Shown: one piece after another, positions 1 through 64,000 of the stretch
Layout: each line of letters begins with the position of its first letter
Numbering within the stretch: position 1 is the first letter of the stretch
From: Minisyncoccota bacterium
GTDB taxonomy: Bacteria > Patescibacteriota > Minisyncoccia > 2-02-FULL-40-12 > GWA2-44-9
Direction of reading: 5' to 3'
NCBI GenBank assembly: GCA_030583765.1
Contig: CP129474.1
Span: 331,921 to 395,920, forward strand
DNA: 64,000 nt
Program-made: the position numbers and the translations under genes
The notes under the pieces: model-generated
The model's input: the letters and a program-made list of their open reading frames with translations, nothing else
What the model was told of the DNA's origin: nothing
The model's database searches: none

Positions 1-1569
1 GCCCTCTTCGGTGAGATCGTAGGTATCGTGCTCGAGAAGCGAGCTAATGATGAGGTTGCCGTCTTTGCCGCGAGTGGTCAGCCCGTGGCGGGCAAGCACG
101 AGGCGCGTTGGCTTTGTTGTGCGCAAACCGTCAAGATCTGCATATGAAGAAATAACGCGCATGTGCCGACACTCAGGCTTACCACACACCCACACCGGCA
201 ACGGCGTGCCCCAGTAGCGCTCACGCGAGAATGCCCAGTCTTTCCCTTCGCGGAGCCACTGTCCAAAACGACCATCTTTGATGTGCTCTGGATACCAGTT
301 GATCGTCTCATTATTTGCAAGAAGCTCTTTGTTAACCGCGGACATGCGGATGAACCACGATTCTTTTGCGTAGTACAACAACGGCTTGTGGCAACGCCAG
401 CAATGTGGGTACTCGTGCTCATACGGTTCAGTGCGCACCACGCGCCCCTGTGCCGCAAGCGTTTCGAGAATCAGCGCCTCGGTCTTTGGATCCTTCGCGT
501 AGCGGCCATCGAGTAGCTCACCCACACCGGTAAAGAACCCGGCCGCATCCACGGTGTGCACCTTTGGCAACCCCACGCGCGTGCCGAGCGCATAGTCATC
601 TTCTCCATACATCACCGCAGTGTGCACGATACCCGTACCATCTCCGGTTGTTACAAAGTCTGCGGCGTACACTTTATAGGAAGCATCAGATTGCAATGCG
701 GGGACAGAAAAGAGCGGCTCGTACGAGAGCCCGACAAGCTCTTTGCCAGAACACTCGCGCTCAATGACCGCGTCGGCACCATAGATTTTTTCTACGAGAT
801 CACGTGCAACAATGTGAAAGCCTTCTTCGCGTCGCACGAGCGCATAGGTAATATTCTCTCCCACTGCAAGCGCAACGTTCCCTGGAAGCGTCCACGGAGT
901 TGTTGTCCACGCAACGATTGCTGTTCCTTTTGGAAACGCAGATTCACCACGCAGAGGAAACAGCGCATACACGGAAGTGTCGGTCACCGTTTCATATCCC
1001 TGCGCAACTTCATGAGACGAGAGGCCCGTGCCACAGCGCGTGCAGAAAGGAATAACACGGTGCGCCTGGTACAAAAGCTGTTTATCCCAAATTTGCCCAA
1101 TGACATTCCAAAGAGACTCTACATAGTGAGCGCCGTAGGTGATGTAGGGATCGCGCATGTCGAGCCAGAAGCCCATGCGCTCAGTCATCTTCTCCCACAG
1201 ATCTCGATACTTCCACACGCTTGCCTTCGCCTTCGTATTAAATGCTGCGATACCGTATGCTTCAATGTCTTTCTTCCCCTTAAAGCCAAGTTCTTTTTCT
1301 ACTTCGAGCTCCACGGGGAGGCCGTGCGTATCCCATCCCGCCTTGCGGAGCACACGAAAACCGCGCATCGTTTTGTAGCGCCCATAGAGATCTTTAAAAA
1401 TGCGCGTGAGGAAGTGCCCAATATGCGGCAAACCGTTTGCCGTCGGTGGCCCCTCGAAGAACACGAATGGCTCTGCGCCTGCGCGACGATCGATGCTCTT
1501 TTGAAAAATGTGGTGATCTTTCCAAAAACGGCGGGTACGCTCTTCGCGGGTATGGAATGTCTCAGTCAT
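1..1569 (-). CDS. ileS: Isoleucine--tRNA ligase (type 2), C-terminal part outside window. Reverse-complement translation from ATG at 1569 gives MTETFHTREERTRRFWKDHHIFQKSIDRRAGAEPFVFFEGPPTANGLPHIGHFLTRIF...GWDTHGLPVE
   Basis: Own translation of the minus strand. Class I HIGH motif (PHIGH), WCISRQ-like and GWDTHGLP blocks typical of IleS type 2. The forward ORF 556..2052 in the track is antisense read-through. Confidence 0.8.
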   Translation of the reverse strand, partial: MTETFHTREERTRRFWKDHHIFQKSIDRRAGAEPFVFFEGPPTANGLPHIGHFLTRIFKDLYGRYKTMRGFRVLRKAGWDTHGLPVELEVEKELGFKGKKDIEAYGIAAFNTKAKASVWKYRDLWEKMTERMGFWLDMRDPYITYGAHYVESLWNVIGQIWDKQLLYQAHRVIPFCTRCGTGLSSHEVAQGYETVTDTSVYALFPLRGESAFPKGTAIVAWTTTPWTLPGNVALAVGENITYALVRREEGFHIVARDLVEKIYGADAVIERECSGKELVGLSYEPLFSVPALQSDASYKVYAADFVTTGDGTGIVHTAVMYGEDDYALGTRVGLPKVHTVDAAGFFTGVGELLDGRYAKDPKTEALILETLAAQGRVVRTEPYEHEYPHCWRCHKPLLYYAKESWFIRMSAVNKELLANNETINWYPEHIKDGRFGQWLREGKDWAFSRERYWGTPLPVWVCGKPECRHMRVISSYADLDGLRTTKPTRLVLARHGLTTRGKDGNLIISSLLEHDTYDLTEEG

Positions 1570-1659
1570 AAGAAATGTATTGTTACGCTAGCAAAAAAAG
1601 CGGAAAATCTCAACGCGAAAGCATTGCGCGAAAAGAGGAGTCTGTCGTACACTGCACGC

Positions 1660-2052
1660 ATGCATCTCCGCGCCCCTTTGGTGATACTCTTTGTAATCTT
1701 TGTGCTTGGCGTCTTTGTAACAGGCGCCACAAATCTTTACGACATCGTCCCGTGGTTCGATAAGCTCATGCACCTCACGGGCGGCGCAGCTATTGCGTGG
1801 CTCGCGCACCGGCATTTCTCACACCGCGCACAAGGAAACCACAATCCCCTTCATACATGGGCTATTCTCGGCGTTGTTGCCGTTGTCGGTATTGCTTGGG
1901 AAGTTGCCGAACATACTTCGAGTCTTTTCGGAGAGGTCTATTGGCCTTCTATCTATGCATACTTCCACGGCGGTGACCTTACCGATACGCTCGCTGATCT
2001 CGTTCTTGATCTCGCAGGAGCGCTTGCTGTTCTGCACCTTTCTCGTCGCTAG
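1660..2052 (+). CDS. Small integral membrane protein (130 aa), unknown function
   Basis: Only the C-terminal 130 aa of track ORF 556..2052 look protein-like: MHLRAPLVILFVIFVLGVF... with 3-4 hydrophobic helices. Start ATG at 1660. Confidence 0.45.
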   Translation: MHLRAPLVILFVIFVLGVFVTGATNLYDIVPWFDKLMHLTGGAAIAWLAHRHFSHRAQGNHNPLHTWAILGVVAVVGIAWEVAEHTSSLFGEVYWPSIYAYFHGGDLTDTLADLVLDLAGALAVLHLSRR

Positions 2053-3767
2053 ATCTGCTCGGGAGCTTGAATGCCCAAAAGGCCGAGCCCCGTTTTCAAC
2101 ACTTTCGCCACCGTTTCAATAAGAAGAAGCCGCGCATTCCGGCGTTGCGTTTGCGCGTCCTCTAAAATACGCACCTGTTCATAGAAGCGGTTTGCTTCAT
2201 TCGCAAGTTCAGCAATATATAACGCAAGGCCATTTGTTGTTCGCGATGTCGCGCTCTGACGCACAACATCAGTAAAGTGGAGAAGGTGCCGCATGAGGCG
2301 CTCTTCGCATGGCTCAGAGAGGAGCTCTAATTGTGGGCGCACTAACAATCGCGAAAGCCGCGCCCATGCACCAGCCTTACGCGCGATACTCATGAGTCGT
2401 GCATAGGTATATTGAATGTAGGGTCCACTTGAACCAGAGAAATCGAGCATACGATCCCAGTCAAAGCGAATATCCGATGTGCGCAATTCGCGAAGGTCAT
2501 TGTATTTAATAGCGCCAATGCCCACCGCTCGCGCAACACGAGCGCGCTCCTTCTCTGAAAGGCGTGGGTTTTTCTTTTGTACCACTGCGTCGGCGCGCTG
2601 AATTGCCTCAGCCAATACTTCAGTAAGTGGCGTCGCGTTCCCTTCGCGCGTGGATAGTTTTTGTCCTTGCGCATTCAGCACAAGTCCATACTTCACGTGC
2701 ATGAGATCCGCAGTACGCAGCCCGAGTATTTCCGCCACCGCAAAAAGTTGTTGGAAGTGGAGCGACTGTTCATTCCCCACTACATAGAGCATCGCTGTGG
2801 GGTTGTGGTGGTCAAGGCGCTTTTGAAGCCCCACGAGCTCCCGCGTGAGATACAGACTTGCTCCATCGGACTTGCGGATGAGTGCTGGCGGAAGGTTTTG
2901 CGCTGAAAGGTCCACAATGAGCGCACCCTCGCTTTCTTTCGCGATGCCCTGCGCTTCTAAAAACGCCACAAGCGCGGGCATGTCTTTTTGGAGATCGCTT
3001 TCGCCTGTCATAATAGAAAACCTGATGCCCAGCTGTGTGTAGGTGTGTTCAAATGCGCGCAGTGATTCTTTTTTAAACCACTGCCAAAGTTTTTTGTTTT
3101 CTCCATCGCCGCTCTCCAGCTTGCGGAATTCTTCTTGTCCGACCGCTTCAAGTGAAGCGTCAGTTTTCAGCTCTTCATGGAAGCGCACATACAACCTCAC
3201 GAGTGTGGCGATAGGATCTTTGCGCACATCATGCGGATTACCCCAACGCTTATACGCGGCGATGAGTTTTCCAAACTGCGTCCCCCAATCGCCCAAATAG
3301 TTCCACCGAATGACGCGGTAGCCGAGAAAGTCGTGGATATTCGCGAGCGCATCTCCGATTACCGTAGAGCGCACGTGCCCCACATGCATGGGCTTTGCAA
3401 TATTTGGAGATGAATATTCAACGATGATTGTTTTTCCCCTTCCCTCTTTTGTCGCCCCTGGCCGCTGAGCACTCGCGAGCGCACGGAGCGACGCGTGCAG
3501 TGCAGATGCACGAAGCGTGATATTAATAAACCCAGGCGCAGAAGCGGTGATAGATTCGCACGCGACGGAAAGCTCTGGGTCAGCGCGCAGCGCAGAAGCA
3601 ATGTGTTCAGCAACTTCCATGGGCGACTTCTTCTGCTCTTTCGCGAGTGGGAACGCAATATTTGTGGCAAAGTCACCCAGATCCGGAGTAGGCGGAACTG
3701 AGACATCAAAAGAAATGCCGGGCACATGTGTTGCGATACGAGCACGTATCCAAGAGATATCGTACAT
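2049..3767 (-). CDS. argS: Arginine--tRNA ligase
   Basis: 572-aa ORF. SPNIAKPMHVGHVRSTVIGDAL (HIGH-type motif of ArgS). DALR anticodon-binding-like C-terminus. Confidence 0.9.
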   Translation of the reverse strand: MYDISWIRARIATHVPGISFDVSVPPTPDLGDFATNIAFPLAKEQKKSPMEVAEHIASALRADPELSVACESITASAPGFINITLRASALHASLRALASAQRPGATKEGRGKTIIVEYSSPNIAKPMHVGHVRSTVIGDALANIHDFLGYRVIRWNYLGDWGTQFGKLIAAYKRWGNPHDVRKDPIATLVRLYVRFHEELKTDASLEAVGQEEFRKLESGDGENKKLWQWFKKESLRAFEHTYTQLGIRFSIMTGESDLQKDMPALVAFLEAQGIAKESEGALIVDLSAQNLPPALIRKSDGASLYLTRELVGLQKRLDHHNPTAMLYVVGNEQSLHFQQLFAVAEILGLRTADLMHVKYGLVLNAQGQKLSTREGNATPLTEVLAEAIQRADAVVQKKNPRLSEKERARVARAVGIGAIKYNDLRELRTSDIRFDWDRMLDFSGSSGPYIQYTYARLMSIARKAGAWARLSRLLVRPQLELLSEPCEERLMRHLLHFTDVVRQSATSRTTNGLALYIAELANEANRFYEQVRILEDAQTQRRNARLLLIETVAKVLKTGLGLLGIQAPEQI

Positions 3768-3867
3768 GCTTGTATGCTACCGCAGGCGCCGCTCCTTTAC
3801 TAGACCTCCGCAATCGCCTTGAAAAAGCAGCCCGCGACCCCCATAATGAAGGAGATACTTTTTTATT

Positions 3868-4896
3868 ATGTCCCTCAAAGAACACGACAAACACATCGTT
3901 GATATCGTCAAAGACATTTCGCCAGCCGTAGTAAGTATCGCGATCTCAAAGGAACTCCCCACAATGCGTGGGCGCCTTTCTGATTCCCTCTTCGGATCAT
4001 TCGCTCCGCCACGCGAAACAGAGAAAACAAAAGTAGGCGGTGGCTCTGGCTTCATCGTGCACGCAGATGGACTCGTACTCACCAACAAGCACGTCGTCAT
4101 CGACCCCGACGCCGCATACACTGTTATTATGGGTGACGATACCGAATACCCCGCGAAGGTGCTTTCACGTGACCCCGTCAACGACATTGCCGTATTGAAG
4201 ATAGAAGGCATGAATCTCCCCGTCGCACCGATGGGTGATTCAAAGAAGATTCAGCTCGGGCAAACAGTGCTCGCCATTGGCAACGCGCTGGGCATGTTCT
4301 CAAACACTGTTTCAAAGGGTATTGTTTCTGGTCTCGCACGGAGTATCGCCGCGGCGTTGGGCTCGGGCGAGCACATGGAAGAGCTTCGTGGTGTTATTCA
4401 AACGGACGTCGCTATCAACCAAGGAAACTCTGGAGGGCCGCTCATTGATTTAGACGGTAACGTCATCGCCATCAACACGGCGGTCATCTATGGCGCGCAG
4501 AATATCGGCTTTTCTATCCCCATTAATTGGGCAAAGCAAGACATCAAGGACATTTTAGAGCACGGGCGCATTCGCCGACCGTACATCGGCCTCACCTACA
4601 TTATGTTGGGCAAGGAAGCACAGAAGAAATATGCACTCGCCACAGATCACGGCGCGCTCGTAGCCCGCGACCACCTCCCCGGCTCTGTCGCTGTGGTCCC
4701 CGGCTCCCCCGCAGACAAGGCCGGCATTCGCGAGAACGACATCATCACTGAAGTGAATGGCGAACCGCTCACCGAGAAAACGACGCTCACCGAAGCGCTC
4801 CAGGTATTCGCCGTAGGAGAAACCGTGAAGCTCTCACTCATTCGCAACGAAAAACCGATGCACGTCTCTTTGACGCTTAAAGAGCGCACCGCATAG
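3868..4896 (+). CDS. htrA: HtrA/DegP-family serine protease with C-terminal PDZ domain
   Basis: Trypsin-like catalytic motifs (HADGLVLTNKHV, DIAVLKI, GNSGGPL). PDZ-like C-terminus. Confidence 0.85.
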   Translation: MSLKEHDKHIVDIVKDISPAVVSIAISKELPTMRGRLSDSLFGSFAPPRETEKTKVGGGSGFIVHADGLVLTNKHVVIDPDAAYTVIMGDDTEYPAKVLSRDPVNDIAVLKIEGMNLPVAPMGDSKKIQLGQTVLAIGNALGMFSNTVSKGIVSGLARSIAAALGSGEHMEELRGVIQTDVAINQGNSGGPLIDLDGNVIAINTAVIYGAQNIGFSIPINWAKQDIKDILEHGRIRRPYIGLTYIMLGKEAQKKYALATDHGALVARDHLPGSVAVVPGSPADKAGIRENDIITEVNGEPLTEKTTLTEALQVFAVGETVKLSLIRNEKPMHVSLTLKERTA

Positions 4897-4898
4897 CT

Positions 4899-5342
4899 AT
4901 GAAAGAGTACGCCTCAAACCCGCGGGCCGCATTCGACTTCGAGATTATCGAAACACTCGAGGCTGGTGTTGTGCTCACAGGCAATGAAGTGAAAGCAATT
5001 AAAACTGGTAAAGCAGCACTCCGCGGCACCTATGTGCGCATGATTCACGAGCGTCCGTTTCTTGTAGGCGCCACTATCACGCCCTACCAGCCCGCAAACA
5101 CACCACCCACCTATAACCCGCAGGCAGATCGCGCGCTCCTCATGTCCAAGAAACAGATTGCCGCACTCTCGGGTATCGGCAAGGCAGAAGGCCTTACGCT
5201 TGTTCCCCTGAAACTGTATGACAAGGGCGGGCGCATTAAACTGTTAGTAGGCATCGCGCGCGGGAAACGCAAATACGACAAGCGAGAAACGATAAAAAAG
5301 AAAGATCTCACACGAGCGAACCAACGCGGACTTGAGGATTAA
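4899..5342 (+). CDS. smpB: SsrA-binding protein SmpB
   Basis: 147 aa. FDFEIIETLEAGVVLTGNEVKA and KLLVGIARGKRKYDKRE are characteristic of SmpB. A tmRNA gene lies 3.6 kb downstream. Confidence 0.9.
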   Translation: MKEYASNPRAAFDFEIIETLEAGVVLTGNEVKAIKTGKAALRGTYVRMIHERPFLVGATITPYQPANTPPTYNPQADRALLMSKKQIAALSGIGKAEGLTLVPLKLYDKGGRIKLLVGIARGKRKYDKRETIKKKDLTRANQRGLED

Positions 5343-6501
5343 TATTCTCAGTATAATGCTGCGCTCCAATAGTGTCGTAAAACGAAAGTAGCTCGGTTAT
5401 TCTTTTTTTTATACAGTATGTTGTACGCACCTCTCGAGAAATATGTGGGGCGGTAAGACGCGCGCGAATAACACGACTGTAAAGCACCTTCTCAAGCGCA
5501 ATCGCTAAGGCATGTGCGTCTCCCAACGGGAATAATAGCCCACGCCGCCCACCATCCAAGAGCTCCGCGAGGCCTTCAATATCGCTCGCAACCACCGGGG
5601 TACCAAGTCCGAGCGCTTCCATCGCCACATTACACCAAGATTCTGTTCTCGACGGCACCGCGAGCACGTCGGTCGCGCGCAAGAAAGCGGGCATACGGTC
5701 ATGCGATATATAGCCCTCAAAACGCAAAAGTGAACCAACGCCAAGCTTCTGTGCCAGTGCCAGTAGCTTGCGCTCGTCCTGCCCCGCACCAATAACGCGA
5801 ACCGAGCGTGGCGATAAGACGCGTTTGAGCTTCACAAGCGCGCGCATGAGCACATCAACGCCCTTCATGTGAGAGAGCTCGCCAGCATATGTAATAGCCA
5901 CGCGCGGAATCACCGGCCCATGCAAAGCTTGTGTATCTAGCTCATCCCAGTCTTTGGCGTTATGAATAACGTGTACTCTTCGCAGGATACCAAGCTCGTC
6001 TAAGGACGCCTGCACGGCACTAGAAGGACCGGATATAATACACCGCGAATTGCGAAGATGCGCACAAAATTCATCAAGGAGCGCTTGCCGCATAATCAAC
6101 GGCAATTTCCCAATCCTTGAAAAGGGTATGTGTCTCACTGTCGTGCGGAGTGACACTACAAGGCGTGCGCCGCACCTATCGGCGCATCGCAAAGCAGTCA
6201 TCATACCATCACGCAAAGAAAACGTCGCCTGTACATGAATAACGTCAGCGCACCGCATAAGTTGCACGATGTCGGCTTCGGTACTCGCCTTCTCGAGGCA
6301 TAACCGTGGCGCTACAATATGCGGATATCGCACATGCGCATCAGTAGTAAATGTTTCTGATACGGTGCGCGTTGTCGCAATAGTGACCGAGTGCCCAAGA
6401 CTAGCTAGGGCACGAGCATCTTGAAATGTCTGCACCTCAACACCGCCGCCTTCAGCGTGTGGATAGTCGTGGATAAATAAAATATTAAGTGGGCGGTTCA
6501 T
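5308..6501 (-). CDS. Glycosyltransferase family 4 (GT-B, group 1)
   Basis: 397 aa. GT4 architecture with an EX7E-like C-terminal domain (VPSRTESWCNVAMEALGLGTPVVASD). Overlaps the downstream deacetylase gene by 4 nt. Convergent 35-nt overlap with smpB. Confidence 0.8.
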   Translation of the reverse strand: MNRPLNILFIHDYPHAEGGGVEVQTFQDARALASLGHSVTIATTRTVSETFTTDAHVRYPHIVAPRLCLEKASTEADIVQLMRCADVIHVQATFSLRDGMMTALRCADRCGARLVVSLRTTVRHIPFSRIGKLPLIMRQALLDEFCAHLRNSRCIISGPSSAVQASLDELGILRRVHVIHNAKDWDELDTQALHGPVIPRVAITYAGELSHMKGVDVLMRALVKLKRVLSPRSVRVIGAGQDERKLLALAQKLGVGSLLRFEGYISHDRMPAFLRATDVLAVPSRTESWCNVAMEALGLGTPVVASDIEGLAELLDGGRRGLLFPLGDAHALAIALEKVLYSRVIRARLTAPHISREVRTTYCIKKRITELLSFYDTIGAQHYTENINPQVRVGSLV

Positions 6502-7247
6502 GGTGTTCTAGGAGATCCAATCGCCACAAACTCGGCAAGAATTCCGGCCGATACCGCCGTTAAACGATACCATGGCGGGTTTACTATTCGGAACGCCTCG
6601 GCATATGTGCTTTTAGCACGCCCGCCGCGAAGCATGGCAAGCCCCTCATCAAAGCGGAGTAGGTCACGCCCCAAACGCTCTGCATACGCAGCACGCATAG
6701 CACGCATCTTTACGGCATACGTCTCAGAAATATCAAAGAGAATGAGCGGGTTCGCTAAAACGTTAAGGCCGTCGGTTTCCAGAATAATGCCGTGCTCAAG
6801 ACGCGCACCCAAGTGAAGGAGCGTTGAGCGAAATGCGATTTCTATTGCTCGTAGACCAATGGCGTGAGCCGCGCGATGTTCGAAGTGGTAGTCTCCGCGA
6901 TTGAGAAGAATACATACATCAGGCCGCACTTCGCGTAGATACGCCGCCAGCTCAAGCACTATATCTTCGGTCGGCGAGAGAAGTATATTCCCGCCAACAC
7001 GAATACGCGGTGGCTCCATGCCAACGTCACGTGAGAACAAGTCAATTTCTTTGCGACGATTATTTGCCATCATTGCCGTTCTCTCTCGCGCATTCGGCTT
7101 ACCATTACTACCATCGGTGCATACGAATTCGTGCACCTTCCATCCACGCGCCGCGAGCGCAGCAACAGTGCCGCCAACAAGCGTGTCGTCGTCAGGGTGC
7201 GCAGATATAATCACAGCTGTTCGAGTATTAGATTGTATTGTTTTCAT
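6498..7247 (-). CDS. PIG-L/LmbE-family N-acetylglucosaminyl deacetylase
   Basis: AVIISAHPDDDTLVGGT (HPDD motif of LmbE/PIG-L). True start taken at MKTIQ (ATG 7247). The upstream part of the track ORF is non-protein-like. ATGA-type overlap with the GT4 gene. Confidence 0.75.
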   Translation of the reverse strand: MKTIQSNTRTAVIISAHPDDDTLVGGTVAALAARGWKVHEFVCTDGSNGKPNARERTAMMANNRRKEIDLFSRDVGMEPPRIRVGGNILLSPTEDIVLELAAYLREVRPDVCILLNRGDYHFEHRAAHAIGLRAIEIAFRSTLLHLGARLEHGIILETDGLNVLANPLILFDISETYAVKMRAMRAAYAERLGRDLLRFDEGLAMLRGGRAKSTYAEAFRIVNPPWYRLTAVSAGILAEFVAIGSPRTP

Positions 7248-7302
7248 GTATAAAATAACGAGGATGTGTCGGAGCCCTATACAAGGGCTCCGACACGAAG
7301 AC

Positions 7303-8328
7303 CTAGGTGACAGTAATCGTGATGGTGCGGCCGTCAGAGATGAACGGGATGTCGGAGAGTGCCTTCCCCACCCTTGACGCATGGGCGTCCAGACAACGAC
7401 GGAGATCATCCCACCCGGCGTCCTTCTTGTCTGGCGTGACCACAGTTACCCTCGTGCTTACACTCAAGCGATCGCGCCACAGGGAAGTGAGGCTGTTGAG
7501 TGTCCCGCGCGAATCGCTATAGTCGCGCACATGCACGCGGGCGTCTGGAGACGTGATCTTTTTGATCGCAGCGTATGCGGCAAGCCCGTTGAGTACGAGC
7601 CCCGTCTTTCGCATGAGGAGACCGACGCTCGTATCGTCAGAGATACAGGCGGACAAGATCCGCGCCCCCTTACAGCGCATCGGCCGCGTACTATGAACAG
7701 CAGTAACCACGTACTGCCAATCCCAACGCACGCTATGGTACGACACCGTGTCCGCAGAGCACGCAGGGCATGGCACCCTGCAGATGGCTCGTCTAGACGG
7801 CAACGCCTCTCGAAGTTCACCGAGCGTGATGTTAATCAGGGCGCAGGTCAGGTCGCGCACACGGAGCGAACCGGCGGGCATCCCCGATGGGACAATGTGC
7901 TCCACCAGCCGCTCACGCACCTCCATGAAACGCGCCAAGCGCGTGGAGATAATCGTATCCACCGCATCTGGCAATAGCCCAATTGGTACGTGTGGGCGCA
8001 GACGCTCCTTTCCAATGAACGGAACATCTCCCCAGAACTCCTTCCACAAGTTGGAGCCGAAGTCGTCACAGTCGGCGTCCAAACCCCACTCCTGCCCGTA
8101 CTCGCCGACCGTACCAGCCGTACTGATGTCGGTCACCACAGTGCCGGGCAAACGCAGACTCGCCCATGCGGCAACGAGCAGTTCCGTTGCCCTACAGTTG
8201 GGCACGGGCGAAGAAGCGTCGCACACGTAGTGCGCGTCTTCGGTGAGCACATCACGCCGTACGTAACCGGCGCGCAAAGCTTCGTCAAGGCCACTGCCAA
8301 TATTGGAACGTCCGATTTCGCAGATCAT
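7303..8328 (-). CDS. Hypothetical protein (341 aa), high-GC gene
   Basis: Long ORF with an AGGAGGG RBS 8 nt upstream of ATG. GC content clearly higher than flanking genes. No family recognised. Confidence 0.45.
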   Translation of the reverse strand: MICEIGRSNIGSGLDEALRAGYVRRDVLTEDAHYVCDASSPVPNCRATELLVAAWASLRLPGTVVTDISTAGTVGEYGQEWGLDADCDDFGSNLWKEFWGDVPFIGKERLRPHVPIGLLPDAVDTIISTRLARFMEVRERLVEHIVPSGMPAGSLRVRDLTCALINITLGELREALPSRRAICRVPCPACSADTVSYHSVRWDWQYVVTAVHSTRPMRCKGARILSACISDDTSVGLLMRKTGLVLNGLAAYAAIKKITSPDARVHVRDYSDSRGTLNSLTSLWRDRLSVSTRVTVVTPDKKDAGWDDLRRCLDAHASRVGKALSDIPFISDGRTITITVT

Positions 8329-8645
8329 TCTAACTACCCTCCTGGATTTTCGTTAAAGAACAGTCGAGCCCCCGATCATCGGGGGCTCGTTGAGATATTT
8401 ATGTGGTGAATGTAGCTGTCTAAATTAATACCTTAATGAGCCTCCGATGTCGGAAGTAAACATAATAAAGGTATAGAGATGCCACTGGGCGGCGTGGCAC
8501 GATGGGATGTTGTCTGAAGCTGGAATCATAACTATTGAATTCTAGAAAATATACACGAGGCCATAGGCACCGTCAAGCCTGCCGCCTGGCTCACGTCACT
8601 CACGTGGTGGCGACGAATAAAGACCCCCGGCACGGTGCCGGGGGC

Positions 8646-8903
8646 TTACGGTTTGGTGAAAACGAGCGCACGCAAGTGCGCGGAGTCTGGCACATCGTTG
8701 CGCACGAGCACGCCATGCTCTTGCATGAGCTGCGCTTCTCTGGCTTGCGCCTCCTGAATGTGGCGCCGTTGGAGCGCGTTGTCTTTTTCCCACAGCGCAC
8801 GCGCTACGGGGAACAGATCAACGCAACGCGCAACGCTTGGCGCCCGCGGGCGCCGCGTGATGCCACGCACGAGCGTGCCAAGACGCGTTTCTCTCGTAGC
8901 CAT
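8646..8903 (-). CDS. Small hypothetical protein (85 aa)
   Basis: ATG preceded by AAGGAGGG. Followed by a strong bidirectional hairpin (ccccggcac/gtgccggggg). Divergent from the tmRNA promoter. Confidence 0.4.
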   Translation of the reverse strand: MATRETRLGTLVRGITRRPRAPSVARCVDLFPVARALWEKDNALQRRHIQEAQAREAQLMQEHGVLVRNDVPDSAHLRALVFTKP

Positions 8904-8956
8904 AGAGCCCTCCTTCATGGCGCAGTATAGGGATTTTTACGCACTATACAAGCACT

Positions 8957-8984
8957 TTGCAGGACTTCCGTTTTGTGGTATAAT
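8957..8984 (+). promoter_or_regulatory. tmRNA promoter: -35 TTGCAG (8957-8962), extended -10 TGgTATAAT (8976-8984)
   Basis: 16-nt spacer. The -10 lies 8 nt upstream of the tmRNA 5' GGGG. Confidence 0.6.
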
Positions 8985-8992
8985 GTGCCCTT

Positions 8993-9340
8993 GGGGATGA
9001 TCGGTTTCGACGAGGTCGTTCATTGATACATCGCTGTGCGCGGATGACTATCCCCCCGCGTAATAAATCTAGTCAACTCATATTTGGCAACTCTCAACCA
9101 GTTGTTGCATACGCCTAGCTTTAGCGCGTAAGCCATCCAGCTCGGATACTCGCTACGAGATTCCTGGGTGTCATCAGCGAGATGCTCGTTTGTGCGTCCG
9201 TCCGCACGAACGCTAAGACCTGACGGAAACCCATGCACGACGTTTGGCGAAGTCATACGTGCACGGATACCAAATCGCCTATCACAGTACACGCGGTATC
9301 AGTAACACTTTGGACTGGGGTTCGATTCCCCACATCTCCA
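8993..9340 (+). ncRNA. ssrA: tmRNA (SsrA), 348 nt
   Basis: 5' GGGGATGATCGGTTTCGACG matches the tmRNA 5' consensus (GGGGCTGATTCTGGATTCGACGGG). 3' end ...GGGGTTCGATTCCCCACATCTCCA has a T-arm plus 7-bp acceptor pairing with the 5' GGGGAUG, including the G3-U70 alanine identity pair. CCA is not encoded. Candidate tag frame ends ...PVVAYA* (stop TAG 9111-9113). Confidence 0.75.
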
Positions 9341-9346
9341 CTACAG

Positions 9347-9384
9347 AAAAACAAAGCGCCCCATCGGGGCGTTTTGTTTTTCTG
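9347..9384 (+). terminator. Intrinsic terminator after tmRNA
   Basis: aaaaacaaagcgcccc-atcg-gggcgttttgttttt: 16-bp stem plus T-run. Confidence 0.7.
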
Positions 9385-9453
9385 TCTTGAAGGAAGGGAA
9401 TCGAACGGGTAGCGATAGGCCGATGCATAAAAATATAGCGGAAGAATTCTTAT

Positions 9454-10374
9454 CTAGTTACAATTCAGCGCCTTGCGCCAGCCGGCACTAAGGGCTTCAC
9501 TTTCGCTACAAAACCATCGCTCGCCCGCATCTTCGTTAATTTTCGTGGCGTTGTAAGAACGGCACCCTTCCACGTGATAGATTTTCTCTCCTGACGAGCT
9601 AATGTTCCCTTTTATATCGCATGTGCCACTTTGTGGAGCTAAAGTAGGCGTAGCTGCCTGCGCCGGCGCAGGAGTGGTAGTAGTTGAACAGGCTACGCCC
9701 CACAAACCAGTAGCGCTATTTCGGGCTTCAGTCTGCGCCGCTAGAAATACAGAATCGTATTTTACATCTGGCGGATATGTATATACCTTCGCAAATCCAT
9801 TCTTTACCAGCTCGAGATTCACAAAGAAATCACCCACATATACATAGCGAAGTAGTCGGCCGTACGCATCGCGATCTGTAACGTCTTTTTCTAACCTCAC
9901 ACTTTTTCCCAATACTAGCTCCGTATTTCGGCGAGAAGCTTCTTTCCCAAAGCATTGGACGGGCTTTCGAGGGTCGACTGTTTCCGGCGTATCGATGCCG
10001 ATATAACGAACGCGTTCGATAGTTCCATTATAGTCCACGTCAATCGTATCCCCATCAACCACGCGCGTAACGATAAACACATTTGGCAAACTTTGCGGTG
10101 ATTGTGTTTGTAGGAAGGGCGGTGTTGATACTGGAGCACTCTGTTGAAGCGTCGGTTGTTGGGTGGAGCGTTCTGCCCGCGGCGTTAGTGTTGGGGTGCT
10201 TTTTGGTAGCACAGAAGGAGTAACCGACGGACTCAATGTTACATCGCCAGTTTCAATGGCTTGGATCAGCAGCGCGCTTTCCTCCCCTTCTTCTTTCGGA
10301 GACTCCGAAAACAACGTGAGAAACAGAACCCCTCCGAGAAGAATAAGGCCTATGTTTTTGAATAACATCACCAT
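9454..10374 (-). CDS. Secreted/membrane-anchored thermonuclease (staphylococcal nuclease-like)
   Basis: N-terminal signal/TM (MLFKNIGLILLGGVLFLTLF). SNase core VVDGDTIDV...YIGIDTPE...RLLRYVY...GLW. Cys-rich C-terminal tail. Confidence 0.75.
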   Translation of the reverse strand: MVMLFKNIGLILLGGVLFLTLFSESPKEEGEESALLIQAIETGDVTLSPSVTPSVLPKSTPTLTPRAERSTQQPTLQQSAPVSTPPFLQTQSPQSLPNVFIVTRVVDGDTIDVDYNGTIERVRYIGIDTPETVDPRKPVQCFGKEASRRNTELVLGKSVRLEKDVTDRDAYGRLLRYVYVGDFFVNLELVKNGFAKVYTYPPDVKYDSVFLAAQTEARNSATGLWGVACSTTTTPAPAQAATPTLAPQSGTCDIKGNISSSGEKIYHVEGCRSYNATKINEDAGERWFCSESEALSAGWRKALNCN

Positions 10375-10444
10375 GCGCCTAGAAGTATTGATTATTTGTT
10401 CAAGCACTGCAATATAAGCACGTTTTAGCCCTTTCAGAGGTCGG

Positions 10445-10474
10445 TTGACACGTATGCATATTATGTTGTATAAT
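10445..10474 (+). promoter_or_regulatory. Consensus sigma70 promoter: TTGACA, 18-nt spacer, TATAAT
   Basis: Exact -35 and -10 hexamers upstream of the small high-GC ORF 10497..10703. Confidence 0.6.
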
Positions 10475-10496
10475 TATAGCTTAGAGAGGTGTCGAG

Positions 10497-10703
10497 ATGA
10501 AGAAGGCCATCGCAGTCTACGGAGTGAATTCCGTTCTGGGTCCGGTGCTGGTCGGCATCAGACTCGACGAGGACGCAGAAGCGCTGGCGCGGCAGTGGGA
10601 GCTCACGGTGGAAAAGAAAGAAACCGTGGGCGGATCGATCCGCCTCATCGCGCGCGACGGAGACAACCGACTGCTGTACCTGGACGAAGTTCCCATCCTC
10701 TAG
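10497..10703 (+). CDS. Small hypothetical protein (68 aa), high-GC cassette
   Basis: GAGAGG RBS, ATG start. Terminator immediately downstream. Confidence 0.45.
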   Translation: MKKAIAVYGVNSVLGPVLVGIRLDEDAEALARQWELTVEKKETVGGSIRLIARDGDNRLLYLDEVPIL

Positions 10704-10713
10704 CCCACGCCGC

Positions 10714-10763
10714 CCCGCACAAGAAGCCCCTCGCTTCGTCTGTGCGGGGTTTCTTTATTTTTA
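10714..10763 (+). terminator. Intrinsic terminator (ccccgcaca...tgtgcgggg plus T-run)
   Basis: 9-bp GC stem followed by tttctttattttt. Confidence 0.65.
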
Positions 10764-10845
10764 AGAACTAGATGAGCGGGATCCCCCCCTCACCCATACT
10801 TGCCGCGCACCTCTCGCAGTGCTACCGTGCCGGAAGGAGGTAGGC

Positions 10846-11091
10846 ATGAGCACCAGTCCGAGCGGTCCCATCGCACCCGAAGCCCCGTCGCCATCCCTCT
10901 GGCAGATGTCTCAAGAGGAGCTCTTGGCGCTGGCGGTTGTCAGGCTGCAGCTCGCGTGCACAAACTACAAACTCGCGCTCGAAGCCTCCGATGCGGGCAC
11001 TCGAGATGCGATGCGGCTTGCCGCAGAGCTGCGCAAAACAGAAGCCGAAGAGATCCTCGCGATCTACCGCGAGAGACTCCACCTCGACTAA
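10846..11091 (+). CDS. Small hypothetical protein (81 aa), high-GC cassette
   Basis: Strong RBS GGAAGGAGGT, 6 nt, then ATG (MSTSPSGPIAPE...). The track ORF starts earlier at a weaker start. Confidence 0.45.
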   Translation: MSTSPSGPIAPEAPSPSLWQMSQEELLALAVVRLQLACTNYKLALEASDAGTRDAMRLAAELRKTEAEEILAIYRERLHLD

Positions 11092-11127
11092 CCTCCCCTC
11101 CCCCGCTCGTCACACCAGACGAACGGG
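11090..11127 (+). terminator. Terminator, copy 1 of an identical 38-nt element (cccccgctcgtcacaccagacgaacgggggcttcttt)
   Basis: GC hairpin plus T-run. Identical sequence recurs at 11825..11862. Confidence 0.6.
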
Positions 11128-11141
11128 GGCTTCTTTATATA

Positions 11142-11170
11142 TTGACATAATGCTGAAAGCAGCGTAATAT
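11142..11170 (+). promoter_or_regulatory. Near-consensus sigma70 promoter: TTGACA, 17 nt, TAATAT
   Basis: Upstream of the membrane protein gene, followed by RBS AAGGAGG. Confidence 0.6.
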
Positions 11171-11194
11171 ATACGTCAGCCAAGGAGGCGTGAA

Positions 11195-11821
11195 GTGTAT
11201 GAGATCGCCGTTCTAGGGACTATCGTTCTCATGCTGGTCTCGGCGGCGGACTACGTTCGTCGCGCATGGATCCGCGAAACAAACCCAGTACCCGCAACGT
11301 GGATCCTCATGATGGTCATGATGGGTCTGTCGTTCTGGATGTATTGGGACAGTCCTCGGAAGTCGTTGACCGCCAACATCGGCGTTACCGCTGGCGTAGT
11401 GAACATTGTGATCATTCTCTCGGGAGTGATCGCGGCGAACATTCGCTACGGAACGCTGTCGGTGGCCTTCGACAAAGTGCAGAAGTGGTGTCTCGCAGGC
11501 GGAGCGGGAGTTGTGGCGTTTTGGTCCTTCACGGACCAACCGCTCATCTCTTACGCCCTTGTGCAGTGCGTTGCTCTCATAGGCTACTTCGCTACAGTGA
11601 AGCGGCTGCTGAAAGCGGAACGGAGCACGGAGCCACTTTTTCTCTGGGTTGCGGTGCTGTTCGCAAACCTGTGCGCACTCTACCCCGCCTGGGTCAAGAA
11701 CGATCCGTTCTCGTGGATCTACCTCGGCCGCGCAGTGCCCTCAACAATCCTTGTGATCTTCTTGATCGCGAGGATCAAGGGTAGGATGCGCCGAACAAGA
11801 ACAAGAGAACTCGATGCATAA
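11195..11821 (+). CDS. Polytopic membrane protein (208 aa), unknown function
   Basis: GTG start 5 nt after AAGGAGG. About 6 predicted TM helices. High GC. Confidence 0.5.
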   Translation: MYEIAVLGTIVLMLVSAADYVRRAWIRETNPVPATWILMMVMMGLSFWMYWDSPRKSLTANIGVTAGVVNIVIILSGVIAANIRYGTLSVAFDKVQKWCLAGGAGVVAFWSFTDQPLISYALVQCVALIGYFATVKRLLKAERSTEPLFLWVAVLFANLCALYPAWVKNDPFSWIYLGRAVPSTILVIFLIARIKGRMRRTRTRELDA

Positions 11822-11824
11822 CCG

Positions 11825-11862
11825 CCCCCGCTCGTCACACCAGACGAACGGGGGCTTCTTTT
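11825..11862 (+). terminator. Terminator, copy 2 of the identical 38-nt element
   Basis: Exact repeat of 11090..11127. Confidence 0.6.
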
Positions 11863-11912
11863 TACACACCCTGCGCACCGCATCCGTCATAAATACAGTA
11901 CACTAGAGCGAT

Positions 11913-12329
11913 ATGAAACATCCTATCTTCTGGCTTCGCATCGCGCTTGGTTGGCTTTTCGCATACGCAGGGATCGTGAAGATCATCAACCCCGCATGGA
12001 GTGCGGCGGGCTATTTGATGAGCGCAAAAACATTTTCCGGATTCTACGCATGGCTCGCAGGACCCAGCATGATCGGTATCACCAACCTCCTCAATGAGTG
12101 GGGCCTTTTGTTGGTTGGCCTCGGGCTTTTGAGCGGCGTGCTCGCCCGCCCCGCAGCATACGCAGGCGCACTCATGATGGTCCTCTACTACTTCCCTGTT
12201 CTCGATTTCCCTTACATTGGCGAACACTCCTTGTTAGTGGATGAGCACATCATCTACGCATTCGCACTCCTCCTCATCGCGCGAGCACCGTCGCTCGGCC
12301 CCATTCTACGCATCCCTAGACGCTCCTAA
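11913..12329 (+). CDS. DoxX-family membrane protein
   Basis: 138 aa. LRIALGWLFAYAGIVKI... is a typical DoxX N-terminus with 3-4 TM helices. Confidence 0.6.
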   Translation: MKHPIFWLRIALGWLFAYAGIVKIINPAWSAAGYLMSAKTFSGFYAWLAGPSMIGITNLLNEWGLLLVGLGLLSGVLARPAAYAGALMMVLYYFPVLDFPYIGEHSLLVDEHIIYAFALLLIARAPSLGPILRIPRRS

Positions 12330-12331
12330 CC

Positions 12332-12787
12332 ATGCGCGTCCCCTCTTTTTCTCTCCAAGATCAGGATGGAGTCACTCACACCCCAGAAGAATGGATGGGC
12401 CAATGGCTGTTGATCTACGTTTACCCGAAAGATAACACGCCGGGATGCACGAAGGAGGCGTGCGCTATTCGCGATGACTTTGAAACATTCCGCACGCTTG
12501 GCATTGCGGTGGCAGGCATGAGCGGAGATTCCGTACAGAGCCACAAAAAGTTTGCCGACGCATACCAGCTACCGTTCCCACTGCTCTCTGACCCCACCAA
12601 AGAAACCATGAAAGCACTGGGCGCCATTGGAGAAAAGAAGTTCATGGGACGCACGTTCGAGGGCATTCAACGAAAATCCTTTTTAGTGAATCCGGAAGGT
12701 GAGATTGTGAAAACATACGAGAAAGTCACGCCCGCAGAGCATGCACAAGAAGTGCTCGCGGACGTTCGCGCTCTCCTAGACAAATAA
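12332..12787 (+). CDS. bcp: Peroxiredoxin Bcp (thiol peroxidase)
   Basis: YPKDNTPGCTKEAC peroxidatic Cys motif within a thioredoxin fold. Confidence 0.85.
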   Translation: MRVPSFSLQDQDGVTHTPEEWMGQWLLIYVYPKDNTPGCTKEACAIRDDFETFRTLGIAVAGMSGDSVQSHKKFADAYQLPFPLLSDPTKETMKALGAIGEKKFMGRTFEGIQRKSFLVNPEGEIVKTYEKVTPAEHAQEVLADVRALLDK

Positions 12788-12801
12788 CCGAAGACAGCGT
12801 A

Positions 12802-13311
12802 TTGTATGCCTTCTCAAGGAGGAGGCTTTTGAGTAAAAAGAAGGTCATCAAAGGCGTGCCACTCACGCCCCTGCATATCGAGATCATGTTGGCGGCACAC
12901 GCCGTATGCCGCTACCACAGGTTCAAGCTGGTCTGGGGAAGCCAGCAGACTGGGGCCGCCCACCCAAGCTACGTAATCTACCCGTGTGAAGATCCGAACA
13001 CGTGGCACGGCGCGAGCCACCTGTGCCGGATCAGCATCCCCGAATGGGGACGCGGGGGCGCGATCGAGCTCCCCATCGCGCACGACCAAGTCGGCTTCAC
13101 CAACGGGTGGACGCCCGTGCGCGTCCACATCGGATCCGAGGCTTCGTACGGCGTTTCGGATATCCCCCTCTATGGGCTCATCTGGGGTGTGGATCTCCGA
13201 CGCCTCGGGCCCGGGCCCTATCGCACCAGGAAGTCCAAAGAGTTTGAGTACCGGCGCCTTCTGGAGTTCCGCGTTCGCGGCCGTCGCTACCTCGGCCCCA
13301 TCCCCAGATAG
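12802..13311 (+). CDS. Hypothetical protein, high-GC segment. Start uncertain (possible TTG after AGGAGGAGG)
   Basis: ORF in a very high-GC stretch with an equally long antisense ORF. Followed by terminator 13314-13359. Confidence 0.3.
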   Translation: MYAFSRRRLLSKKKVIKGVPLTPLHIEIMLAAHAVCRYHRFKLVWGSQQTGAAHPSYVIYPCEDPNTWHGASHLCRISIPEWGRGGAIELPIAHDQVGFTNGWTPVRVHIGSEASYGVSDIPLYGLIWGVDLRRLGPGPYRTRKSKEFEYRRLLEFRVRGRRYLGPIPR

Positions 13312-13376
13312 CCTCTCGCCCGTCATGAGCACAGCTCGTGGCGGGCGCTGTCTTTTTTTGGTAGCATCTGGACACC

Positions 13377-13919
13377 ATGAGTACGCTCTCTCACCCCATC
13401 GCCATCACTGATATTGAGACATCGGGCCTGGACGCACGCATCCATGAGATCTTAGAGCTTGCGGTCATTGTGGTTGACCCGCACACGCTGGAGCCGCTCA
13501 CCACATACAGCACGAAGATTCGCCCCACGCGGATCGAACGCGGCGCTAAAAAGGCGCTTGAGGTGTGTGGCTACGCTCCCGCCTCATGGCGCTATGCCGT
13601 AAACCTCCGCACCGCAATGGAAAACTATGCGGAAGCATGCAAGGGGGCTATTTTTGCAGGGCACAACGTCTTTTTCACGTGGTCGTTCATTGCCGAAGCG
13701 TTCCAGCAGAGCGGCATTGAAGACCCCACGGATTACCACCGTCTTGATCTCTTCTCTGTAGCGTGGGCGCACCAAAACATTCTCAACCGTCCCCGTGCCA
13801 CCATGCGACTTGAAGACATTGCCAAAGCGCTCGATATAGACCCAGAGCCAAAGCCCCATAGAGCCATGCAGGGAGCCAAGCTCCAGCTCGCCATTCTGCA
13901 GAAACTCATGCGGCCGTAG
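13377..13919 (+). CDS. DEDDh 3'-5' exonuclease (DnaQ/PolIII epsilon-like)
   Basis: ITDIETSGLD Exo I motif and FAGHNVFF Exo II-like motif. Confidence 0.75.
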   Translation: MSTLSHPIAITDIETSGLDARIHEILELAVIVVDPHTLEPLTTYSTKIRPTRIERGAKKALEVCGYAPASWRYAVNLRTAMENYAEACKGAIFAGHNVFFTWSFIAEAFQQSGIEDPTDYHRLDLFSVAWAHQNILNRPRATMRLEDIAKALDIDPEPKPHRAMQGAKLQLAILQKLMRP

Positions 13920-13944
13920 CCCCTCTTCCCTTTTTTCTCAAGGC

Positions 13945-14541
13945 GTGGTACACTGCGGTCCGTTCACTTTTCCTGCATTGCAGAACAAACTTCGCATCAA
14001 CAATTTTATCCGAGCGCCTGAAGTTCAGGTCATTACTGACGAGGGCAAGCAGCTTGGCGTCATGAAGATTACTGACGCTCTGCGCATGTCCCGCGAAATG
14101 GACCTTGATCTGGTAGAGGTTGGGCCAAACGCTCAACCCCCTATCGTGAAGATCATGGACTATGGGAAGTACCAGTACCTGAAGTCGCGCCAGGAGAAAA
14201 AGACAAAAGCTAAGGCGAAAGACCAAGAGACAAAAACGGTCCGCGTTGGCTTCAAAACGGGCACTCACGACATTGAGACCAAGGCCCGAAAGACGGACGA
14301 GTTCTTGCAAGAAGGCCACCCGGTGAAAGTAGAGCTGACCCTGCGCGGACGTGAAAAAGCGCTTGCGCACATGGGACTTGAGAAGCTCAAAAGCTTCCTT
14401 GCCACCCTCTCACAGCCCTACGTCACGCAAGGCGAACCAAAGCGTTCTCCGTTCGGCTGGGTAGTGATGATTCAGTTTGATAAGAAACGAAACCATGGCT
14501 CGACACAGCAAAACAAGCAAACCGCGCAACAGCAAGACTAA
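13945..14541 (+). CDS. infC: Translation initiation factor IF-3
   Basis: INNFIRAPEVQVITDEGKQLGVM and the C-terminal domain are typical of IF-3. The true start may be a non-ATG codon near the annotated ATG. Confidence 0.8.
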   Translation: MVHCGPFTFPALQNKLRINNFIRAPEVQVITDEGKQLGVMKITDALRMSREMDLDLVEVGPNAQPPIVKIMDYGKYQYLKSRQEKKTKAKAKDQETKTVRVGFKTGTHDIETKARKTDEFLQEGHPVKVELTLRGREKALAHMGLEKLKSFLATLSQPYVTQGEPKRSPFGWVVMIQFDKKRNHGSTQQNKQTAQQQD

Positions 14542-14722
14542 CCGCTCGCTCAAAAAGCGCGTTAAGATCACGGGTCGCAAGAAGATTCTCAAGCGCCCAC
14601 CACACCAGAACCACTTCAACGCGAAGGAGTCTGGCGAGCGTGCCCGCAACAAGAAGGGACAGTTGCACGCGCCAAAAGAAGTGCTCAAAAAGGCACGCGC
14701 ACTGCTCGCAAACGAGTTTTAA
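14495..14722 (+). CDS. rpmI: 50S ribosomal protein L35
   Basis: Lys/Arg-rich 75-aa protein between infC and rplT (conserved infC-rpmI-rplT operon). Overlaps the infC end in another frame. Confidence 0.65.
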   Translation: MARHSKTSKPRNSKTNRSLKKRVKITGRKKILKRPPHQNHFNAKESGERARNKKGQLHAPKEVLKKARALLANEF

Positions 14723-14731
14723 TTATTCACC

Positions 14732-15073
14732 ATGACACGCGTAAAACGAGGAGTACAACAGCATAAGCGTCGCGAGCGAATCCTGAAGCAGACCAAGGGC
14801 TTCATGTGGACCCGCAAGACAAAGATCCGCCAAGCAAAAGAGGCGCTCTTGCACGCATGGTCCCATGCCTTTGCAGACCGCAAGAAAAAGAAGCGCACCT
14901 CTCGCCGCCTGTGGCAGATTCAACTCAATGCCGCGGCACGCGAACAGGGCATCTCCTACTCAAAGTTGATCGCCCAACTCAAGACCGCGCAGATCGCCCT
15001 GGACCGCAAAGTCCTCGCCGACATCGCCCAGAACCACCCCGAAGTATTCAGCAAGGTTCTCGCAACGAAGTAA
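14732..15073 (+). CDS. rplT: 50S ribosomal protein L20
   Basis: MTRVKRGVQQHKRRERILKQTKGF... is a canonical L20 N-terminus. Confidence 0.9.
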   Translation: MTRVKRGVQQHKRRERILKQTKGFMWTRKTKIRQAKEALLHAWSHAFADRKKKKRTSRRLWQIQLNAAAREQGISYSKLIAQLKTAQIALDRKVLADIAQNHPEVFSKVLATK

Positions 15074-15087
15074 GTAGCTCTCCAACC

Positions 15088-15121
15088 ACAACACCCGCCT
15101 CAAGCGGGTGTTGTTTATTAT
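15088..15121 (+). terminator. Intrinsic terminator after rplT
   Basis: acaacacccgc-ctcaa-gcgggtgttgt followed by ttattatt. Confidence 0.6.
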
Positions 15122-15131
15122 TGGTAGCCCT

Positions 15132-15520
15132 CTATCCCCTAAGACACAATAGGAGAAGTTGCGCGTCTTGCGGCTTCTTTACATGTCTCCAAAAGAGTAT
15201 CGAGGATCGGCACGTCGGGACAATCTTGACCAACCGACGCTTTATATAACGAGCGCCGGAAAAACCGTCCTCAATACCTATGATCAAATTAAACTTTTCC
15301 CTCTCATATCTTGCTTCCATTCTGCAAGCTCAAATCTGGAAGTCTGGGCATATGACCTCCCGCAGTCATGAGTAGACTCCTTCGCAAGCCAAAATAGAAT
15401 TGCTCCGTTCTTGGCGCTCTTATTTAAATATTCCGTCTCCCAATCTACCTGTTTTTCGTAGACAAATTCGTTATCGAGATACTCTCTGCGTGGGCTTGGC
15501 AATGTATATAGTGGGGTCAA
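15132..15520 (-). pseudogene. Two overlapping short ORFs in different frames (78 aa and 62 aa) in an AT-rich segment. Possibly one disrupted gene
   Basis: ORFs 15284..15520 and 15132..15320 overlap out of frame. Local GC is much lower than the neighbours. Confidence 0.25.
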
Positions 15521-15662
15521 TCGTGTGAATAATTTTTATGGCCTCGCTCTGCCAATCTGGCGCTCCCTGAACTGGCCTGCTAAGAAAATAATGGGGCCCG
15601 TCTAGTGTGTTTGCTTTCTGGTGGAAGAATTACTTTATCATTCATGGGAACACTCATGGTAG

Positions 15663-15734
15663 TAGCCCTACGGGGAATCGAACCCCGATTTCCACCGTGA
15701 AAGGGTGGCGTCCTAACCGTTAGACGATAAGGCC
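15663..15734 (-). tRNA. tRNA-Glu (anticodon TTC)
   Basis: Cloverleaf by hand: acceptor GGCCTTA/TAGGGCT, anticodon stem CCACC/GGTGG, loop CTTTCAC, T-loop GGTTCGATTCC. Confidence 0.8.
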
Positions 15735-15803
15735 ATTGAAACGGTTACGAGTATCGCATGAAAATTGAAGAAAATCAACGTGCGTGCTAGTTTGGTGGGA
15801 CAC

Positions 15804-16886
15804 ATGGCAACCATTCTGGCCATTGAGACCTCGTGCGACGAAACCGCTATTGCGGTTGTTCAAGGCGCTCCAGATCGCGTACGCGTGCTCTCTAATGTCA
15901 TCTCTTCGCAGATCCCCGTGCACGCAGAGTGGGGTGGTGTCGTACCGCACATCGCCTCTCGCGAGCATGCCGCAAACATTGAGCACGTGTTTCAGCAGGC
16001 AATCCGTGACGCAGGCGTTGCATTCCTCAAGACATTGATGCTATCGCAGTCACCCACGGTCCTGGCCTTGGGCCAGCACTCATCATCGGCCTCACGTTCG
16101 CAAAAACGCTCGCCGCAGAAACGGGGCTGCCACTCATCGGCGTAGACCACATGGATGGGCACATCCATTCCAATTGGCTCGACGCAGAACAACCCATGGA
16201 TGCTGTCTTTCCAGTGCTCAATCTCATTGTGTCCGGTGGGCACACGGAGCTTGTCGTCATGCGCGATCACGGTGACTATGAAGTGATCGGAGAAACGCAA
16301 GACGATGCCGTTGGCGAAGCATTTGATAAAGTGGCGCGCATGTTGGGACTTGGATACCCAGGAGGCCCCGCGATTTCAAAGCTGGCACAAGAGGGCAATC
16401 CACTTGCATTCCCCTTCCCTCAACCCATGCGCGATAGCAATTCGTTTCACTTCAGCTACTCGGGCCTTAAAACCGCGGTGCTCTACGCACTCCGCGACAT
16501 GGGAGACGCGTTGAAAGAATCTGCCCGCGCAGATGTTGCCGCATCGTTTCAAGAAGCAGCCATTGAAGTGCTCGTGCATAAAACTATTCGCGCAGCACAC
16601 GCAAACAGATGCGAAAACGGTTTTGCTCTCTGGCGGTGTTTCTGCAAACAAACTCCTCCGCGAGCGCCTCGCACAGCGCCTTGCCGAAGAAGGCATCGCC
16701 CACGTACAGCCGCTCATGAAATACACCACTGACAACGCCGCGATGATCGGAGCCGCAGGCTATTTCCGATTCCGTGCAGGCGCCATTGGGCCATGGCACA
16801 CGGTCACCATGCGCCCCAACCTCACGCTTGGCGAAACAACAAGAGATACGCTACAATCAACAGCACATGCCTCGCGAACTTCCTAA
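15804..16886 (+). pseudogene. tsaD: tRNA N6-threonylcarbamoyladenosine synthase TsaD (Kae1/YgjD), split over three frames by two frameshifts
   Basis: Frame 1 [13 protein letters not shown]...[16 protein letters not shown]. Frame 2 [13 protein letters not shown]...SGGHTELV...GEAFDKVARMLGLGYPGGP. Frame 3 LLSGGVSANKLLRERL...TDNAAMIGAAGYF. Shift 1 at about 16029-16031 fits a missing A in ctcaa(a)gac (LKDIDA restored). Shift 2 at about 16592-16608. Confidence 0.75.
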
Positions 16887-19039
16887 GCAATACGACCACA
16901 CAGGAACGGAGTCGGATATCTATGCACTCTGGGAAAAGAGTGGCTTTTTTAACCTGACAACTCCTCCGAACGCCACAAAGAACCATTCTCCATTGTTCTT
17001 CCCCCACCAAACGTAACGGGCGTGCTCCACATTGGACACGCATATGAGGACGCACTCCAGGACGCCATTATTCGCTACCAGCGCATGCGCGGCAAGCGCG
17101 CGCTGTGGGTGCCTGGCACCGATTCTGCGGCCATGGCAACGCAGCCAAAAGTAGAGAAGATCATCCAAAAGGAGGAGGGAAAGAACCGCCATGAGATCGG
17201 CCGCGAAGAGCTTCGTGCGTCGCGTTGCCGCATTTGCAAAGGCAAGCGAAAACACCATTCTCTCGCAGGTAAGAAAAATGGGGGCATCACTCGACTGGTC
17301 CCGCTATGCCTACACCATGGATGATGCGCGCAATACGGCGGTAGCAACCGCCTTTCAGCGCATGTATGAAGCAGGCCTCATCTACCGCGGGAATCGTATT
17401 GTGAACTGGATCCCAAGGGCCAAACGGTTATCTCAGACGATGAAGTAGTGCACGAAGAACGTGACGCGAAGCTCTACACGTTCACCTACTCAAAAGACGT
17501 TCCCCATTCCTATCGCCACCACGCGACTTGAAACAAAAGTGGGAGACACCTGCGGTTGCCGTGCACCCTGACGATCGCGCTACCAACAATACATCGGCAA
17601 AGAATACGATGCTGTCTTTTATGACGTCCCCATTCACATAAAGGTGGTCGCGGATAAGGGCGTGGACATGACTTTTGGCACTGGCGCGCTTGGCGTCACC
17701 CCAGCGCACAGCATGGCCGACTGGGACATCGCCGATAAAAATGACCTCCCGCGCCCACAGGTTATTAATGAATACGCAAAGATGAGCGTTGAGGGTGCGC
17801 TCAAAGACAAGAAAACAACGGAGGCGCGCGAGCTTATCGCAACGTGGCTTGCGGAGCAGGGCCTTTTGCAAAAAGTAGAAGACATAAAACAAAATGTATC
17901 GATTGCCCGAGCGCACGGGCGGCATTATTGAGCCACTTCCCAAATTGCAGTGGTTTATTGATGTCGACAAGCCATTCACCATCCCCCATTCACAGATCAC
18001 CGGCATCTCCAGCGGCTCAGAAACAACTCTGAAAGAGATTATGCGCGTTGCCGTCACCAGTGGCGACGTACACATGCCTCAAGAGAACTTCCGCAAGGCA
18101 TACATGCACTGGATTGATAATCTGCACGACTGGTGCATTAGCAGACAGATTTGGTTTGGGCACCGTATTCCTATTTGGTATCGCGGCGAAGAAATCTTTT
18201 GCGGCGTGAGCGCACCCAGTGGCGACGGATGGGAACAAGATCCCGATGTGCTCGACACGTGGTTCTCCTCGGCGTTGTGGACGTTCTCTACGCTTGGGTG
18301 GCCGAACGCGTCGCAAGACCTGAAGACTTTCCATCCCACCTCTCTCATGTCTCCTGCGTATGAGATCCTCTTCTTATGGGTTTCTCGCATGATCCTCATG
18401 AGCGGATTTCACCTCGGTCAAGCTCCTTTTCAATCCGTGCTCATCCATGGCCTTGTGCGCGATTCAAAGGGAAGAAAGTTTAGTAAGTCCCTTGATAATG
18501 GCGTCGACCCGCTCGATATTATCGGGAAATATGGCGCAGATGCACTGCGCATGGGCCTGTTGGTAGGAACGGCTATTGGTAATGATTTGAAATTTGATGA
18601 AAGTAAAGTAAAAGGCTATCGCAACTTTGCAAACAAACTCTGGAACATCGCCCGCTTTGTACTCATGAATGCGCCAGACCAAACAATAGCTGAAGCACCC
18701 AGTCTTACCAGTGAGGACGCGCAGGCGCTTGCCGAACTCGCCACCCTTACGAAAGACATCACCAAAGATATGGAAGAGCTGCGCCTCTATCTCGCAGCTG
18801 AAAAGACGTATCACTACATCTGGCACACCTTTGCGGACATTCTTGTAGAGCGCGCGAAGCCACACCTCACCGGAACCGACCCGACAGCAAAAGCATCCGC
18901 GCAGTGGCTCATGCAAGAAGTGCTCGCAACGTCTCTCATACTACTCCACCCATTCATGCCGTTTGTGACAGAGGCAATTTGGCATGAAGTATTCCCAAAC
19001 AAAGGGCTTCTCATGATTGAGCCGTGGCCTTTGTCCTAG
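16858..19039 (+). pseudogene. valS: Valine--tRNA ligase, 5' half broken by at least 7 frameshifts, 3' 381 codons intact
   Basis: Segments in three frames match ValS: [114 protein letters not shown], then intact WCISRQIWFGHRIP...KMSKS-region (GRKFSKSLDN). Shifts at about 16975, 17210, 17408, 17495, 17548, 17575 and 17905, several in short homopolymers. Confidence 0.75.
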
Positions 19040-19075
19040 AGCCTTCGCCGCTTTTGCTGTATACTAACGTACAGC

Positions 19076-19804
19076 ATGCATCCTGCACTTGAAGCTTTTC
19101 TGCTCGTTAGCCTCGGGCTCCTCCCGAGCCTTCTCTGGCTCGCGTTCTTTTTGAGAAACGACTGTCATCCAGAACCAAAAGATCTTATTGCTCGCGCCTT
19201 TCTCATGGGGATCATTATTTCTCCCCTCGCATTGGCAGTTCAGTGGGTCTTGTTTTCTTTTGGGCAGTCGCTGTACGGCGTTGGCTTAAGCCTCACCGAC
19301 CCACGGTTTCTCTTCTTGAGCGCCTTTGCCGAAGAAGCGATAAAACTCGGAGCAGTCTGGTTCGCCATTCTTCAACTCCCTGAATTTGATGAGCCCGTTG
19401 ATGGCATGATTTATCTCATCACCGCGGCAATGGGCTTTGCGGCGATGGAAAACATTCTGGTAATGTTCCGCGCAGCAGAGAGTGGCGCTGGACTCGCGTT
19501 AGGCACGCACCTTTGGTTTCTGCGCTTTGCTGGCGCCACGCTTCTTCATGGTCTGGCATCAGCGTTGGCGGGATACTTCCTTGCGCTTGCATGGTTCTTC
19601 TCTCGGCATCGCACGTGGCTCATCCTTACCGGCCTTGCCGCAGCGACCGGTTTTCATTTCGTCTTTAATGTGCTCATTGCACAGCAAACGGGCGGCACAC
19701 TCTTCCCTCTCACCGGCCTGTTGATATTCCTCGCATTCCTTGTTGCCATACTCTTTGTTAAAATACGAGAGCGTAGACAGCGAACTCACGTGCAACTTGC
19801 ATAA
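19076..19804 (+). CDS. PrsW-family intramembrane metalloprotease
   Basis: Polytopic membrane protein with the PrsW signature EExxK (AFAEEAIKLG), FxxxE (FAAMENIL) and a conserved His (LLHGLASALAGY). Confidence 0.6.
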   Translation: MHPALEAFLLVSLGLLPSLLWLAFFLRNDCHPEPKDLIARAFLMGIIISPLALAVQWVLFSFGQSLYGVGLSLTDPRFLFLSAFAEEAIKLGAVWFAILQLPEFDEPVDGMIYLITAAMGFAAMENILVMFRAAESGAGLALGTHLWFLRFAGATLLHGLASALAGYFLALAWFFSRHRTWLILTGLAAATGFHFVFNVLIAQQTGGTLFPLTGLLIFLAFLVAILFVKIRERRQRTHVQLA

Positions 19805-19810
19805 CACAGC

Positions 19811-20194
19811 ATGAACGACTACCACGCAGAACTTGCCATCTCTAAAACACGAGCGCCAGCAGAGCCTGAGGGCCAGCTCACCATCGACGTCTTCCAGAAT
19901 GAAGACAATATTGTCATACAATCAACGATTGCCGGTGTCGCTCCCGAGAATCTCGACATTTCCATTACCGATGACATGGTTACTATTCGTGGTACGCGCA
20001 CACCAGAGCAGCGTGTACGCCCCACGGACTACTACTACCAAGAGCTCTTCTGGGGCCCCTTTTCACGCTCTATTATTCTCCCCGTAGACATCGATCCCGA
20101 TAGCGCGAAAGCCTCAATGAAGAATGGCATCCTCACCATTACATTACCGAAACTTGAGAAAGTAAAAACCCGCAAGATACGGGTGATTGAATAG
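19811..20194 (+). CDS. Hsp20/alpha-crystallin family small heat-shock protein
   Basis: 127 aa with an alpha-crystallin domain (IDVFQNEDNIVIQS...ASMKNGILTITLPK). Confidence 0.85.
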   Translation: MNDYHAELAISKTRAPAEPEGQLTIDVFQNEDNIVIQSTIAGVAPENLDISITDDMVTIRGTRTPEQRVRPTDYYYQELFWGPFSRSIILPVDIDPDSAKASMKNGILTITLPKLEKVKTRKIRVIE

Positions 20195-20276
20195 TGCTCC
20201 CGGCAGGACTTGAACCTGCACCTCGTGAGAGACATGGTCCTAAGCCATGCGCGTCTGCCAATTCCGCCACGGGAGC
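20195..20276 (-). tRNA. tRNA-Leu (anticodon TAG), type II with long variable arm
   Basis: Minus-strand cloverleaf: acceptor GCTCCCG/CGGGAGC, anticodon stem CATGG/CCATG, loop CTTAGGA, long variable arm, T-arm GCAGGTTCAAGTCCTGC. Confidence 0.8.
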
Positions 20277-20304
20277 GTTTCCCTAGCATACCCCAGAACC
20301 CCCA

Positions 20305-20339
20305 AAACACACAACGCCCCATAAGGGCGTTGTGTGTTT
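20305..20339. terminator. Bidirectional hairpin terminator between tRNA-Leu and the pilin-like array
   Basis: aaacacacaacgccc-cataa-gggcgttgtgtgttt: 15-bp stem. Confidence 0.6.
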
Positions 20340-20357
20340 GCGTGATCACGCAGAGAA

Positions 20358-20729
20358 CTAACGGAGCGAGCCTCGAGAGATGAGGCTTGCCAACGTGTTC
20401 AAGATAAGACCAATTGCCAAGATAACCGCTGCGCCCTTGATACCGTTCCAGATCTGCTCTTTTGCAGCACCGGCACCCTTGTCATCAGCGGACATGATCC
20501 ATTTAATGCCACCGATACCGATGTAGATAACGGCCAAAATCAAACCAATCGTGAGAATGAAGTTCGCGATCTGCTTCAAGAGGTCCTCAAGTTTGGTAAG
20601 GTCCAGAGTCGTTGTTGACTGAACTGGAGGGGTGGGGATGTTGATCTCTGCAGCGAGTACCAAGGCAGGAGAGAAGACAGCAAGTGCCAAGAGTGCTCCA
20701 GCTAGAATTTTTATATTACGTTTATTCAT
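20358..20729 (-). CDS. Pilin-like paralog 1: secreted two-helix hairpin protein (VirB2/TrbC-like topology)
   Basis: Start ATG 20729 (MNKRNIKILAGALLALAVFSPALVLA, signal peptide) preceded by AAGGGGGTGG. Mature part has two hydrophobic helices separated by the loop SADDKGAGAAKEQ. Confidence 0.6.
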   Translation of the reverse strand: MNKRNIKILAGALLALAVFSPALVLAAEINIPTPPVQSTTTLDLTKLEDLLKQIANFILTIGLILAVIYIGIGGIKWIMSADDKGAGAAKEQIWNGIKGAAVILAIGLILNTLASLISRGSLR

Positions 20730-20761
20730 ACGCCACCCCCTTTCTAAGAAATCGTACGGAC

Positions 20762-21214
20762 CTATCGCACGCACGAGCCACTACTTGAGCAATAATAACC
20801 CGCGGGGCACTGCGAACTACTAGTACAAGGGCCGACAAACCCGCCCGAATTGAAGCTCTGTGACTGGATGATCTCGTCAATCGTTTTTACCACAATGCCA
20901 AAGCCGAGAATAATCGCGATACCAATAAGCGCAGCTTTTATTGTACTTTTTGCCCCTTCAACGGCCTTAGTATCGGTCGCCGAAGTAATCCAGAGAATTG
21001 CTCCATAAGCAATGTAGCCAATACCGATCACAAGGCCTATGCCGAGTAGGAAGTTCACTACTTGCACAATAAGCTCTCGGATTTTATCAAGGGTAAGCGG
21101 AGTTCCTGTCACCGTAATCCCCTGTGGAGCCACGGCAGCAACGAAACTTGGAAGAATAATGAACGACAGAGCGAGTGTGACAATAAGTCCAGTAGTAAAT
21201 TTCCGTAGTGTCAT
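20762..21214 (-). CDS. Pilin-like paralog 2 with Cys-rich C-terminal tail
   Basis: Signal peptide (MTLRKFTTGLIVTLALSFIILPSFVAA). Same two-helix core as paralog 1 (VNFLLGIGLVIGIGYIAYG ... ALIGIAIILGFGIVV). Tail GPCTSSSQCPAGYYCSSSGSCVR. The track start at 21235 is a TTG. Confidence 0.6.
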   Translation of the reverse strand: MTLRKFTTGLIVTLALSFIILPSFVAAVAPQGITVTGTPLTLDKIRELIVQVVNFLLGIGLVIGIGYIAYGAILWITSATDTKAVEGAKSTIKAALIGIAIILGFGIVVKTIDEIIQSQSFNSGGFVGPCTSSSQCPAGYYCSSSGSCVR

Positions 21215-21224
21215 AGTGTGTATA

Positions 21225-21566
21225 TTATAAACCAACGCATGAAGGAAGTGAAGGCGTAGGCGCGCCGATAAACGCCGCGACGGTTAAAATAATCGTCCCC
21301 GCCCCCAAGATAACCGCCAGAGCAGTAAAGGCCCATATGAGTCCAGCTTTTGCCGAGCTAAACGGCCCAGGAGAACCCTGGCTCATAATCATCTTAATGC
21401 CGTACCATGCGATTCCTCCAATGACAAGAATGATGCTGACGCGGAGAAAAAAGCACATGAGCCCCGTGGCGATGATAATCACTCGCTCGTAGCCAAGATC
21501 CATTCCCGGAGTTTCTTGTATCCCCTCGGTAAGCGCTCCCGCCGCCATGTAGATAGGGTTGCTCAT
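21225..21566 (-). CDS. Pilin-like paralog 3 (no cleavable signal; two TM helices)
   Basis: ATG 21566 overlaps the TGA stop of paralog 4 (gaATGAgc), indicating translational coupling. Two long hydrophobic helices with a Pro/Gly-rich loop. Confidence 0.5.
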   Translation of the reverse strand: MSNPIYMAAGALTEGIQETPGMDLGYERVIIIATGLMCFFLRVSIILVIGGIAWYGIKMIMSQGSPGPFSSAKAGLIWAFTALAVILGAGTIILTVAAFIGAPTPSLPSCVGL

Positions 21567-22033
21567 TCTAAGATAACGCACGTACCATCACGGCACACCG
21601 CCCCTCCTGTGCACGGTGGATTACAGGCTGGGATTGGCGTTGGAGACGTGCCACTACCCCCAATATTCAACACACTCTCCACTAAATCTACGAACCCCCT
21701 GCCAATAAAGATGATAGCGAGACCGATCACTACTGACCAAATAATGTTATTCGCCTCTCCGATGGCTTTTGGATTTGATCCCGCGGTAAGGTATTTAATC
21801 CCCGCCCAGATGATCATAATAACCGCGATAGGAATAGCGATGGCGGTGATAAAGCGCAGTGCGGCGTTGATGAGATCAATAACGTTACCTGATGCAAGCG
21901 GATTTCTAAGACACAGAGAGCCCTCTGGACATGGGTCCGCGGCAAACGCAGAGCTAGAGCTAAACAGGAGAACGCCAACAAGAAGAGTCATAAGCAGTAC
22001 TCGCATCATATTAGTTATTATATCACGCCTCAT
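21563..22033 (-). CDS. Pilin-like paralog 4 with Cys-rich N- and C-terminal segments
   Basis: Signal peptide MMRVLLMTLLVGVLLFSSSSAFA. Motif AALRFITAIAIPIAV shared with the fusion protein. Tail ACNPPCTGGAVCRDGTCVILE. Confidence 0.6.
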   Translation of the reverse strand: MRRDIITNMMRVLLMTLLVGVLLFSSSSAFAADPCPEGSLCLRNPLASGNVIDLINAALRFITAIAIPIAVIMIIWAGIKYLTAGSNPKAIGEANNIIWSVVIGLAIIFIGRGFVDLVESVLNIGGSGTSPTPIPACNPPCTGGAVCRDGTCVILE

Positions 22034-22038
22034 TTAAG

Positions 22039-22989
22039 CTAATTTAATTGCCAGTGAATATGATTCGTTTGCGAAACCGCGCAGTCTGCGACAACCGCAC
22101 CGCCCGCCGCTTCACAAATAACGTATCCCCCACGCAATGCGAGAAAATCACGGGCCGCTCGCCATTTTGCTGAGTCGCCGCTCGGGATAGTAATGTCAAC
22201 CGCAGTGCCGCGATAATGCTGACTATTGGCGCTATGGCTTCCAGTCGTAAGCGACGATACGACAAATTGGTGCCCATTCTGAGAAAGGGCTATAAGACCG
22301 TCAAGGATGCGTTGGTCAACGGTAACCGTACCCGACGCGCCACCTGGAGTGCATCCAGCAGCGCATCGGTTACTACACACCGACGGAAGTTGTCCCGCTG
22401 CCAGCGAATCTATATTCCCCCGCGCATGATTTGGAGCACCACAATCGGCACTTGTAGAGAATGTAACGCCACCCTGCGTAAGAAGACGTTGAGCTGCGGC
22501 CTGCACCGACGAAGATGGCGGCACCGAAACGGTATTCGTCGGAGCTGGAGGAAGATTTATATTCTCATCGGGCGTACAGGTAATCGGTTCATACCATTTT
22601 ACATTCGCGCCGAAATAGTTACTCGCCACAAATTTTAAGAATGTATTCACCACCATCCATGCAAGCATAATCACCACAAGCCCAATAATTGCATTTGAAA
22701 AAAGCGTATTGCTCTGTGAGACGCTCTTTGTGTTTGTTGCTCCCGCAACCCGGATAAAACCGGCAATGATAAAAAGAATAGTGGCTACCAGGGGCGCCGC
22801 AACAAACATCACGAATCGAAGAGCAGAATCTGCTGCCTCAACGAGATGGCACGTCTGACACATCGCATTCACCCCTGTGTCAGTCGACTTCCCACAAGGG
22901 ACCACAGCAGCCTCTACGGGAAGAGCAAAGACTCCACTGAACATGACTGCGAGTACCGCCCCCGACATGATGCGAGTGAGTGTGCTCAT
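22039..22989 (-). CDS. Fusion protein: N-terminal pilin-like two-helix domain plus C-terminal peptidase M15 (LAS/VanY-like) peptidoglycan hydrolase domain
   Basis: N-terminus (signal, CxxxC, SALRFVMFVAAPLVA, second TM) is paralogous to the small proteins. C-terminal about 180 aa carry the Zn-ligand pattern of LAS/M15 peptidases: SHSANSQHYRGTAVDI (H-x6-D) and NHIHWQ (HxH). ATG overlaps the stop of the upstream SBP gene (ATGA). Confidence 0.6.
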   Translation of the reverse strand: MSTLTRIMSGAVLAVMFSGVFALPVEAAVVPCGKSTDTGVNAMCQTCHLVEAADSALRFVMFVAAPLVATILFIIAGFIRVAGATNTKSVSQSNTLFSNAIIGLVVIMLAWMVVNTFLKFVASNYFGANVKWYEPITCTPDENINLPPAPTNTVSVPPSSSVQAAAQRLLTQGGVTFSTSADCGAPNHARGNIDSLAAGQLPSVCSNRCAAGCTPGGASGTVTVDQRILDGLIALSQNGHQFVVSSLTTGSHSANSQHYRGTAVDITIPSGDSAKWRAARDFLALRGGYVICEAAGGAVVADCAVSQTNHIHWQLN

Positions 22990-24347
22990 GGTTTACGGCG
23001 AAGTTCCTGCATGAGGACTGATACACGAGCCTCTGCGTTGCGCAGCGCCTCACGCACTGAAGATCTACCGAAATTGACACTATCAATCATCTCCGCAAAG
23101 ATCGTTTCGATTGCCGAAAAATCCGCCTGGAACCAACTTTGCGCAGTGAGCGCTTGATCTGCAAATACGCCAAGATCGGGATCGGTTTTTTGGCGTGTAA
23201 TGATGCTCCGCAACGCCGCGGGACGGCGCGCCTCTGATAGATACAACGTTGCCCCCTCCTCTGACGCCAAGAAGTCGACGAACTCCCACGCCTGATCCAC
23301 ATACGGCGACGCCGCAGACACAACAGGAGTCCAGTAGTTTGCGTATGTGCGCACATCGTTGCGCGCCAACTGCTGTGCGTGTTGTGGCATCGGCGCAACT
23401 GCGATATTCAAACGCGGCGCACGAGCACGAATCGCGTCAATTTGGTGAGCATAGTTAAACATCATCGCCGCATTTCCTTCCACAAAAGCATCGATCGAGT
23501 AGTGTTGCGAATCGTTCCACGTGTACGAAACTTTCCCCGGATTAGTAAAGTCAGTGTAGTATTGCAGTGCAACCTCCCCTACGGCCTGATTATTCACCGA
23601 GCGACCAAACGTTGCTTCTGTGCGGTCAGCGTCCGTCATTTGAACGCCGCTCTGCAGCATCAGTGCCGCAAGAATATCGGTTGAACGATTAATATTGCGC
23701 GCAGAGCCGATCGCCGCCCCCGCGCGAACGATATTCTGCCGATCGTCTCGTGTTGTCAGCTTCTCAACCGCCTGATTAAATTCCTCCCACGTACGCGGAG
23801 GGTTTTCTATGCCCGCAGCGTTGAAAAGGTCGCGGTTCCAGTAGAGCGCAAGAGAATCAACGTACAGTGGCAGTGAATAGATTTTGCCATCAGCGATAAG
23901 GTCCCTCTGGGCGACGTCGACAAAAGATTCTTGAAATTCACGCTGTGTCATAAGCGGCCCGTCGGCGCCAGACACACGTTCTGGCATGGGGGCCAGTTTC
24001 GCCTTATGCTTCGGGAGCCAAGTGTGGTGAATCATCCACACGTCCGGACCGCGACCAGACGCGAGCGCTTCAATTACGTCACGCTCATATGTTGCATAAG
24101 AAAACAGTTTGTAGGTAACGCGTATGTTTGGGTGAAGCGACTGGAACTTGTCGAGCGCGGGGCGCATGATGCGCGGATCGTCGAATACTCCCCAGAACGT
24201 AATTTCAGCTCGCGCTTCTTGCTCATTACCCCCTCCTCCAAAACCACGGAGTACAAGAATGGCGGTGAGAAAAACGAGTAGCCCAACAGAAATGCCAAGA
24301 ACATATACGAGACGATTTGGGCTAGTAAGCGTTTGAAAAATACTCAT
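22986..24347 (-). CDS. Membrane-anchored extracellular solute-binding protein (SBP family 1-like)
   Basis: N-terminal TM (LVYVLGISVGLLVFLTAILVL) then a periplasmic-binding-protein fold typical of sugar ABC SBPs. No permease or ATPase genes adjacent. Confidence 0.65.
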   Translation of the reverse strand: MSIFQTLTSPNRLVYVLGISVGLLVFLTAILVLRGFGGGGNEQEARAEITFWGVFDDPRIMRPALDKFQSLHPNIRVTYKLFSYATYERDVIEALASGRGPDVWMIHHTWLPKHKAKLAPMPERVSGADGPLMTQREFQESFVDVAQRDLIADGKIYSLPLYVDSLALYWNRDLFNAAGIENPPRTWEEFNQAVEKLTTRDDRQNIVRAGAAIGSARNINRSTDILAALMLQSGVQMTDADRTEATFGRSVNNQAVGEVALQYYTDFTNPGKVSYTWNDSQHYSIDAFVEGNAAMMFNYAHQIDAIRARAPRLNIAVAPMPQHAQQLARNDVRTYANYWTPVVSAASPYVDQAWEFVDFLASEEGATLYLSEARRPAALRSIITRQKTDPDLGVFADQALTAQSWFQADFSAIETIFAEMIDSVNFGRSSVREALRNAEARVSVLMQELRRKP

Positions 24348-24898
24348 GACGTCTTTTTAAAAATGAGAATGTAGTGAAATGCCCCTGCGTCCGCATTCCG
24401 CTCAAAAACAAAACCCTCTTTTTGCACGATAGTGCGCATATCGTCCACGCTCGTGCGCATATCGTCCACGGGCCCCATGCCACCGGCCCCCTTTGCCCAT
24501 TCTATAACCACTAGGCGCCCGTCTAACTTGAGTACCCGATGCGCTTCTTGAAGAATGTTTTCTTTTTTTTGAGATTGGAAGAGGACGTTTGCGATTGTCA
24601 CCATATCGAGGGCACCGTCTGGAATGCCGGTGCTCTTAGGAACCTCAAGATCCGCTCGAACAGTCCGAATATTTTCAAGCCCAGCCGCTTGCGCACGAGT
24701 TCGCACGCTTTCGAGCGGTGGATTTTGCACATCGATCGCAACAACCTCGCCGCGTGATCCCACGCGTTGGCCAAGCTGAATCGTATAAAAACCTGTGCCG
24801 CATCCAAAGTCGGCAACGCGCATCCCCTCACGAACGCCGACGTCCTTCAGAGATGCTGATGTATCTAAAAACGGCCGCTGTGCATGTTCTGACATCAC
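24344..24898 (-). CDS. Class I SAM-dependent methyltransferase
   Basis: VADFGCGTGFYT motif I. Contains an in-frame 21-nt tandem duplication (VDDMRTS/VDDMRTI). Stop overlaps the SBP start. Confidence 0.75.
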   Translation of the reverse strand: MMSEHAQRPFLDTSASLKDVGVREGMRVADFGCGTGFYTIQLGQRVGSRGEVVAIDVQNPPLESVRTRAQAAGLENIRTVRADLEVPKSTGIPDGALDMVTIANVLFQSQKKENILQEAHRVLKLDGRLVVIEWAKGAGGMGPVDDMRTSVDDMRTIVQKEGFVFERNADAGAFHYILIFKKTS

Positions 24899-24936
24899 CT
24901 ACAGTGTATCATGCTTTTGCAACCGCGGTATCAACA

Positions 24937-27405
24937 CTATGCGAGAACAACCGAAACAACACGATCGCCCGCTTCAAGTTTCATCACACGAACTCCCTGC
25001 GTTGCGCGGCCTAAGAGCGAAACAGCGTCGATGGTTGTGCGGATGACCTGCCCCTTGCTCGAAACGGCGATGAGCTCCTTGAATTCTTCAGACGCAATGT
25101 GCGCCGATACTAGGCTTCCCGTTTTTTCAGTGATCTTTGCCGTCATAATGCCCTTGCCGCCACGCTTTTGCACTTTATATGCCTTGAGTTCCGTACGCTT
25201 TCCATAACCCCGCTCCATTACCGCCAAGAGTTGCAGGCCCTTTTCTGATCCTGCAGGAACACAATCTGCGCCCACCAGCCGCTCGCCCGCTTCGATACGA
25301 ACACCGATCACGCCGCCGGCGGTACGGCCCATTGGACGAACTTCTTTTTCTTCAAACCGAATAGCATTCCCTCCAGAGGTTGTCATGATAATCTGGTCTT
25401 TTCCTGATGTGACGAGCACCCAGCGCAATGCATCGCCCGGCTTGAGGTTCATGGCGATCATGCCGTTCTTTCGCACATTTGCGAAAGCGTCGAGAGGAAC
25501 TTTTTTCACCACGCCCTGTTCGGTCGTCATGAAGAGGAACCCACCCTGTCCTTTTTTGCTCTTTGGGACAGGAACCACCGCGGTGATCACATCGCTTGAA
25601 GAGACCTGTAGGAAGTTTGCGATTGCTCGTCCCTTCGATTGGCGCGAAGACTCAGGGACTTCGTATCCCTTCGTTTGGAATACCTTACCTGACTGCGTGA
25701 AGAACAAGATGTTGTCATGTGTATTCGCAAGGAAGAACTGGGTAACGACATCTTCTTCTTTTGTAGCAATGCCAACAAGTCCCTTACCGCCGCGCTTCTG
25801 GGCACGCAAATCTTCTGGGGCAAGACGCTTGATGTACCCGCCATGCGTCATCATGAAGAGGGCGCTCTCTTCGGGGACAAGCTCTTCGTCTCCAATCTCT
25901 CGGAGAGCCGACTTCACAACATTCGTGCGGCGATCGTCGCCGTACACATCTGCGATGTGCTGAAATTCTTCTTTAATAACTGCGAGAATCTTTTTCGGAT
26001 GCTTGAGTAGGTCTTCAAGATATGCGATGAGCTTACGCTTCTCCGCGAGCTCGTCATCGATCTTTTTCCGCTCAAGGCCGGCGAGCGTCTGTAGGCGCAT
26101 GTCCAAAATTGCGTCGGCCTGCCGCTCCGAAAAAGCAAACTTCTTCATCAAATTTACACGCGCATCTTCGCGTGCCTGAGACTTTTTAATAGTCTCGATG
26201 ATCTTATCAATGTGGTCGAGCGCCTTACTCAATCCTTCAAGGATGTGCGCCCTGTCCTTTGCTTTTGCAAGATCGTATTCTGTGCGGCGCGTTACCACCA
26301 CCTTGCGATGAGAAATAAACTGCTCCAACAGGGGCTTTAGCCCGAGCACATTGGGCTGAATGCCGTCCACAAGCGCCAACATGTTAAAGTGAAACGTTTT
26401 TTGGAGTTCCGTAAACTTGTAGAGCTGGTTGAGGATCTTCTTTGGAAATGCGTCCTGCTTTAATTCAATGACAACACGAATATCGCGACCTGATTCATCG
26501 CGCACATCCTTAATACCCTCAACCTTCTTTTCTTTCACGAGATCTGCGATCGCGACAACGAGATCGGACTTGTTCACCTGATACGGAATCTCGCTAATGA
26601 TAATGTCAAAGCCACGCTTTGATTCCACAATCTCCGCTCGCCCACGCATCACTACTGGACCGCGGCCAGTTGCATATGCATTAATAATGTCCTTCTCGTT
26701 ATAAATGGTGCCGCCCGTTGGAAAGTCTGGGCCCTTCACAAATTCCATGAGGTCTGTGACGTCGGCATCAGGGTTGTCGATAAGATGCACGAGCGCCTGA
26801 CACACCTCACGTAGATTGTGTGGAGGAATGTTAGTCGCCATACCGACGGCAATGCCCATCGAGCCGTTCACGAGCAGATTAGGAATGCGCGCCGGAAGAA
26901 CCGCTGGCTCCTTACGGGATCCATCGTAGTTGTCTCGAAATTCAACAGTGTCTTTTTCGATATCCGTAAGGAGTTCGTCACTGATGCGTGCGAGACGTGC
27001 CTCAGTGTAGCGCATAGCTGCGGCGTTATCGCCGTCAATTGAACCAAAGTTTCCCTGTCCTTGTACGAGCGGGTAGCGGAGTGAGAAGTCTTGCGCCATG
27101 CGCACCAAGGCATCATAGATCGCAGAGTCACCGTGCGGATGGTAGCGGCCCATCACCTCACCAACGGTGTTCGCAGACTTGCGGAGCTTTGCCCCCGCAA
27201 CATTCCCCGACTCCCACATGCCCCACAGAATGCGGCGATGCACTGGCTTAAGACCGTCGCGCGCGTCAGGAAGTGCGCGCGAAATAATAACGCTCATCGC
27301 GTATTCCAAATATGAACGTTGTACTTCTTCGGTGATATCCCGGGGAAGTACGTTGCTCGTGCGCTCTATGTGGTCGTCAGAGGATGCCATAGCTGAAGTA
27401 TTCAA
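24937..27405 (-). CDS. gyrA: DNA gyrase subunit A
   Basis: 822 aa. Active-site region [30 protein letters not shown] is the QRDR-like region. C-terminal beta-pinwheel repeats. Confidence 0.9.
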
Positions 27406-27413
27406 TCATAGGC

Positions 27414-27776
27414 TCATTGAGAGCGCAACGACCTGTCAGGCGTTGTAGGGAAAGTATACACGGGAGCGTTGGTTTCCACTTCTTCTTCTCGCTCGCCTGC
27501 AGTGGAAAAGCCAAAAAGTGAAGCGAGGTTGGCGCGCAACGATGCGAGCATATTCGCCAAGCCACCAGTAGCACCGTCGCCCACGAGCGCTGGAGATTCT
27601 TGTGCCACCGCGGGCGCGTCAGTGGCTACAGGCGGATGAAGAAGCGCGTACATGTCGCTCCGAAACCCCCGAAACCACAGTGCGCCAACAAGTGCGACAG
27701 TCAGCACGACCGCGAGAAAAAAGATCAGCTCGCGAACATGTTGTGGTTGGCCTTGAATGTCTTGAATGAATGACAT
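27414..27776 (-). CDS. Small membrane protein (120 aa), unknown
   Basis: Single N-terminal TM (LIFFLAVVLTVALVGALWF). Lies between gyrA and the MBL hydrolase gene. Confidence 0.4.
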   Translation of the reverse strand: MSFIQDIQGQPQHVRELIFFLAVVLTVALVGALWFRGFRSDMYALLHPPVATDAPAVAQESPALVGDGATGGLANMLASLRANLASLFGFSTAGEREEEVETNAPVYTFPTTPDRSLRSQ

Positions 27777-27787
27777 ACCAAAAGCTG

Positions 27788-28426
27788 CTACAGAGTAAAC
27801 ACGAATAGCTTCGTTTCATCTACCGGCAAATCTTTGGCGGTCACGCGCAACGTTTCTCCTTTATCTGGAGAAAGGCCCACCTCTTTAAGAAAGCGCTCTG
27901 GCCCATCTAGGTTTGGAATAGAGAGGCCATCAACCGCATAATGCATCGGGATGATAATTTTAGGCTCAATTGCGCTGACAATGGCGGCCGCCTCTTTCCC
28001 ATCAATAGTATATGTACCTCCAACCGGAACAAAAAGTACATCTACGTCACCAATCGCCTCAATCTGTTCAGTGGAGAGCTCTGTCTGACCAAAATCTCCC
28101 AAATGACAGAGCGTTACGTCTTCAACGCGCACGCGATATATGGTGCTCATACCCCGCTCTGCGCCTTCTTTCTTGTCATGAAACGCGCGTATGCCCTGAA
28201 TAGCAACGCCCTTGCGCTCATACTCGCCAGGATTGCGAATGATAAACGTCTCTCCATCCGCCCCGTCGGTTGCATTGTGGTCATAGTGCTCATGAGACAC
28301 GAGAATAATGTCATCACGAATGCGCGGCGGCCGAAGACCAATCTCCTTAGAGAATGGATCAAAGAGGATGTTCACCCCTTTCGCTTCCACGCGAAAACAA
28401 CTATGCCCAAACCACGTAATTGTCAT
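27788..28426 (-). CDS. MBL-fold metal-dependent hydrolase (UPF0173-like)
   Basis: LVSHEHYDHN metallo-beta-lactamase motif. Confidence 0.75.
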   Translation of the reverse strand: MTITWFGHSCFRVEAKGVNILFDPFSKEIGLRPPRIRDDIILVSHEHYDHNATDGADGETFIIRNPGEYERKGVAIQGIRAFHDKKEGAERGMSTIYRVRVEDVTLCHLGDFGQTELSTEQIEAIGDVDVLFVPVGGTYTIDGKEAAAIVSAIEPKIIIPMHYAVDGLSIPNLDGPERFLKEVGLSPDKGETLRVTAKDLPVDETKLFVFTL

Positions 28427-28524
28427 ACCCGTAGCCTATCATAGCCCCCCGCTCCCTTCAATATGGGACGGGGCTCAAAAGGGTTGCTTTTTTCAGTCTT
28501 TTTCGATACACTCGTGCGTACCTT

Positions 28525-29583
28525 ATGTTTATGACGACACCTAATGTAAAAACGATGAAAGACCTCCTGACGCGGGACGAATTTCGCCTCCCAAAGCCAG
28601 GATCCATCCTTTCCGGCACAATTGTAAGCGTTTCTAAAGGAAGCGTTCTTGTTGATCTTGGGCCGGTGGGCATGGGCATCGTCTACCCTGGCGAATTTCT
28701 TGATAGCCCAGATCGCATGCGCGCATTGGCGCCCGGCCACACCGTTTCGGCCGTGCTCCTTGAGCTTGAAAATGAGGACGGGTACCGCGAGCTCTCGCTA
28801 CGCTCCGCCCAAATGACAACCGCTTGGCAACGTATCCGCCAAGCAAAAGAAGAGGGCACTATTATCTCAGCCCCCGTTACAAACATTAATAAGGGCGGGC
28901 TTATTGTTGAGGTTGAAGGCGTCCAAGGTTTCCTTCCTCTCTCACAGCTCTCTGCGGAGCACTACCCAAAGGTAGAAGGCGGCGACACTGCAAAGATCGT
29001 CCAAGCACTCCAGAAGTTTAAGGGCGCTGAAATGAAGGTAAAGGTGCTCGACTTCATCGAAGAAGAGAAAAAGCTCATCGTTTCAGAGCGAGCCATTCGC
29101 GATGAAGCGGTTCGCGAAGAAATCGCGAAGCTTTCTGTTGGCGCGGAAGTAACGGGCACTATTTCAGAAGTGACCGACTTCGGTGCATTTTTAAAGATCT
29201 CGGACACCCTCGACGGACTCATCCATGCGTCGGAGATGTCGTGGGGCTACGTTGAAGACCCGCGCACCCTCCTTGAAGTTGGCGCTGAGGTAAAGGCGAA
29301 GATCATTGGCTTGGACGGTGGTCGTGTATCTCTCTCCATGAAGGCGCTCACACCGGATCCATGGCTTAACGTTGCGGATCGCTACAGTGTTGGCGCACAG
29401 GTCACCGGAACCGTCGTGAAGCTTCGCTCACACGGCGCATTTGTTGCACTTGATAAAGACATTGTCGGCATGGTCCCAATGGCAGAACTCGAAAAGACTC
29501 CCCTCATCGCGGGAGAAAAGCGAACGTTCACGATATCAGCCATCGAACCGGCGGAGCACAAGCTGCTCCTTGCAACGCAGTAA
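28525..29583 (+). CDS. rpsA: 30S ribosomal protein S1 (short form, 4 S1 domains)
   Basis: Repeated S1 domain blocks (G.IV.V..GGL.V...G..GFLP.S.L). Confidence 0.85.
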   Translation: MFMTTPNVKTMKDLLTRDEFRLPKPGSILSGTIVSVSKGSVLVDLGPVGMGIVYPGEFLDSPDRMRALAPGHTVSAVLLELENEDGYRELSLRSAQMTTAWQRIRQAKEEGTIISAPVTNINKGGLIVEVEGVQGFLPLSQLSAEHYPKVEGGDTAKIVQALQKFKGAEMKVKVLDFIEEEKKLIVSERAIRDEAVREEIAKLSVGAEVTGTISEVTDFGAFLKISDTLDGLIHASEMSWGYVEDPRTLLEVGAEVKAKIIGLDGGRVSLSMKALTPDPWLNVADRYSVGAQVTGTVVKLRSHGAFVALDKDIVGMVPMAELEKTPLIAGEKRTFTISAIEPAEHKLLLATQ

Positions 29584-29649
29584 GAAAAAGACGCGTTGCT
29601 CGCTCCGCCGCTTCCGTGATACACTCGCGAAGCGGCGGTTTCGTTTCAT

Positions 29650-31464
29650 ATGATGAAGCTTATTCGTTCAATTGCCCTCACATTCCTCGTCTTTTTGGCG
29701 CTCTCCGGACTCGCCTCTTTTTTCCTTGGGGGGCCAGAGCCTGAGCGCATTTCGCTCACTGAGTTGGCTCAGAAAATAAATGCAAAGGAGGTAAAAGAGG
29801 TGGTCATCGAATACGACCGGCTCGCTATTACCCTTGCCGATGATTCGCGCGCCGTCTCACAAAAAGAGCTCAACACTCCCCTTACCGAAACCCTTGTTGC
29901 GCTCGGTGCAAAACCAGAGCTTCTAAGCGGTATCTCGGTGCGAGTCCAGGATCCTAGCGGCGTAGGAACATGGCTTGGTGCAATTCTCCCCAGCCTGATC
30001 CCCATTCTCATTACCGTTGGCATTTTGTGGTATTTCTTCCGCCAAGCACAGCGTGGCTCTCTACAAACCAATAGCTTTACTAAAACAAAAGCGAAGCTCG
30101 CCGTAGGATCCCAAAACGGCAAAGCGATCACCTTCAAAGATGTTGCGGGGCTCATTGAAGCAAAAGAAGAGGTCAGCGAAGTGGTTGAGTTCCTCAAGGA
30201 GCCAGAGCGATTCCATAAATTAGGTGCGCGCATTCCTCGAGGAGTGCTCCTTGTGGGCACGCCGGGAACTGGTAAAACACTCCTCGCAAAAGCCGTTGCG
30301 AACGAGGCGGGCGTCCCCTTCTATTATGTCTCTGGCTCTGACTTCGTAGAGCTCTTTGTGGGCGTGGGCGCAAATCGCGTGCGCGACACCTTTGAAATCG
30401 CGAAAAAGACCGCCCCTTCTATTATCTTCATCGATGAAGTTGATGCTGTCGGTCGCCAGCGCGGCGCGGGACTTGGCGGCGGACACGATGAGCGCGAACA
30501 GACGCTCAACCAGATTCTTGTAGAGATGGATGGCTTTGAGGGCAAAGACGCGGTTGTGGTGATGGCAGCGACAAACCGCCCTGACATTCTTGACCCGGCC
30601 CTTCTCCGCCCAGGTCGCTTTGACCGTCGCGTCATCTTGGATGAACCCTCGCTCAATGATCGTGAAGCGATTCTCAAAATCCATTCGGAAGACAAGCCGC
30701 TCGCACAAGATGTCGATCTCCGCCTTGTCGCTGAGCGCACGCCTGGATTCTCGGGCGCAGACCTCGCTAATCTCATTAATGAAGCGGCTATTCTCGCCGC
30801 GCGATCACGACGCACCGAAATCCTTCAAATTGACGTCCTGCAGGCAATTGAAAAGGTTATGCTTGGCCCCGAACGCCGCTCCCACGCACTTTCGGTGCGC
30901 GAAAAAGAGATCACCGCATACCACGAAGCAGGCCACGCTCTTGTTGCATACTCACTCCCCCACACAGATCCCGTGCATAAAGTGTCTATTGTTTCGCGTG
31001 GACGGGCAGGCGGCTACACATTGAAACTCCCCTCTGAGGATAAGCACATGAAAACACGAGCAGAATTTGAATCAGAGCTCGCAGTGCTCATGGGTGGATA
31101 TACGGCAGAGCAAATAATTTTTGGCGACATCACCACGGGGGCCTCAAACGACCTTCGTGTTGCATCAAACATCGCGCGCCACATGGTAACGCAGTACGGC
31201 ATGTCCACGAAGATTGGCCCCGTCTCTTACCCAGAGCCAAGTGGTGAGATATTCTTAGGGAGAGATTTGGCGACGGGGCGCGAATATTCAGAAACGATCG
31301 CTGCACAGATTGATGACGAGGTGCGAACACTCCTCCTGCACGCGCAAAAAACAGCAAAGGAAACAATTACCAAGCACCGTGAGCAGTTGGAAAAAATTGC
31401 AAAGACGTTGATAGAAAAAGAAACGATAGAACAGCAGGAGTTCTACGCCCTCATGAAGGGCTAA
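29650..31464 (+). CDS. ftsH: ATP-dependent zinc metalloprotease FtsH
   Basis: N-terminal TMs, AAA+ Walker [12 protein letters not shown], and the zinc motif HEAGHAL. Confidence 0.9.
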
Positions 31465-31537
31465 CGGCCCGTAGCTCAGTTGGTAGAGCAGGCGTCTTAT
31501 ACACGCCGGGTCCCTGGTTCGAGTCCAGGCGGGCCGA
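31465..31537 (+). tRNA. tRNA-Ile with anticodon TAT (UAU, reads AUA). First pair C1-G72
   Basis: Hand-folded: acceptor CGGCCCG/CGGGCCG, D-arm GCTCAGTTGGTAGAGC, anticodon stem GGCGT/ACGCC, loop CTTATAC, T-arm CCTGGTTCGAGTCCAGG. Confidence 0.65.
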
Positions 31538-31585
31538 CTATATACTCAATACAATGCCCACTGCTGGGCGTTGTATAGAAAAGAA

Positions 31586-31620
31586 GACGCCCCTCGTGCA
31601 AAGCACGTGGGGCGTTTTTG
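31586..31620 (+). terminator. Intrinsic terminator after tRNA-Ile
   Basis: gacgcccc...ggggcgt followed by ttttt. Confidence 0.55.
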
Positions 31621-31635
31621 TCGTCGCCCGGTCCA

Positions 31636-32001
31636 CTAGGGGCCGGTCGGCGCAGAGGTCGGGGGCGTGGTGGGCGCTCCGCCACGGGGACGGCGCTGAC
31701 CGTTCTTGCGCCGCTCCTCCGCGCGACGCTTGAACTCGGCTTCCATGGTACGACGCACCGCTTCGTCCATGGACCCACTGTTGAGACGGGCCTCGAAGGC
31801 CTCTCTGAAGCGCTCGTCGAACCTCGCACTGAGGTCGCGCTCGAAGGCCTCGAAGCGATCAGCCTCCGTCGCCGAAGGCGGCACAGGAGAACTTCCCGCG
31901 GCCGGAGTGGCCGGCGGGGTGGCAGCGGCCACCGCCTCCTTCGGCCAGAACACCGCGGCCAGCAACAGAAGCGCAGCACACAACAAAAGGAATGGGGCCA
32001 T
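31636..32001 (-). CDS. Small secreted Pro/Ala-rich protein (121 aa), very high GC
   Basis: Signal peptide MAPFLLLCAALLLLAAVFW, then an acidic/basic helical region. Several overlapping antisense ORFs here are GC-driven artefacts. Confidence 0.4.
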   Translation of the reverse strand: MAPFLLLCAALLLLAAVFWPKEAVAAATPPATPAAGSSPVPPSATEADRFEAFERDLSARFDERFREAFEARLNSGSMDEAVRRTMEAEFKRRAEERRKNGQRRPRGGAPTTPPTSAPTGP

Positions 32002-32269
32002 CAGACACCTCTCTTTCGCTCAATAGTATACAATATAAAATGCATAGTTGTCAATCTCGCTTTTCAGCTCCAAAAAAGCGAAAGGCCTAGTGATACCGGT
32101 ATCACTAGGCCTTGGTGGCTTATCTTTTACAAGCGAGCAAGCTTGGATGTTTGAGCGCATCACGCTACGGCGTTTTAGAGATTATCCCCTCTCAAGCGCG
32201 CACGCTGTGGGGTACGAATCGGACGAAGTCGCTACTACCGAAGAACGACGTCGGCAGTTCTAGGGCGGT

Positions 32270-33526
32270 TCACGCGTTTACATCACGGAGCCACTCCTTA
32301 TTTACACGCTCGCGAGCGGCGACAAGTCGCGCCTCCACGCTCGCGATATCCTCACGAGACGACGCGGACGATGCGTCGGCGAGTAGTTGCTTGAGTTCAC
32401 TCGATGTTCCTGCATCTTTTCGTGCCTCAGCCTTCACAAAAAGATCGTAGATCTCTTCGTAGATCGGCTGGCGGTCTGCGTGTGGTAAGAGTGATGGCCC
32501 CGCTGGAGAGCTCCGCCACAACGACTCGGCAGCAAGAGATCCGGACGTCCTCAGAGCAACCTCATCGGCAGCGCGCTCCTCCAGTTTTTCAGCTTGAAGA
32601 ATGGGGCCGGTCGCCATCGTGAGGGCAACCGTTTCACCGCCAGCCCCTTCTTCAGGTACCTGCGGCTCAAGAGCTGCGATCGCAGCGAGTTCCTCGGGAG
32701 AGAGGTCGCGGATCGTCGAGGGCTCTAGTTGTTCGCTCTTGGTGGGAGCCACCTCCTCTTTCGGAAGTTCCGGCTCGCCCGACGGCGGAACCGAAAAGAT
32801 GGGAAGCTCTTCGGTTGTCGGCTTACGCACCTCGTCAGCGCGCAGACCTTCGTGAGTGAGCTTGCGCTCCCCTCCATCGGGCCCACGCGGACCTTGTGGA
32901 GGATCATCACCGCCCCTGCGGCCCGACCCCCGCATGAAGACAAGGGCGACGGCCATGCCGAGCATGATGGACAGAATTCCGACCACGAACCACATCGGGC
33001 GCGCGAGCTTTTCATCGCGATCCTCAGCAAGAGCTCGATTCTGTTCGAGTGCCTGCCGAGTGAGCGCGTTTGCGGTCAGCTCACGCTGTACCGCAGCGCG
33101 AGCTTCGGCTTCCAGTTGCGCAACGCGACGCTGTAGGGGCTCGACCTTCGCAGCAACCGCCGCGTCGATCTTCTCCTGCAGAAGCCTGTCGGCTTCCGCC
33201 TTGGCCGCCTCGGCACGCGCCTTGCGCACCGCAGCAGCCTTTTGAATCTGCTCGGGAGTGAGTCGCTTGCGCGGCTCCTGGCCCTTGAAAACTCGGGTCG
33301 GAACCCGTTCTGCGTTCAGGACACATAGGTCGTTTTCGGCGACCTGATAGTCCTTCGAGACTCCGGCGCAGTATCGCACCGAAGCAAGGACGTCCTGCAA
33401 CCCAGCGGGCCCCAGGGCATCCAACGGCGACTGGGCGCGCGCCACGGGGGCGGCGACCAGTGCCAACATCATCGCGACCATCGCGATGAGTCCGATCCTT
33501 CTCAACCTCATCATTGTCATTGTCAA
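32270..33526 (-). CDS. Secreted/membrane-anchored coiled-coil protein (418 aa), very high GC
   Basis: Signal peptide, long Ala/Glu/Arg-rich coiled coil, a central TM (MWFVVGILSIMLGMAVALVFM), and a Pro/Glu-rich C-terminal domain. Confidence 0.45.
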   Translation of the reverse strand: MTMTMMRLRRIGLIAMVAMMLALVAAPVARAQSPLDALGPAGLQDVLASVRYCAGVSKDYQVAENDLCVLNAERVPTRVFKGQEPRKRLTPEQIQKAAAVRKARAEAAKAEADRLLQEKIDAAVAAKVEPLQRRVAQLEAEARAAVQRELTANALTRQALEQNRALAEDRDEKLARPMWFVVGILSIMLGMAVALVFMRGSGRRGGDDPPQGPRGPDGGERKLTHEGLRADEVRKPTTEELPIFSVPPSGEPELPKEEVAPTKSEQLEPSTIRDLSPEELAAIAALEPQVPEEGAGGETVALTMATGPILQAEKLEERAADEVALRTSGSLAAESLWRSSPAGPSLLPHADRQPIYEEIYDLFVKAEARKDAGTSSELKQLLADASSASSREDIASVEARLVAARERVNKEWLRDVNA

Positions 33527-33625
33527 AGACCTCCTCTATCCCCTTAGGGAGACAGTCATATCTTTTAACATAAAAACAGACTGGCGTCAATGCCCTTCTC
33601 GTGCTATACTCTCTACATCTTTTTT

Positions 33626-33699
33626 GGGCGCTTAGCTCAGTTGGTTAGAGCGACTCGTTTACACCGAGTAGGCCGGGGGTTCGAATCCCTCAGCGCCCA
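33626..33699 (+). tRNA. tRNA-Val (anticodon TAC)
   Basis: Acceptor GGGCGCT/AGCGCCC, anticodon stem ACTCG/CGAGT, loop TTTACAC, T-arm GGGGGTTCGAATCCCTC. Confidence 0.85.
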
Positions 33700-33868
33700 C
33701 AACTTATGATGAAGCCGCCGTTTGGCGGGTTTATCACAAGAGGTTATATATGCTGAGGATTCGAACGCCGGAGCGATGTCCCGCAAGCTTGTGGGACCGC
33801 GAGGCGGTGCCTAGCCTGAGTCGAGCGACGGCGAGACGAAAGGCGAAGGAGAATCCCTCAGCGCACAC
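33700..33868 (+). repeat. tRNA-linked element copy A (about 169 nt), ending in a 14-18-nt direct repeat of the tRNA-Val 3' end
   Basis: gaatccctcagcgc (33851-33864) repeats tRNA-Val 33682-33695. Contains blocks GAACGCCGGAGC, GAGGCGGTG, AGCCTGAGTC and AGGCGAAGG shared with the element after tRNA-Arg. A 7-bp stem gctgagg/cctcagc (33762-33768 / 33854-33860) encloses the core. Confidence 0.6.
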
Positions 33869-33871
33869 CCC

Positions 33872-34564
33872 ATGACACCTCCGACTGTTCTTTTAGAAAC
33901 GCCCGATCTCCTCTTTATAGACAAGCCGTCTGGGCTTACCGTCCATAAAAAGACGGCGGAAGATCCCCAACACACTCTTGCGGATTGGGTTGTCGAACGC
34001 TATCCCGATATTCGAAATGTTGGCGAAGACCCACTTCGCCCAGGTATCGTCCACCGCCTCGATAAAGAAACGTCCGGCGTGATGGTTGTCGCAAAAACAA
34101 ACGCGGCATTCTTTTCATTAAAAAAACAGTTTCAAGACCACATTATTGAGAAAGAATATTGGGCCCTGGTACATGGGACTCCTCGCCCACCTCAGGGCAC
34201 CATAGATGCTCCCATTGGAGCCCTTGGAAACAAGCGCACTACACGCATCCATGGCAAGCGAACCCTTGTGGCCCACGAAGCCATCACTGATTATAGAACC
34301 CTCAAAACCTTTGATCGGTTTTCACTCATCGCCGCCCACCCTCGCACGGGGCGCACGCACCAAATTCGAGTGCACTGCAAGCACATGGGGACGCCAATCG
34401 CAGGAGACCTGCTCTATACCACATCTGCCCCAATCCCCCAGGGCCTCTCTCGCCTTTTTCTCCACGCCCACTCCCTTTCCGTTGCCGCCCCAGACAGTTC
34501 TCGTGTAAGCGTTCAGGCCCCCCTCCCAGGGGATTTACAAAACGTTCTTGATGCGTTACACTAG
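33872..34564 (+). CDS. RluA-family pseudouridine synthase
   Basis: HRLDKETSGVMVVAK catalytic Asp motif. Also FIDKPSGLTVH. Confidence 0.85.
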   Translation: MTPPTVLLETPDLLFIDKPSGLTVHKKTAEDPQHTLADWVVERYPDIRNVGEDPLRPGIVHRLDKETSGVMVVAKTNAAFFSLKKQFQDHIIEKEYWALVHGTPRPPQGTIDAPIGALGNKRTTRIHGKRTLVAHEAITDYRTLKTFDRFSLIAAHPRTGRTHQIRVHCKHMGTPIAGDLLYTTSAPIPQGLSRLFLHAHSLSVAAPDSSRVSVQAPLPGDLQNVLDALH

Positions 34565-34576
34565 GCCTCGCTTATT

Positions 34577-34996
34577 ATGACGAACGCAACCAACCAATTC
34601 ATCGCAAAGTACGCCCCCGCAAAGCGCTTTGAAGACATCCGCGTCGGCTGGACCGTCCGCGTCTCTCAAAAGATTATTGAAAAGGGCAAGTCAAAGAATA
34701 GCATCTTTGAAGGCATTGTTATTGCTCGCAAACACGGCACCGGGCCTGGCGCAACCATCACCGTCCGCAAGGTTTCCAATGGCATCGGCGTCGAGAAGGT
34801 TCTCCCGCTCGCTCTCCCAACCATTGAGAAAATCGAAGTTGTAAAGAAATCCCGCGTCCGTCGCGCAAAGCTCTACTATCTCCGCACCAAGTCTGCTCGC
34901 GAAATTCGTAAGAAGACTCGCGCCCTTTCGGCAGCCATCGCCCCAGAACCAGTAGTAGAGGCGCCGGAACCAGAAGAGACTCCTGCAGCAGAATAA
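34577..34996 (+). CDS. rplS: 50S ribosomal protein L19
   Basis: Conserved L19 core (RVGWTVRVSQKIIEKGKSKNSIFEGIVIARKHGTG...ITVRKV) with a Pro/Glu-rich C-terminal extension. Confidence 0.9.
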   Translation: MTNATNQFIAKYAPAKRFEDIRVGWTVRVSQKIIEKGKSKNSIFEGIVIARKHGTGPGATITVRKVSNGIGVEKVLPLALPTIEKIEVVKKSRVRRAKLYYLRTKSAREIRKKTRALSAAIAPEPVVEAPEPEETPAAE

Positions 34997-35193
34997 CCGG
35001 CCGGCGCCCACAAGGGCGCCGTTCTGTTCTCCTCTGGAAAAGGTTTGCAAAATGCGGTATCCTCTCTTCCTGTTAGGATGGTAGGTTATTTGTTTTTTAA
35101 ATTATGCGCGGGTGGGCCGAATGTGAGCGGGTGAACATTCGGCGGGTTTCAAAAGAAACCCAGGTCGACACCCGCAACAGTTTTTTAAATTAT

Positions 35194-35277
35194 GCGCGGG
35201 TGGCGAAATTGGCAGACGCACTACCTTGAGGTGGTAGCGCCCGCAAGGGCATGGAGGTTCAAGTCCTCTCCCGCGCA
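35194..35277 (+). tRNA. tRNA-Leu (anticodon GAG), type II
   Basis: Acceptor GCGCGGG/CCCGCGC, anticodon stem CTACC/GGTAG, loop TTGAGGT, long variable arm, T-arm GGAGGTTCAAGTCCTCT. Confidence 0.8.
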
Positions 35278-35290
35278 CAGTATAGTTTTG

Positions 35291-35364
35291 GGGCGGTTAG
35301 CTCAGTTGGCTAGAGCGACTCATTGACGTTGAGTAGGTCATAGGTTCAAGTCCTATACCGCCCA
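35291..35364 (+). tRNA. tRNA-Val (anticodon GAC)
   Basis: Acceptor GGGCGGT/ACCGCCC, anticodon stem ACTCA/TGAGT, loop TTGACGT, T-arm ATAGGTTCAAGTCCTAT. Confidence 0.8.
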
Positions 35365-36006
35365 CTATCGCAGTATCTCTCTGATTCTCTGAATAGCGAG
35401 TGGCATATTACGCCTCCCTTGTCCCACTGGATAGTGGGTAGGGTATACGCAGTACGTAGCCCCACCGACGCTCAGGCGCTCGCACGTAGCGCCAGAATAG
35501 CCACTGACGCTAATATTCTTCTTTAATAACACCGAGGATACCTGATTGCCAAAGGTAATAATCTTTTTAGGATTAATCATCTCAATCTCTTGATACATTA
35601 GATCAAGGTAGTCTCTAAACACGCCGTTGTTCAGGGGCCTGGCGTCAAGCTGTGTGCACTTAGCGAGATTGGTTATAAAGATTGATTTTGATTCTATATC
35701 TTTGTACACAAGGTTTGTAAACCTTACATCCCATTGTTGTTTTAATTTAATTGCATCGTAGAGGCTTGTGTTAATTAGGTTAAGCTCATTAAAAATATCC
35801 CACACGTGCCTTGTCCCAACCCAGGGAGCTCTTAGCCCGCCCCAATCAGGGTGGCTTGAGATGTTCCTCCCCGTTGGGTTCATAAACACAAACATAGCCG
35901 CTGGGCTATCTATACATCCGGCGCCATAAATTGGACGGAGGAGAGGCGCTCCGTGCTTCTTCTGTAAAGAATCATACAACTTGTGGAGCTGAGTAACTTG
36001 TCGCAT
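35365..36006 (-). CDS. Uracil-DNA-glycosylase-superfamily-like protein (tentative), AT-rich gene
   Basis: GAGCIDSPAAMFVFMNPTG and ITNLAKC blocks loosely resemble UDG-fold motifs. Start assumed at an internal Met (MRQVTQL, ATG 36006); the track ORF extends to 36138. Stop abuts the tRNA-Val(GAC) 3' end. Confidence 0.35.
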   Translation of the reverse strand: MRQVTQLHKLYDSLQKKHGAPLLRPIYGAGCIDSPAAMFVFMNPTGRNISSHPDWGGLRAPWVGTRHVWDIFNELNLINTSLYDAIKLKQQWDVRFTNLVYKDIESKSIFITNLAKCTQLDARPLNNGVFRDYLDLMYQEIEMINPKKIITFGNQVSSVLLKKNISVSGYSGATCERLSVGGATYCVYPTHYPVGQGRRNMPLAIQRIREILR

Positions 36007-36042
36007 AATGCGCACTATACAGCATAGGGCTGCTACTAGACA

Positions 36043-36522
36043 ATGAAGATAGCCTGGAAAAAACCAAGGGACAGCCACATTATCTACGAAGCGCTCTCTG
36101 CGCTTGCTGATGGCAGGCTTAAGCTTATCGATAGCCATAAAGCAACTTGCGAATCTACGTCCCGAGGAAAATCTTATGAGATCGAGTTCGACCCCGCAAC
36201 CAGCTCCATTATGTCAAACGACAACATGGCGTACTATGCCAGAGAAGTGAGCTATCCGATGGCGGCAATGTTTCTAATAAAAGAGATCTATGCCTTTGAT
36301 AAAAATATCCTTCACTATTTTAAAGATATAAGATGGAAAGACATAAATCAGAAGAATGGTAATAATTATATGAAATCTGTCGACGAGGTATTAAGGGGCC
36401 TAGAGAAACAGGGCGTTGCTACTGGATATATTAAAAAGATGGCACAGAAGATTTATGACGACATCTCAAGCGCAACCTGGTATATGCTTGGAGAAAGAAG
36501 GGCGCCGCCAAATGTATATTAG
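36043..36522 (+). CDS. Hypothetical protein (159 aa), AT-rich
   Basis: ORF only. Followed by hairpin gagccgcccgcggctc. Confidence 0.35.
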   Translation: MKIAWKKPRDSHIIYEALSALADGRLKLIDSHKATCESTSRGKSYEIEFDPATSSIMSNDNMAYYAREVSYPMAAMFLIKEIYAFDKNILHYFKDIRWKDINQKNGNNYMKSVDEVLRGLEKQGVATGYIKKMAQKIYDDISSATWYMLGERRAPPNVY

Positions 36523-36629
36523 TTAAGAATCAGAGCCGCCCGCGGCTCAGTATTCGTGCTGCAAGCTTGGGTGCAACGCCCCCACCACATGCCTTCCTTT
36601 TTCTCAAGAGACCTGCTACGGTGTAGGCC

Positions 36630-37262
36630 ATGAAAAAAGGCATCTCCGAAAAACATTCACGTACTCCCCTACAGCGAGTCGCGGGGTTCATCTACGAAAC
36701 CAGCATCCACAGCAGAACGCCCCGATCGGGGCTTTGGTTTTTAGGAACTGGCTCCCAGTCAGTCGCCGAACACCTCTTTCACACTGCCATGATCGCATAC
36801 GCGATGTGCTCCTTCTTTCCTAAGATCAACAAGGAGAAAGTGCTCCTTATGAGCTTAGTCCACGATATTGGCGAGGGTCGCACCTCTGATCTCAACTACG
36901 TCCACCAGCGCTACGGACGGCTCGCAGAAGCGCACGCGGTCAAAGATATTGCGAAAAGCGTCCCCTTCGGACAAGAAATTGAAGACCTCTATCACGAAGA
37001 GCAGGCGCGGATTACCCTCGAAGCTAAGGTGGTAAAAGATGCAGACCAGCTTGAATGGATGGCAACGTTGCGCGCAGAAGAAGTGAAGGGAAATAAAAAG
37101 GCGGGCACGTGGGCCCGTATTGCGCTCAAGCGCCTCAAAACGCCCGTTGGAAAGCAGCTTGGGAAACTCCTCCTCTCCACCAGCCCAGATGGCTGGTGGT
37201 TCGATGCTCATGACTCATGGTTTGTTGATCGCGATCCAAATGACCGCACGTGGAAGAAGTAG
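36630..37262 (+). CDS. HD-domain phosphohydrolase (YfbR-like 5'-deoxynucleotidase family)
   Basis: H...HD motif (AEHLFHTAMIAY...LVHDIGEGRTSD) and a downstream metal-binding Asp (DADQLE). Confidence 0.75.
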   Translation: MKKGISEKHSRTPLQRVAGFIYETSIHSRTPRSGLWFLGTGSQSVAEHLFHTAMIAYAMCSFFPKINKEKVLLMSLVHDIGEGRTSDLNYVHQRYGRLAEAHAVKDIAKSVPFGQEIEDLYHEEQARITLEAKVVKDADQLEWMATLRAEEVKGNKKAGTWARIALKRLKTPVGKQLGKLLLSTSPDGWWFDAHDSWFVDRDPNDRTWKK

Positions 37263-37286
37263 GGCTCTTGGGTATTTTAAACGGCA

Positions 37287-37312
37287 AAAAGCGACCTTGT
37301 AGGTCGCTTTTT
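37287..37312. terminator. Bidirectional terminator hairpin (aaaagcgacc-ttgt-aggtcgctttt)
   Basis: Sits between the HD hydrolase gene and the minus-strand tRNA-Phe. Confidence 0.6.
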
Positions 37313-37315
37313 AAC

Positions 37316-37390
37316 TGGTGCCGCGGGAGGGAATTGAACCCCCGACGCCATCCTCTTCAGGGATGCGCTCTACCACTGAGCTACCGCGGC
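37316..37390 (-). tRNA. tRNA-Phe (anticodon GAA), CCA encoded
   Basis: Reverse complement GCCGCGGTAGCTCAGTGGTAGAGCGCATCCCTGAAGAGGATG...GGTTCAATTCCCTCCCGCGGCACCA. Confidence 0.85.
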
Positions 37391-46323: not shown

Positions 46324-47325
46324 ATGGATGTCAAGACGTCCCCAATCGCCCCAACCCCCACCCAAGACGACCGCTCTCTTGATCTTGCCCTGCGCCCAAA
46401 GCTCTTCTCAGAGTATGTAGGACAAGAGAATATAAAAGAGAATCTACGGGTCCTTTTGGGCGCCGCGAAGCAGCGTGGCGACCCGGCAGAACACATCCTC
46501 CTCCATGGTCCATCCGGACTTGGTAAAACAACGCTCGCCTACCTTATTGCATATGAGCTCGGAGCCCAGCTAAAGATCACCTCAGGTACTGCGCTCGAAA
46601 AAGCCGGCGACGTAGGGGCGATTCTTACAGGGCTCTCCGATGGCGATGTGCTTTTTATTGACGAAGTCCACCGCCTCAACTCTTCCGTTGAAGAAGTTAT
46701 CTATCCCGCAATGGAAAACTTTAAGCTCGACATCGTTATCGGCAAAGGGAATGCGGCAAAGACCCTTCAAATAGACCTGCCACGCTTTACGCTTGTCGCG
46801 GCTACAACAAAAATATCCGCCCTCTCGGCGCCGTTTCGCTCTCGGTTTGGCGCACACTATCGCCTCGACTTCTATACTGAAGCGGATATCGCTCATATTA
46901 TTGATCGCTCTGCGAAGCTTCTTCAGATACCCCTAGATCCTGGCGCTCGGGAAGCATTAAGCGTCGCATCGCGCTTCACGCCACGCGTTGCAAACCGCCT
47001 TCTCAAGCGAGTTCGTGATTTCGCCCAGGTGCATGGACATTCGGTCGTTTCTACCGATGTCGCACGAAGCGCGCTCGCAATGCTCCACATTGACGAACGC
47101 GGGCTTGAAGAAACAGATCGCAATATCCTCAAGGTAATTCATCGCCAGTTTCAAGGCGGCCCCGTAGGACTCAAGTCGATAGCGGCCACGCTTGCAGAGG
47201 AAGAGTCGACGCTTGAGGAAGTATACGAACCATATCTTATGCGTATCGGGTTCCTCGCGCGGACACCAAAGGGCCGCATCATAACACCTGATGGAAAAAC
47301 CCACATTGAGCCACGCAGCTCGTAG
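46324..47325 (+). CDS. ruvB: Holliday junction branch migration helicase RuvB
   Basis: AAA+ Walker A GPSGLGKTT, Walker B VLFIDEVHR, sensor and winged-helix C-terminus. Confidence 0.9.
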   Translation: MDVKTSPIAPTPTQDDRSLDLALRPKLFSEYVGQENIKENLRVLLGAAKQRGDPAEHILLHGPSGLGKTTLAYLIAYELGAQLKITSGTALEKAGDVGAILTGLSDGDVLFIDEVHRLNSSVEEVIYPAMENFKLDIVIGKGNAAKTLQIDLPRFTLVAATTKISALSAPFRSRFGAHYRLDFYTEADIAHIIDRSAKLLQIPLDPGAREALSVASRFTPRVANRLLKRVRDFAQVHGHSVVSTDVARSALAMLHIDERGLEETDRNILKVIHRQFQGGPVGLKSIAATLAEEESTLEEVYEPYLMRIGFLARTPKGRIITPDGKTHIEPRSS

Positions 47326-47815
47326 GCCATCTCTCGTTAGGATTTTGGGCATTGATCCCGGCACTCACCGAATCGGTTTTGGCGTTATAGAGCTTGAGGG
47401 GCAAAGGCTTTCCCCTCTCGCATTTAACACCTTAGAATATACCGCGTCGTCTCATGGGGATCGCCTCGTGGCGCTTGAAAAAGATGTCGAAGCGCTCATA
47501 AAAAAGCACCGCCCACATGCAGTCGCTATGGAACGACTCTTTTTTGCACAGAACAAAACGACCGCACTAAGCGTTAGCGAAGCTCGAGGTGTTGTCTCCT
47601 TATGCGTTGCGCGGCGCGGCCTAACACTCCTGGAGTTTACTCCGTCACAAGTAAAACAGGCCGTCGCCTCCCACGGAAAGGCTGACAAGCACCAGGTTAC
47701 ACACATGGTAAAACTCCTCCTCCGCATCACCGACAAGATCGCTTACGACGACACAACAGACGCTCTCGCCGTTGCGATTTGTGGCGCAAGTGCGTATCGC
47801 CCAGAATATCGTTGA
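47291..47815 (+). CDS. ruvC: Holliday junction resolvase RuvC
   Basis: ILGIDPGTHRIGFGV and the catalytic acidic residues. Overlaps the ruvB end by 35 nt. Confidence 0.8.
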   Translation: MEKPTLSHAARRPSLVRILGIDPGTHRIGFGVIELEGQRLSPLAFNTLEYTASSHGDRLVALEKDVEALIKKHRPHAVAMERLFFAQNKTTALSVSEARGVVSLCVARRGLTLLEFTPSQVKQAVASHGKADKHQVTHMVKLLLRITDKIAYDDTTDALAVAICGASAYRPEYR

Positions 47816-47839
47816 CATAGAATTTAGAAGCACTACAAT
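47812..47839 (+). promoter_or_regulatory. Near-consensus sigma70 promoter: TTGACA, 16 nt, TACAAT
   Basis: Upstream of the acidic-repeat small ORF. Confidence 0.5.
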
Positions 47840-47871
47840 ATCGACACACTGATTCGTAACGCTGCGTTGGT

Positions 47872-48132
47872 ATGGGGGCCCACGCACCCATACACGTCGC
47901 TCCGTTGCGCTCCATGATGTACGCGTTTGAAGAGTTGTGGCTCCACGCCGTTGCACGCCTTGAAGAGGGAGAAGAATCCTTTGAACTTGGCGACGACGAA
48001 GACGATCTTGATGATGAGGATCTCGACGAGGAAGAAGATGAGGACGAAGAGGAAGACGACGAAGACGATCTTGATGATGAGGATCTCGACGAGGAAGAAG
48101 ATGAGGACGAAGAGGAAGAGCTGCTTGCCTAA
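47872..48132 (+). CDS. Small highly acidic protein with a perfect 63-nt tandem repeat (DDEDDLDDEDLDEEEDEDEEE x2)
   Basis: Repeat units 47992-48054 and 48055-48117. Promoter upstream, terminator downstream. The 163-aa antisense ORF is a repeat artefact. Confidence 0.4.
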   Translation: MGAHAPIHVAPLRSMMYAFEELWLHAVARLEEGEESFELGDDEDDLDDEDLDEEEDEDEEEDDEDDLDDEDLDEEEDEDEEEELLA

Positions 48133-48167
48133 ACATAAACCCCCAGCATTGCTGGGGGTTTATGTTT
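48131..48167. terminator. Bidirectional terminator (aaacataaaccccc-agcattgc-tgggggtttatgttt)
   Basis: 14-bp stem shared by the acidic ORF (+) and tyrS (-). Confidence 0.65.
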
Positions 48168-49365
48168 ACTTTATTTTTCGAAACTCACGGCCCACTTGAA
48201 CAACATCTCCGCTTTTTAGATCCAACCGCGCGGCCCAGTCGGTTATTTTTTCTCCATTCAGACGTACCGCTCCCTGCTCAATGAGGCGCTTCGCTGCTGC
48301 CTTTGATTCAGCAAGACCCCATATAACGAGAGCTTCGGGCAACACTTGCTCAGGGCCGGCCACAGCCTCCTGCATGTCGCTCGGGAGCTCCCCTCTCGCA
48401 AAAACGCTCTCAAAAGATTCTTGCGCGTTTCGCGCAGCATCTTCCCCGTGATAGAGCGTTACGATTTCTTTCGCAACTTCTTGTTTTATGTTTTTAGGAT
48501 TCTCTGTCTTCAGGCGCTTCTCAGCATCATGAACGCGCTCAATCGGTGCCGCGGTTGCATAGGTAAAGAGCGGGATGATGGTAGTATCTGGCATTGCCAT
48601 AATCTTCCCAAACATATCAGAGGCAGAATCTCGGAGTGAAACATATCGCCCCTCGCTCTTGTTCATAATCTTCTTGCCCGTCACCGGATCTTCAAGTAGT
48701 TTTGTCGTGATCACAAGCTTGTCTTTGTGTTTCAGTGCTTGGAGGAGCTCCCGGCCCATCATCATATTAAAGAATTGATCATTCCCCCCGACTTCTGCGT
48801 CGGTATCGAGCGCCACGGAGTCATACCCTTGCATGAGGGGGTAGAAAAATTCGTGCAGGTGAATGGGGTTGCCCGCCTCAATGCGTCGCTGAAACATGTC
48901 TCGAACGATCATCTGTTGCACCGTCACATGGCTCGCAAGTTGAATGACGTCGGTAAATGTCATCGGACCCAGCCAGTCGCTGTTATAAGCAACCTGAAAC
49001 GAACCTGGGGTAAGTATTTTGTGCACCTGGTCCAAATATGAACCCATGTTTTGTTCTACTTGGGCACGCGTCAGGGCGGCTCGAGCGGCGTCCTTACCTG
49101 TCGGATCTCCTATTTGTGCAGTAAAATCCCCTATAAGAAGAACTGCTTTCTGTCCCGCCGCGATCCACTCCCGCAACCAAAGAAGATTTGTCGAGTGCCC
49201 GAGATGGATATCGGGTCCCGTAGGATCAATGCCCAAATACACCGTAAGAGGGTGAGAGGACGAGGAAATGCGTCGGATCGCCTCTTCTTTCGAAGGAATT
49301 ACCGTGTGTACGTAGCGCTCAAAAAGAGCTTCGATATTTGTCATAACAATACCCCATTGTACCAT
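48166..49365 (-). CDS. tyrS: Tyrosine--tRNA ligase
   Basis: HIGH motif (IHLGHS), KMSKS-like region (KFGKIMAMPD context) and a C-terminal S4 domain (VRLNGEKITDW...VGREFRKIK). Confidence 0.9.
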   Translation of the reverse strand: MVQWGIVMTNIEALFERYVHTVIPSKEEAIRRISSSSHPLTVYLGIDPTGPDIHLGHSTNLLWLREWIAAGQKAVLLIGDFTAQIGDPTGKDAARAALTRAQVEQNMGSYLDQVHKILTPGSFQVAYNSDWLGPMTFTDVIQLASHVTVQQMIVRDMFQRRIEAGNPIHLHEFFYPLMQGYDSVALDTDAEVGGNDQFFNMMMGRELLQALKHKDKLVITTKLLEDPVTGKKIMNKSEGRYVSLRDSASDMFGKIMAMPDTTIIPLFTYATAAPIERVHDAEKRLKTENPKNIKQEVAKEIVTLYHGEDAARNAQESFESVFARGELPSDMQEAVAGPEQVLPEALVIWGLAESKAAAKRLIEQGAVRLNGEKITDWAARLDLKSGDVVQVGREFRKIK

Positions 49366-49396
49366 ACGCGCGTTTCTTGTGTGCTAGCTCTTTTTA

Positions 49397-51526
49397 TTGT
49401 ATAGTTTCTCAATGCTTTCTCCCGCCGTGCGGCACGCACTTAACCAAATTCTTTGGCTCTTTGTTTGGATTATAACTCTTGGCATTATTGCCGGGCTTCT
49501 TTTTTTTATCTACATTCAGGCGACACTTCCCGATCCTCAGACAATTATCGACCGACGAGTTGATCAGTCAACGAAAATTTACGATCGCACCGGAACCGTT
49601 CTCTTGTACGACATTTACAAGGAGGAGCGCCGCACAATCATTCCGTGGGACAAGATTCCACAAAACGTTCGTGATGCAACGGTCGCAACTGAAGACGCAA
49701 ACTTCTATAACCATCGCGGCATTGATGTAAAAGGCATTCTCCGCGCATTTATCGAAAACCTCAAAGAAGGGCGGCTCTCTCAGGGTGGATCGACGATCAC
49801 TCAGCAGCTTATCAAAAAGGCTCTCCTCGGAGATCAAAAAACATTCTCTCGCAAGGTTCGGGAAGCCATGCTTGCGCTTGAAATTGAGCGCCAGTTTACA
49901 AAAGACCAAATCCTTGAGATGTATCTAAACCAAATCCCGTACGGATCAAATGCTTACGGAATCGAGGCTGCGAGCCAGACGTTTTTTAAAAAGCCGGCAA
50001 GCGACCTTACCACAGCGGAAGCGGCGCTATTAGCTGCCCTGCCTCAGTCCCCGTCGCGGCTCTCGCCCTACGGCTCTCGCACGGACGAACTGTATGCTCG
50101 CCAAGCGTATATTCTCCGGCGCATGTATGAGCTTTCCTTTTTAACAGATCAAGAGTATGCGAGCGCACAAGCAGAAAAGCTCACCTTCGCTCCAAAGGGA
50201 GCAACTATTTCAGCTCCCCACTTCGTTATTATGGCTCGAGAATATGTACTCCAGAAATATGGAGAGGAAACAGCACAAAGTGGCGGTCTAAAAATCATCA
50301 CTTCCCTTGATGCCACTCTCCAAAAAACAGCCGAGGAGTTGGTTGCCAAGCACGGCGAAGCAAATGAAAAAAAGCATGGGGCAACAAACGCAGCCCTTGT
50401 CGCCATCGATCCAAAAACAGGAGATGTCTTAGCGCTTGTCGGTTCAAGAAACTATTTTGACGTAGAACGAGAAGGAAACTTTAATGTGGCAACCGCTCTC
50501 CGTCAGCCGGGCTCTGCCTTCAAGCCGTTCGCGTACGCTGCGGCGGTCCAAAAAGGCTACCCCGATGGGACAATTCTCTTTGATGTAAAGACGGAATTCA
50601 ACCCCCTTTGCAGCGCAGAGGCAACCCAGCGAAAAGACTCTCGCGGAAACGACTGCTACCATCCACAAAACTATGATGGGCGCTATCGCGGTCCGGTTTC
50701 TCTACGCCAGTCGCTCGCGCAGTCTCTTAACACTACGTCTGTGAAAACGCTTTACCTCGCGGGGATTCAAGAAACCATTTCTCTTGCAGAGCGTATGGGC
50801 ATCACCACTCTTCAGGATCGCTCCCGCTTTGGACTCGCCCTAGTACTTGGTGGCGCAGAGGTTCGTCTTATCGATCTCGTTTCAGCATATGGCGTGTTTG
50901 CAAACGACGGTCTGAGGGCGCCTTGGGCTCTTATTAATAAAATCGAGCGCGCTGACGGATCTGCGCTCGAAGAACGCGTGGTGCAAGCAGCGCGGGCGCT
51001 CGATCCACAAACGGCGCGCATGATCTCTGATATTCTCTCTGATAACGCTGCGCGAGCACCCGTTTTTGGAGCATCAAGCCCCCTTGTTATTAGCGGGAGA
51101 CAGGTTGCTGCAAAAACAGGAACGACACAGGAGAATCGCGACGCATGGATCGTTGGCTATACTCCATCCCTCGTTGTTGGTGCGTGGGCCGGCAACAATA
51201 ACAACACTCCAATGAATCGAACAGGAACGGGTGTTGGCGTCTCAGCTCCTTTGTGGAATGAGTTTATGCGCTCAGCTCTCTCTGGTAAGCCCGCAGAGAC
51301 CTTTATTCCTCCCGATCCAATGTCCTCAGAGAAAATGATGCTCAACGGCCTCTGGCAGTCGTTTAACACCTCTACAGGGACCCCTGAGGCGCATTCTATT
51401 CTCTACTACGTTCAGAAGAATAATCCTCTCGGTCCAACGCCCACAAATCCGGAAGCGGACGATCAATTCTCTAACTGGGAAAGAGCGGTACAGCTCATGT
51501 ATCCGCCTTCACCGAGCGTCTTGTGA
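49397..51526 (+). CDS. Class A penicillin-binding protein (PBP1A: GT51 transglycosylase plus transpeptidase)
   Basis: N-terminal TM. GT51 motifs ATVATEDANFYNHRGID and GGSTITQQLIKK. Transpeptidase SAFKPF (SxxK). Confidence 0.9.
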   Translation: MYSFSMLSPAVRHALNQILWLFVWIITLGIIAGLLFFIYIQATLPDPQTIIDRRVDQSTKIYDRTGTVLLYDIYKEERRTIIPWDKIPQNVRDATVATEDANFYNHRGIDVKGILRAFIENLKEGRLSQGGSTITQQLIKKALLGDQKTFSRKVREAMLALEIERQFTKDQILEMYLNQIPYGSNAYGIEAASQTFFKKPASDLTTAEAALLAALPQSPSRLSPYGSRTDELYARQAYILRRMYELSFLTDQEYASAQAEKLTFAPKGATISAPHFVIMAREYVLQKYGEETAQSGGLKIITSLDATLQKTAEELVAKHGEANEKKHGATNAALVAIDPKTGDVLALVGSRNYFDVEREGNFNVATALRQPGSAFKPFAYAAAVQKGYPDGTILFDVKTEFNPLCSAEATQRKDSRGNDCYHPQNYDGRYRGPVSLRQSLAQSLNTTSVKTLYLAGIQETISLAERMGITTLQDRSRFGLALVLGGAEVRLIDLVSAYGVFANDGLRAPWALINKIERADGSALEERVVQAARALDPQTARMISDILSDNAARAPVFGASSPLVISGRQVAAKTGTTQENRDAWIVGYTPSLVVGAWAGNNNNTPMNRTGTGVGVSAPLWNEFMRSALSGKPAETFIPPDPMSSEKMMLNGLWQSFNTSTGTPEAHSILYYVQKNNPLGPTPTNPEADDQFSNWERAVQLMYPPSPSVL

Positions 51527-51808
51527 GACTCGTATAGAGATTCGGTATTCTGAAAAGGTCGCTCGCTCAAGCTCATATTGAATTTTTGGAACAAGAAGCG
51601 CTAACTCTTGAGCATAGACACTCTGTGGAACCGTGAGGATAATGTGCTTCGCCTGAGAATCCAGCGAGCACCGAACTCTCCTTTCAAGCATTGGGCTTTC
51701 TTGTCTATAAATCTCCCCAAGAAGACTCTCGATAGCAGCCTCATCTTTCATGTGGCGCGCGTACGTGTTTAGTTTTTTCGAGAGAATATACTGAATTGAT
51801 CGTACCAT
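51509..51808 (-). CDS. DUF721-like small protein downstream of dnaN
   Basis: 99 aa. Positional equivalent of the DUF721/YaaA-like gene that follows dnaN and recF in many bacteria. Confidence 0.5.
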   Translation of the reverse strand: MVRSIQYILSKKLNTYARHMKDEAAIESLLGEIYRQESPMLERRVRCSLDSQAKHIILTVPQSVYAQELALLVPKIQYELERATFSEYRISIRVSQDAR

Positions 51809-51813
51809 AACTC

Positions 51814-52905
51814 CTAAGTTCTCAGTGGCATAATAATATACTGCGTCCCGCCCTGTTCTTGGGTCGGTTTTAGAATAATGGGGCTTGTGGGGCTTGTGAA
51901 TTCCAATACAAGCGCATCGGTATCAATAACTTTTATCCCATCAAGTACGTACCGAAAGTTTGCAGAAATTAAAAACCCATCCCCCTGTATTGTAGCTGGT
52001 ATCTTCGTCTCCACCTCTCCCCTCTCTGTGTTCTTTGCTTGAATAATACATTCGTCTTTTTCAGCGCGAATAAGAATGTCTGAAATACGAGAAGAAAACA
52101 GTCCTCCTAAGCGAATTGATTGCTCAAAGTCTCCTTTTTGCACCAACAATTTACTCTGTGGACGATCTGGTATAACCCGCGCATAGTCTGGGTATACTCC
52201 ATCAATAACACGCGTCACACATACGCACGAATCGTGAACAAATGCGACTTGATGCTCATGTATATAAATTGCCACATCACCCTCAAGATCTCCGGCGATA
52301 CGAGAAACTTCTAATATAGCTGACCGAGGAATAATGACGCTCGTTTCTCGGTTTGTCTGCGCCGGAATTCTCTTTTCTACAAGACGGAAGCTATCCGTTG
52401 CGGCAACAATACACTCTTTCCCTGTAAATCTCATATATGCGCCGGAAAGTTCTGGGCGCGCATCAGAAAGAGCCATGGTATCGTGGGTGACTTGAAGTAG
52501 TTTTTGTAAATCTCCAGAATGCAAGACAGACACTTTTCCTTCAGTAATATTTGGAATGATAGGAAAATCTTTTGCATCAACGCCGAGGAGCGTTGTTCGA
52601 GCGCTCTTTCCCTTTATAATAATCTTTTGATCTTTTACAGAAAGCTCTAAAACGTCGTCGTGGATACTGTGAAGAAACTCATGAATGACTTTCCCCGACA
52701 CTGCTACACTCCCCTCTTCATCGACTCGCGCACCAAGGGTTGCGGTAATGCCCACCTCAAGATTTGTGCCAACACATTCAATCTTTCCCGGACGAGCTCG
52801 AATGAGGACATATGAGAGAATAGGAAGCGCCCCTGCCTTAGCGGTTGTTCTCTCAACATAGGAGAGAGCTCTTAAAAAGTGGTCTCTGGAAAAGTGTGCT
52901 TTCAT
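51814..52905 (-). CDS. dnaN: DNA polymerase III beta sliding clamp
   Basis: Three-domain beta clamp (MKAHFSRDHFLRALSYVERTT...). Start taken at MKAHF. Confidence 0.85.
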   Translation of the reverse strand: MKAHFSRDHFLRALSYVERTTAKAGALPILSYVLIRARPGKIECVGTNLEVGITATLGARVDEEGSVAVSGKVIHEFLHSIHDDVLELSVKDQKIIIKGKSARTTLLGVDAKDFPIIPNITEGKVSVLHSGDLQKLLQVTHDTMALSDARPELSGAYMRFTGKECIVAATDSFRLVEKRIPAQTNRETSVIIPRSAILEVSRIAGDLEGDVAIYIHEHQVAFVHDSCVCVTRVIDGVYPDYARVIPDRPQSKLLVQKGDFEQSIRLGGLFSSRISDILIRAEKDECIIQAKNTERGEVETKIPATIQGDGFLISANFRYVLDGIKVIDTDALVLEFTSPTSPIILKPTQEQGGTQYIIMPLRT

Positions 52906-53162
52906 AGCGTAGTAGTTACTATAGTATATATACAAACTATTATCATTATTATAGGAGAGGTTGTCCGTGTATAATTCTGTGAATAACACCCTACCCCTCT
53001 CATATTTCCTTGATTATTTTTCATACGACTCGTGTTGATAGAATGTGTAAATGTCGGTGGTAGTGTGGGGAATGTGCGGGGCGAGTCATGGATATCTTTT
53101 GTATTCTACTCAGATACACTGAAGTAATCACTCCGCTAAACACAGGGATATCAACAAGATAC

Positions 53163-54545
53163 TCACGACTTTAAAAGTGAATCGTTATAGACACGTTCTC
53201 GAATAAGGGTGAGTTCTTGTTTTACAGACTCGTCTTCTGATTCCTCCTTCTTTATTTTCTCGCAAGCATGAATAACAGTTGAATGGTCTCTTCCGCCGAG
53301 CTTCGCTCCAATTTCCGGGAACGAAAGCTTCACCTCTTCGCGGAGAAGGAACATAGCAATCTGTCGTGGTTTTACAACCTCTTTCTTTCTACTCCGCTTC
53401 AAGAGGTCGTTTTGAGAGATGCTGTAAAAATCAGCGACGGATTTTAAGATCGACTGAGGCGACGTTTTTCTATAAGGAACGCTGAGATATGCCGTGAGAA
53501 TGTTTTTTACCTCTTTTACGTCTGGGAGCTTGTTATATATTTGAGCGAACGCAAGAACTCTATTAAGAGCCCCCTCAAGCTCGCGAACATTTTTTTGAAT
53601 ATGTGTGGCGATGTAGACAAGAACCTCATCATCTGCTGCGTAACCCTTTTCTGTGCACTTGGAGCGTAAAATCGCGAGACGTGTTTCAAAATCGGGCATT
53701 CCAATATCAGCCATCATGCCCCCTTCGAAACGTGAGCTCAGGCGCTCTTCAAGGGTCGGGATTGCTTTAGGAAGACGGTCTGACGTGAGAATTACCTGCT
53801 TATTTCTTACGTGAAGCTCATTGAATATAGAGAATACAATTTCCTGTGTTTTGTCTTTTCCAGCTATAAACTGAATATCGTCGATAATGAGCAAATCGAG
53901 GCGGGCATACGTATTTTTTATATCCTCTATCGTTCTTAGGCGAATACTTTCTAGAATAGTTGCGGTGAGTTTTTCCGCGGAAATATATAAGACGCGTCGC
54001 TGGGGATTTTCTGTAAGAAGTTTGTTTCCCACCGACTGCACGAGGTGTGTTTTTCCAAGCCCAACACCGCCGTATAAGAACAGGGGGTTATAAAGTTTGC
54101 CAGGATTTTTTGCTACTGCCTGGGCGGCCGCGAATGCAAGCTCATTATTGGACCCGACAATAAAGGACTCAAAGGAATACTTTCTATTGAGATGGGTTGT
54201 TTTGTCGATATCCGAGCTAATTTGGGCGCTATTTTCCTCAATCTCCTTCTCTAAAATAATCTTAGAAATATCTTGCTTTGTAATATCTTGCTTTGGCTGC
54301 CCGATAATGTAGCGAACGTCACGAACTTCCGGGGCATGCTTTCGAATAAGTTGAATAATTTGCTTATGAAACTTGTTTTCAAGCCACTCGCGCACAAAGC
54401 CATTTGGAACGCTTACAAAAACACCATTCTGATCACGCGAAACTATTAGGGTGTTTTTAAACCAAGTTGTAAAGTGTGCGCGAGAAAGAGACAACTCCAT
54501 TTCAGCGAGGACGGCTTTCCAAAGTTGCTCGTTCGTCATTTGCAT
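53163..54545 (-). CDS. dnaA: Chromosomal replication initiator DnaA
   Basis: AAA+ Walker A NPLFLYGGVGLGKTHL, Walker B LLIIDDIQF, and the C-terminal DNA-binding HTH (GGRDHSTVIHACEKI). Confidence 0.9.
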   Translation of the reverse strand: MQMTNEQLWKAVLAEMELSLSRAHFTTWFKNTLIVSRDQNGVFVSVPNGFVREWLENKFHKQIIQLIRKHAPEVRDVRYIIGQPKQDITKQDISKIILEKEIEENSAQISSDIDKTTHLNRKYSFESFIVGSNNELAFAAAQAVAKNPGKLYNPLFLYGGVGLGKTHLVQSVGNKLLTENPQRRVLYISAEKLTATILESIRLRTIEDIKNTYARLDLLIIDDIQFIAGKDKTQEIVFSIFNELHVRNKQVILTSDRLPKAIPTLEERLSSRFEGGMMADIGMPDFETRLAILRSKCTEKGYAADDEVLVYIATHIQKNVRELEGALNRVLAFAQIYNKLPDVKEVKNILTAYLSVPYRKTSPQSILKSVADFYSISQNDLLKRSRKKEVVKPRQIAMFLLREEVKLSFPEIGAKLGGRDHSTVIHACEKIKKEESEDESVKQELTLIRERVYNDSLLKS

Positions 54546-54593
54546 GGAGATGGGCTCAAACCAGACCGTGCTCAACCCTACCGCGCCCTCCAA

Positions 54594-54727
54594 AAATCAC
54601 AACACGATACAAAGTTGATAACTTGTTTATAACAGGTGGAGAATCGCTGTAAATATTGACGGACGATTTTATCCGTTGTTTTGTCCCGTTTGACCCAATA
54701 TCAGCAGCTGTGATATTCTATGAACAC
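54594..54727. promoter_or_regulatory. Candidate oriC / dnaA promoter region with degenerate DnaA boxes
   Basis: rpmH-dnaA divergent intergenic region. TGTTTATAA, TTATCCGTT and TTGATAAC (7/9 matches to TTATCCACA). AT-rich. Confidence 0.4.
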
Positions 54728-54865
54728 ATGAAATCAACATTGTTTCGTCCTAAAAAGACAAAACGGAAGCGTAAACACGGCTTTCTTTCTCGTATGCAAA
54801 GCGCCTCGGGGCGCAAAGTTCTTGCGCGCCGCCGAGCAAAGGGTCGCTCGCGCCTCTCGGTTTAA
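54728..54865 (+). CDS. rpmH: 50S ribosomal protein L34
   Basis: [45 protein letters not shown] matches the L34 consensus. Confidence 0.85.
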
Positions 54866-54866
54866 T

Positions 54867-55178
54867 ATGCCCCGGCGAATAACTCGCTTTGGCTCTGAGC
54901 GCGCGGTGCGCCTTTTTCTTCGCTCAAATCCAAGCGTGAGAAGGGGTTCGGTGCAGTGCTGGTATGCACACGATAATCAGGGGCGGCTCGCTATTGTTAT
55001 CCCAGCCAAAGTGGCTCCCCGAGCAGTAGATCGCACAAAACTTCGGCGCGTCATTAGAGAGATAGTCCAAAGTATTGCAAAGCCGCCACTTCAAGACTCG
55101 TCGCTCTGTGTTCGGGTGATTGGTGACTCCGAGAGTGTTGCAAGTGACCTTCGAGAACTGTTCGTCAAGTCGCTATGA
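54867..55178 (+). CDS. rnpA: RNase P protein component
   Basis: Basic small protein directly after rpmH with an RNR-like motif region. Confidence 0.7.
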   Translation: MPRRITRFGSERAVRLFLRSNPSVRRGSVQCWYAHDNQGRLAIVIPAKVAPRAVDRTKLRRVIREIVQSIAKPPLQDSSLCVRVIGDSESVASDLRELFVKSL

Positions 55179-55396
55179 GGCACGTTGTACTATTTTTTAT
55201 CCGAGCCTATCAAGCCATCTCCCCCGTCCTTTGGTCTGCGCGGATTGTTCCCGTTGTCAGTGGGTGCCGATTCTCTCCGTCGTGCAGCGAGCGCCTTGCT
55301 CAAGAGATTCATTCACATGGAATTACTCGCGGAATAGCGGCAGCACTACCTCAGCTTTCCTCTTGTCATCCTTGGCATAACACAAAAACATCCTGA
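55175..55396 (+). CDS. yidD: Membrane protein insertion efficiency factor YidD
   Basis: CRFSPSCSE motif. Position between rnpA and yidC. Confidence 0.75.
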   Translation: MRHVVLFFIRAYQAISPVLWSARIVPVVSGCRFSPSCSERLAQEIHSHGITRGIAAALPQLSSCHPWHNTKTS

Positions 55397-56076
55397 TGTT
55401 CGAAACCCTTCTTCATAAACCAGTAGTTAACATCCTTATTGGGATTACTGGTAGCGTCTCAGGCGGCTCTCTCGGCGCAGCAATCATTATTCTGACGGTT
55501 GTTGTAAGGCTTTTTCTTGCGCCCCTCTCAATAAAAACACTACGATCACAGCAAAAGCTTCAAGAGCTCTCAGATAAAACAAAGGCATTGCGTGACAAGC
55601 ACGCAAATGATCCAGCCGCGCAAAACGCGGCAATTCTTCAGCTGTATAAAGATCACAACGTCAATCCACTTTCAGGATGCCTTCCGCTGCTTATACAATT
55701 CCCACTCATTATCGCTCTTTATAAAGGATTTCTTTCCGTGCTGAGCGGTACGTATGCCTCTCTGCTATATGCGTTCACTCCTCAGCCAGAGCAGCTTGTT
55801 ACCACGTTTGTTGGCATAGTGCTTACGGCGCCGAACCATTTACTCGCCATTATCGCAGGGGTTGCGCAATTTGCGCAGCTTTGGGTTAGCGCGCGCTATC
55901 AAGCCCCCTCCGCGACCCCCAACCCACTGCAATCAAAGCAGTTTCTCATTCTTTTCCCCGCGCTCGTTGTTGTTATCGGTTGGAATTTGCCCGCCGGGCT
56001 CTCGCTCTACTGGGCTATTTCAACCCTTCTCTCTATTGGAGAGCAGCACTACGCTCGAGTTACTGCAGGCCGCTAA
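55396..56076 (+). CDS. yidC: Membrane protein insertase YidC (short form)
   Basis: Five-TM core with the conserved LYKDHNVNPLSGCLPLLIQFPLIIALY region. Confidence 0.8.
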   Translation: MFETLLHKPVVNILIGITGSVSGGSLGAAIIILTVVVRLFLAPLSIKTLRSQQKLQELSDKTKALRDKHANDPAAQNAAILQLYKDHNVNPLSGCLPLLIQFPLIIALYKGFLSVLSGTYASLLYAFTPQPEQLVTTFVGIVLTAPNHLLAIIAGVAQFAQLWVSARYQAPSATPNPLQSKQFLILFPALVVVIGWNLPAGLSLYWAISTLLSIGEQHYARVTAGR

Positions 56077-57133
56077 GAGGAACTGTATATATCCCAACGC
56101 CGCTTGCTGGGACCACGAACGCACTCGTCTCGAGCGTGTTGATCGCTATAGACCGGACTCCCATGGCCGTTACTGTGTCTGAGGGAATCGTAGAAACCTT
56201 TTCTGTACCAAGCGCGTATGACACAAAACGTGTTTCTTGGCCGCTTTTAACCACACAAAGAATGCCGGCGGAGTTTTTTCTCCAAGCACATAGGTGTGGC
56301 GAGGTTGCAACCCCCACCTCGTAAGATCCAGTGAGTGTAGTAATAAAAAGATTGGACGCTTCCCCTCCCTGTTGTGCGGTGTGTAAGAGCGCTTCGCCAT
56401 TCGGCGCCCAGAGTAATTGGGGTGATCTATGATGCGCTATAACACGACCAAGCTCCCCGCTTCTAGATATTAACAGTACGTCACCGGTCTGCGAGCTCTG
56501 GTTCTTTACGAGAAGACTCAACGTGTTTTGTTGTGGCCAAAAAAGATCTCCACCTAGGGCGCGCGTTTGTGTCCACTGAACGCGCTCGGACCCATCAAGC
56601 TTCTGGGTAAAGATACCACCAGGCTCCCCAGGCTCCAGCGTTGCTATGGAAAGGCCGTCGGGAGAAAACGCCGCCGCTACTGCTTTTTGCAATACTGAAG
56701 TTTTCTGCTCGCCAAGTCGAACAAACTTGAGCTGCTCGCCTTGGGGCGTGCGAACCCTTGCGATGAGGCTCGTTTTGAGTGGCGACCACCGTACATCAAT
56801 AAGGTCTGGTATGCGCAAGGAAAGAGGAACCTCTTCTCTTGTTTCTGTATCTATTCGATAAACGCGACCTGATGGAGTATCTACAAACAACACCGAAGTG
56901 CTTGTGGGGCCAGCGGTCATAAACGAGACGGTGCGCTCTGTGACGAGGGTGCCGGAGCTTTGTTGGGGCGACGGCGTCGGCCCTTCTTTACTGGGGACGT
57001 ATGCGGCGCCCTGCTGGAGCGTCAAAGCGACACCAGGTGTCTCGTTTGGGGTGTTTATAATATACCAACCAAGTCCGCCAGATGCGGAGAGAGAAAGCGC
57101 TATGAGTGCCAAGAGAAGGTTTCGTTGATTCAT
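56060..57133 (-). CDS. Signal-anchored beta-propeller-like (TolB/WD40-like) extracytoplasmic protein
   Basis: N-terminal TM MNQRNLLLALIALSLSASGG, then repetitive beta-strand-rich segments. 4-nt overlap with the upstream gene. Confidence 0.45.
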   Translation of the reverse strand: MNQRNLLLALIALSLSASGGLGWYIINTPNETPGVALTLQQGAAYVPSKEGPTPSPQQSSGTLVTERTVSFMTAGPTSTSVLFVDTPSGRVYRIDTETREEVPLSLRIPDLIDVRWSPLKTSLIARVRTPQGEQLKFVRLGEQKTSVLQKAVAAAFSPDGLSIATLEPGEPGGIFTQKLDGSERVQWTQTRALGGDLFWPQQNTLSLLVKNQSSQTGDVLLISRSGELGRVIAHHRSPQLLWAPNGEALLHTAQQGGEASNLFITTLTGSYEVGVATSPHLCAWRKNSAGILCVVKSGQETRFVSYALGTEKVSTIPSDTVTAMGVRSIAINTLETSAFVVPASGVGIYTVPLSGLQ

Positions 57134-57696
57134 GAAGCTGGTTTCTTTGGTGTTTCCGGCGTCATTCCGACCATTCCCGCTGCTTGCTGCGAGGCTTTCT
57201 TTACAACTGGGCTTTTCAGTACTGGAGCAATGATACTCGCCCCCTCCACCGCCCTCGCTGCCGTTTTCTTCACTATATCGCGAGAGGAGAAGAACATCCA
57301 GATAAGCACAATGCTTCGGATTGGAAGGGCTGAAGGAAGTGTCGGAATCTTTTCAATTCCCGCCGATATAAGAAACTTTCGCATCTGCGATTTCGATGCT
57401 GAAGTGACGCTAAAGAGTACATAAAGGAGGATGTCTGCACAGAGCCCCACGAGCCACCCCAATGTTCCGCCGGTAAAAAATTCTGCAGCATCAGCGGGGA
57501 TTGCAAGAAACGTGAGTCCAAAAAGAAAGCTCACAACTCCCATTTTTTTCTCCTCCTCGCCCCCCTCCTCTTCTACGACGCTCTCTGCCCTCTTTTGCGC
57601 AACGGCCCGTGCAAGCGCCTGCGCTCTGCGGGCTTCTTCGGCGAGCTCTTGTCGTTCCCAGTCTTCCATGGCTATGAGGCGTTCAGCTGGGCCCAC
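57130..57696 (-). CDS. Membrane protein with charged cytoplasmic N-terminus and 3 TM helices; T4SS-associated by position
   Basis: Glu/Ala/Arg-rich N-terminus, then TM helices. Overlaps the virB4 3' end by 25 nt. Confidence 0.4.
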   Translation of the reverse strand: MGPAERLIAMEDWERQELAEEARRAQALARAVAQKRAESVVEEEGGEEEKKMGVVSFLFGLTFLAIPADAAEFFTGGTLGWLVGLCADILLYVLFSVTSASKSQMRKFLISAGIEKIPTLPSALPIRSIVLIWMFFSSRDIVKKTAARAVEGASIIAPVLKSPVVKKASQQAAGMVGMTPETPKKPAS

Positions 57697-60055
57697 TCCT
57701 TTTTAGCCTTCTCAATTTCAAGCAGTTGGCGTGGATCGGAGGTGATGACCTGGTCTTCTGCGTATGACGCGACAACTCGAATGCCGATGTGGCTCTGTCC
57801 CAAGAAGAAGAGGCCAAATCCGACGCGGGCCTCAAGGAGGTAGTATTTTTCAGCATCGGTGAGATTAAATGTTTCTTTTACGACCTCGATTGCTGCCGTC
57901 GATTGTTTCATGAGGATTTGCATCGATGAGTTGGTCACAATTGCTTTTCCTTGAGGGCTCGCCATAAAGTCCGGAATATCTTGGGAGATGGTGGTGAGGC
58001 CGACATAGTATTTGCGGCCGCGTTTTGCGATATTGAACAAGAACTCAGCCCCGACGGGATATTTCATGAGCCACCACGCTTCGTCCACTACAAGAATGCG
58101 CTTTTTAAGCTCTCGGCGCACCTGTGTCCATACGTGGTTGAGCACGAGATACATTGCGATTGGGCGGAGCTCTTCTTCCATGTCTCTAATACCAAAGACG
58201 ACAAGCTGACTCTTGAGAGAAACGTTCGTGGGACGATTTAAAAATCCGCCGAACGTCCCCTCGGTAAACTTCTTCAAACGTGTTGCCATGGCCTCTGCGC
58301 CGGTCATGCCCTCAAGAATCTGCTGAAGGTCGCCGAGCACGGGGGCTTGGGCTTGTGAGAAGTCTGTTTCGGGAGAAATGTCTCTGATTGCGTATGTCTG
58401 AATGAGCGCCTCGTCTAAGAGCGAATCTTCTTGGGGGGTAAGCTGTCCCAAAAGAAGCTTCATGAGGCCTGCAAGATTGAGAATGTGGGAGTGAAACACG
58501 TCAGCCGGCGACTCTCCTGGGAGGAGGGCTGGAAGATCAAACGGATTAATGTGTTGGTCTGAGTTAATGGAGATGCGGACATTTGTCCCACCAACCGTTT
58601 CCGCAAGGAATCGATATTCGTCTTCGGGGTCAATAACAACGACCTGCGATCCAAACATGAGAGATCTCAAAATTTCGAGCTTTACCGTATAGCTCTTTCC
58701 CCCACCTGATGTTCCAAAGACTACCGCATTCGCATTGGGGAGGCTAAAGCGGTCGAACAAAACGAGGGAGTTGTTGTGTGTGTTAATGCCGTAGAGAATG
58801 CCCGTGCTTGATGTGAGGTCGAACGACGTGAACGGAAAAACCGACGAGAGCGGCTCTGTGTTGAGGGGTGTGCGCGCTTCAATCTTGTCTTCGTGGAGCG
58901 GTAGTGTGGTGAGAAAGCCGTCGAGCATTCGAAACGTTGCTTGCCTGGTGGTGATGAGTTGGTATTCCAAAAGGCTTCGCGCCTTACTCTCTGCCTCATC
59001 GAGCTCCTTTACGCTATTTTCAAAGAGTGTGACGTATACGCCAAGTTCAAAAAACTTATCCGTTCCTTGTTGGAGGCGGTCGCGAAGGTCTTCGATGTCC
59101 ACCATAGCTGTTTCAAGCACAGGATCGCGCACCTTTCCTTTTGCCGTGTCTTCAATAACCTGTGACTGGAGCCTCGTGAGTTGGTTGCGGAGCTCTTTAA
59201 GAACTGCTGCCGTGTCTTTGGGTACGACATAAATACCGATATCAAATGTGCGATCAAGGTTAATAAGCGGCGAAAGCCAGCTCGTATGAAGGTAGCGCGG
59301 GAAGGTTCCAAGGAATAATGTTCTTGCGAACCGATCCCCCACCTGAATGTAGTTGGGGGTTACTTGTATGCCGGATGGGGCAACGCTGTCGGCGATTTTT
59401 TGTTCTTGTGCGGTGGTCATACGTTTTTTTGTAGCTCGACGCGTTCTTTTGGATTGTACCACTCCGCAAGTAGTGAGCGGAGCTCGTCTTGAGTGAGTAT
59501 TCGTCCGCGCACCCCGATACTCACAAGCCCACTGATCAAAAGCTCTGCGCGTTGCGCAAGTTGGTTTTTATACGTAGCAAACTGTTGGTCATCAAACTTT
59601 GGCGCCTCAGTTTTTGCACTACGAAAAACATTTTTTATATTCGACAGCACTCCCTGCGACCCGGAGAGCTCGAGGACATAGAGCGGAATGACGATGTAAA
59701 ACTTTTTCGTCATGATGTTGGAGAGCGTAGAAAGCTCCTGCACGAATTTTGCATATTCACTTGCCTGTATGCGCAAGAGTTCGTTTTGCTGTTCCCCGAC
59801 CATAGTCTCCACCTCTTTTATATAGGCATCGAGAGAGAGTTTACGTGAATTAATCACGATTTCTATGGGGAAGTCGACAGAGTTTAAGATCCCCTGAAAT
59901 CCTTGGAGGATGGCCGCCTGTTCGTCTGGAGATCGGAGTTCAAAGTTTACCGCACTCACTTCGAGCACAGAGCGCAGCGAGCCGTTTTCAAGGACGATGA
60001 TGCCGTCTCGGATGTCGGCGACGTTTACAATTGTTTTAGTGGACTGTTCGGCCAT
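57672..60055 (-). CDS. virB4: VirB4/TrbE/CagE-family T4SS ATPase (Gram-positive PrgJ/ConE-like), split in two ORFs by a frameshift in an A7 run
   Basis: N-domain ORF 60055→59417 (DGIIVLENGSLRSVLEVSAVNFELRSPDEQ) and ATPase ORF 59462→57672 (Walker A VVFGTSGGGKS, Walker B VVDEAWWL). Adding one A to aaaaaaa at 59424-59430 (plus strand t7) joins them as ...RVELQKKRMTTAQEQ.... Confidence 0.8.
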
Positions 60056-60330
60056 TATTTGTATAGATACTTTTTAGGATTAAGCCCATACGAGAGCGCG
60101 TATGCAACATAGTTAATGAGCGGCATGTCCTCTATTTTTAAGAACGCGAACGCGAGAGAGGTAAATGCCGCAAGCGCCGCTACGGCAATAAAGGCGATTC
60201 CGTTAAGGAGCGCAAAGGCGATGAAAACTATAGAGCCCCCCATGGCGACCCACAAAAATTGGCGAAGCGTAAATGGCCCCACGAGGCGTGGCTCCGTCTC
60301 AATAAATTGTGGGACTTGGAATCGGGCCAT
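60055..60330 (-). CDS. PrgI/VirB3-like small T4SS membrane protein
   Basis: MARFQVPQFIETEPRLVGPFTLRQFLW then two TM helices. Located immediately upstream of virB4, as in Gram-positive and CPR T4SS loci. Confidence 0.55.
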   Translation of the reverse strand: MARFQVPQFIETEPRLVGPFTLRQFLWVAMGGSIVFIAFALLNGIAFIAVAALAAFTSLAFAFLKIEDMPLINYVAYALSYGLNPKKYLYK

Positions 60331-60336
60331 AATGTA

Positions 60337-60738
60337 TTATACCCCACTCTTGTTCCGGAGATCGACCACATTGTTTGTTACCTGTTCAGCGCTACCCGTT
60401 GGTGTGCCTAAGATGTTTTCGATTTCTTTTGCCGCGGCGATAGCAATATCATTTTGCAGCCCCCGCGCGACAAGGAACGACGGAACTTTTTCTAGTGCGA
60501 TGGTGCGCGTAGCTACTTCGCGGAGCGCGAAGGCAATGTCTTCGACTACATCATATTTAAGATTATATTGATCGCCGAATGCGACAAGTTTTTCAGCGGT
60601 TTCCTGCGCTACTAAGATAGCCTTTATGTTTTGAGGAAGGGTTCCAAATACAGCGATAAAAGCGCCCCTAGTCTTCGGATCCTCTTTTAGGCGTTTTGCC
60701 AAGTATGGCGCCGCAAAGTAGTAATTCAATATAGACAT
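60337..60738 (-). CDS. Hypothetical soluble protein (133 aa) within the T4SS cluster
   Basis: ORF with a tight 1-6-nt spacing to its neighbours. Confidence 0.4.
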   Translation of the reverse strand: MSILNYYFAAPYLAKRLKEDPKTRGAFIAVFGTLPQNIKAILVAQETAEKLVAFGDQYNLKYDVVEDIAFALREVATRTIALEKVPSFLVARGLQNDIAIAAAKEIENILGTPTGSAEQVTNNVVDLRNKSGV

Positions 60739-60739
60739 G

Positions 60740-63094
60740 TTAAACGATTATTCCAGCCGCATTGAGTTTGTCGCGATTCTCTTGGAGAGATAGTTTCTCA
60801 TGTACGGCGCGCAGGTCAGCAGAAGCCTTCTTCAGCGCATCTTCTTTTGCGGATAGCTTTTTATTCAGTGAATTTATCTTCCTTTGCGCGTCGCGTGCCA
60901 CCTGTTGGGCTTGTGGCGCATTATTCCCTTGATTTGTAGATAGCCTCTGCTCCTCTGCATTAAGTTCTTGCTGCAGGTCTTGGAATTCTGAGCCAAGGTC
61001 TTGGATACTGCTCGTGAGGGCGTACGTTTGTGCTACGTCTAGCCATAGCTCAAGTTTTCGTAGCTGTTCCGGAGTAGCGTCGTCCATGATTTTTTCAATT
61101 CGGTGACCTTCTTGAGAGAGCATCTTTACAAGCTGTTCGATAAAGACGCGATTTTCTGGCTTCGGATCGAGCGCGCTCGACGGAAGCTCCCGTATTGTAT
61201 TGTTGTTTAAGCCGGCGATAGCTGCTTCAAGGCCTTGTTCGAGTTCTTGCTCGGGCGTGAGGCCGCCAGGGACTTCTCGGAGCTTCTCGCCGAGCACGTT
61301 CTTAACAGTAATATAGTCTTTTATCTGTGGGACTCCCTGCTCATCTTTCTCCTCATAGGTTTGCCGTAAGATCTGCCTCTCCGTGGCCCAGTTCGGATCT
61401 TTCTTCTTTGCTTTCTTGAGGAGTTCTTTTATGCGATCGCGTGCAATCTCCGTTTTTTGTTCAAATGCAACGATCCGCTTTTCACGCTCCTGCTCGGTCT
61501 CTCCGGCGGCAAGCGGTGCGAGTGTTGTCTTGTCTGCGCCCGAGATTTGCGCCATGAGCTCAAGGGCTTTGTTAAGGTTTGGCGCGCCAGTAATCTCTCC
61601 GTCCTCAACCTGCTTGTTTACCTTTTCAGCGATCTTATCACCAAAAGCCTTTGCGGCGCGCGGAGATATCTCCGCGTACTTTTGATACACGTCGCGCATG
61701 CCGTCGAGAGAGAGCTTTCCTTTATCCAAAAGAATTTGTGCAGCAGCAAACGTCTCCGGGTCTTCGTAATTTTTCTTACGTAGAATATCGCGCAGCGCTT
61801 CAATAGAAGCGTCTTTGTCCTGGAGCGACTTCTTTTCGTCTCCAATATTCTTAGCAAACTGAGACTCACTTGCGCCAAAGCGTTTTGCGTTAGTCCACCA
61901 CTTCTGCCACTCCTCATTGGCCTTCTCTCCTTTATAAAGTCTTCCGAGCGTTGCGTCGCTCGCTCTCCCAACCCAACTCGTGCCAACCTGTCCCTTGAGC
62001 CCGCTCTTTTCTATCTCCTTTACTTTTGCTTGCCATGCGCGCTGGGCCCCCGTAATGCCAAGCGCGTCATAGGTCATCTGCTTTGCCTTTGTTGCGCCCC
62101 ACACAGCCCCCGACCCTGCCACGATGCCACCACTAATTGCGGCTGCTGTCCCACCGAGAAAGATAAAGCCAACAAGGAGGTAGAAGAAAACGACGCTAAG
62201 TGGGAAGCCAAGGATTCCGGCCCCGTTGCCGTATGGTTGCTGGACCTTAATAATGGCATCTTGTTGTGCAAGTACGTAAAGGCCAACATATAGACATAGT
62301 AAAAAGATTGGGAGAAAGGTGTTCCATCTGATATATTCACTCAGCCAACGATCCCACACCTTCTTCTTTAGGCTTGGAATTAGGTATGAAAAAAGTGCCA
62401 CCGGAGAGGATATAAGCAGTGCCCACAAAATGGGAATTTTTATAAGGACAAAAACAAATGCGATGAAAAATGAAACTCCAACGAATCCGTACATTAGTAT
62501 AGAAAAGAAAGACTTTGGGATACTCGCTGTATTGCTGTATGGGTCAAAGCTAAGGAAGGTTTTTATAGAAAGAGCCGGCGCGATGCGATCCATGGCGTCC
62601 TGCATGTTCGCCAGGAGTGTTGTGCTTATTGAATCAAAAATTTCAACCCCAGTTATTGTGATGGCGAAACTAAAATTCATAAGAATTGCTACCGCAAGCA
62701 CCTGAGGCAGCATTTTTTGGATGGTGTAGTTTGGCCAGAGCTTAAGAATGCTCGCATACGCCATAGTGATCATGGCGAGAATGAAGAGCATATTGACGAA
62801 GTTTCGCGCCAATATCCAAATATCTCGAATAAACGTGTATTCGTGAGTTGTTGTAGCGTAAACCAGCGCAAAGCCTAGGCCTTTAGCGAGCCAGGCGACA
62901 ATGCCTCCAACTATAAGTAATAGCGCCTTCAAGAATCCAGCTATAAAACCCGTGGCATTGCCAGTAAAAAACTCAGCAATAGTGAGTATGCCGTCAGTCC
63001 AGCTAGCTTGCGCGCCGGTCGGCATGAAAAAGACTACTCCTCCGAGAGTGATTATCCCCACTAAAGCTATCCTTTTTGCTGAAAGCAGTTTCAT
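60740..63094 (-). CDS. VirB6-like polytopic membrane protein with long C-terminal coiled-coil/charged extension (784 aa)
   Basis: Signal peptide, about 8-10 TM helices over residues about 30-330, then a Lys/Glu-rich coiled coil. Size and position match VirB6/TrbL/PrgH-type channel subunits. Confidence 0.5.
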   Translation of the reverse strand: MKLLSAKRIALVGIITLGGVVFFMPTGAQASWTDGILTIAEFFTGNATGFIAGFLKALLLIVGGIVAWLAKGLGFALVYATTTHEYTFIRDIWILARNFVNMLFILAMITMAYASILKLWPNYTIQKMLPQVLAVAILMNFSFAITITGVEIFDSISTTLLANMQDAMDRIAPALSIKTFLSFDPYSNTASIPKSFFSILMYGFVGVSFFIAFVFVLIKIPILWALLISSPVALFSYLIPSLKKKVWDRWLSEYIRWNTFLPIFLLCLYVGLYVLAQQDAIIKVQQPYGNGAGILGFPLSVVFFYLLVGFIFLGGTAAAISGGIVAGSGAVWGATKAKQMTYDALGITGAQRAWQAKVKEIEKSGLKGQVGTSWVGRASDATLGRLYKGEKANEEWQKWWTNAKRFGASESQFAKNIGDEKKSLQDKDASIEALRDILRKKNYEDPETFAAAQILLDKGKLSLDGMRDVYQKYAEISPRAAKAFGDKIAEKVNKQVEDGEITGAPNLNKALELMAQISGADKTTLAPLAAGETEQEREKRIVAFEQKTEIARDRIKELLKKAKKKDPNWATERQILRQTYEEKDEQGVPQIKDYITVKNVLGEKLREVPGGLTPEQELEQGLEAAIAGLNNNTIRELPSSALDPKPENRVFIEQLVKMLSQEGHRIEKIMDDATPEQLRKLELWLDVAQTYALTSSIQDLGSEFQDLQQELNAEEQRLSTNQGNNAPQAQQVARDAQRKINSLNKKLSAKEDALKKASADLRAVHEKLSLQENRDKLNAAGIIV

Positions 63095-64000
63095 TAGAAT
63101 TGCGGTGGGATACAGATGGCGTTTGGAATGAAGCGCCGAATGAACCCAGTCCCAGTGTCGCGGAGTGCGGAGATGTCAGAGTTCTCTTGGAAGTTGTCTC
63201 CTGAGCGGTACATGTTCACTTCTTCGCCATCGTGTTGGGCTGTAAATCCTGCAGCCCGCATTTCACTAATGACCGCAGTGTGGAATTTGGTAGCGTTTAC
63301 ATCTCCCGGCGCCTCAATCTCGTTTGGATTTCCAGGATTAAGACCAACGTCCTCCCCTGCGCGCGCCTTGTCCTGTACGCGGTCAATGGCGAGCGAGAGG
63401 TCGTCTAAATATTGGAACCGTGCCTTAAAAAGTTCGTATGCAGGATCTCCTGGGCCGCCAGGTGGCTTACATTCGCACCCTGGACCACAGTTAACCTGTG
63501 GAGGTGTTGATGCCGTTGGGGTGGGGCTGGTTGTCTGTGTTGGCATTGGAACACATCCGCTCGTTTGCCCGGGCGCACATGGCGGTAGCGGTGTTGGTAC
63601 GGTGTAGTCGCTGTCCGTTTCCGATTCATCAAAGACTCGCTCCACCAATCTGCGCGCAATGTTGCTTACCACAAGTTCAAGCTTCTCATCTACGACAGTG
63701 ACCCAGTCAACCTCTCCTTGGTAGCGGAGATTGTCTATATTCCCCACCGTTGTCCCTGGCGTTTTAATCTTTGCATACACTAAGCATCCAGTGTTGAAGA
63801 GTCCGGGCACTAAACAGCTTGATTCTTTCGTGTCGCCGCGCACCCCACGAAATCCTTGATTTGCAATAACCTCATTCATCTCGGCGCCTTCTATGGCAGC
63901 AACCTGACGACTCATCTCGTCGCGGAGGATCGCCTGAAGTCCCGCGGGGTTGTTTTGCGGTTCGGCGAAAAGTTTATATACCGTATCCCAGCCGCCAGCA
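63094..64000 (-). CDS. Secreted Pro/Thr-rich protein with paired Cys; N-terminus lies beyond the window end
   Basis: The reading frame stays open to position 64000 (...AGGWDTVYKLFAEPQNNPAGLQAILRDEMSRQVAAIEGAEMNEV...). TPTPLPPCAPGQTSGCVPMPTQTTSPTPTASTPP linker and CGPGCEC. Confidence 0.45.
   Translation of the reverse strand, partial: AGGWDTVYKLFAEPQNNPAGLQAILRDEMSRQVAAIEGAEMNEVIANQGFRGVRGDTKESSCLVPGLFNTGCLVYAKIKTPGTTVGNIDNLRYQGEVDWVTVVDEKLELVVSNIARRLVERVFDESETDSDYTVPTPLPPCAPGQTSGCVPMPTQTTSPTPTASTPPQVNCGPGCECKPPGGPGDPAYELFKARFQYLDDLSLAIDRVQDKARAGEDVGLNPGNPNEIEAPGDVNATKFHTAVISEMRAAGFTAQHDGEEVNMYRSGDNFQENSDISALRDTGTGFIRRFIPNAICIPPQF

What the first reader, a model, noticed from the sequence alone, without database searches (positions are those of the whole stretch)
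31620..33560. Very high-GC island between tRNA-Ile(UAU) and tRNA-Val(TAC) encoding two secreted/coiled-coil proteins
GC rises sharply to about 65 % for 1.9 kb, where the six-frame track is crowded with overlapping ORFs on both strands, a GC artefact. The two most plausible genes (121 aa and 418 aa) both have signal peptides and low-complexity Ala/Glu/Arg/Pro-rich regions. The island is flanked by tRNAs on both sides, and the right-hand tRNA carries the att-like element. Compositionally it resembles DNA from a high-GC donor such as an actinobacterial host.
Basis: partly seen in the sequence, partly recalled or inferred. Interest (0 to 1): 0.5.

Follow-up and report, generated by a model that had tools for sequence, protein, structure and literature searches.

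The report
Clade-specific GC-rich orphan membrane-protein genes
A 2-kb GC-rich stretch between two tRNA genes of an uncultured Paceibacterota bacterium carries two fast-evolving membrane-protein genes found only in its closest relatives; no donor could be identified and the high GC is being maintained rather than decaying, so it does not look like recently imported actinobacterial DNA.

Summary
The GC rise is real but smaller than stated. The region 31620-33560 is 61.3% GC against 52.4% for the window, which is the highest 1.9-kb stretch (z=2.9). It is two blocks of 62-69% GC separated by a 49% spacer.

Both proposed genes are real. Each is conserved in the same place in three related genomes, and each has its own ribosome-binding site and terminator. 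The small gene also has a near-consensus promoter.

More distant relatives have tRNA-Ile(UAU) and a tRNA-Val almost touching, so the block is an insertion specific to one narrow clade.

The idea of a high-GC or actinobacterial donor is not supported:
- The only homologues among 1.84 billion cluster representatives are clade members.
- The GC-normalised tetranucleotide signature is native-like.
- About two thirds of the large gene's GC excess comes from its Ala/Arg/Pro/Gly-rich amino-acid composition.
- Substitution patterns show no decay toward host GC.

The att-like repeat brackets a separate 150-nt insert on the rluA side of tRNA-Val. That insert is missing from relatives that still carry the island.

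The large protein has a signal peptide, a Cys-pair domain, a coiled coil, a transmembrane anchor, a disordered tail and a C-terminal helical bundle. Its function is unknown.

Unexpectedly, the gene's first ~450 nt are better conserved than ftsH, are very GC3-rich, and are predicted to fold unusually strongly (z about -6). The gene also shows recombination between lineages.

The parts
31465..31538 (+). tRNA-Ile(UAU), left boundary of the island. It directly follows ftsH (29650-31464).
   Evidence: ARAGORN and Rfam at 67 bits. The same tRNA follows ftsH in all relatives examined.
31587..31616 (.). GC-rich hairpin with T/A runs on both sides. It is probably a bidirectional terminator serving tRNA-Ile and the small gene.
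   Evidence: Terminator scan found a + strand site at 31592-31612. The segment is about 82% identical to H41 although the adjacent sequence is poorly conserved. Bidirectional use is my inference.
31636..32001 (-). Small gene of 121 aa: N-terminal hydrophobic helix, Pro/Ala/Thr linker, variable charged helical segment, and a basic RRxRGG plus Pro/Thr tail ending in PTGP. GC is 68.9% and GC3 is 0.77.
   Evidence: ORF list. Orthologous ORFs lie at the same position in H41 (104 aa; 38% identity, E=8e-16) and in H51. Between the window and H41, dN/dS is 0.49. A Shine-Dalgarno AGAGAGGTG lies at 32006-32014. No homologue and no self-match in the 5.8-billion-protein collection. No Pfam, NCBIfam or PHROGs family.
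32025..32054 (-). Sigma-70-like promoter of the small gene (TTGACA, 18 nt, TATACT).
   Evidence: 11 of 12 consensus matches; this was the only promoter-like site found in 31300-34000. TTGACA is conserved in H41 and H51.
32072..32113 (-). Intrinsic terminator of the large gene: a perfect 16+16 palindrome (32082-32113) followed by a T-run.
   Evidence: H41 carries several two-sided changes that keep the hairpin paired (GGCCTAGTGATACC/GGTATCACTAGGCC becomes AGCCTAGTAATGTC/GACATTACTAGGCT).
32114..32269 (-). Conserved non-coding stretch between the large gene's stop codon and its terminator. It may be a 3'UTR element or a 3'UTR-derived small RNA.
   Evidence: About 75-82% identical to H41, similar to ftsH, while parts of the neighbouring coding sequence fall to 30-50%. 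Indels of 1, 2, 5 and 24 nt among four sequences argue against coding. Fold z=-3.2 including the terminator. No Rfam match. Covariation is inconclusive.
32270..33520 (-). Large gene of 416 aa (418 aa if counted from TTG 33526). Layout: signal peptide 1-32, two-Cys domain about 33-90, long helix 91-199 (coiled coil running into a TM helix at about 178-198), disordered Pro/Glu-rich cytoplasmic linker with a conserved motif (PPQGPRGP..GGER.LT.E.LRADEVRKPTTEE), and a C-terminal helical bundle 349-417.
   Evidence: Exact match to NCBI MAG protein QY311_01935, Candidatus Paceibacterota. Orthologues in L087 (90% identity), H41 (72%) and H51. dN/dS is 0.32. AlphaFold2 mean pLDDT is 58.5, with the helix and the C-terminal bundle at 75-87. 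Hydropathy. No significant Pfam, NCBIfam, PHROGs, PADLOC, PDB or Foldseek match.
33130..33625 (-). Hyper-conserved, GC3-rich, strongly folding 5' block: upstream region, 5'UTR and codons 1-130 of the large gene.
   Evidence: The coding part is 92-95% and the upstream region 79-92% nt identical to H41, against about 82% for ftsH. pS is 0.17-0.28 against 0.50-0.67 in flanking genes. GC3 is 0.76, falling to 0.56 at the 3' end. Sense-strand fold z is -6.2 in the window, -5.3 in H41 and -4.5 in H51. It gives the strongest non-tRNA signal in 28.5-35.2 kb. Five compensatory pairs against 1.8 expected from shuffles. Paired third codon positions vary less than unpaired ones (p=0.03).
33626..33700 (+). 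tRNA-Val(UAC), right boundary of the island.
   Evidence: ARAGORN and Rfam at 73.8 bits. In outgroups a tRNA-Val(GAC) occupies this position and the UAC gene lies after tRNA-Leu(GAG).
33701..33868 (+). Separate insert of 150 nt plus an 18-nt repeat, between tRNA-Val and rluA. It is bounded by a direct repeat of the tRNA 3' end and contains an inverted copy of the T-arm. It is not part of the island.
   Evidence: Repeats D4 and I9. Absent from H41 and H51, where tRNA-Val lies close to rluA (15 bp in H41); present in L087. Fold of -79.6 kcal/mol, z=-5.6. No tRNA, Rfam or viral match.

Best explanation
The island is a two-gene accessory module restricted to one narrow Paceibacterota clade. It was inserted at the junction between tRNA-Ile(UAU) and a tRNA-Val in the clade's ancestor and has been inherited at that spot since.

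It encodes two separately transcribed, rapidly evolving, single-pass cell-envelope proteins with no detectable relatives elsewhere. The large one most likely spans the membrane. A small disulfide-capable head and a coiled-coil stalk of about 90 residues would lie outside. A disordered tail carrying a conserved linear motif and a helical bundle would lie inside. That layout suggests an envelope scaffold or adaptor (inferred; function untested).

The high GC is not a fading mark of a foreign donor. About two thirds of it comes from the Ala/Arg/Pro/Gly/Glu-rich amino-acid composition. In the large gene the remainder is a locally maintained excess of G/C at synonymous sites, concentrated in its first 130 codons; the small gene is GC3-rich throughout. 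I attribute this excess to selection on a strongly structured mRNA 5' region, to recombination-associated GC-biased gene conversion, or to both.
For: Shown:
- The same two genes lie between the same tRNAs, with the same GC excess, in H41 (64.8% and 68.3% against 53.8%) and in H51. A fourth strain (L087) carries the large gene.
- Flanking FtsH is 94% and RluA 89% identical to H41, against 72% for the large and 38% for the small island protein.
- Outgroups with FtsH 57-65% identical lack the block. Ile and Val tRNAs are 4-180 bp apart in L008, L009, L010 and L098, and L096 has an arginase-like gene after tRNA-Ile.
- A full HMMER profile scan of 1.84 billion representatives found only clade members.
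- GC expected from amino-acid composition with native codon usage is 0.584. Observed is 0.618 and the genome value is 0.524. The GC3 excess of +0.10 is 1.3 sd, and native genes reach 0.69-0.70.
- The tetranucleotide signature is native-like.
- dN/dS of 0.32 and 0.49 shows that both are genes under selection.
- The ratio of GC-to-AT over AT-to-GC changes is 1.25-1.34 in the island against 1.14-1.79 in flanking genes. The implied equilibrium GC3 is 0.65 against 0.50-0.53.
- GC3 falls along the large gene from 0.76 to 0.56.
- The 5' block is conserved and strongly folding.
- The phylogeny inside the gene is mosaic. Residues about 130-199 support (window,H41 | L087,H51) by 13 sites to 5, while the rest of the gene supports (window,L087 | H41,H51) by 111 to 6.
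- Promoter, Shine-Dalgarno sites and covarying terminator.

From the literature: a positive association between gene GC content and recombination across bacteria (Lassalle et al. 2015, PMC4450053).
Against: - The source of the 2 kb of DNA is unknown. Outgroups have no room for it between the tRNAs, so it came from somewhere, and an old transfer cannot be excluded.
- The small gene's GC3 (0.77) is near the top of the window's range, and I did not test it for maintenance.
- The nearest informative outgroup is distant (FtsH 65%), and the contig of the 70% relative ends just after tRNA-Ile, so the insertion is poorly dated.
- The substitution analysis uses three-taxon parsimony at partly saturated sites.
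- The covariation evidence rests on four closely related sequences and on a structure derived from them.
- Protein topology and function are inferred from sequence and from a low-confidence AlphaFold model (pTM 0.24).
Confidence: 0.55

Rival explanations
1. The island is old horizontally acquired DNA from a high-GC donor. It would have been integrated at the tRNA cluster, and the integration machinery later lost.
For: The block is absent from outgroups, where the tRNAs are adjacent. It has the highest GC in the window. The small gene's GC3 is 0.77. tRNA clusters here are insertion hot spots: L010 has a 1-kb insert between duplicated tRNA-Val genes, and the window has a UDG-family gene next to tRNA-Val(GAC) that is missing in H41.
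Against: No homologue exists outside the clade among 1.84 billion representatives, and phage DNA matches only the tRNA-Val gene itself. No integrase is present and no direct repeats flank the island. The GC-normalised tetranucleotide signature is native. There is no amelioration signal, and the implied equilibrium GC3 is 0.65. GC stays equally high in three lineages separated by pS of 0.5-0.67 at flanking synonymous sites. Paceibacterota are not known to have actinobacterial hosts; that association is known for Saccharibacteria (my own background knowledge).
Confidence: 0.17
2. The two genes arose inside the lineage, either de novo or by duplication and runaway divergence of native sequence. 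Low-complexity, disordered proteins lose detectable homology quickly.
For: The proteins are orphans. Divergence is extremely fast: the small protein is 38% identical between genomes whose FtsH is 94% identical. Much of the sequence is disordered or low-complexity. The oligonucleotide signature is native.
Against: Outgroups have only 4-180 bp between the tRNAs, so there was no local raw material. No paralogue was found in the 64-kb window or in any fetched locus. The N-terminal domain and coiled coil are well conserved and look like an established fold, not a young one.
Confidence: 0.15
3. The low synonymous divergence of the 5' block comes purely from recent homologous exchange between lineages (introgression of a favoured allele), with no RNA-level function.
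For: There is clear mosaicism elsewhere in the same gene. The block adjoins a conserved tRNA that could anchor recombination. Unpaired third codon positions are also less variable there (48%) than in the rest of the gene (56-70%).
Against: pS is reduced in all three pairwise comparisons among roughly equidistant genomes, not in one pair only. Fold z-scores of -4.5 to -7 occur in three orthologues. Compensatory changes and a paired-versus-unpaired difference are seen.
Confidence: 0.3
4. The ORFs are GC artefacts and the region is non-coding.
For: Fourteen overlapping ORFs of at least 60 aa. The 121-aa ORF is not among the called proteins of the large collection.
Against: Both reading frames are preserved across lineages, and indels in the large gene's codon alignment fall in multiples of three. 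dN/dS is below 1 only in these frames. Shine-Dalgarno sites, the small gene's promoter and the terminators are conserved.
Confidence: 0.03

Closest known systems
tRNA-associated genomic islands and integrative elements
   Same: A lineage-specific block with atypical GC sits between tRNA genes. The neighbouring tRNAs in this cluster are demonstrable insertion hot spots in related genomes.
   Different: There is no integrase or other mobility gene, and no att-type direct repeats flank the block. It is present in every sampled clade member. The oligonucleotide signature is native-like and there is no amelioration signal.
Taxonomically restricted (orphan) genes for disordered or coiled-coil envelope proteins
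   Same: There are no homologues outside a narrow clade. Evolution is fast (dN/dS 0.3-0.5), the composition is low-complexity Ala/Glu/Arg/Pro-rich, and the proteins have membrane anchors. Alleles are mosaic, and one population carries a nonsense variant.
   Different: The N-terminal third is exceptionally conserved even at synonymous sites, which is not typical of fast-evolving orphans.
TIGR04211 'SH3_and_anchor' family (NCBIfam: SH3 domain-containing protein)
   Same: The profile aligns to the coiled coil plus transmembrane anchor (residues 84-204 against profile positions 61-191 of 198). From memory of that family, the order signal peptide, small N-terminal domain, coiled coil, membrane anchor also matches; I did not test this.
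   Different: The score is 17.7 bits against a cut-off of 65 (E=0.002), and the match covers only the coiled coil and TM helix. No SH3 domain was detected. The protein here has an extra cytoplasmic tail of about 220 residues.
GC-biased gene conversion in recombining bacterial genes (Lassalle et al. 2015, PMC4450053)
   Same: GC3 is locally raised in a gene with direct evidence of intragenic recombination. The substitution pattern implies a higher local equilibrium GC.
   Different: The effect is concentrated in about 400 nt that also fold unusually strongly. The recombination breakpoints I detected lie downstream of the most GC3-rich block. I could not measure conversion bias.

Membership tests
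tRNA-targeted integrative genomic island | Integrase or recombinase gene within or beside the island | tested here: not met
   The island holds only two genes, and neither matches any Pfam, NCBIfam, PHROGs or PADLOC family. The neighbours are ftsH and rluA.
tRNA-targeted integrative genomic island | Direct repeats (attL/attR) derived from the tRNA 3' end that bracket the island | tested here: not met
   The only tRNA-end repeat (33683-33700 / 33851-33868) brackets a 150-nt insert on the rluA side. That insert is absent in H41 and H51, which carry the island.
tRNA-targeted integrative genomic island | Patchy presence or absence among close relatives | tested here: not met
   Present in all four sampled clade members. 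Absent only from relatives with FtsH identity of 65% or lower.
Recent horizontal transfer from a high-GC (actinobacterial) donor | Best protein hits in the donor lineage | tested here: not met
   Only clade members were found in the 5.8-billion and 1.84-billion protein searches. The sole phage DNA match to the region is the tRNA-Val gene itself.
Recent horizontal transfer from a high-GC (actinobacterial) donor | Oligonucleotide signature foreign to the host | tested here: not met
   The GC-normalised tetranucleotide correlation is 0.686 against a mean of 0.725 (sd 0.095), ranking 34 of 125 from the bottom.
Recent horizontal transfer from a high-GC (actinobacterial) donor | Ongoing amelioration, seen as an excess of GC-to-AT substitutions relative to native genes | tested here: not met
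   The ratio of GC-to-AT over AT-to-GC changes is 1.25-1.34 in the island against 1.14-1.79 in flanking genes. The implied equilibrium GC3 is 0.65. This rests on three-taxon parsimony, so it is approximate.
TIGR04211 SH3_and_anchor | Score above the curated cut-off, with an SH3 domain present | tested here: not met
   17.7 bits against a cut-off of 65, aligned only over the coiled coil and TM helix. Pfam finds no SH3 domain.
Taxonomically restricted protein-coding genes | No homologues outside a narrow clade, together with evidence of selection on the reading frame | tested here: met
   (restriction). (dN/dS of 0.32 and 0.49; in the 5' block of the large gene only the annotated frame behaves as coding).
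Rho-independent terminator (32072-32113) | GC-rich hairpin followed by a U-run, with the hairpin kept through compensatory change | tested here: met
Cis-acting structured RNA in the 5'UTR and early coding region | Folding energy beyond composition, plus covariation that supports specific helices | tested here: inconclusive
   z-scores of -4.5 to -7.0 in three orthologues. Five compensatory pairs against 1.8 expected (2 of 500 shuffles reach that), but from only four sequences and a structure derived from them. No Rfam family matches.

The most novel reading that the evidence does not exclude
The GC 'island' may be partly the footprint of an undescribed RNA element of about 300-450 nt. This element would overlap the promoter-proximal region and the first 130 codons of an orphan envelope-protein gene in a candidate-phyla-radiation bacterium. 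It would constrain synonymous sites more tightly than in ftsH, raise local GC3 to about 0.76, and sequester the start-codon region in a helix, perhaps to control translation or mRNA fate. A second conserved element may lie in the 3'UTR. If this is right, a compositional signal that looks like horizontal transfer actually reports selection at the RNA level, possibly reinforced by recombination and GC-biased gene conversion.
Probability: 0.3. Interest if true: 0.55.

Novelty: new member of a known kind. Interest (0 to 1): 0.33.

Why it matters
This case is a caution for genome scans. A GC spike next to tRNAs was read as DNA imported from a host. Here the spike is mostly explained by amino-acid composition plus a locally maintained synonymous bias, in genes that the lineage has kept for a long time.

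It also defines a small new family of envelope-spanning proteins specific to a groundwater- and wastewater-type Paceibacterota clade. Such proteins are candidates for the cell-surface biology of these uncultured, probably symbiotic bacteria.

If the conserved, strongly folding 5' block proves functional, it would be a new coding-region RNA element in this poorly studied group of bacteria.

Tried and rejected
- Family and structure searches for both proteins gave nothing significant: Pfam, NCBIfam, PHROGs, PADLOC, PDB sequence search, and AlphaFold2 plus Foldseek against PDB. The Foldseek hits were generic helical bundles with E above 1.
- A distant DNA search of the island against phage genomes matched only the tRNA-Val gene.
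- An exact-match scan of viral contigs for the 150-nt insert found nothing.
- ARAGORN with introns allowed and lowered thresholds found no credible tRNA in the insert. The insert has no second copy in the window.
- I tested whether the conserved 5' block hides an overlapping gene. The 169-aa same-strand ORF at 33081-33590 spans it, but it has a stop in L087 and pN/pS of 1.63. All other frames have stops or no sign of selection. Rejected.
- I tested whether GC3-rich native genes are a highly expressed class, which would explain the island by codon adaptation. They are a mixed set (IF3, an RNase T-like exonuclease, DoxX, unknowns), so the result is not informative.
- RNAalifold on the conserved 3' non-coding stretch, in both orientations, had too little variation to support a structure.
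- No paralogues of either protein exist in the window or in about 170 fetched loci.
- I did not build a covariance model of the 5' block. Four near-identical sequences would give little more than a sequence profile, and the full length would exceed the calibration limit.
Full report
**Source and setting**

The large ORF is an exact match to a hypothetical protein (QY311_01935) of a Candidatus Paceibacterota metagenome-assembled genome on a 615-kb contig. The window is 52.4% GC. The finding lies between ftsH plus tRNA-Ile(UAU) on the left and tRNA-Val(UAC), rluA and rplS (ribosomal protein L19) on the right.

**The observation**

- The region 31620-33560 is 61.3% GC. That is the highest 1.9-kb stretch in the window (z=2.9), but it is not about 65% throughout.
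- It consists of two GC-rich coding blocks. The 121-aa ORF is 68.9% GC and the 418-aa ORF is 61.8%.
- A 268-bp spacer of 48.9% GC separates the two blocks.
- Fourteen ORFs of at least 60 aa crowd both strands.

**Are the two ORFs genes?**

Yes. Three related genomes carry orthologues in the same place and orientation:
- H41, a groundwater MAG (loci L001, L007, L094).
- H51 (loci L091, L093).
- A strain known only from short contigs (L087), which covers the large gene only.

Further support:
- In these frames dN/dS is 0.32 for the large gene and 0.49 for the small one. Flanking genes give 0.015-0.085.
- In the 5' block of the large gene, the other five frames have stops or pN/pS of 0.6-1.6.
- The large gene starts at ATG 33520. 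GGAGG lies 9 nt upstream and the ATG is conserved in all four sequences.
- The large gene ends in a perfect 32-nt palindrome plus T-run (32072-32113). Its stem shows several compensatory changes in H41.
- The small gene has its own near-consensus promoter (TTGACA, 18 nt, TATACT at 32025-32054) and a Shine-Dalgarno site.

**Is it an insertion?**

Yes, at clade level. All four clade members have it (FtsH 94% identical where it could be measured). The next relatives do not:
- L096 (FtsH 65% identical) has an arginase-like gene after tRNA-Ile.
- L008, L009, L010 and L098 (57-59% identical) have tRNA-Ile(UAU) followed within 4-180 bp by tRNA-Val(GAC). The order then continues with rluA, rplS, tRNA-Leu(GAG) and tRNA-Val(UAC).

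The two tRNA-Val isoacceptors have swapped places in the window's clade.

**Is it foreign high-GC DNA?**

The evidence points the other way.
- *Homology.* The large protein has three hits among 5.8 billion proteins: itself, plus clade members at 90% and 67% identity. A full HMMER profile scan of 1.84 billion representatives adds only one more clade fragment. The small protein has no hit at all. Because these proteins diverge very quickly (38% identity for the small one between genomes whose FtsH is 94% identical), absence of hits is weak evidence in either direction.
- *Amino-acid composition.* Recoding the large protein with the window's own codon usage predicts 58.4% GC. So about two thirds of its excess over 52.4% is amino-acid composition: Ala 16%, Glu 11%, Arg 9%, Pro 7%.
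- *GC3.* At 0.647, the large gene's GC3 is +0.10 over expectation, about 1.3 sd. Native genes in the window reach 0.69-0.70.
- *Oligonucleotide signature.* The GC-normalised tetranucleotide signature correlates with the rest of the window as well as an average segment does.
- *Direction of change.* I polarised substitutions among the three roughly equidistant genomes. The island's ratio of GC-to-AT over AT-to-GC changes (1.25-1.34) matches that of flanking genes (1.14-1.79). The implied equilibrium GC3 is 0.65 in the island against 0.50-0.53 in the flanks. The GC is therefore being maintained, not decaying. The expected parsimony bias would make this estimate conservative.
- *Mobility features.* There is no integrase and there are no flanking repeats.

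**The 'att-like element'**

An 18-nt copy of the tRNA-Val 3' end (17 of 18 identical) lies 168 nt downstream of the original. It bounds a 150-nt insert between tRNA-Val and rluA.
- The insert also holds an inverted copy of the T-arm, and it folds strongly (z=-5.6).
- It is present in the window and in L087, but absent from H41 and H51, where tRNA-Val lies close to rluA (15 bp in H41).
- It is therefore a younger, separate event on the other side of the tRNA and says nothing about how the island arrived.
- It contains no tRNA, matches no Rfam family, and has no viral exact match.

**What the proteins look like**

*Large protein:*

| Residues | Feature |
|---|---|
| 1-32 | Signal peptide |
| about 33-90 | Conserved domain with two invariant cysteines |
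| 91-199 | One long helix: coiled coil running into a TM helix at about 178-198 |
| 200-343 | Disordered Pro/Glu-rich segment containing a strikingly conserved linear motif |
| 349-417 | Confident helical bundle |

Applying the positive-inside rule (my inference), the N-terminal half faces outward and the tail is cytoplasmic.

*Small protein:* an N-terminal hydrophobic helix without a basic n-region, a Pro/Ala/Thr linker, a poorly conserved middle, and a conserved basic, Pro-rich tail ending in PTGP.

No family or fold match gives a function. The nearest match is TIGR04211 (SH3_and_anchor), far below its cut-off.

**Unexpected features**

*A hyper-conserved 5' block.* The first ~450 nt of the large gene's transcription unit (33130-33625) stand out in several ways.
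- The coding part is 92-95% identical to H41 and the upstream region 79-92%. ftsH is about 82%.
- pS is 0.17-0.28 in all three pairwise comparisons, against 0.50-0.67 in flanking genes.
- This is where the synonymous GC excess sits. GC3 is 0.76 there and falls to 0.56 at the 3' end.
- The sense strand folds far better than dinucleotide shuffles: z=-6.2 in the window, -5.3 in H41 and -4.5 in H51. It gives the strongest non-tRNA signal across 6.7 kb, at -7.0.
- A consensus structure has five compensatory pairs against 1.8 expected from shuffles.
- Third codon positions that are paired in the window-only structure vary half as often as unpaired ones (p=0.03). The rest of the gene shows no such effect.
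- With only four sequences this evidence is suggestive, not conclusive.

*Mosaic phylogeny.* Informative sites in residues about 130-199 group window with H41 and L087 with H51, by 13 sites to 5. The rest of the gene groups window with L087, by 111 to 6. This shows recombination between lineages. Bacterial genes with evidence of recombination tend to be GC-richer (PMC4450053).

*A conserved 3' stretch.* The 156 nt between the stop codon and the terminator are conserved and non-coding.

*A nonsense variant.* One H51 assembly carries a TAG in the coiled coil, while a replicate assembly has GAG.

**Verdict**

The region is a real, clade-specific insertion that encodes two orphan envelope proteins. 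The donor hypothesis and the role proposed for the att-like repeat are not supported. The GC signal is mostly amino-acid composition plus a locally maintained synonymous bias, which is tied to a conserved, strongly folding, recombining 5' block. As a kind of feature it is ordinary. The 5' block is the one part that deserves follow-up.

Noticed in passing
window 33701-33868: An insert of 150 nt plus an 18-nt repeat lies between tRNA-Val(UAC) and rluA. It is bounded by a 17/18 direct repeat of the tRNA 3' end and holds an inverted T-arm copy. It folds at -79.6 kcal/mol (z=-5.6) and begins with a terminator-like hairpin. It is absent in H41 and H51 and present in L087. It looks like a relic of a tRNA-targeted insertion or of a fold-back duplication.
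   Followed up: partly
window 32114-32269 (minus strand): A conserved non-coding stretch lies between the large gene's stop codon and its terminator. Its indels are not multiples of three, and it has no Rfam match. It may be a 3'UTR-derived small RNA or a regulatory element.
   Followed up: partly
window 33626-33700 and 35291-35365; L009, L010, L098: tRNA-Val(UAC) and tRNA-Val(GAC) occupy swapped positions in this clade relative to outgroups. Outgroups have Ile-Val(GAC)...Leu-Val(UAC), and this clade has Ile-island-Val(UAC)...Leu-Val(GAC). The anticodon arms show these are true isoacceptors, not point-mutated anticodons.
   Followed up: partly
window 35365-36138 (minus strand): A UDG-superfamily gene of low GC (45.9%) sits directly beside tRNA-Val(GAC). 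It is absent from the H41 locus, while the next gene (36630-37262) is 93% identical. This strain-specific insertion is a better candidate for recent transfer than the GC-rich island.
   Followed up: partly
L010 10678-11831: A 1-kb insert of 31-37% GC carries two small ORFs and lies between two copies of tRNA-Val(GAC). This is a classic duplicated-target signature at the same tRNA cluster in a distant relative.
   Followed up: no
L091 ~2000 / L092 versus L093: An in-frame TAG replaces a Glu codon in the coiled coil of the large gene in one H51 assembly and in the matching Logan contig. A replicate H51 assembly has GAG. This is either a nonsense polymorphism or a low-coverage error.
   Followed up: partly
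window 31465-31538 and all relatives' loci: A tRNA-Ile with anticodon UAU follows ftsH, directly or after one inserted ORF, in nearly every Paceibacterota-like relative examined (L097, at 59% FtsH identity, shows none on its short contig). From my own background knowledge this anticodon is uncommon in bacteria, which usually read AUA with a lysidine-modified CAU tRNA. I did not check whether tilS is present.
   Followed up: no
window 37567-38229; L001 6487-7158; L010 9923-10585: Similar helix-turn-helix (HTH_38-like) genes of about 220 aa lie beside tRNA genes at different positions in different genomes. They may be a mobile gene family associated with tRNA clusters.
   Followed up: no
window 32270-32300: In the window and L087 the large protein has a 9-residue C-terminal extension (KEWLRDVNA). 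It was created by loss of the TAA stop that H41 and H51 use.
   Followed up: yes

What the first reader, a model, noticed from the sequence alone, without database searches (positions are those of the whole stretch)
33700..33868. About 165-nt structured element downstream of tRNA-Val(TAC), ending in a direct repeat of the tRNA 3' end; homologous to a second copy after tRNA-Arg
Immediately after tRNA-Val there is a GC-rich non-coding segment whose last 14-18 nt (gaatccctcagcgcacac) duplicate the tRNA 3' end (gaatccctcagcgcccac). The same arrangement occurs at tRNA-Arg (39266-39429) with a 22-nt repeat. The two segments share ordered conserved blocks (GAACGCCGGAGC, GAGGCGGTG, AGCC[T/C]GAGTC, AGGCGA[A/G]G) separated by hairpins that differ in sequence but keep their pairing (gtccc/gggac versus gttcaac/gttgaac; second hairpin cctgac/gtcagg in copy B). 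Two explanations fit. One is a family of miniature integrative elements that target tRNA 3' ends, with att-site duplications and shared integrase arm-type sites. The other is a family of tRNA-linked structured RNAs with covariation. The sequence alone does not decide between them, and no integrase gene is adjacent.
Basis: seen in the sequence. Interest (0 to 1): 0.75.

Follow-up and report, generated by a model that had tools for sequence, protein, structure and literature searches.

The report
tRNA-anchored structured repeat element family
The two segments are copies of an undescribed, widespread family of small folded non-coding elements in Patescibacteria (CPR) bacteria; each copy sits just after a tRNA gene and clamps a conserved RNA-like core between a second copy of that tRNA's tail and its antisense.

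Summary
tRNA-Val(TAC) and tRNA-Arg(TCG) are each followed by a ~165-nt element that ends in a copy of tRNA nucleotides 57 to ~76. A covariance model scores the two copies at 117 and 94 bits; the next best hit in the window is 10 bits.

One exact-pattern scan found more than 100 further copies, mostly in Patescibacteria genomes. They lie behind tRNAs with at least 31 different anticodons. Every copy carries the tail of its own tRNA plus antisense arms to that tail.

The ~90-nt core is a three-way junction with strong covariation: 21 of 28 pairs show compensatory changes. No Rfam family, phage, plasmid or paper matches it.

Related genomes have empty sites or deletion remnants. Three orthologous copies of element B differ by four fully compensatory double substitutions, while the tail copy stays invariant. 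Tandem and partial units are common, and no recombinase gene is nearby.

Best reading: a non-autonomous insertion element that is specific for tRNA 3' ends and is transcribed with the tRNA. Its folded single strand, most likely RNA, is under selection. The mechanism of spread is unresolved. The integrase arm-site idea is not supported.

The parts
33626..33700 (+). tRNA-Val(TAC), host gene of copy A. It is intact.
   Evidence: ARAGORN; Rfam tRNA 73.8 bits.
33683..33700 (+). DR1 of copy A: tRNA nucleotides G57 to the 3' end (X).
   Evidence: Direct repeat D1.
33703..33740 (+). Tip hairpin of copy A: CTTATGATGAAGCCGCC / GTTT / GGCGGGTTTATCACAAG, imperfect. A lacks the canonical hairpin H and arm a.
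   Evidence: Sequence; palindrome scan found 16 pairs; no canonical H found.
33752..33762 (+). Arm b of copy A (GCTGAGGATTC). It is antisense to tRNA nucleotides 57-68 and pairs with DR2.
   Evidence: MFE fold; inverted repeat I2 with the tRNA T arm.
33763..33850 (+). Conserved core of copy A: joint GAA 33763-65; P2 33766-33806; joint GUG 33807-09; P3 33810-33849.
   Evidence: Folds; family consensus structure; covariance model 116.9 bits.
33851..33868 (+). DR2 of copy A: second copy of tRNA nucleotides 57 to ~75, with one mismatch (C to A). It is the 3' strand of closing helix P1. The rluA ATG follows at 33872.
39194..39266 (+). tRNA-Arg(TCG), host gene of copy B. A promoter-like site lies at 39143-39171.
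39248..39268 (+). DR1 of copy B: tRNA nucleotides 56/57 to the 3' end plus CAG.
39269..39285 (+). Tip loop (UGAAG, a short form of the family tip motif ACGAAGUGA) and arm a (CUGUGGCGCCAA, antisense to nucleotides 67-76 of the tail copy; 8 of 10 pairs).
   Evidence: MFE fold. In the orthologues the arm changes only at its two unpaired positions.
39286..39307 (+). Hairpin H: 9-bp stem and 4-nt loop. It ends 10 nt before the core.
   Evidence: A compensatory U-A to C-G change is seen in L123.
39308..39317 (+). Arm b of copy B (GCGAGGGAGA). GAGGGA pairs with UCCCUC of DR2, and GA faces G57 A58.
39318..39408 (+). Conserved core of copy B: GAA 39318-20; P2 39321-39362; GUG 39363-65; P3 39366-39408.
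   Evidence: (93.9 bits).
39409..39429 (+). DR2 of copy B: a perfect second copy of the tRNA-Arg tail. It is invariant in three orthologues.
39439..39512 (+). tRNA-Lys(CTT), 9 nt after DR2. There is no promoter-like or terminator-like site between tRNA-Arg and this gene, so element B lies inside a tRNA operon.

Best explanation
Both segments belong to an undescribed family of 130-190-nt non-coding elements that live at the 3' ends of tRNA genes in Patescibacteria (CPR).

One unit has these parts, in order:
- a tip loop or hairpin;
- arm a, antisense to the acceptor 3' strand;
- a 9-bp hairpin H;
- arm b, antisense to nucleotides 57-64;
- a ~90-nt core, which is a three-way junction with joints GAA, GUG and (C)GA and two similar hairpins with G-A loops;
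- a second copy of the tRNA tail from G57 onward.

Shown:
- The fold is conserved by covariation.
- The arms and the tail copy always match the neighbouring tRNA.
- Copies are gained and lost between related genomes.
- Copies occur at 31 or more tRNA species and form tandem or partial arrays.
- No protein gene travels with them.

Inferred:
1. The element enters at the tRNA T loop or 3' end in a way that duplicates nucleotides 57 to the end, so the tRNA gene stays intact.
2. It is transcribed by read-through from the tRNA promoter.
3. It is cut out by the tRNA-processing enzymes: RNase Z at the upstream tRNA, and RNase P where another tRNA follows.
4. The arms and the tail copy clamp its ends into a long helix that presents the core.
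5. The core is the selected part. It is either a binding platform or a catalytic centre needed for the element's persistence or copying.
6. Spread is non-autonomous. It probably goes through a hairpin- or dumbbell-shaped unit [tail-tip-arms-core] that is copied or recombined at the near-universal T-loop sequence, with host or trans-acting enzymes.
For: Family and fold:
- More than 120 loci match the exact two-block pattern, and about 101 are true copies.
- RNAalifold predicts 28 pairs, 21 with compensatory changes.
- 91.3% of cells are paired against 72.5% in shuffles. Covariation is 0.489 against 0.170, with 0 of 500 shuffles as high; slid controls give 0.05-0.11.
- Divergent copies show that P2a covaries too: CGCC/GGCG, CGGC/GCCG, CGUC/GACG.
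- Hairpin H keeps 9 bp plus 4 nt with a free stem sequence in about 70 of 99 copies.

Link to the tRNA:
- 81 copies have a same-strand tRNA less than 400 nt upstream, with 31 anticodons.
- The repeat starts at G57, with a median perfect run of 17 nt.

Gain and loss:
- L123 has a syntenic RluA that is 89% identical. It lacks element A and has element B.
- L125 and L126 lack both elements.
- The L125 Arg-Lys spacer looks like a deletion remnant.

Mobility between tRNA types: the core nearest to A (85% identical) sits at a tRNA-Arg of another genome, not at other tRNA-Val(TAC) copies.

Selection in place: three orthologous B copies show 25 of 139 variable columns, four fully compensatory double substitutions, and no change in the 21-nt tail copy or in b+GAA+P2a.

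Repeat behaviour:
- Tandem and partial units occur.
- Some contigs end inside the element.
- The tip motif is specific to the element.

Expression: B lies between tRNA-Arg and tRNA-Lys, with the only promoter-like site upstream of tRNA-Arg. G-U pairs favour the plus strand, for example pair 26/65 with GU in 10 copies and AC in 0.

No partner gene: no family is enriched in 100 loci.

Not known elsewhere: no Rfam match, no phage or plasmid match, and no paper found.
Against: - No transcript data were available, so RNA as opposed to folded single-stranded DNA is not proven. Sheared G-A pairs and tetraloops are also stable in DNA.
- In many copies (class 1) a terminator-like hairpin with a T run lies between the tRNA and the core. 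That would limit read-through.
- The insertion mechanism is not established. Target-derived and constant segments alternate (a | H | b | core | tail copy), which fits no simple one-step model.
- Which repeat is the original tRNA end is unresolved.
- Long persistence with compensatory evolution fits a host-useful RNA at least as well as a purely selfish element.
- No active intermediate was seen: no circle, and no free copy away from a tRNA with intact ends.
Confidence: 0.55

Rival explanations
1. A host-useful structured RNA of tRNA operons, not a parasite. The core would be a processing, stability or regulatory module. Its antisense arms and tail copy would act on, or compete with, the 3' end of the neighbouring (pre-)tRNA. 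Examples: a processing stalk for RNase III, P or Z; a tRNA-specific antisense switch; or a binding platform for a CPR protein. New copies would arise by local duplication.
For: - Orthologous copies keep the fold through four compensatory double substitutions, and the 21-nt tail copy is invariant while the flanks diverge.
- The arms are complementary to the tRNA's own 3' end as well as to the copy.
- The element always lies on the tRNA strand, and B sits inside a tRNA operon.
- No mobility gene is nearby.
Against: - Only a minority of tRNAs carry it: 2 of 10 in the window, and in the loci 143 tRNAs do not match the strict pattern.
- It is lost by deletion without replacement in relatives.
- Tail copies decay in many loci.
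- Tandem and partial units and assembly breaks are typical of repeats.
- Cores do not cluster by tRNA type.
Confidence: 0.22
2. Miniature integrative elements, or scars of them. A tyrosine integrase acting in trans would recombine an attP-like site with the tRNA T loop, giving the classical att duplication. The conserved blocks would be protein-binding sites.
For: - A direct repeat that begins in the T loop and runs through, and sometimes beyond, the tRNA 3' end is the textbook signature of tRNA-targeting integrases (own knowledge: Reiter 1989, Williams 2002).
- This pattern is seen.
- The tRNA stays intact while the second copy can decay.
- The tip travels with the element, as in L008 and L040.
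Against: - No integrase lies in or near the elements, and no family is enriched in 100 loci.
- 31 or more different target tRNAs share one conserved core.
- The conserved blocks are paired strands with compensatory changes, not linear protein sites.
- The arms and tail copy match sequence beyond the tRNA, as in L113 (about 43 nt), so they are copied from the local sequence.
- There is no match in phages or plasmids.
Confidence: 0.1
3. A ribozyme-based or viroid-like unit. The core would catalyse cleavage or ligation at the core/G57 junction. The unit [tail-tip-arms-core] would be released as a small circular or dumbbell RNA. DNA copies would be written back next to tRNA genes, for example by target-primed copying more than once around the circle.
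For: - The three-way junction has invariant joint nucleotides, and the ends are brought together by P1.
- The left end of the repeat is fixed at G57. The right end varies and runs on into partial or whole second units, as terminal redundancy would.
- The unit is rod-like and self-complementary.
Against: - No known self-cleaving ribozyme model matches.
- No reverse transcriptase is linked to the loci.
- No circular form was observed.
- Unequal crossing-over between the repeats also gives arrays.
Confidence: 0.1
4. Decaying duplicates of tRNA 3' portions (pseudogene debris) with no fold of their own.
For: - The left edge of the core (ATTCGAACGCC) resembles the reverse complement of a T arm.
- The right edge (GAGGCGAGGTCGATT) resembles a variable loop plus the T-stem 5' strand.
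Against: - The conserved core is found in more than 100 species-level genomes with strong covariation and compensatory evolution.
- The covariance model separates copies from all tRNAs in the window by more than 80 bits.
Confidence: 0.03

Closest known systems
att-site duplications of tRNA-targeting tyrosine integrases, including integrase-less CIMEs (cis-mobilizable elements)
   Same: The direct repeat runs from the T loop through the tRNA 3' end. The tRNA gene stays intact and the second copy is free to decay. The insertion always lies on the 3' side of the tRNA.
   Different: The element is only 130-190 bp. No integrase lies in or near it. It targets 31 or more tRNAs with one core. The conserved part is a covarying fold. 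Antisense arms to the target are built into the element.
Folded single-strand recombination sites (integron attC; CTX phage attP(+) used by XerCD)
   Same: Inverted arms of variable sequence pair to rebuild a duplex that mimics the target site. Structure is conserved rather than arm sequence. The carrier can be very small and non-coding.
   Different: No IntI or Xer link was shown. Here the loop is a strongly conserved ~90-nt three-way junction. The target is a tRNA gene. G-U pairs and operon position point to RNA.
Group I introns of Patescibacteria tRNA genes (PMC13011429)
   Same: These are selfish structured RNA insertions tied to tRNA genes in the same phylum. One element copy (L013) even hosts a gene for a protein with a LAGLIDADG-type fold, as introns do.
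   Different: The element lies outside the mature tRNA, not in the anticodon loop. The core is too small for a group I intron. There is no Intron_gpI match, even at E up to 10. No exon needs to be spliced.
tRNA-like structures (tmRNA tRNA-like domain, bacterial Y RNA YrlA, mascRNA, viral 3' TLS)
   Same: The element uses the T-stem and acceptor 3' strand of a tRNA in a coaxial helix, with a side hairpin where the D and anticodon arms would emerge. It may borrow tRNA-processing enzymes.
   Different: The T loop is replaced by the core. The 3' end including the discriminator is base-paired, at least in B. The 5' strands are not the tRNA's own 5' strands. No Rfam TLS family matches.
MITEs, REP elements and PATEs (small non-autonomous bacterial repeats)
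   Same: They are small, non-coding, multi-copy and hairpin-rich. They depend on functions supplied in trans and break assemblies.
   Different: The terminal inverted arms come from the target rather than being constant. The duplication is 17-45+ nt with a fixed start in the T loop, not a short fixed target-site duplication. Association with tRNA 3' ends is strict.

Membership tests
tRNA-targeting integrative element (tyrosine integrase att sites / CIME) | Direct repeat of the tRNA 3' part flanking the element, with the tRNA restored. | tested here: met
tRNA-targeting integrative element (tyrosine integrase att sites / CIME) | An integrase gene in the element, or a cognate integrase nearby or linked to it. 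| tested here: not met
   The elements are 130-190 bp. No protein family is enriched within about 4 kb of 100 loci. Whole genomes could not be searched.
tRNA-targeting integrative element (tyrosine integrase att sites / CIME) | One or a few target tRNAs per element family. | tested here: not met
   31 anticodons in 81 loci. Cores do not cluster by tRNA type.
Any Rfam family, including the self-cleaving ribozyme families, Intron_gpI, tmRNA and YrlA | A match to the family covariance model. | tested here: not met
   Nothing at gathering scores, and nothing over either element at E up to 10.
Group I intron in a tRNA gene | It interrupts the mature tRNA sequence, and splicing is needed to make the tRNA. 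| tested here: not met
   Complete tRNAs precede both elements, at 73.8 and 71.5 bits. The element starts after the 3' end.
MITE | Constant terminal inverted repeats and a short target-site duplication of fixed length. | tested here: not met
   The arms vary with the tRNA. The duplication is 17-45+ nt with a variable right end.
tRNA-like structure (TLS) | A coaxial acceptor/T helix with a T loop and a free single-stranded 3' end. | tested here: not met
   The T loop is replaced by the core. In B, nucleotides 73-76 are paired with arm a.
Retron non-coding RNA | A reverse transcriptase gene directly downstream, and a1/a2 end pairing. | tested here: not met
   End pairing is present (P1), but no reverse transcriptase lies next to any copy.
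Folded single-strand recombination site (attC-like) | Recombination by an IntI- or Xer-type enzyme on the folded strand. | not testable with these tools
   Only the fold can be seen.
Structured non-coding RNA under selection (generic) | Compensatory base changes that support a common fold. | tested here: met

The most novel reading that the evidence does not exclude
A new kind of mobile genetic element. It would be a ~150-nt protein-free unit whose folded RNA (or single-stranded DNA) recognises the T loop and 3' end of tRNA genes through re-writable antisense arms. It would be copied in, possibly from a circular dumbbell form and possibly with its own catalytic core, so that the tRNA tail is duplicated and the gene is spared. 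In effect it would be a bacterial, tRNA-targeting, viroid-like or RNA-guided insertion element.
Probability: 0.2. Interest if true: 0.95.

Novelty: categorically new. Interest (0 to 1): 0.8.

Why it matters
If this holds, CPR genomes carry a common repeat class that has gone unnoticed. These genomes are among the smallest and least understood in bacteria.

The conserved part of the repeat is a fold, not a gene. Its ends are written from the tRNA it sits behind. That combination matters for four reasons:
- It offers a new structured RNA class for biochemistry: a three-way junction with invariant joints and two G-A-loop hairpins.
- It offers a possible new way of targeting insertions to tRNA genes without an element-encoded recombinase.
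- It is a practical marker for assembly breaks and strain variation in CPR metagenomes.
- It is a caution for tRNA and att-site annotation, because the second tail copy looks like an attR.

The question can be tested directly with existing groundwater metatranscriptomes and with a one-day in vitro transcription assay.

Tried and rejected
- Rfam at gathering scores and at E up to 10: no family over either element.
- Viral contig scan: two chance hits in coding DNA. Phage and plasmid blastn found nothing.
- Group I intron idea. The Patescibacteria tRNA intron paper concerns anticodon-loop introns. Here the tRNAs are complete, so the idea was rejected.
- Hammerhead, hairpin and K-turn readings of the junction and G-A loops, checked by eye. 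The joints (GAA, GUG, CGA) and the loops with a 1-nt bulge do not fit those consensus motifs. This rests on my own knowledge and was not tested by a tool.
- H/ACA-like guide pocket (arm-hairpin-arm): rejected, because the target strand is fully paired with no unpaired U (by eye).
- Search for a partner protein near 100 loci: none enriched.
  - The HTH plus LAGLIDADG-fold ORF family is nested in one element (L013).
  - Elsewhere it sits near intron-bearing tRNAs, so it is treated as an independent invader.
- Looking up the window's RluA protein in the contig index found nothing.
- The single metagenome scan with RluA gave only one distant locus and no new empty site.
- The first test of whether arm b follows the tRNA copy or DR2 was spoiled by misplaced DR2 positions.
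  - The cleaner version shows DR2 closer to the tRNA than arm b is, with 69 against 121 mismatches.
  - It gives no clear asymmetry.
- Deciding which repeat is the original tRNA end at site A: the evidence points both ways.
- Six literature searches ran and found no description of the family. Two further attempts failed on term syntax.

Full report
**1. The observation**

ARAGORN and Rfam place tRNA-Val(TAC) at 33626-33700 and tRNA-Arg(TCG) at 39194-39266.

Each tRNA is followed by a non-coding stretch that ends in a second copy of the tRNA tail:
- Copy A: 33683-33700 against 33851-33868, 17 of 18 identical.
- Copy B: 39248-39268 against 39409-39429, 21 of 21 identical.

The 12-mer GAACGCCGGAGC occurs exactly only at these two places in the window.

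Both copies fold into the same three-way junction, far better than shuffled sequence: z -4.2 and -5.1 for the cores and z -7.3 for the whole B element.

The repeat is not a loose appendage. It is the 3' strand of the closing helix. Its partner is an antisense arm on the 5' side of the core: 33752-33762 in A, and 39308-39317 plus 39274-39285 in B.

**2. A large family**

- About 101 hits are true copies. The rest are chance matches in GC-rich coding DNA.
- The record titles are overwhelmingly Patescibacteria/CPR lineages: Paceibacterota, Saccharibacteria, Uhr-, Magasanik-, Yanofsky-, Portnoy-, Kaiser- and Nomurabacteria.
- A few are labelled Gammaproteobacteria. They come from an automated MAG series, and I did not verify them.

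81 copies have a same-strand tRNA less than 400 nt upstream. These tRNAs have 31 different anticodons.

In nearly every case the sequence right after the core repeats the tail of that particular tRNA:
- The repeat starts at T-loop nucleotide G57 (CGAWUC...).
- It runs to the 3' end, with a median perfect run of 17 nt.
- It often continues beyond the 3' end, for example about 43 nt in L113.

Rfam has no matching family, even at E up to 10. Phage, plasmid and viral collections have no true match. Six literature searches found no description. The one related paper, on group I introns in Patescibacteria tRNA anticodon loops, concerns something else.

**3. Anatomy of a unit**

Alignment A2 (101 copies) and the upstream analyses give these parts, in order:
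- tRNA tail X (nucleotides 57 to ~76).
- Tip. This is either a short loop with the element-specific motif (GA)ACGAAGUGA or a terminator-like hairpin inside a long palindrome.
- Arm a, antisense to the acceptor 3' strand. It is perfect in about a third of copies and degenerate in the others.
- Hairpin H: exactly 9 bp plus a 4-nt loop, with a freely covarying stem, in about 70 of 99 copies. It ends 10-11 nt before the core.
- Arm b, antisense to nucleotides 57-64. A systematic variant has UGA in place of UUC and puts tandem G-A pairs against G57 A58.
- Core: GAA, P2, GUG, P3, (C)GA.
- Tail copy X'.

P2 and P3 look like two versions of one module, GCC-NGA-G...hairpin...C-GA-GGC (by eye).

Copy B is canonical. 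Copy A lacks H and arm a and has a long tip hairpin instead.

**4. Is the fold real?**

- RNAalifold predicts 28 pairs, and 21 of them show compensatory changes.
- On the MAFFT alignment, which was not fitted to the structure, 91.3% of cells are paired against 72.5% in shuffles.
- The covariation score is 0.489 against 0.170, with 0 of 500 shuffles as high. Slid partners give 0.05-0.11.
- The four invariant P2a pairs were fixed by my search pattern. Divergent copies found with covariance model R1 show that this helix covaries too: CGCC/GGCG, CGGC/GCCG and CGUC/GACG.
- G-U pairs favour the tRNA strand. Pair 26/65 has GU in 10 copies and AC in none.
- In the window the model finds only A (116.9 bits) and B (93.9 bits). 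The next best hit scores 9.9 bits.

**5. Gain, loss and selection**

The window comes from a Candidatus Paceibacterota MAG.

What the relatives show:
- L123 has a syntenic RluA that is 89% identical. Its tRNA-Val(TAC) is followed after 15 nt by the rluA start, so it has no element A. It does have element B.
- L125 and L126 are more distant relatives and lack both elements. Their tRNA-Val abuts rluA, and their Arg-Lys spacers are 61 and 32 nt.
- The L125 spacer contains a tip-motif-like GAACGAACGTG, an arm-a-like GTGTCCTCAAGC and a core-end-like GAAGCCGAGATCC. It is probably a deletion remnant.
- The 13-nt spacer in L123 (AGCTTACAAT...) resembles the first 10 nt after DR1 in the window. It may also be a remnant.

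Elements are therefore gained and also lost by deletion.

A third genome, L130, also carries element B. Among the three orthologues:
- 25 of 139 columns from the tip to P3 vary.
- Four of these changes are fully compensatory double substitutions, at columns 99/108, 127/169, 132/163 and 141/153.
- The 21-nt tail copy and the 24 nt of b+GAA+P2a do not vary at all, while the spacer after DR2 is scrambled.
- At the observed 18% variability, the chance of no change in 21 nt is about 0.016.

The fold and the tail copy are therefore under constraint in place.

**6. Repeat-like behaviour**

- The core nearest to A (85% identical) sits behind a tRNA-Arg in another Paceibacterota genome. It is not behind other tRNA-Val(TAC) genes, and it is not B. 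Cores therefore move between tRNA types, and the arms are rewritten.
- Tandem units occur in L033 and L107. Partial second units, where the tail copy is followed again by the tip motif, arm a or H, occur in L036, L068, L078 and L083.
- L008 and L040, from one MAG, share the same tip, H, arm b and P2 at two loci.
- Several contigs end inside or next to the element: L016, L033, L066, L070, L104 and L129.
- No protein family is enriched within about 4 kb of 100 loci.

**7. Expression (inference)**

For B, the only promoter-like site is TTGAAC-17-TATAGT at 39143-39171, upstream of tRNA-Arg.
- There is no promoter-like or terminator-like site between tRNA-Arg, the element and tRNA-Lys at 39439.
- Transcription of tRNA-Lys should therefore pass through B.
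- RNase Z and RNase P should then define the ends of the B RNA.

In the family, 10 of 102 copies are followed closely by another tRNA, and 15 by a terminator-like hairpin. Against easy read-through, many class 1 copies have a terminator-like tip between the tRNA and the core.

**8. What it most likely is**

I commit to a non-autonomous insertion element specific for tRNA 3' ends, whose selected part is a folded single strand, most likely RNA (confidence 0.55).

How far each step is supported:
- Shown: family, fold, target-matched arms and tail copy, gain and loss, arrays, and the absence of a partner gene.
- Inferred: co-transcription, processing by tRNA enzymes, and the core acting as a binding or catalytic centre.
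- Not resolved: the copying mechanism.

The fixed left end at G57 lies at the centre of the TTCGAA palindrome of the T loop. The right end is variable and runs on into partial second units. Together these suggest either copying of a unit [X-tip-a-H-b-core] more than once around, or recombination at the near-universal T-loop sequence followed by unequal crossing-over.

The alternation of target-derived and constant segments (a | H | b | core | X') fits neither a plain target-site duplication, nor an integrase attP, nor one-step fold-back synthesis.

Which repeat is the original tRNA end is open:
- DR2+CCC+ATG in the window looks like the tRNA end +1-2 nt +ATG of L125 and L126.
- But the L123 spacer looks like the sequence after DR1.

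**9. Rivals**

- A host-useful operon RNA, such as a processing stalk, an antisense switch or a protein platform. It is favoured by the long persistence and the invariant tail copy. It is disfavoured by patchy occupancy, loss, decay and arrays (0.22).
- Miniature integrase elements. They are favoured by the classical shape of the repeat. They are disfavoured by 31 or more targets, the absence of an integrase, and conserved blocks that are paired strands (0.10).
- A ribozyme or viroid-like circle. This is attractive but has no direct support (0.10).
- tRNA debris. This is refuted for the present state, although the core edges do resemble T-arm sequence and may tell of the origin.

**10. Comparison with what is known**

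- Like integrase att sites, it duplicates the target from the T loop to the 3' end.
- Like attC or CTX attP(+), it has target-mimicking arms on a folded strand.
- Like group I introns of the same phylum, it is a structured insertion at tRNA genes that can host a gene with a LAGLIDADG-type fold.
- Like small repeats, it is multi-copy and breaks assemblies.

It fails the defining tests of each of these (see the membership table). I therefore rate it as a new kind, with the caveat that the mechanism is inferred.

**11. Side finding**

Window 37567-38229 encodes an HTH protein whose C-terminal domain has the fold of LAGLIDADG homing endonucleases.
- The gene is present in L123 and L130 and absent in L125 and L126.
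- A homologue is nested inside an element in L013. Another lies in the intron region of a tRNA-Met in L009.
- I treat it as a separate invader of the same neighbourhoods, but it is the only protein seen inside an element.

Noticed in passing
[not shown]
   Followed up: partly
L013 5457-6149: A homologue of that ORF (30% identical) is nested inside an element, between tRNA-Glu and arm b/core. It takes the place of the tip, arm a and hairpin H. This is the only protein gene found inside a copy.
   Followed up: partly
L009 about 6750-7615 (-) and L078 about 5650-5860 (-): tRNA genes interrupted by long introns: ARAGORN calls a tRNA-Met with a 789-nt intron in L009, and L078 has a tRNA that looks interrupted by eye. 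The LAGLIDADG-like ORF family lies in or next to them. In L009 the intron-bearing tRNA also carries an element at its 3' end.
   Followed up: no
L125 4376-4436 (spacer between tRNA-Arg and tRNA-Lys): The 61-nt spacer holds a tip-motif-like GAACGAACGTG, an arm-a-like GTGTCCTCAAGC and a core-end-like GAAGCCGAGATCC. It looks like an element gutted by an internal deletion.
   Followed up: partly
L016, L033, L066, L070, L104, L129 (contig ends): These metagenome contigs start or stop inside the element or within about 70 nt of it, as expected for a near-identical multi-copy repeat that breaks assemblies.
   Followed up: partly
window 31465-31538: tRNA-Ile with anticodon TAT starts at the base right after the stop codon of the 604-aa ORF at 29650-31464. 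In the syntenic relative L123 the corresponding ORF is FtsH-like. The same arrangement is seen in L123 and L126.
   Followed up: no
L094 2959-3091 and 3843-3975: Two copies in one genome, behind tRNA-Gly and tRNA-Pro, have almost identical P3 but different P2. This suggests exchange of modules or gene conversion between copies.
   Followed up: no
L051 2720-2849, L093 4120-4250, L032 7551-7684, L090 7416-7549: A divergent subfamily scoring 30-39 bits, with a different P3 and altered P2a (for example GAAAGGCGGAGC...GCGAGCCCGGG). It keeps the same layout of tRNA tail copy and arms. The family is broader than the exact pattern shows.
   Followed up: partly

What the first reader, a model, noticed from the sequence alone, without database searches (positions are those of the whole stretch)
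56060..64000. T4SS-like core (VirB4, PrgI/VirB3-like, VirB6-like, accessory secreted proteins) located 32 kb away from the pilin-like array
A co-directional minus-strand cluster with tight or overlapping junctions. It comprises a partial Pro/Thr-rich secreted protein, a 784-aa polytopic protein with a coiled-coil tail (VirB6-like), a 133-aa unknown protein, a PrgI/VirB3-like two-TM protein, VirB4 ATPase, a three-TM protein with an acidic N-terminus, and a beta-propeller exoprotein. No relaxase, coupling protein (VirD4) or VirB2 is present here; the candidate pilins sit at 20-23 kb. A T4SS split across two loci, and sited next to the chromosomal origin genes rather than on a mobile element, suggests a host-interaction or DNA-uptake machine rather than a conjugative transfer system.
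Basis: partly seen in the sequence, partly recalled or inferred. Interest (0 to 1): 0.7.

Follow-up and report, generated by a model that had tools for sequence, protein, structure and literature searches.

The report
Patescibacteria type IV secretion gene cluster
This is a real, intact type IV secretion gene cluster fixed next to the replication origin of an ultra-small Paceibacteria (CPR) bacterium, but this kind of system, its origin-side position and its lack of conjugation genes were already described in 2023-2025, so it is a good example rather than a discovery.

Summary
Window 56060-64000 holds a co-directional minus-strand operon with tight junctions. In order it encodes:
- a partial secreted protein
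- a 784-aa VirB6-like polytopic protein
- a 133-aa protein
- PrgI/VirB3
- the VirB4 ATPase body, with intact Walker A/B motifs
- a small membrane protein
- a TolB-like beta-propeller

Five VirB2-like pilin paralogues lie at 20358-22989.

Most of the core order, followed by yidC, dnaA and dnaN, recurs in the 80 related Paceibacteria loci fetched. A 99.7%-identical strain contig shows only housekeeping genes beyond the window end, with no relaxase, coupling protein or integrase. The cluster is therefore inherited vertically on the chromosome and is not a mobile element.

All of this matches the Patescibacteria T4SS described by Wang et al. 2023 and Quinonero-Coronel et al. 2025. Those papers report TrsD, PrgI, VirB6, VirB2 arrays, the lack of a relaxase and the proximity to dnaA. 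Novelty is therefore low.

Three smaller points may be new:
- two unnamed gene families that keep their position in the cluster
- pilin genes that sit apart from the core in this clade
- a strain-level mosaic block covering the tail of the VirB6-like protein and the start of the 133-aa protein

The function of the system remains unknown.

The parts
63094..64000 (-). 3' part (302 codons) of a secreted, Cys-rich, Pro/Thr-linker protein. Orthologues are 512-531 aa with a signal peptide. The gene runs off the window end.
   Evidence: The reading frame is open to base 64000. Full-length orthologues are L001 4793-6388 and L084 6673-8211. No Pfam, NCBIfam or PDB match. The AF2 model failed with pLDDT 35. 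tblastn found a counterpart in 18 of 80 loci.
60740..63094 (-). VirB6-like polytopic membrane protein, 784 aa. It has a signal peptide, about 7 TM helices (residues 46-330), and a charged helical tail of about 450 aa that is probably cytoplasmic.
60337..60738 (-). 133-aa soluble protein of an unnamed family that always lies between the VirB6-like gene and prgI. It has a helical N-domain, a Pro-rich linker of variable length, and a conserved C-terminal N-[IV]-[IV]-D-L-R-N motif.
   Evidence: An iterative HMM search finds the family at this position in 58 related loci. Alignment A7 shows the motif. No Pfam or PDB match. dN against L001 is 0.43, compared with 0.02 for VirB4.
60055..60330 (-). PrgI/VirB3-like protein, 91 aa, with a two-TM hairpin.
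   Evidence: Pfam PF12666 PrgI, E 7.9e-10, 39.6 bits against a 27-bit cut-off. 96% identical in L001/L002 and present in 72 loci.
59417..60055 (-). TrsD-like protein, 212 aa: the N-terminal ~180 residues of VirB4 encoded as a separate gene.
   Evidence: NCBIfam hits: conju_CD1110 positions 10-139/752, VirB4_plasma 102-233/894, TrsD 26-142/201, VirB4_CagE 11-122/792. These are colinear with the VirB4 body, which starts at profile position 183. ATGA stop/start overlap with the VirB4 body. hhalign prob 99.8% to the ORF upstream of VirB4 in Pontibacillus. Precomputed Pfam family PF26593 TraC-like. A full-length ORF separate from virB4 in the 74 loci that hold the whole gene; L031 is the one exception.
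57672..59420 (-). VirB4 ATPase body, 582 aa from the ATG at 59420, with intact Walker A and B motifs.
   Evidence: NCBIfam conju_CD1110, E 1.6e-106, 357 bits against a 325-bit cut-off. Pfam P-loop_TraG, AAA_10 and CagE_TrbE_VirB. PDB 4AG5 E 1.4e-39 and TrwK. GTSGGGKS and ILVVDE present. dN 0.02 against L001.
57130..57696 (-). Small membrane protein, 188 aa from GTG 57696 or 179 aa from ATG 57669. It has an acidic N-terminus and 2-3 TM helices carrying an invariant D..T.GT.GW..G...D motif. It belongs to an unnamed family that always lies directly downstream of virB4.
   Evidence: Alignment A6. An iterative HMM search finds it at this position in 62 related loci. An independent gene call gives 179 aa. 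No Pfam or NCBIfam match. No match to pCF10 PrgF.
56060..57133 (-). Membrane-anchored or secreted TolB-like PD40 beta-propeller protein, 357 aa. It is the last gene of the operon and its 3' end overlaps that of the convergent yidC gene.
   Evidence: The family profile matches TolB structures at E 1e-13 to 1e-14. PD40 repeats are found in 19 of 36 members. N-terminal hydrophobic segment at residues 8-26.
20358..22989 (-). Array of five VirB2-like pilin paralogues: 20358-20774, 20762-21235, 21225-21581, 21563-22033 and 22039-22989. They are 25-37% identical to one another. The last carries a C-terminal domain resembling a LAS/M15 peptidase.
   Evidence: Pfam PF18895 T4SS_pilin and PF04956 TrbC. 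NCBIfam Mbov_0395 pilin-like, weak. HMM search found the fifth paralogue. Pairwise identities. Zn-motif hits to Hedgehog N-domains.

Best explanation
This is the chromosomal, vertically inherited type IV secretion system of a Paceibacteria (Yanofskybacteria-like, CPR/Patescibacteria) bacterium. It belongs to the Patescibacteria branch of the monoderm MPF-FATA class.

Shown here:
- An operon of at least nine genes encodes the membrane translocon.
- VirB4 is encoded in two pieces, a TrsD-like N-piece and the ATPase body. Their ATGA stop/start overlap suggests translational coupling.
- The operon also encodes PrgI/VirB3, a VirB6-like channel protein, two unnamed subunits that keep their position, a secreted protein and a TolB-like propeller.
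- Five VirB2-like pilins are encoded 33 kb away.

Inferred from established T4SS biology:
- PrgI anchors the VirB4 hexamer to the VirB6-like membrane platform.
- VirB4 drives extraction of the pilins from the membrane and their polymerisation into a pilus or conduit.
- The extracellular propeller, the secreted proteins and a pilin-fused peptidase act in the wall and at the cell surface.

No relaxase or coupling protein lies in or next to the cluster, and its position beside yidC, dnaA and dnaN recurs in the relatives fetched. The machine therefore most likely serves contact with a host cell, by pilus-mediated attachment and/or transfer of protein or another macromolecule, rather than plasmid-style conjugation. 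The substrate and its direction of travel are unknown.
For: Identity of the parts.

The split VirB4 is colinear with full-length VirB4 models. The TrsD-like gene is a separate full-length ORF in the 74 loci that hold it whole.

The order VirB6-like, 133-aa family, prgI, trsD-like, virB4, 188-aa family, then yidC, dnaA, dnaN and a PBP gene recurs across loci named Yanofsky-, Giovannoni-, Sungii-, Azam- and Portnoybacteria. VirB4 is 54-97% identical across them. The best plasmid VirB4 is only 36% identical.

Strong purifying selection acts on VirB4, PrgI and TrsD-like: dN is 0.02-0.06, similar to dnaA and dnaN. The system is therefore in use.

Beyond the window end, a 99.7%-identical strain carries the 512-aa secreted protein, a TSP3-repeat protein, then KsgA, UvrD, the CCA enzyme and tRNAs. 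There is no relaxase, T4CP or integrase.

Literature: the same architecture, the lack of a relaxase and the proximity to dnaA are reported for Patescibacteria (PMC12102498). The Saccharibacterial counterpart is essential for epibiotic growth (PMC10633639; PMC12857230).
Against: - Function is not shown by any result here.
- A coupling protein could be encoded elsewhere. PMC12102498 finds VirD4 homologues in most Patescibacteria genomes, mostly far from virB4, and the rest of this genome was not available.
- No VirB8-like or clear VirB1-like component was identified.
- No VirB4 phylogeny was built.
Confidence: 0.8

Rival explanations
1. A DNA-uptake machine, analogous to ComB of Helicobacter or Ced of Crenarchaeota, that imports host DNA as a nucleotide source.
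For: CPR bacteria cannot make nucleotides. The idea is raised in PMC11665869. There is no relaxase or T4CP nearby. A secreted SNase nuclease is encoded in the same window at 9454-10407. VirB4 gives a weak hit to CedB.
Against: The CedB hit is 37 bits against a 700-bit cut-off. In S. epibionticum, loss of comEC abolishes competence without affecting viability, while the T4SS is essential (PMC12857230). No DNA-binding component was identified in the cluster.
Confidence: 0.15
2. A pilus-only organelle: the T4SS core exists only to assemble a VirB2-like adhesive filament for attachment to the host, and it has no translocated substrate.
For: There are five divergent pilin paralogues. No coupling protein lies nearby. 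In other T4SSs VirB4 is the ATPase required for pilus biogenesis (stated in PMC12102498). Pilin arrays are essential in S. epibionticum.
Against: CPR bacteria already have type IV pili for adhesion; a PilB-type ATPase lies at 44307-46085. The conserved cytoplasmic accessory protein and the long VirB6-like tail suggest something more than pilus assembly. This reading cannot be separated from the best explanation by sequence alone.
Confidence: 0.2
3. A conjugative or mobilising T4SS whose relaxase, coupling protein and oriT are encoded elsewhere in the genome.
For: The closest non-CPR relatives of the VirB4 are plasmid and ICE ATPases of the CD1110 family. T4CP genes are often far from virB4. 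The Embleya plasmid relative has a T4CP and a relaxase-like gene next to VirB4.
Against: The position beside yidC and dnaA recurs across the related loci, with no integrase or repeat boundaries. In these loci VirB4 and DnaA identity to the window fall off together, as expected for vertical descent. Only 109 relaxases were found in 3,035 Patescibacteria genomes.
Confidence: 0.08
4. A decaying remnant of an ancient integrated element, with VirB4 broken by a frameshift.
For: VirB4 is in two ORFs.
Against: The split recurs in the relatives as two full-length ORFs, and it also occurs in functional plasmid systems such as pSK41 TrsD/TrsE. The Walker motifs are intact. dN is 0.02. All ORFs are intact and tightly packed.
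Confidence: 0.02

Closest known systems
Patescibacteria-clade T4SS (Quinonero-Coronel et al. 2025, PMC12102498; S. epibionticum SEML1_0006-0019, Wang et al. 2023, PMC10633639)
   Same: MPF-FATA-type VirB4. An adjacent TrsD homologue. PrgI/VirB3. A VirB6-like protein. VirB2-like pilin paralogues. No relaxase or T4CP nearby. A chromosomal position next to dnaA, dnaN, rnpA, rpmH and ksgA in Paceibacteria.
   Different: Nothing essential differs. Details not named in those papers:
- the 133-aa and 188-aa families that keep their position in the cluster
- the TolB-like propeller
- the pilin array lying 33 kb from the core in this clade; the paper notes that about 40% of genomes have pilins far from virB4
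- the strain-level mosaic block
pGO1/pSK41 Trs conjugation system of Staphylococcus (MPF-FATA subclass with TrsC-TrsD-TrsE)
   Same: The same VirB3-like, TrsD, VirB4 gene order with VirB4 split. A small CagC/VirB2-like gene and a TrbL/VirB6 protein are present. NCBIfam TrsD matches the 212-aa protein.
   Different: pSK41 is a conjugative plasmid with relaxases, a VirD4-like TrsK, a CHAP hydrolase and a topoisomerase; none of these is present here. Similarity of TrsD to the 212-aa family is weak (hhalign prob 56%). The VirB6-like protein here is 2.5 times longer.
Pontibacillus sp. ALD_SL1 megaplasmid locus (NZ_CP062975, 352-361 kb)
   Same: It is among the closest non-CPR VirB4s: 34.5% identity over 97% of the length. 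Gene order is the same: pilin-like gene, 779-aa protein (annotated hypothetical), 116-aa protein, 274-aa TrsD-like protein (hhalign prob 99.8%), then VirB4. The megaplasmid is typed non-mobilizable.
   Different: It has a 1050-aa peptidoglycan endopeptidase downstream. It has no 133-aa-family gene, no 188-aa-family gene and no propeller. It lies on a megaplasmid rather than at a chromosomal origin.
R388 Trw / Agrobacterium VirB T4SS (MPF-T, diderm)
   Same: The VirB4 ATPase domain matches TrwK. The VirB6/TrwI fold is the best structural match to the 784-aa protein. VirB2/TrbC-type pilins are present.
   Different: There are no outer-membrane core proteins (VirB7/9/10), no VirB11, VirB5 or VirB8, and no VirD4 or relaxase. 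VirB4 is split. The organism is reported to be a monoderm (PMC12102498).
pCF10 Prg/Pcf system of Enterococcus (MPF-FATA)
   Same: PrgI family protein and a CD1110-family VirB4 (PrgJ).
   Different: PrgJ is unsplit (796 aa). pCF10 has no pilins and carries the PrgA/B/C adhesins, the PrgK hydrolase, the PcfC T4CP and a relaxase. Profile comparisons with PrgJ, PrgH and PrgF were not significant.

Membership tests
Patescibacteria-clade T4SS (MPF-FATA-related) | VirB4 ATPase of the monoderm CD1110/MPF-FATA type with intact catalytic motifs | tested here: met
   NCBIfam conju_CD1110 at 357 bits against a 325-bit cut-off. PDB 4AG5, E 1.4e-39. Walker A and B present.
Patescibacteria-clade T4SS (MPF-FATA-related) | VirB4 falls inside the monophyletic Patescibacteria clade of the VirB4 tree | tested here: inconclusive
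   No tree was built. By similarity, the 80 loci kept (of 301 confirmed hits) all come from MAGs labelled as CPR lineages or simply 'bacterium', at 54-97% identity. The best plasmid VirB4 is 36% identical.
Patescibacteria-clade T4SS (MPF-FATA-related) | TrsD homologue (VirB4 N-terminal-like) encoded next to virB4 | tested here: met
   The 212-aa ORF hits the TrsD, conju_CD1110 (positions 10-139) and VirB4_plasma models. PF26593 TraC-like in precomputed hits. ATGA overlap with virB4.
Patescibacteria-clade T4SS (MPF-FATA-related) | PrgI/VirB3 membrane protein next to virB4 | tested here: met
   PF12666, 39.6 bits against a 27-bit cut-off.
Patescibacteria-clade T4SS (MPF-FATA-related) | VirB6-like polytopic membrane protein | tested here: met
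Patescibacteria-clade T4SS (MPF-FATA-related) | VirB2-like pilin gene(s), often as a divergent array | tested here: met
   Five paralogues at 20358-22989 match PF18895/PF04956 and are 25-37% identical to one another. They lie 33 kb from the core.
Patescibacteria-clade T4SS (MPF-FATA-related) | Chromosomal location with no relaxase nearby; in Paceibacteria next to dnaA, dnaN, rnpA, rpmH and ksgA | tested here: met
   Gene order in the window, in the related loci and beyond the window end.
Conjugative MPF-FATA T4SS (plasmid or ICE) | Relaxase, oriT and a type IV coupling protein (VirD4/TcpA) associated with the MPF genes | tested here: not met
   None was found in the window ORFs scanned or read, nor in the 8 kb beyond it. 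The rest of the genome was not available, so absence genome-wide is not testable here.
Conjugative MPF-FATA T4SS (plasmid or ICE) | Mobile-element context: integrase/recombinase, tRNA-flanked island, patchy distribution | tested here: not met
   No integrase was found. The neighbours are housekeeping genes and are the same across the related loci.
Ced / ComB DNA-import systems | CedB- or ComB4-type ATPase meeting the family threshold, with partner proteins CedA or ComB2-10 | tested here: not met
   CedB model at 37 bits against a 700-bit cut-off and CedD at 21.5 against 600. No partner proteins were recognised.
VirB4 (canonical single-chain) | N-terminal domain and ATPase domain in one polypeptide of about 800 aa | tested here: not met
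   Two ORFs of 212 and 582 aa cover profile positions 10-139 and 183-733. The split recurs in the relatives. One relative, L031, has a fused 715-aa ORF.

The most novel reading that the evidence does not exclude
The 133-aa protein is a Patescibacteria-specific cytoplasmic adaptor that stands in for the missing coupling protein. Its near-invariant C-terminal N-[IV]-[IV]-D-L-R-N tail would dock on the ATPase. Its fast-evolving N-domain would pair with the equally variable, probably cytoplasmic tail of the VirB6-like protein. The two regions are exchanged together as one recombination cassette between strains (window 60547-61294), which would change which cargo or partner the machine accepts.
Probability: 0.1. 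Interest if true: 0.6.

Novelty: already known. Interest (0 to 1): 0.3.

Why it matters
T4SS genes occur in about 80% of the Patescibacteria genomes surveyed (2,417 of 3,035; PMC12102498). In the one species tested, the system is essential for epibiotic growth, yet its function is reported as completely unknown (PMC11665869). This window adds no new kind of system.

It does give a clean Paceibacteria reference locus with every gene boundary checked. It also points to four things worth adding to models of the machine:
- two unnamed subunit families that keep their position in the cluster
- a TolB-like propeller
- a pilin fused to a likely cell-wall peptidase
- a strain-variable cassette spanning the VirB6-like tail and its neighbouring gene

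Tried and rejected
- **Frameshifted VirB4 pseudogene.** Rejected. The split recurs in the relatives as two full-length ORFs and has an ATGA overlap.
- **PDB profile searches.** The TrsD-like, VirB6-like, 133-aa and secreted-protein families gave nothing significant.
- **First word-indexed homologue search** with the VirB6-like TM domain found nothing. Searches with alignments gave only 13 and 4 hits, so the alignments for structure prediction were shallow.
- **AF2 model of the secreted 525-aa orthologue** failed (pLDDT 35) and was not used.
The afdb50 fold library was unavailable.
- **hhalign of the families against pCF10 proteins:** TrsD-like against PrgJ, VirB6-like against PrgH, 188-aa family against PrgF. 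None was significant. Against pSK41 TrsD and TrsL the matches were weak.
- **dN/dS.** dS is saturated (above 1.3), so only dN is used.
- **Promoter and terminator scan.** Promoter-like sites were at chance level. Terminator-like sites were somewhat above the shuffles (19 against 11.1, sd 3.1), but none lies where an operon boundary would be expected.
- **Rfam.** No RNA family in the cluster.
- **Exact-sequence look-up of the window's 133-aa allele.** Not on record.
- **First iterative HMM script** timed out and was re-run in a lighter form.
Full report
**What is in the sequence.** The right end of the window carries a co-directional minus-strand gene set:
- 63094 to beyond 64000: partial; the reading frame is open to the window end
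- 60740-63094: 784 aa
- 60337-60738: 133 aa
- 60055-60330: 91 aa
- 59417-60055: 212 aa
- 57672-59420: 582 aa from the ATG
- 57130-57696: 188 aa, or 179 aa from the ATG at 57669
- 56060-57133: 357 aa

Gaps between neighbouring genes run from -25 to +6 nt. The stop of the 212-aa ORF overlaps the start of the next gene as ATGA. The last gene converges on yidC (55396-56076). yidC is preceded by yidD, rnpA and rpmH, with dnaA (53163-54593) and dnaN (51814-52989) on the other strand. GC skew on the + strand is negative up to about 56 kb and near zero after that, which fits an origin close to dnaA. Rfam finds no RNA family in the cluster. Promoter-like sites are at chance level; terminator-like sites are somewhat above the shuffles but none marks an operon boundary.

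**Identity of the parts.**
- The 582-aa protein is a VirB4 ATPase. It scores 357 bits against NCBIfam conju_CD1110 (cut-off 325), aligned to profile positions 183-733 of 752. It also hits Pfam P-loop_TraG, AAA_10 and CagE_TrbE_VirB. Its best solved relative is the Thermoanaerobacter VirB4 ATPase domain 4AG5 (E 1.4e-39), followed by R388 TrwK. Walker A (GTSGGGKS) and Walker B (ILVVDE) are intact.
- The 91-aa protein is PrgI/VirB3 (PF12666, E 8e-10).
It matches the N-terminal part of the same VirB4 models: conju_CD1110 positions 10-139, VirB4_plasma 102-233, VirB4_CagE 11-122, and the TrsD/TraD model at 26-142. It is therefore colinear with the body that starts at position 183. An independent precomputed annotation calls it PF26593 TraC-like. 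VirB4 is thus encoded in two pieces, as in the staphylococcal pGO1/pSK41 TrsD-TrsE pair.
- For the 357-aa protein, a family profile matches TolB structures at E 1e-13 to 1e-14, and 19 of 36 members carry PD40 repeats. The beta-propeller reading is correct.
- At 20358-22989 there are five VirB2-like pilin paralogues, not four. They match PF18895 and PF04956 and are 25-37% identical to one another.

**Context and relatives.** A scan of one genome per species found 301 confirmed relatives of the VirB4, and the best 80 were fetched. They come from MAGs labelled Patescibacteria, Paceibacterota, Yanofsky-, Giovannoni-, Sungii-, Azam- and Portnoybacteria, some labelled Saccharibacteria, and a few simply 'bacterium'. 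Identity to the window's VirB4 is 54-97%. Where the held DNA reaches far enough, the same gene order recurs: VirB6-like, prgI, TrsD-like and virB4, then yidC, dnaA, dnaN and a penicillin-binding protein.

Iterative HMM searches show that two further families keep their place. The 133-aa family sits between the VirB6-like gene and prgI in 58 loci. The 188-aa family sits directly after virB4 in 62 loci. The TrsD-like gene is a full-length ORF separate from virB4 in the 74 loci that hold it whole. One locus, L031, has an in-frame fusion instead.

A Logan contig (L084) is 99.7% identical to the window over 50742-60546 and 98.2% identical over 61295-63999. It extends 8 kb past the window end. It carries the full 512-aa secreted protein and a 299-aa TSP3-repeat protein with overlapping junctions. 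Beyond these lie KsgA, UvrD, the CCA-adding enzyme, tRNAs and a LOG-family gene. No relaxase, coupling protein or integrase is present there. None was found among the window ORFs scanned or the other large ORFs read by eye.

Among plasmids the nearest VirB4s are at most 36% identical. One of the closest, on a Pontibacillus megaplasmid typed non-mobilizable, has the same local order: pilin-like gene, 779-aa protein, 116-aa protein, 274-aa TrsD-like protein (hhalign prob 99.8%), then VirB4. In an Embleya plasmid the TrsD-like domain is fused to PrgI.

**Evolutionary rate.** Against the closest species-level relatives (L001, L002), dN is:
- 0.013-0.016 for dnaA
- 0.02 for VirB4 and PrgI
- 0.06-0.08 for TrsD-like
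- 0.13-0.19 for the 188-aa protein
- 0.13 for the secreted protein
- 0.23-0.26 for the VirB6-like protein
- 0.25-0.29 for the propeller
- 0.43 for the 133-aa protein

dS is saturated, so ratios are not meaningful. The motor is as constrained as replication genes, so the cluster is not a remnant. Within the VirB6-like protein, residues 101-150 and 301-350 are 94-96% conserved, while the N-terminal 100 residues are only 30-50% conserved.

**Comparison with what is known.** The literature already describes this system. Wang et al. 2023 found a T4SS (SEML1_0006-0019) that is essential for epibiotic growth of a Saccharibacterium. It has essential pilins and no recognisable coupling protein or relaxase (PMC10633639). 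Quinonero-Coronel et al. 2025 surveyed 3,035 Patescibacteria genomes (PMC12102498) and reported the following:
- Most VirB4s form a monophyletic clade nested in MPF-FATA.
- TrsD is the most abundant accompanying component and is usually next to virB4.
- PrgI/VirB3 and VirB6 homologues are found.
- VirB2-like pilins are present, including arrays of 2-11 paralogues averaging 25% identity.
- Only 109 relaxases were found.
- virB4 lies close to dnaA, dnaN, rnpA, rpmH and ksgA in Paceibacteria and Microgenomatia.

A 2025 review repeats these points (PMC12857230). A perspective article states that the function is completely unknown, with effector delivery or nucleotide or DNA import as the speculations (PMC11665869). 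It is supported but not novel.

**Most likely mechanism.**
- Shown: the gene set, its conservation and its non-mobile context.
- Inferred from established T4SS biology: PrgI/VirB3 tethers the VirB4 hexamer, assembled here from two polypeptides, to the VirB6-like platform. VirB4 powers extraction of the VirB2-like pilins from the membrane and their polymerisation. The secreted protein, the TSP3 protein and the propeller act outside the membrane.
- Least certain: what is moved, and in which direction. I favour host-contact functions over conjugation. Pilus-only attachment and DNA import are live alternatives.

**Details that may be new.**
1. The 133-aa family has a helical N-domain, a Pro-rich linker of variable length and a conserved C-terminal N-[IV]-[IV]-D-L-R-N motif. 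It has no known relatives.
2. The 188-aa family carries an invariant D..T.GT.GW..G...D membrane motif.
3. In the more distant Paceibacteria (L055-L080), a single pilin gene and a ~350-aa secreted protein lie between the 188-aa-family gene and yidC. In the clade that includes this window (L001-L054) no pilin lies within 10 kb. Here the pilins form a five-gene array that ends 82 nt from a tRNA-Leu gene. The separation of pilins from the core therefore looks like a derived trait of this clade.
4. Between the window and the 99.7%-identical strain L084, one block does not align (window 60547-61294). It covers the last ~190 residues of the VirB6-like protein and the first ~75 residues of the 133-aa protein. 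Protein identity falls from 100% to between 14% and 56% with sharp borders. In that block L084 resembles the other species L001 (68-94% identical in 50-residue blocks). The last ~87 residues of the window's allele have no homologue in any of the 80 related loci. The window's 133-aa allele is not on record. By the positive-inside rule the VirB6-like tail is cytoplasmic, like the signal-less 133-aa protein, so the two variable halves may contact each other. An assembly chimera between strains cannot be excluded, although both ORFs are intact.

**Verdict.** The system is real, intact and conserved, and it is already known as a kind. Interest is modest (0.3). Its value lies in the open question of function and in the small additions listed above.

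Noticed in passing
window 60547-61294: This block is a mosaic relative to a strain contig (L084) whose flanks are 98-99.7% identical. The last ~190 aa of the VirB6-like protein and the first ~75 aa of the 133-aa protein are replaced together. The last ~87 aa of the window's allele have no homologue in any of the 80 related loci. It could be a recombination cassette or a strain-level assembly chimera.
   Followed up: partly
window 22039-22989: The fifth pilin paralogue (316 aa) carries a C-terminal domain with the motif H-S-x-N-S-Q-H-Y-R-G-T-A-V-D-I...H-I-H-W. 24 of its 25 weak PDB hits (E 0.04-1.7) are Hedgehog N-domains, and the alignments shown fall on that motif. This suggests a LAS/M15-type peptidoglycan peptidase fused to a pilin, which could stand in for the missing VirB1.
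   Followed up: partly
window 21225-21581: An additional 118-aa pilin-like ORF lies inside the array and was found only by an HMM built from its neighbours. The array ends 82 nt from tRNA-Leu(tag) at 20194-20276.
   Followed up: partly
window 60337-60738 and 58 related loci: An unnamed protein family with a conserved C-terminal N-[IV]-[IV]-D-L-R-N tail after a Pro-rich linker of very variable length (133-445 aa overall). It always lies between the VirB6-like gene and prgI.
   Followed up: partly
L031 5145-7292: One relative has a single 715-aa ORF joining TrsD-like residues 4-129 to VirB4 residues 31-581. It is either an in-frame deletion that fuses the two genes or an assembly artefact.
   Followed up: no
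L055-L080, 1-2.5 kb downstream of virB4: More distant Paceibacteria keep one pilin gene, preceded by a ~350-aa secreted protein, inside the cluster between the 188-aa-family gene and yidC. The window's clade lacks both there.
   Followed up: partly
L081 (Pontibacillus sp. ALD_SL1 megaplasmid NZ_CP062975, 352-361 kb): A Firmicute megaplasmid typed non-mobilizable carries the same pilin-like, 779-aa, 116-aa, TrsD-like, VirB4 order, followed by a 1050-aa peptidoglycan endopeptidase. It is among the nearest non-CPR layouts found.
   Followed up: partly
window 44307-46085: A PilB/GspE-type ATPase (T2SSE plus MshEN domains, E 6e-110) with no other pilus genes recognised among its neighbours. It belongs to type IV pili or type II secretion, not to the T4SS.
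   Followed up: no
window 9454-10407: A 317-aa protein with an N-terminal hydrophobic segment and a staphylococcal-nuclease domain (E 4.5e-25). It is a candidate extracellular nuclease for nucleotide scavenging.
   Followed up: no
window 56060-64000 relative to 52989-54656: If the origin lies beside dnaA, the T4SS operon is transcribed toward it, head-on to replication. The same orientation relative to yidC and dnaA recurs in the related loci.
   Followed up: no
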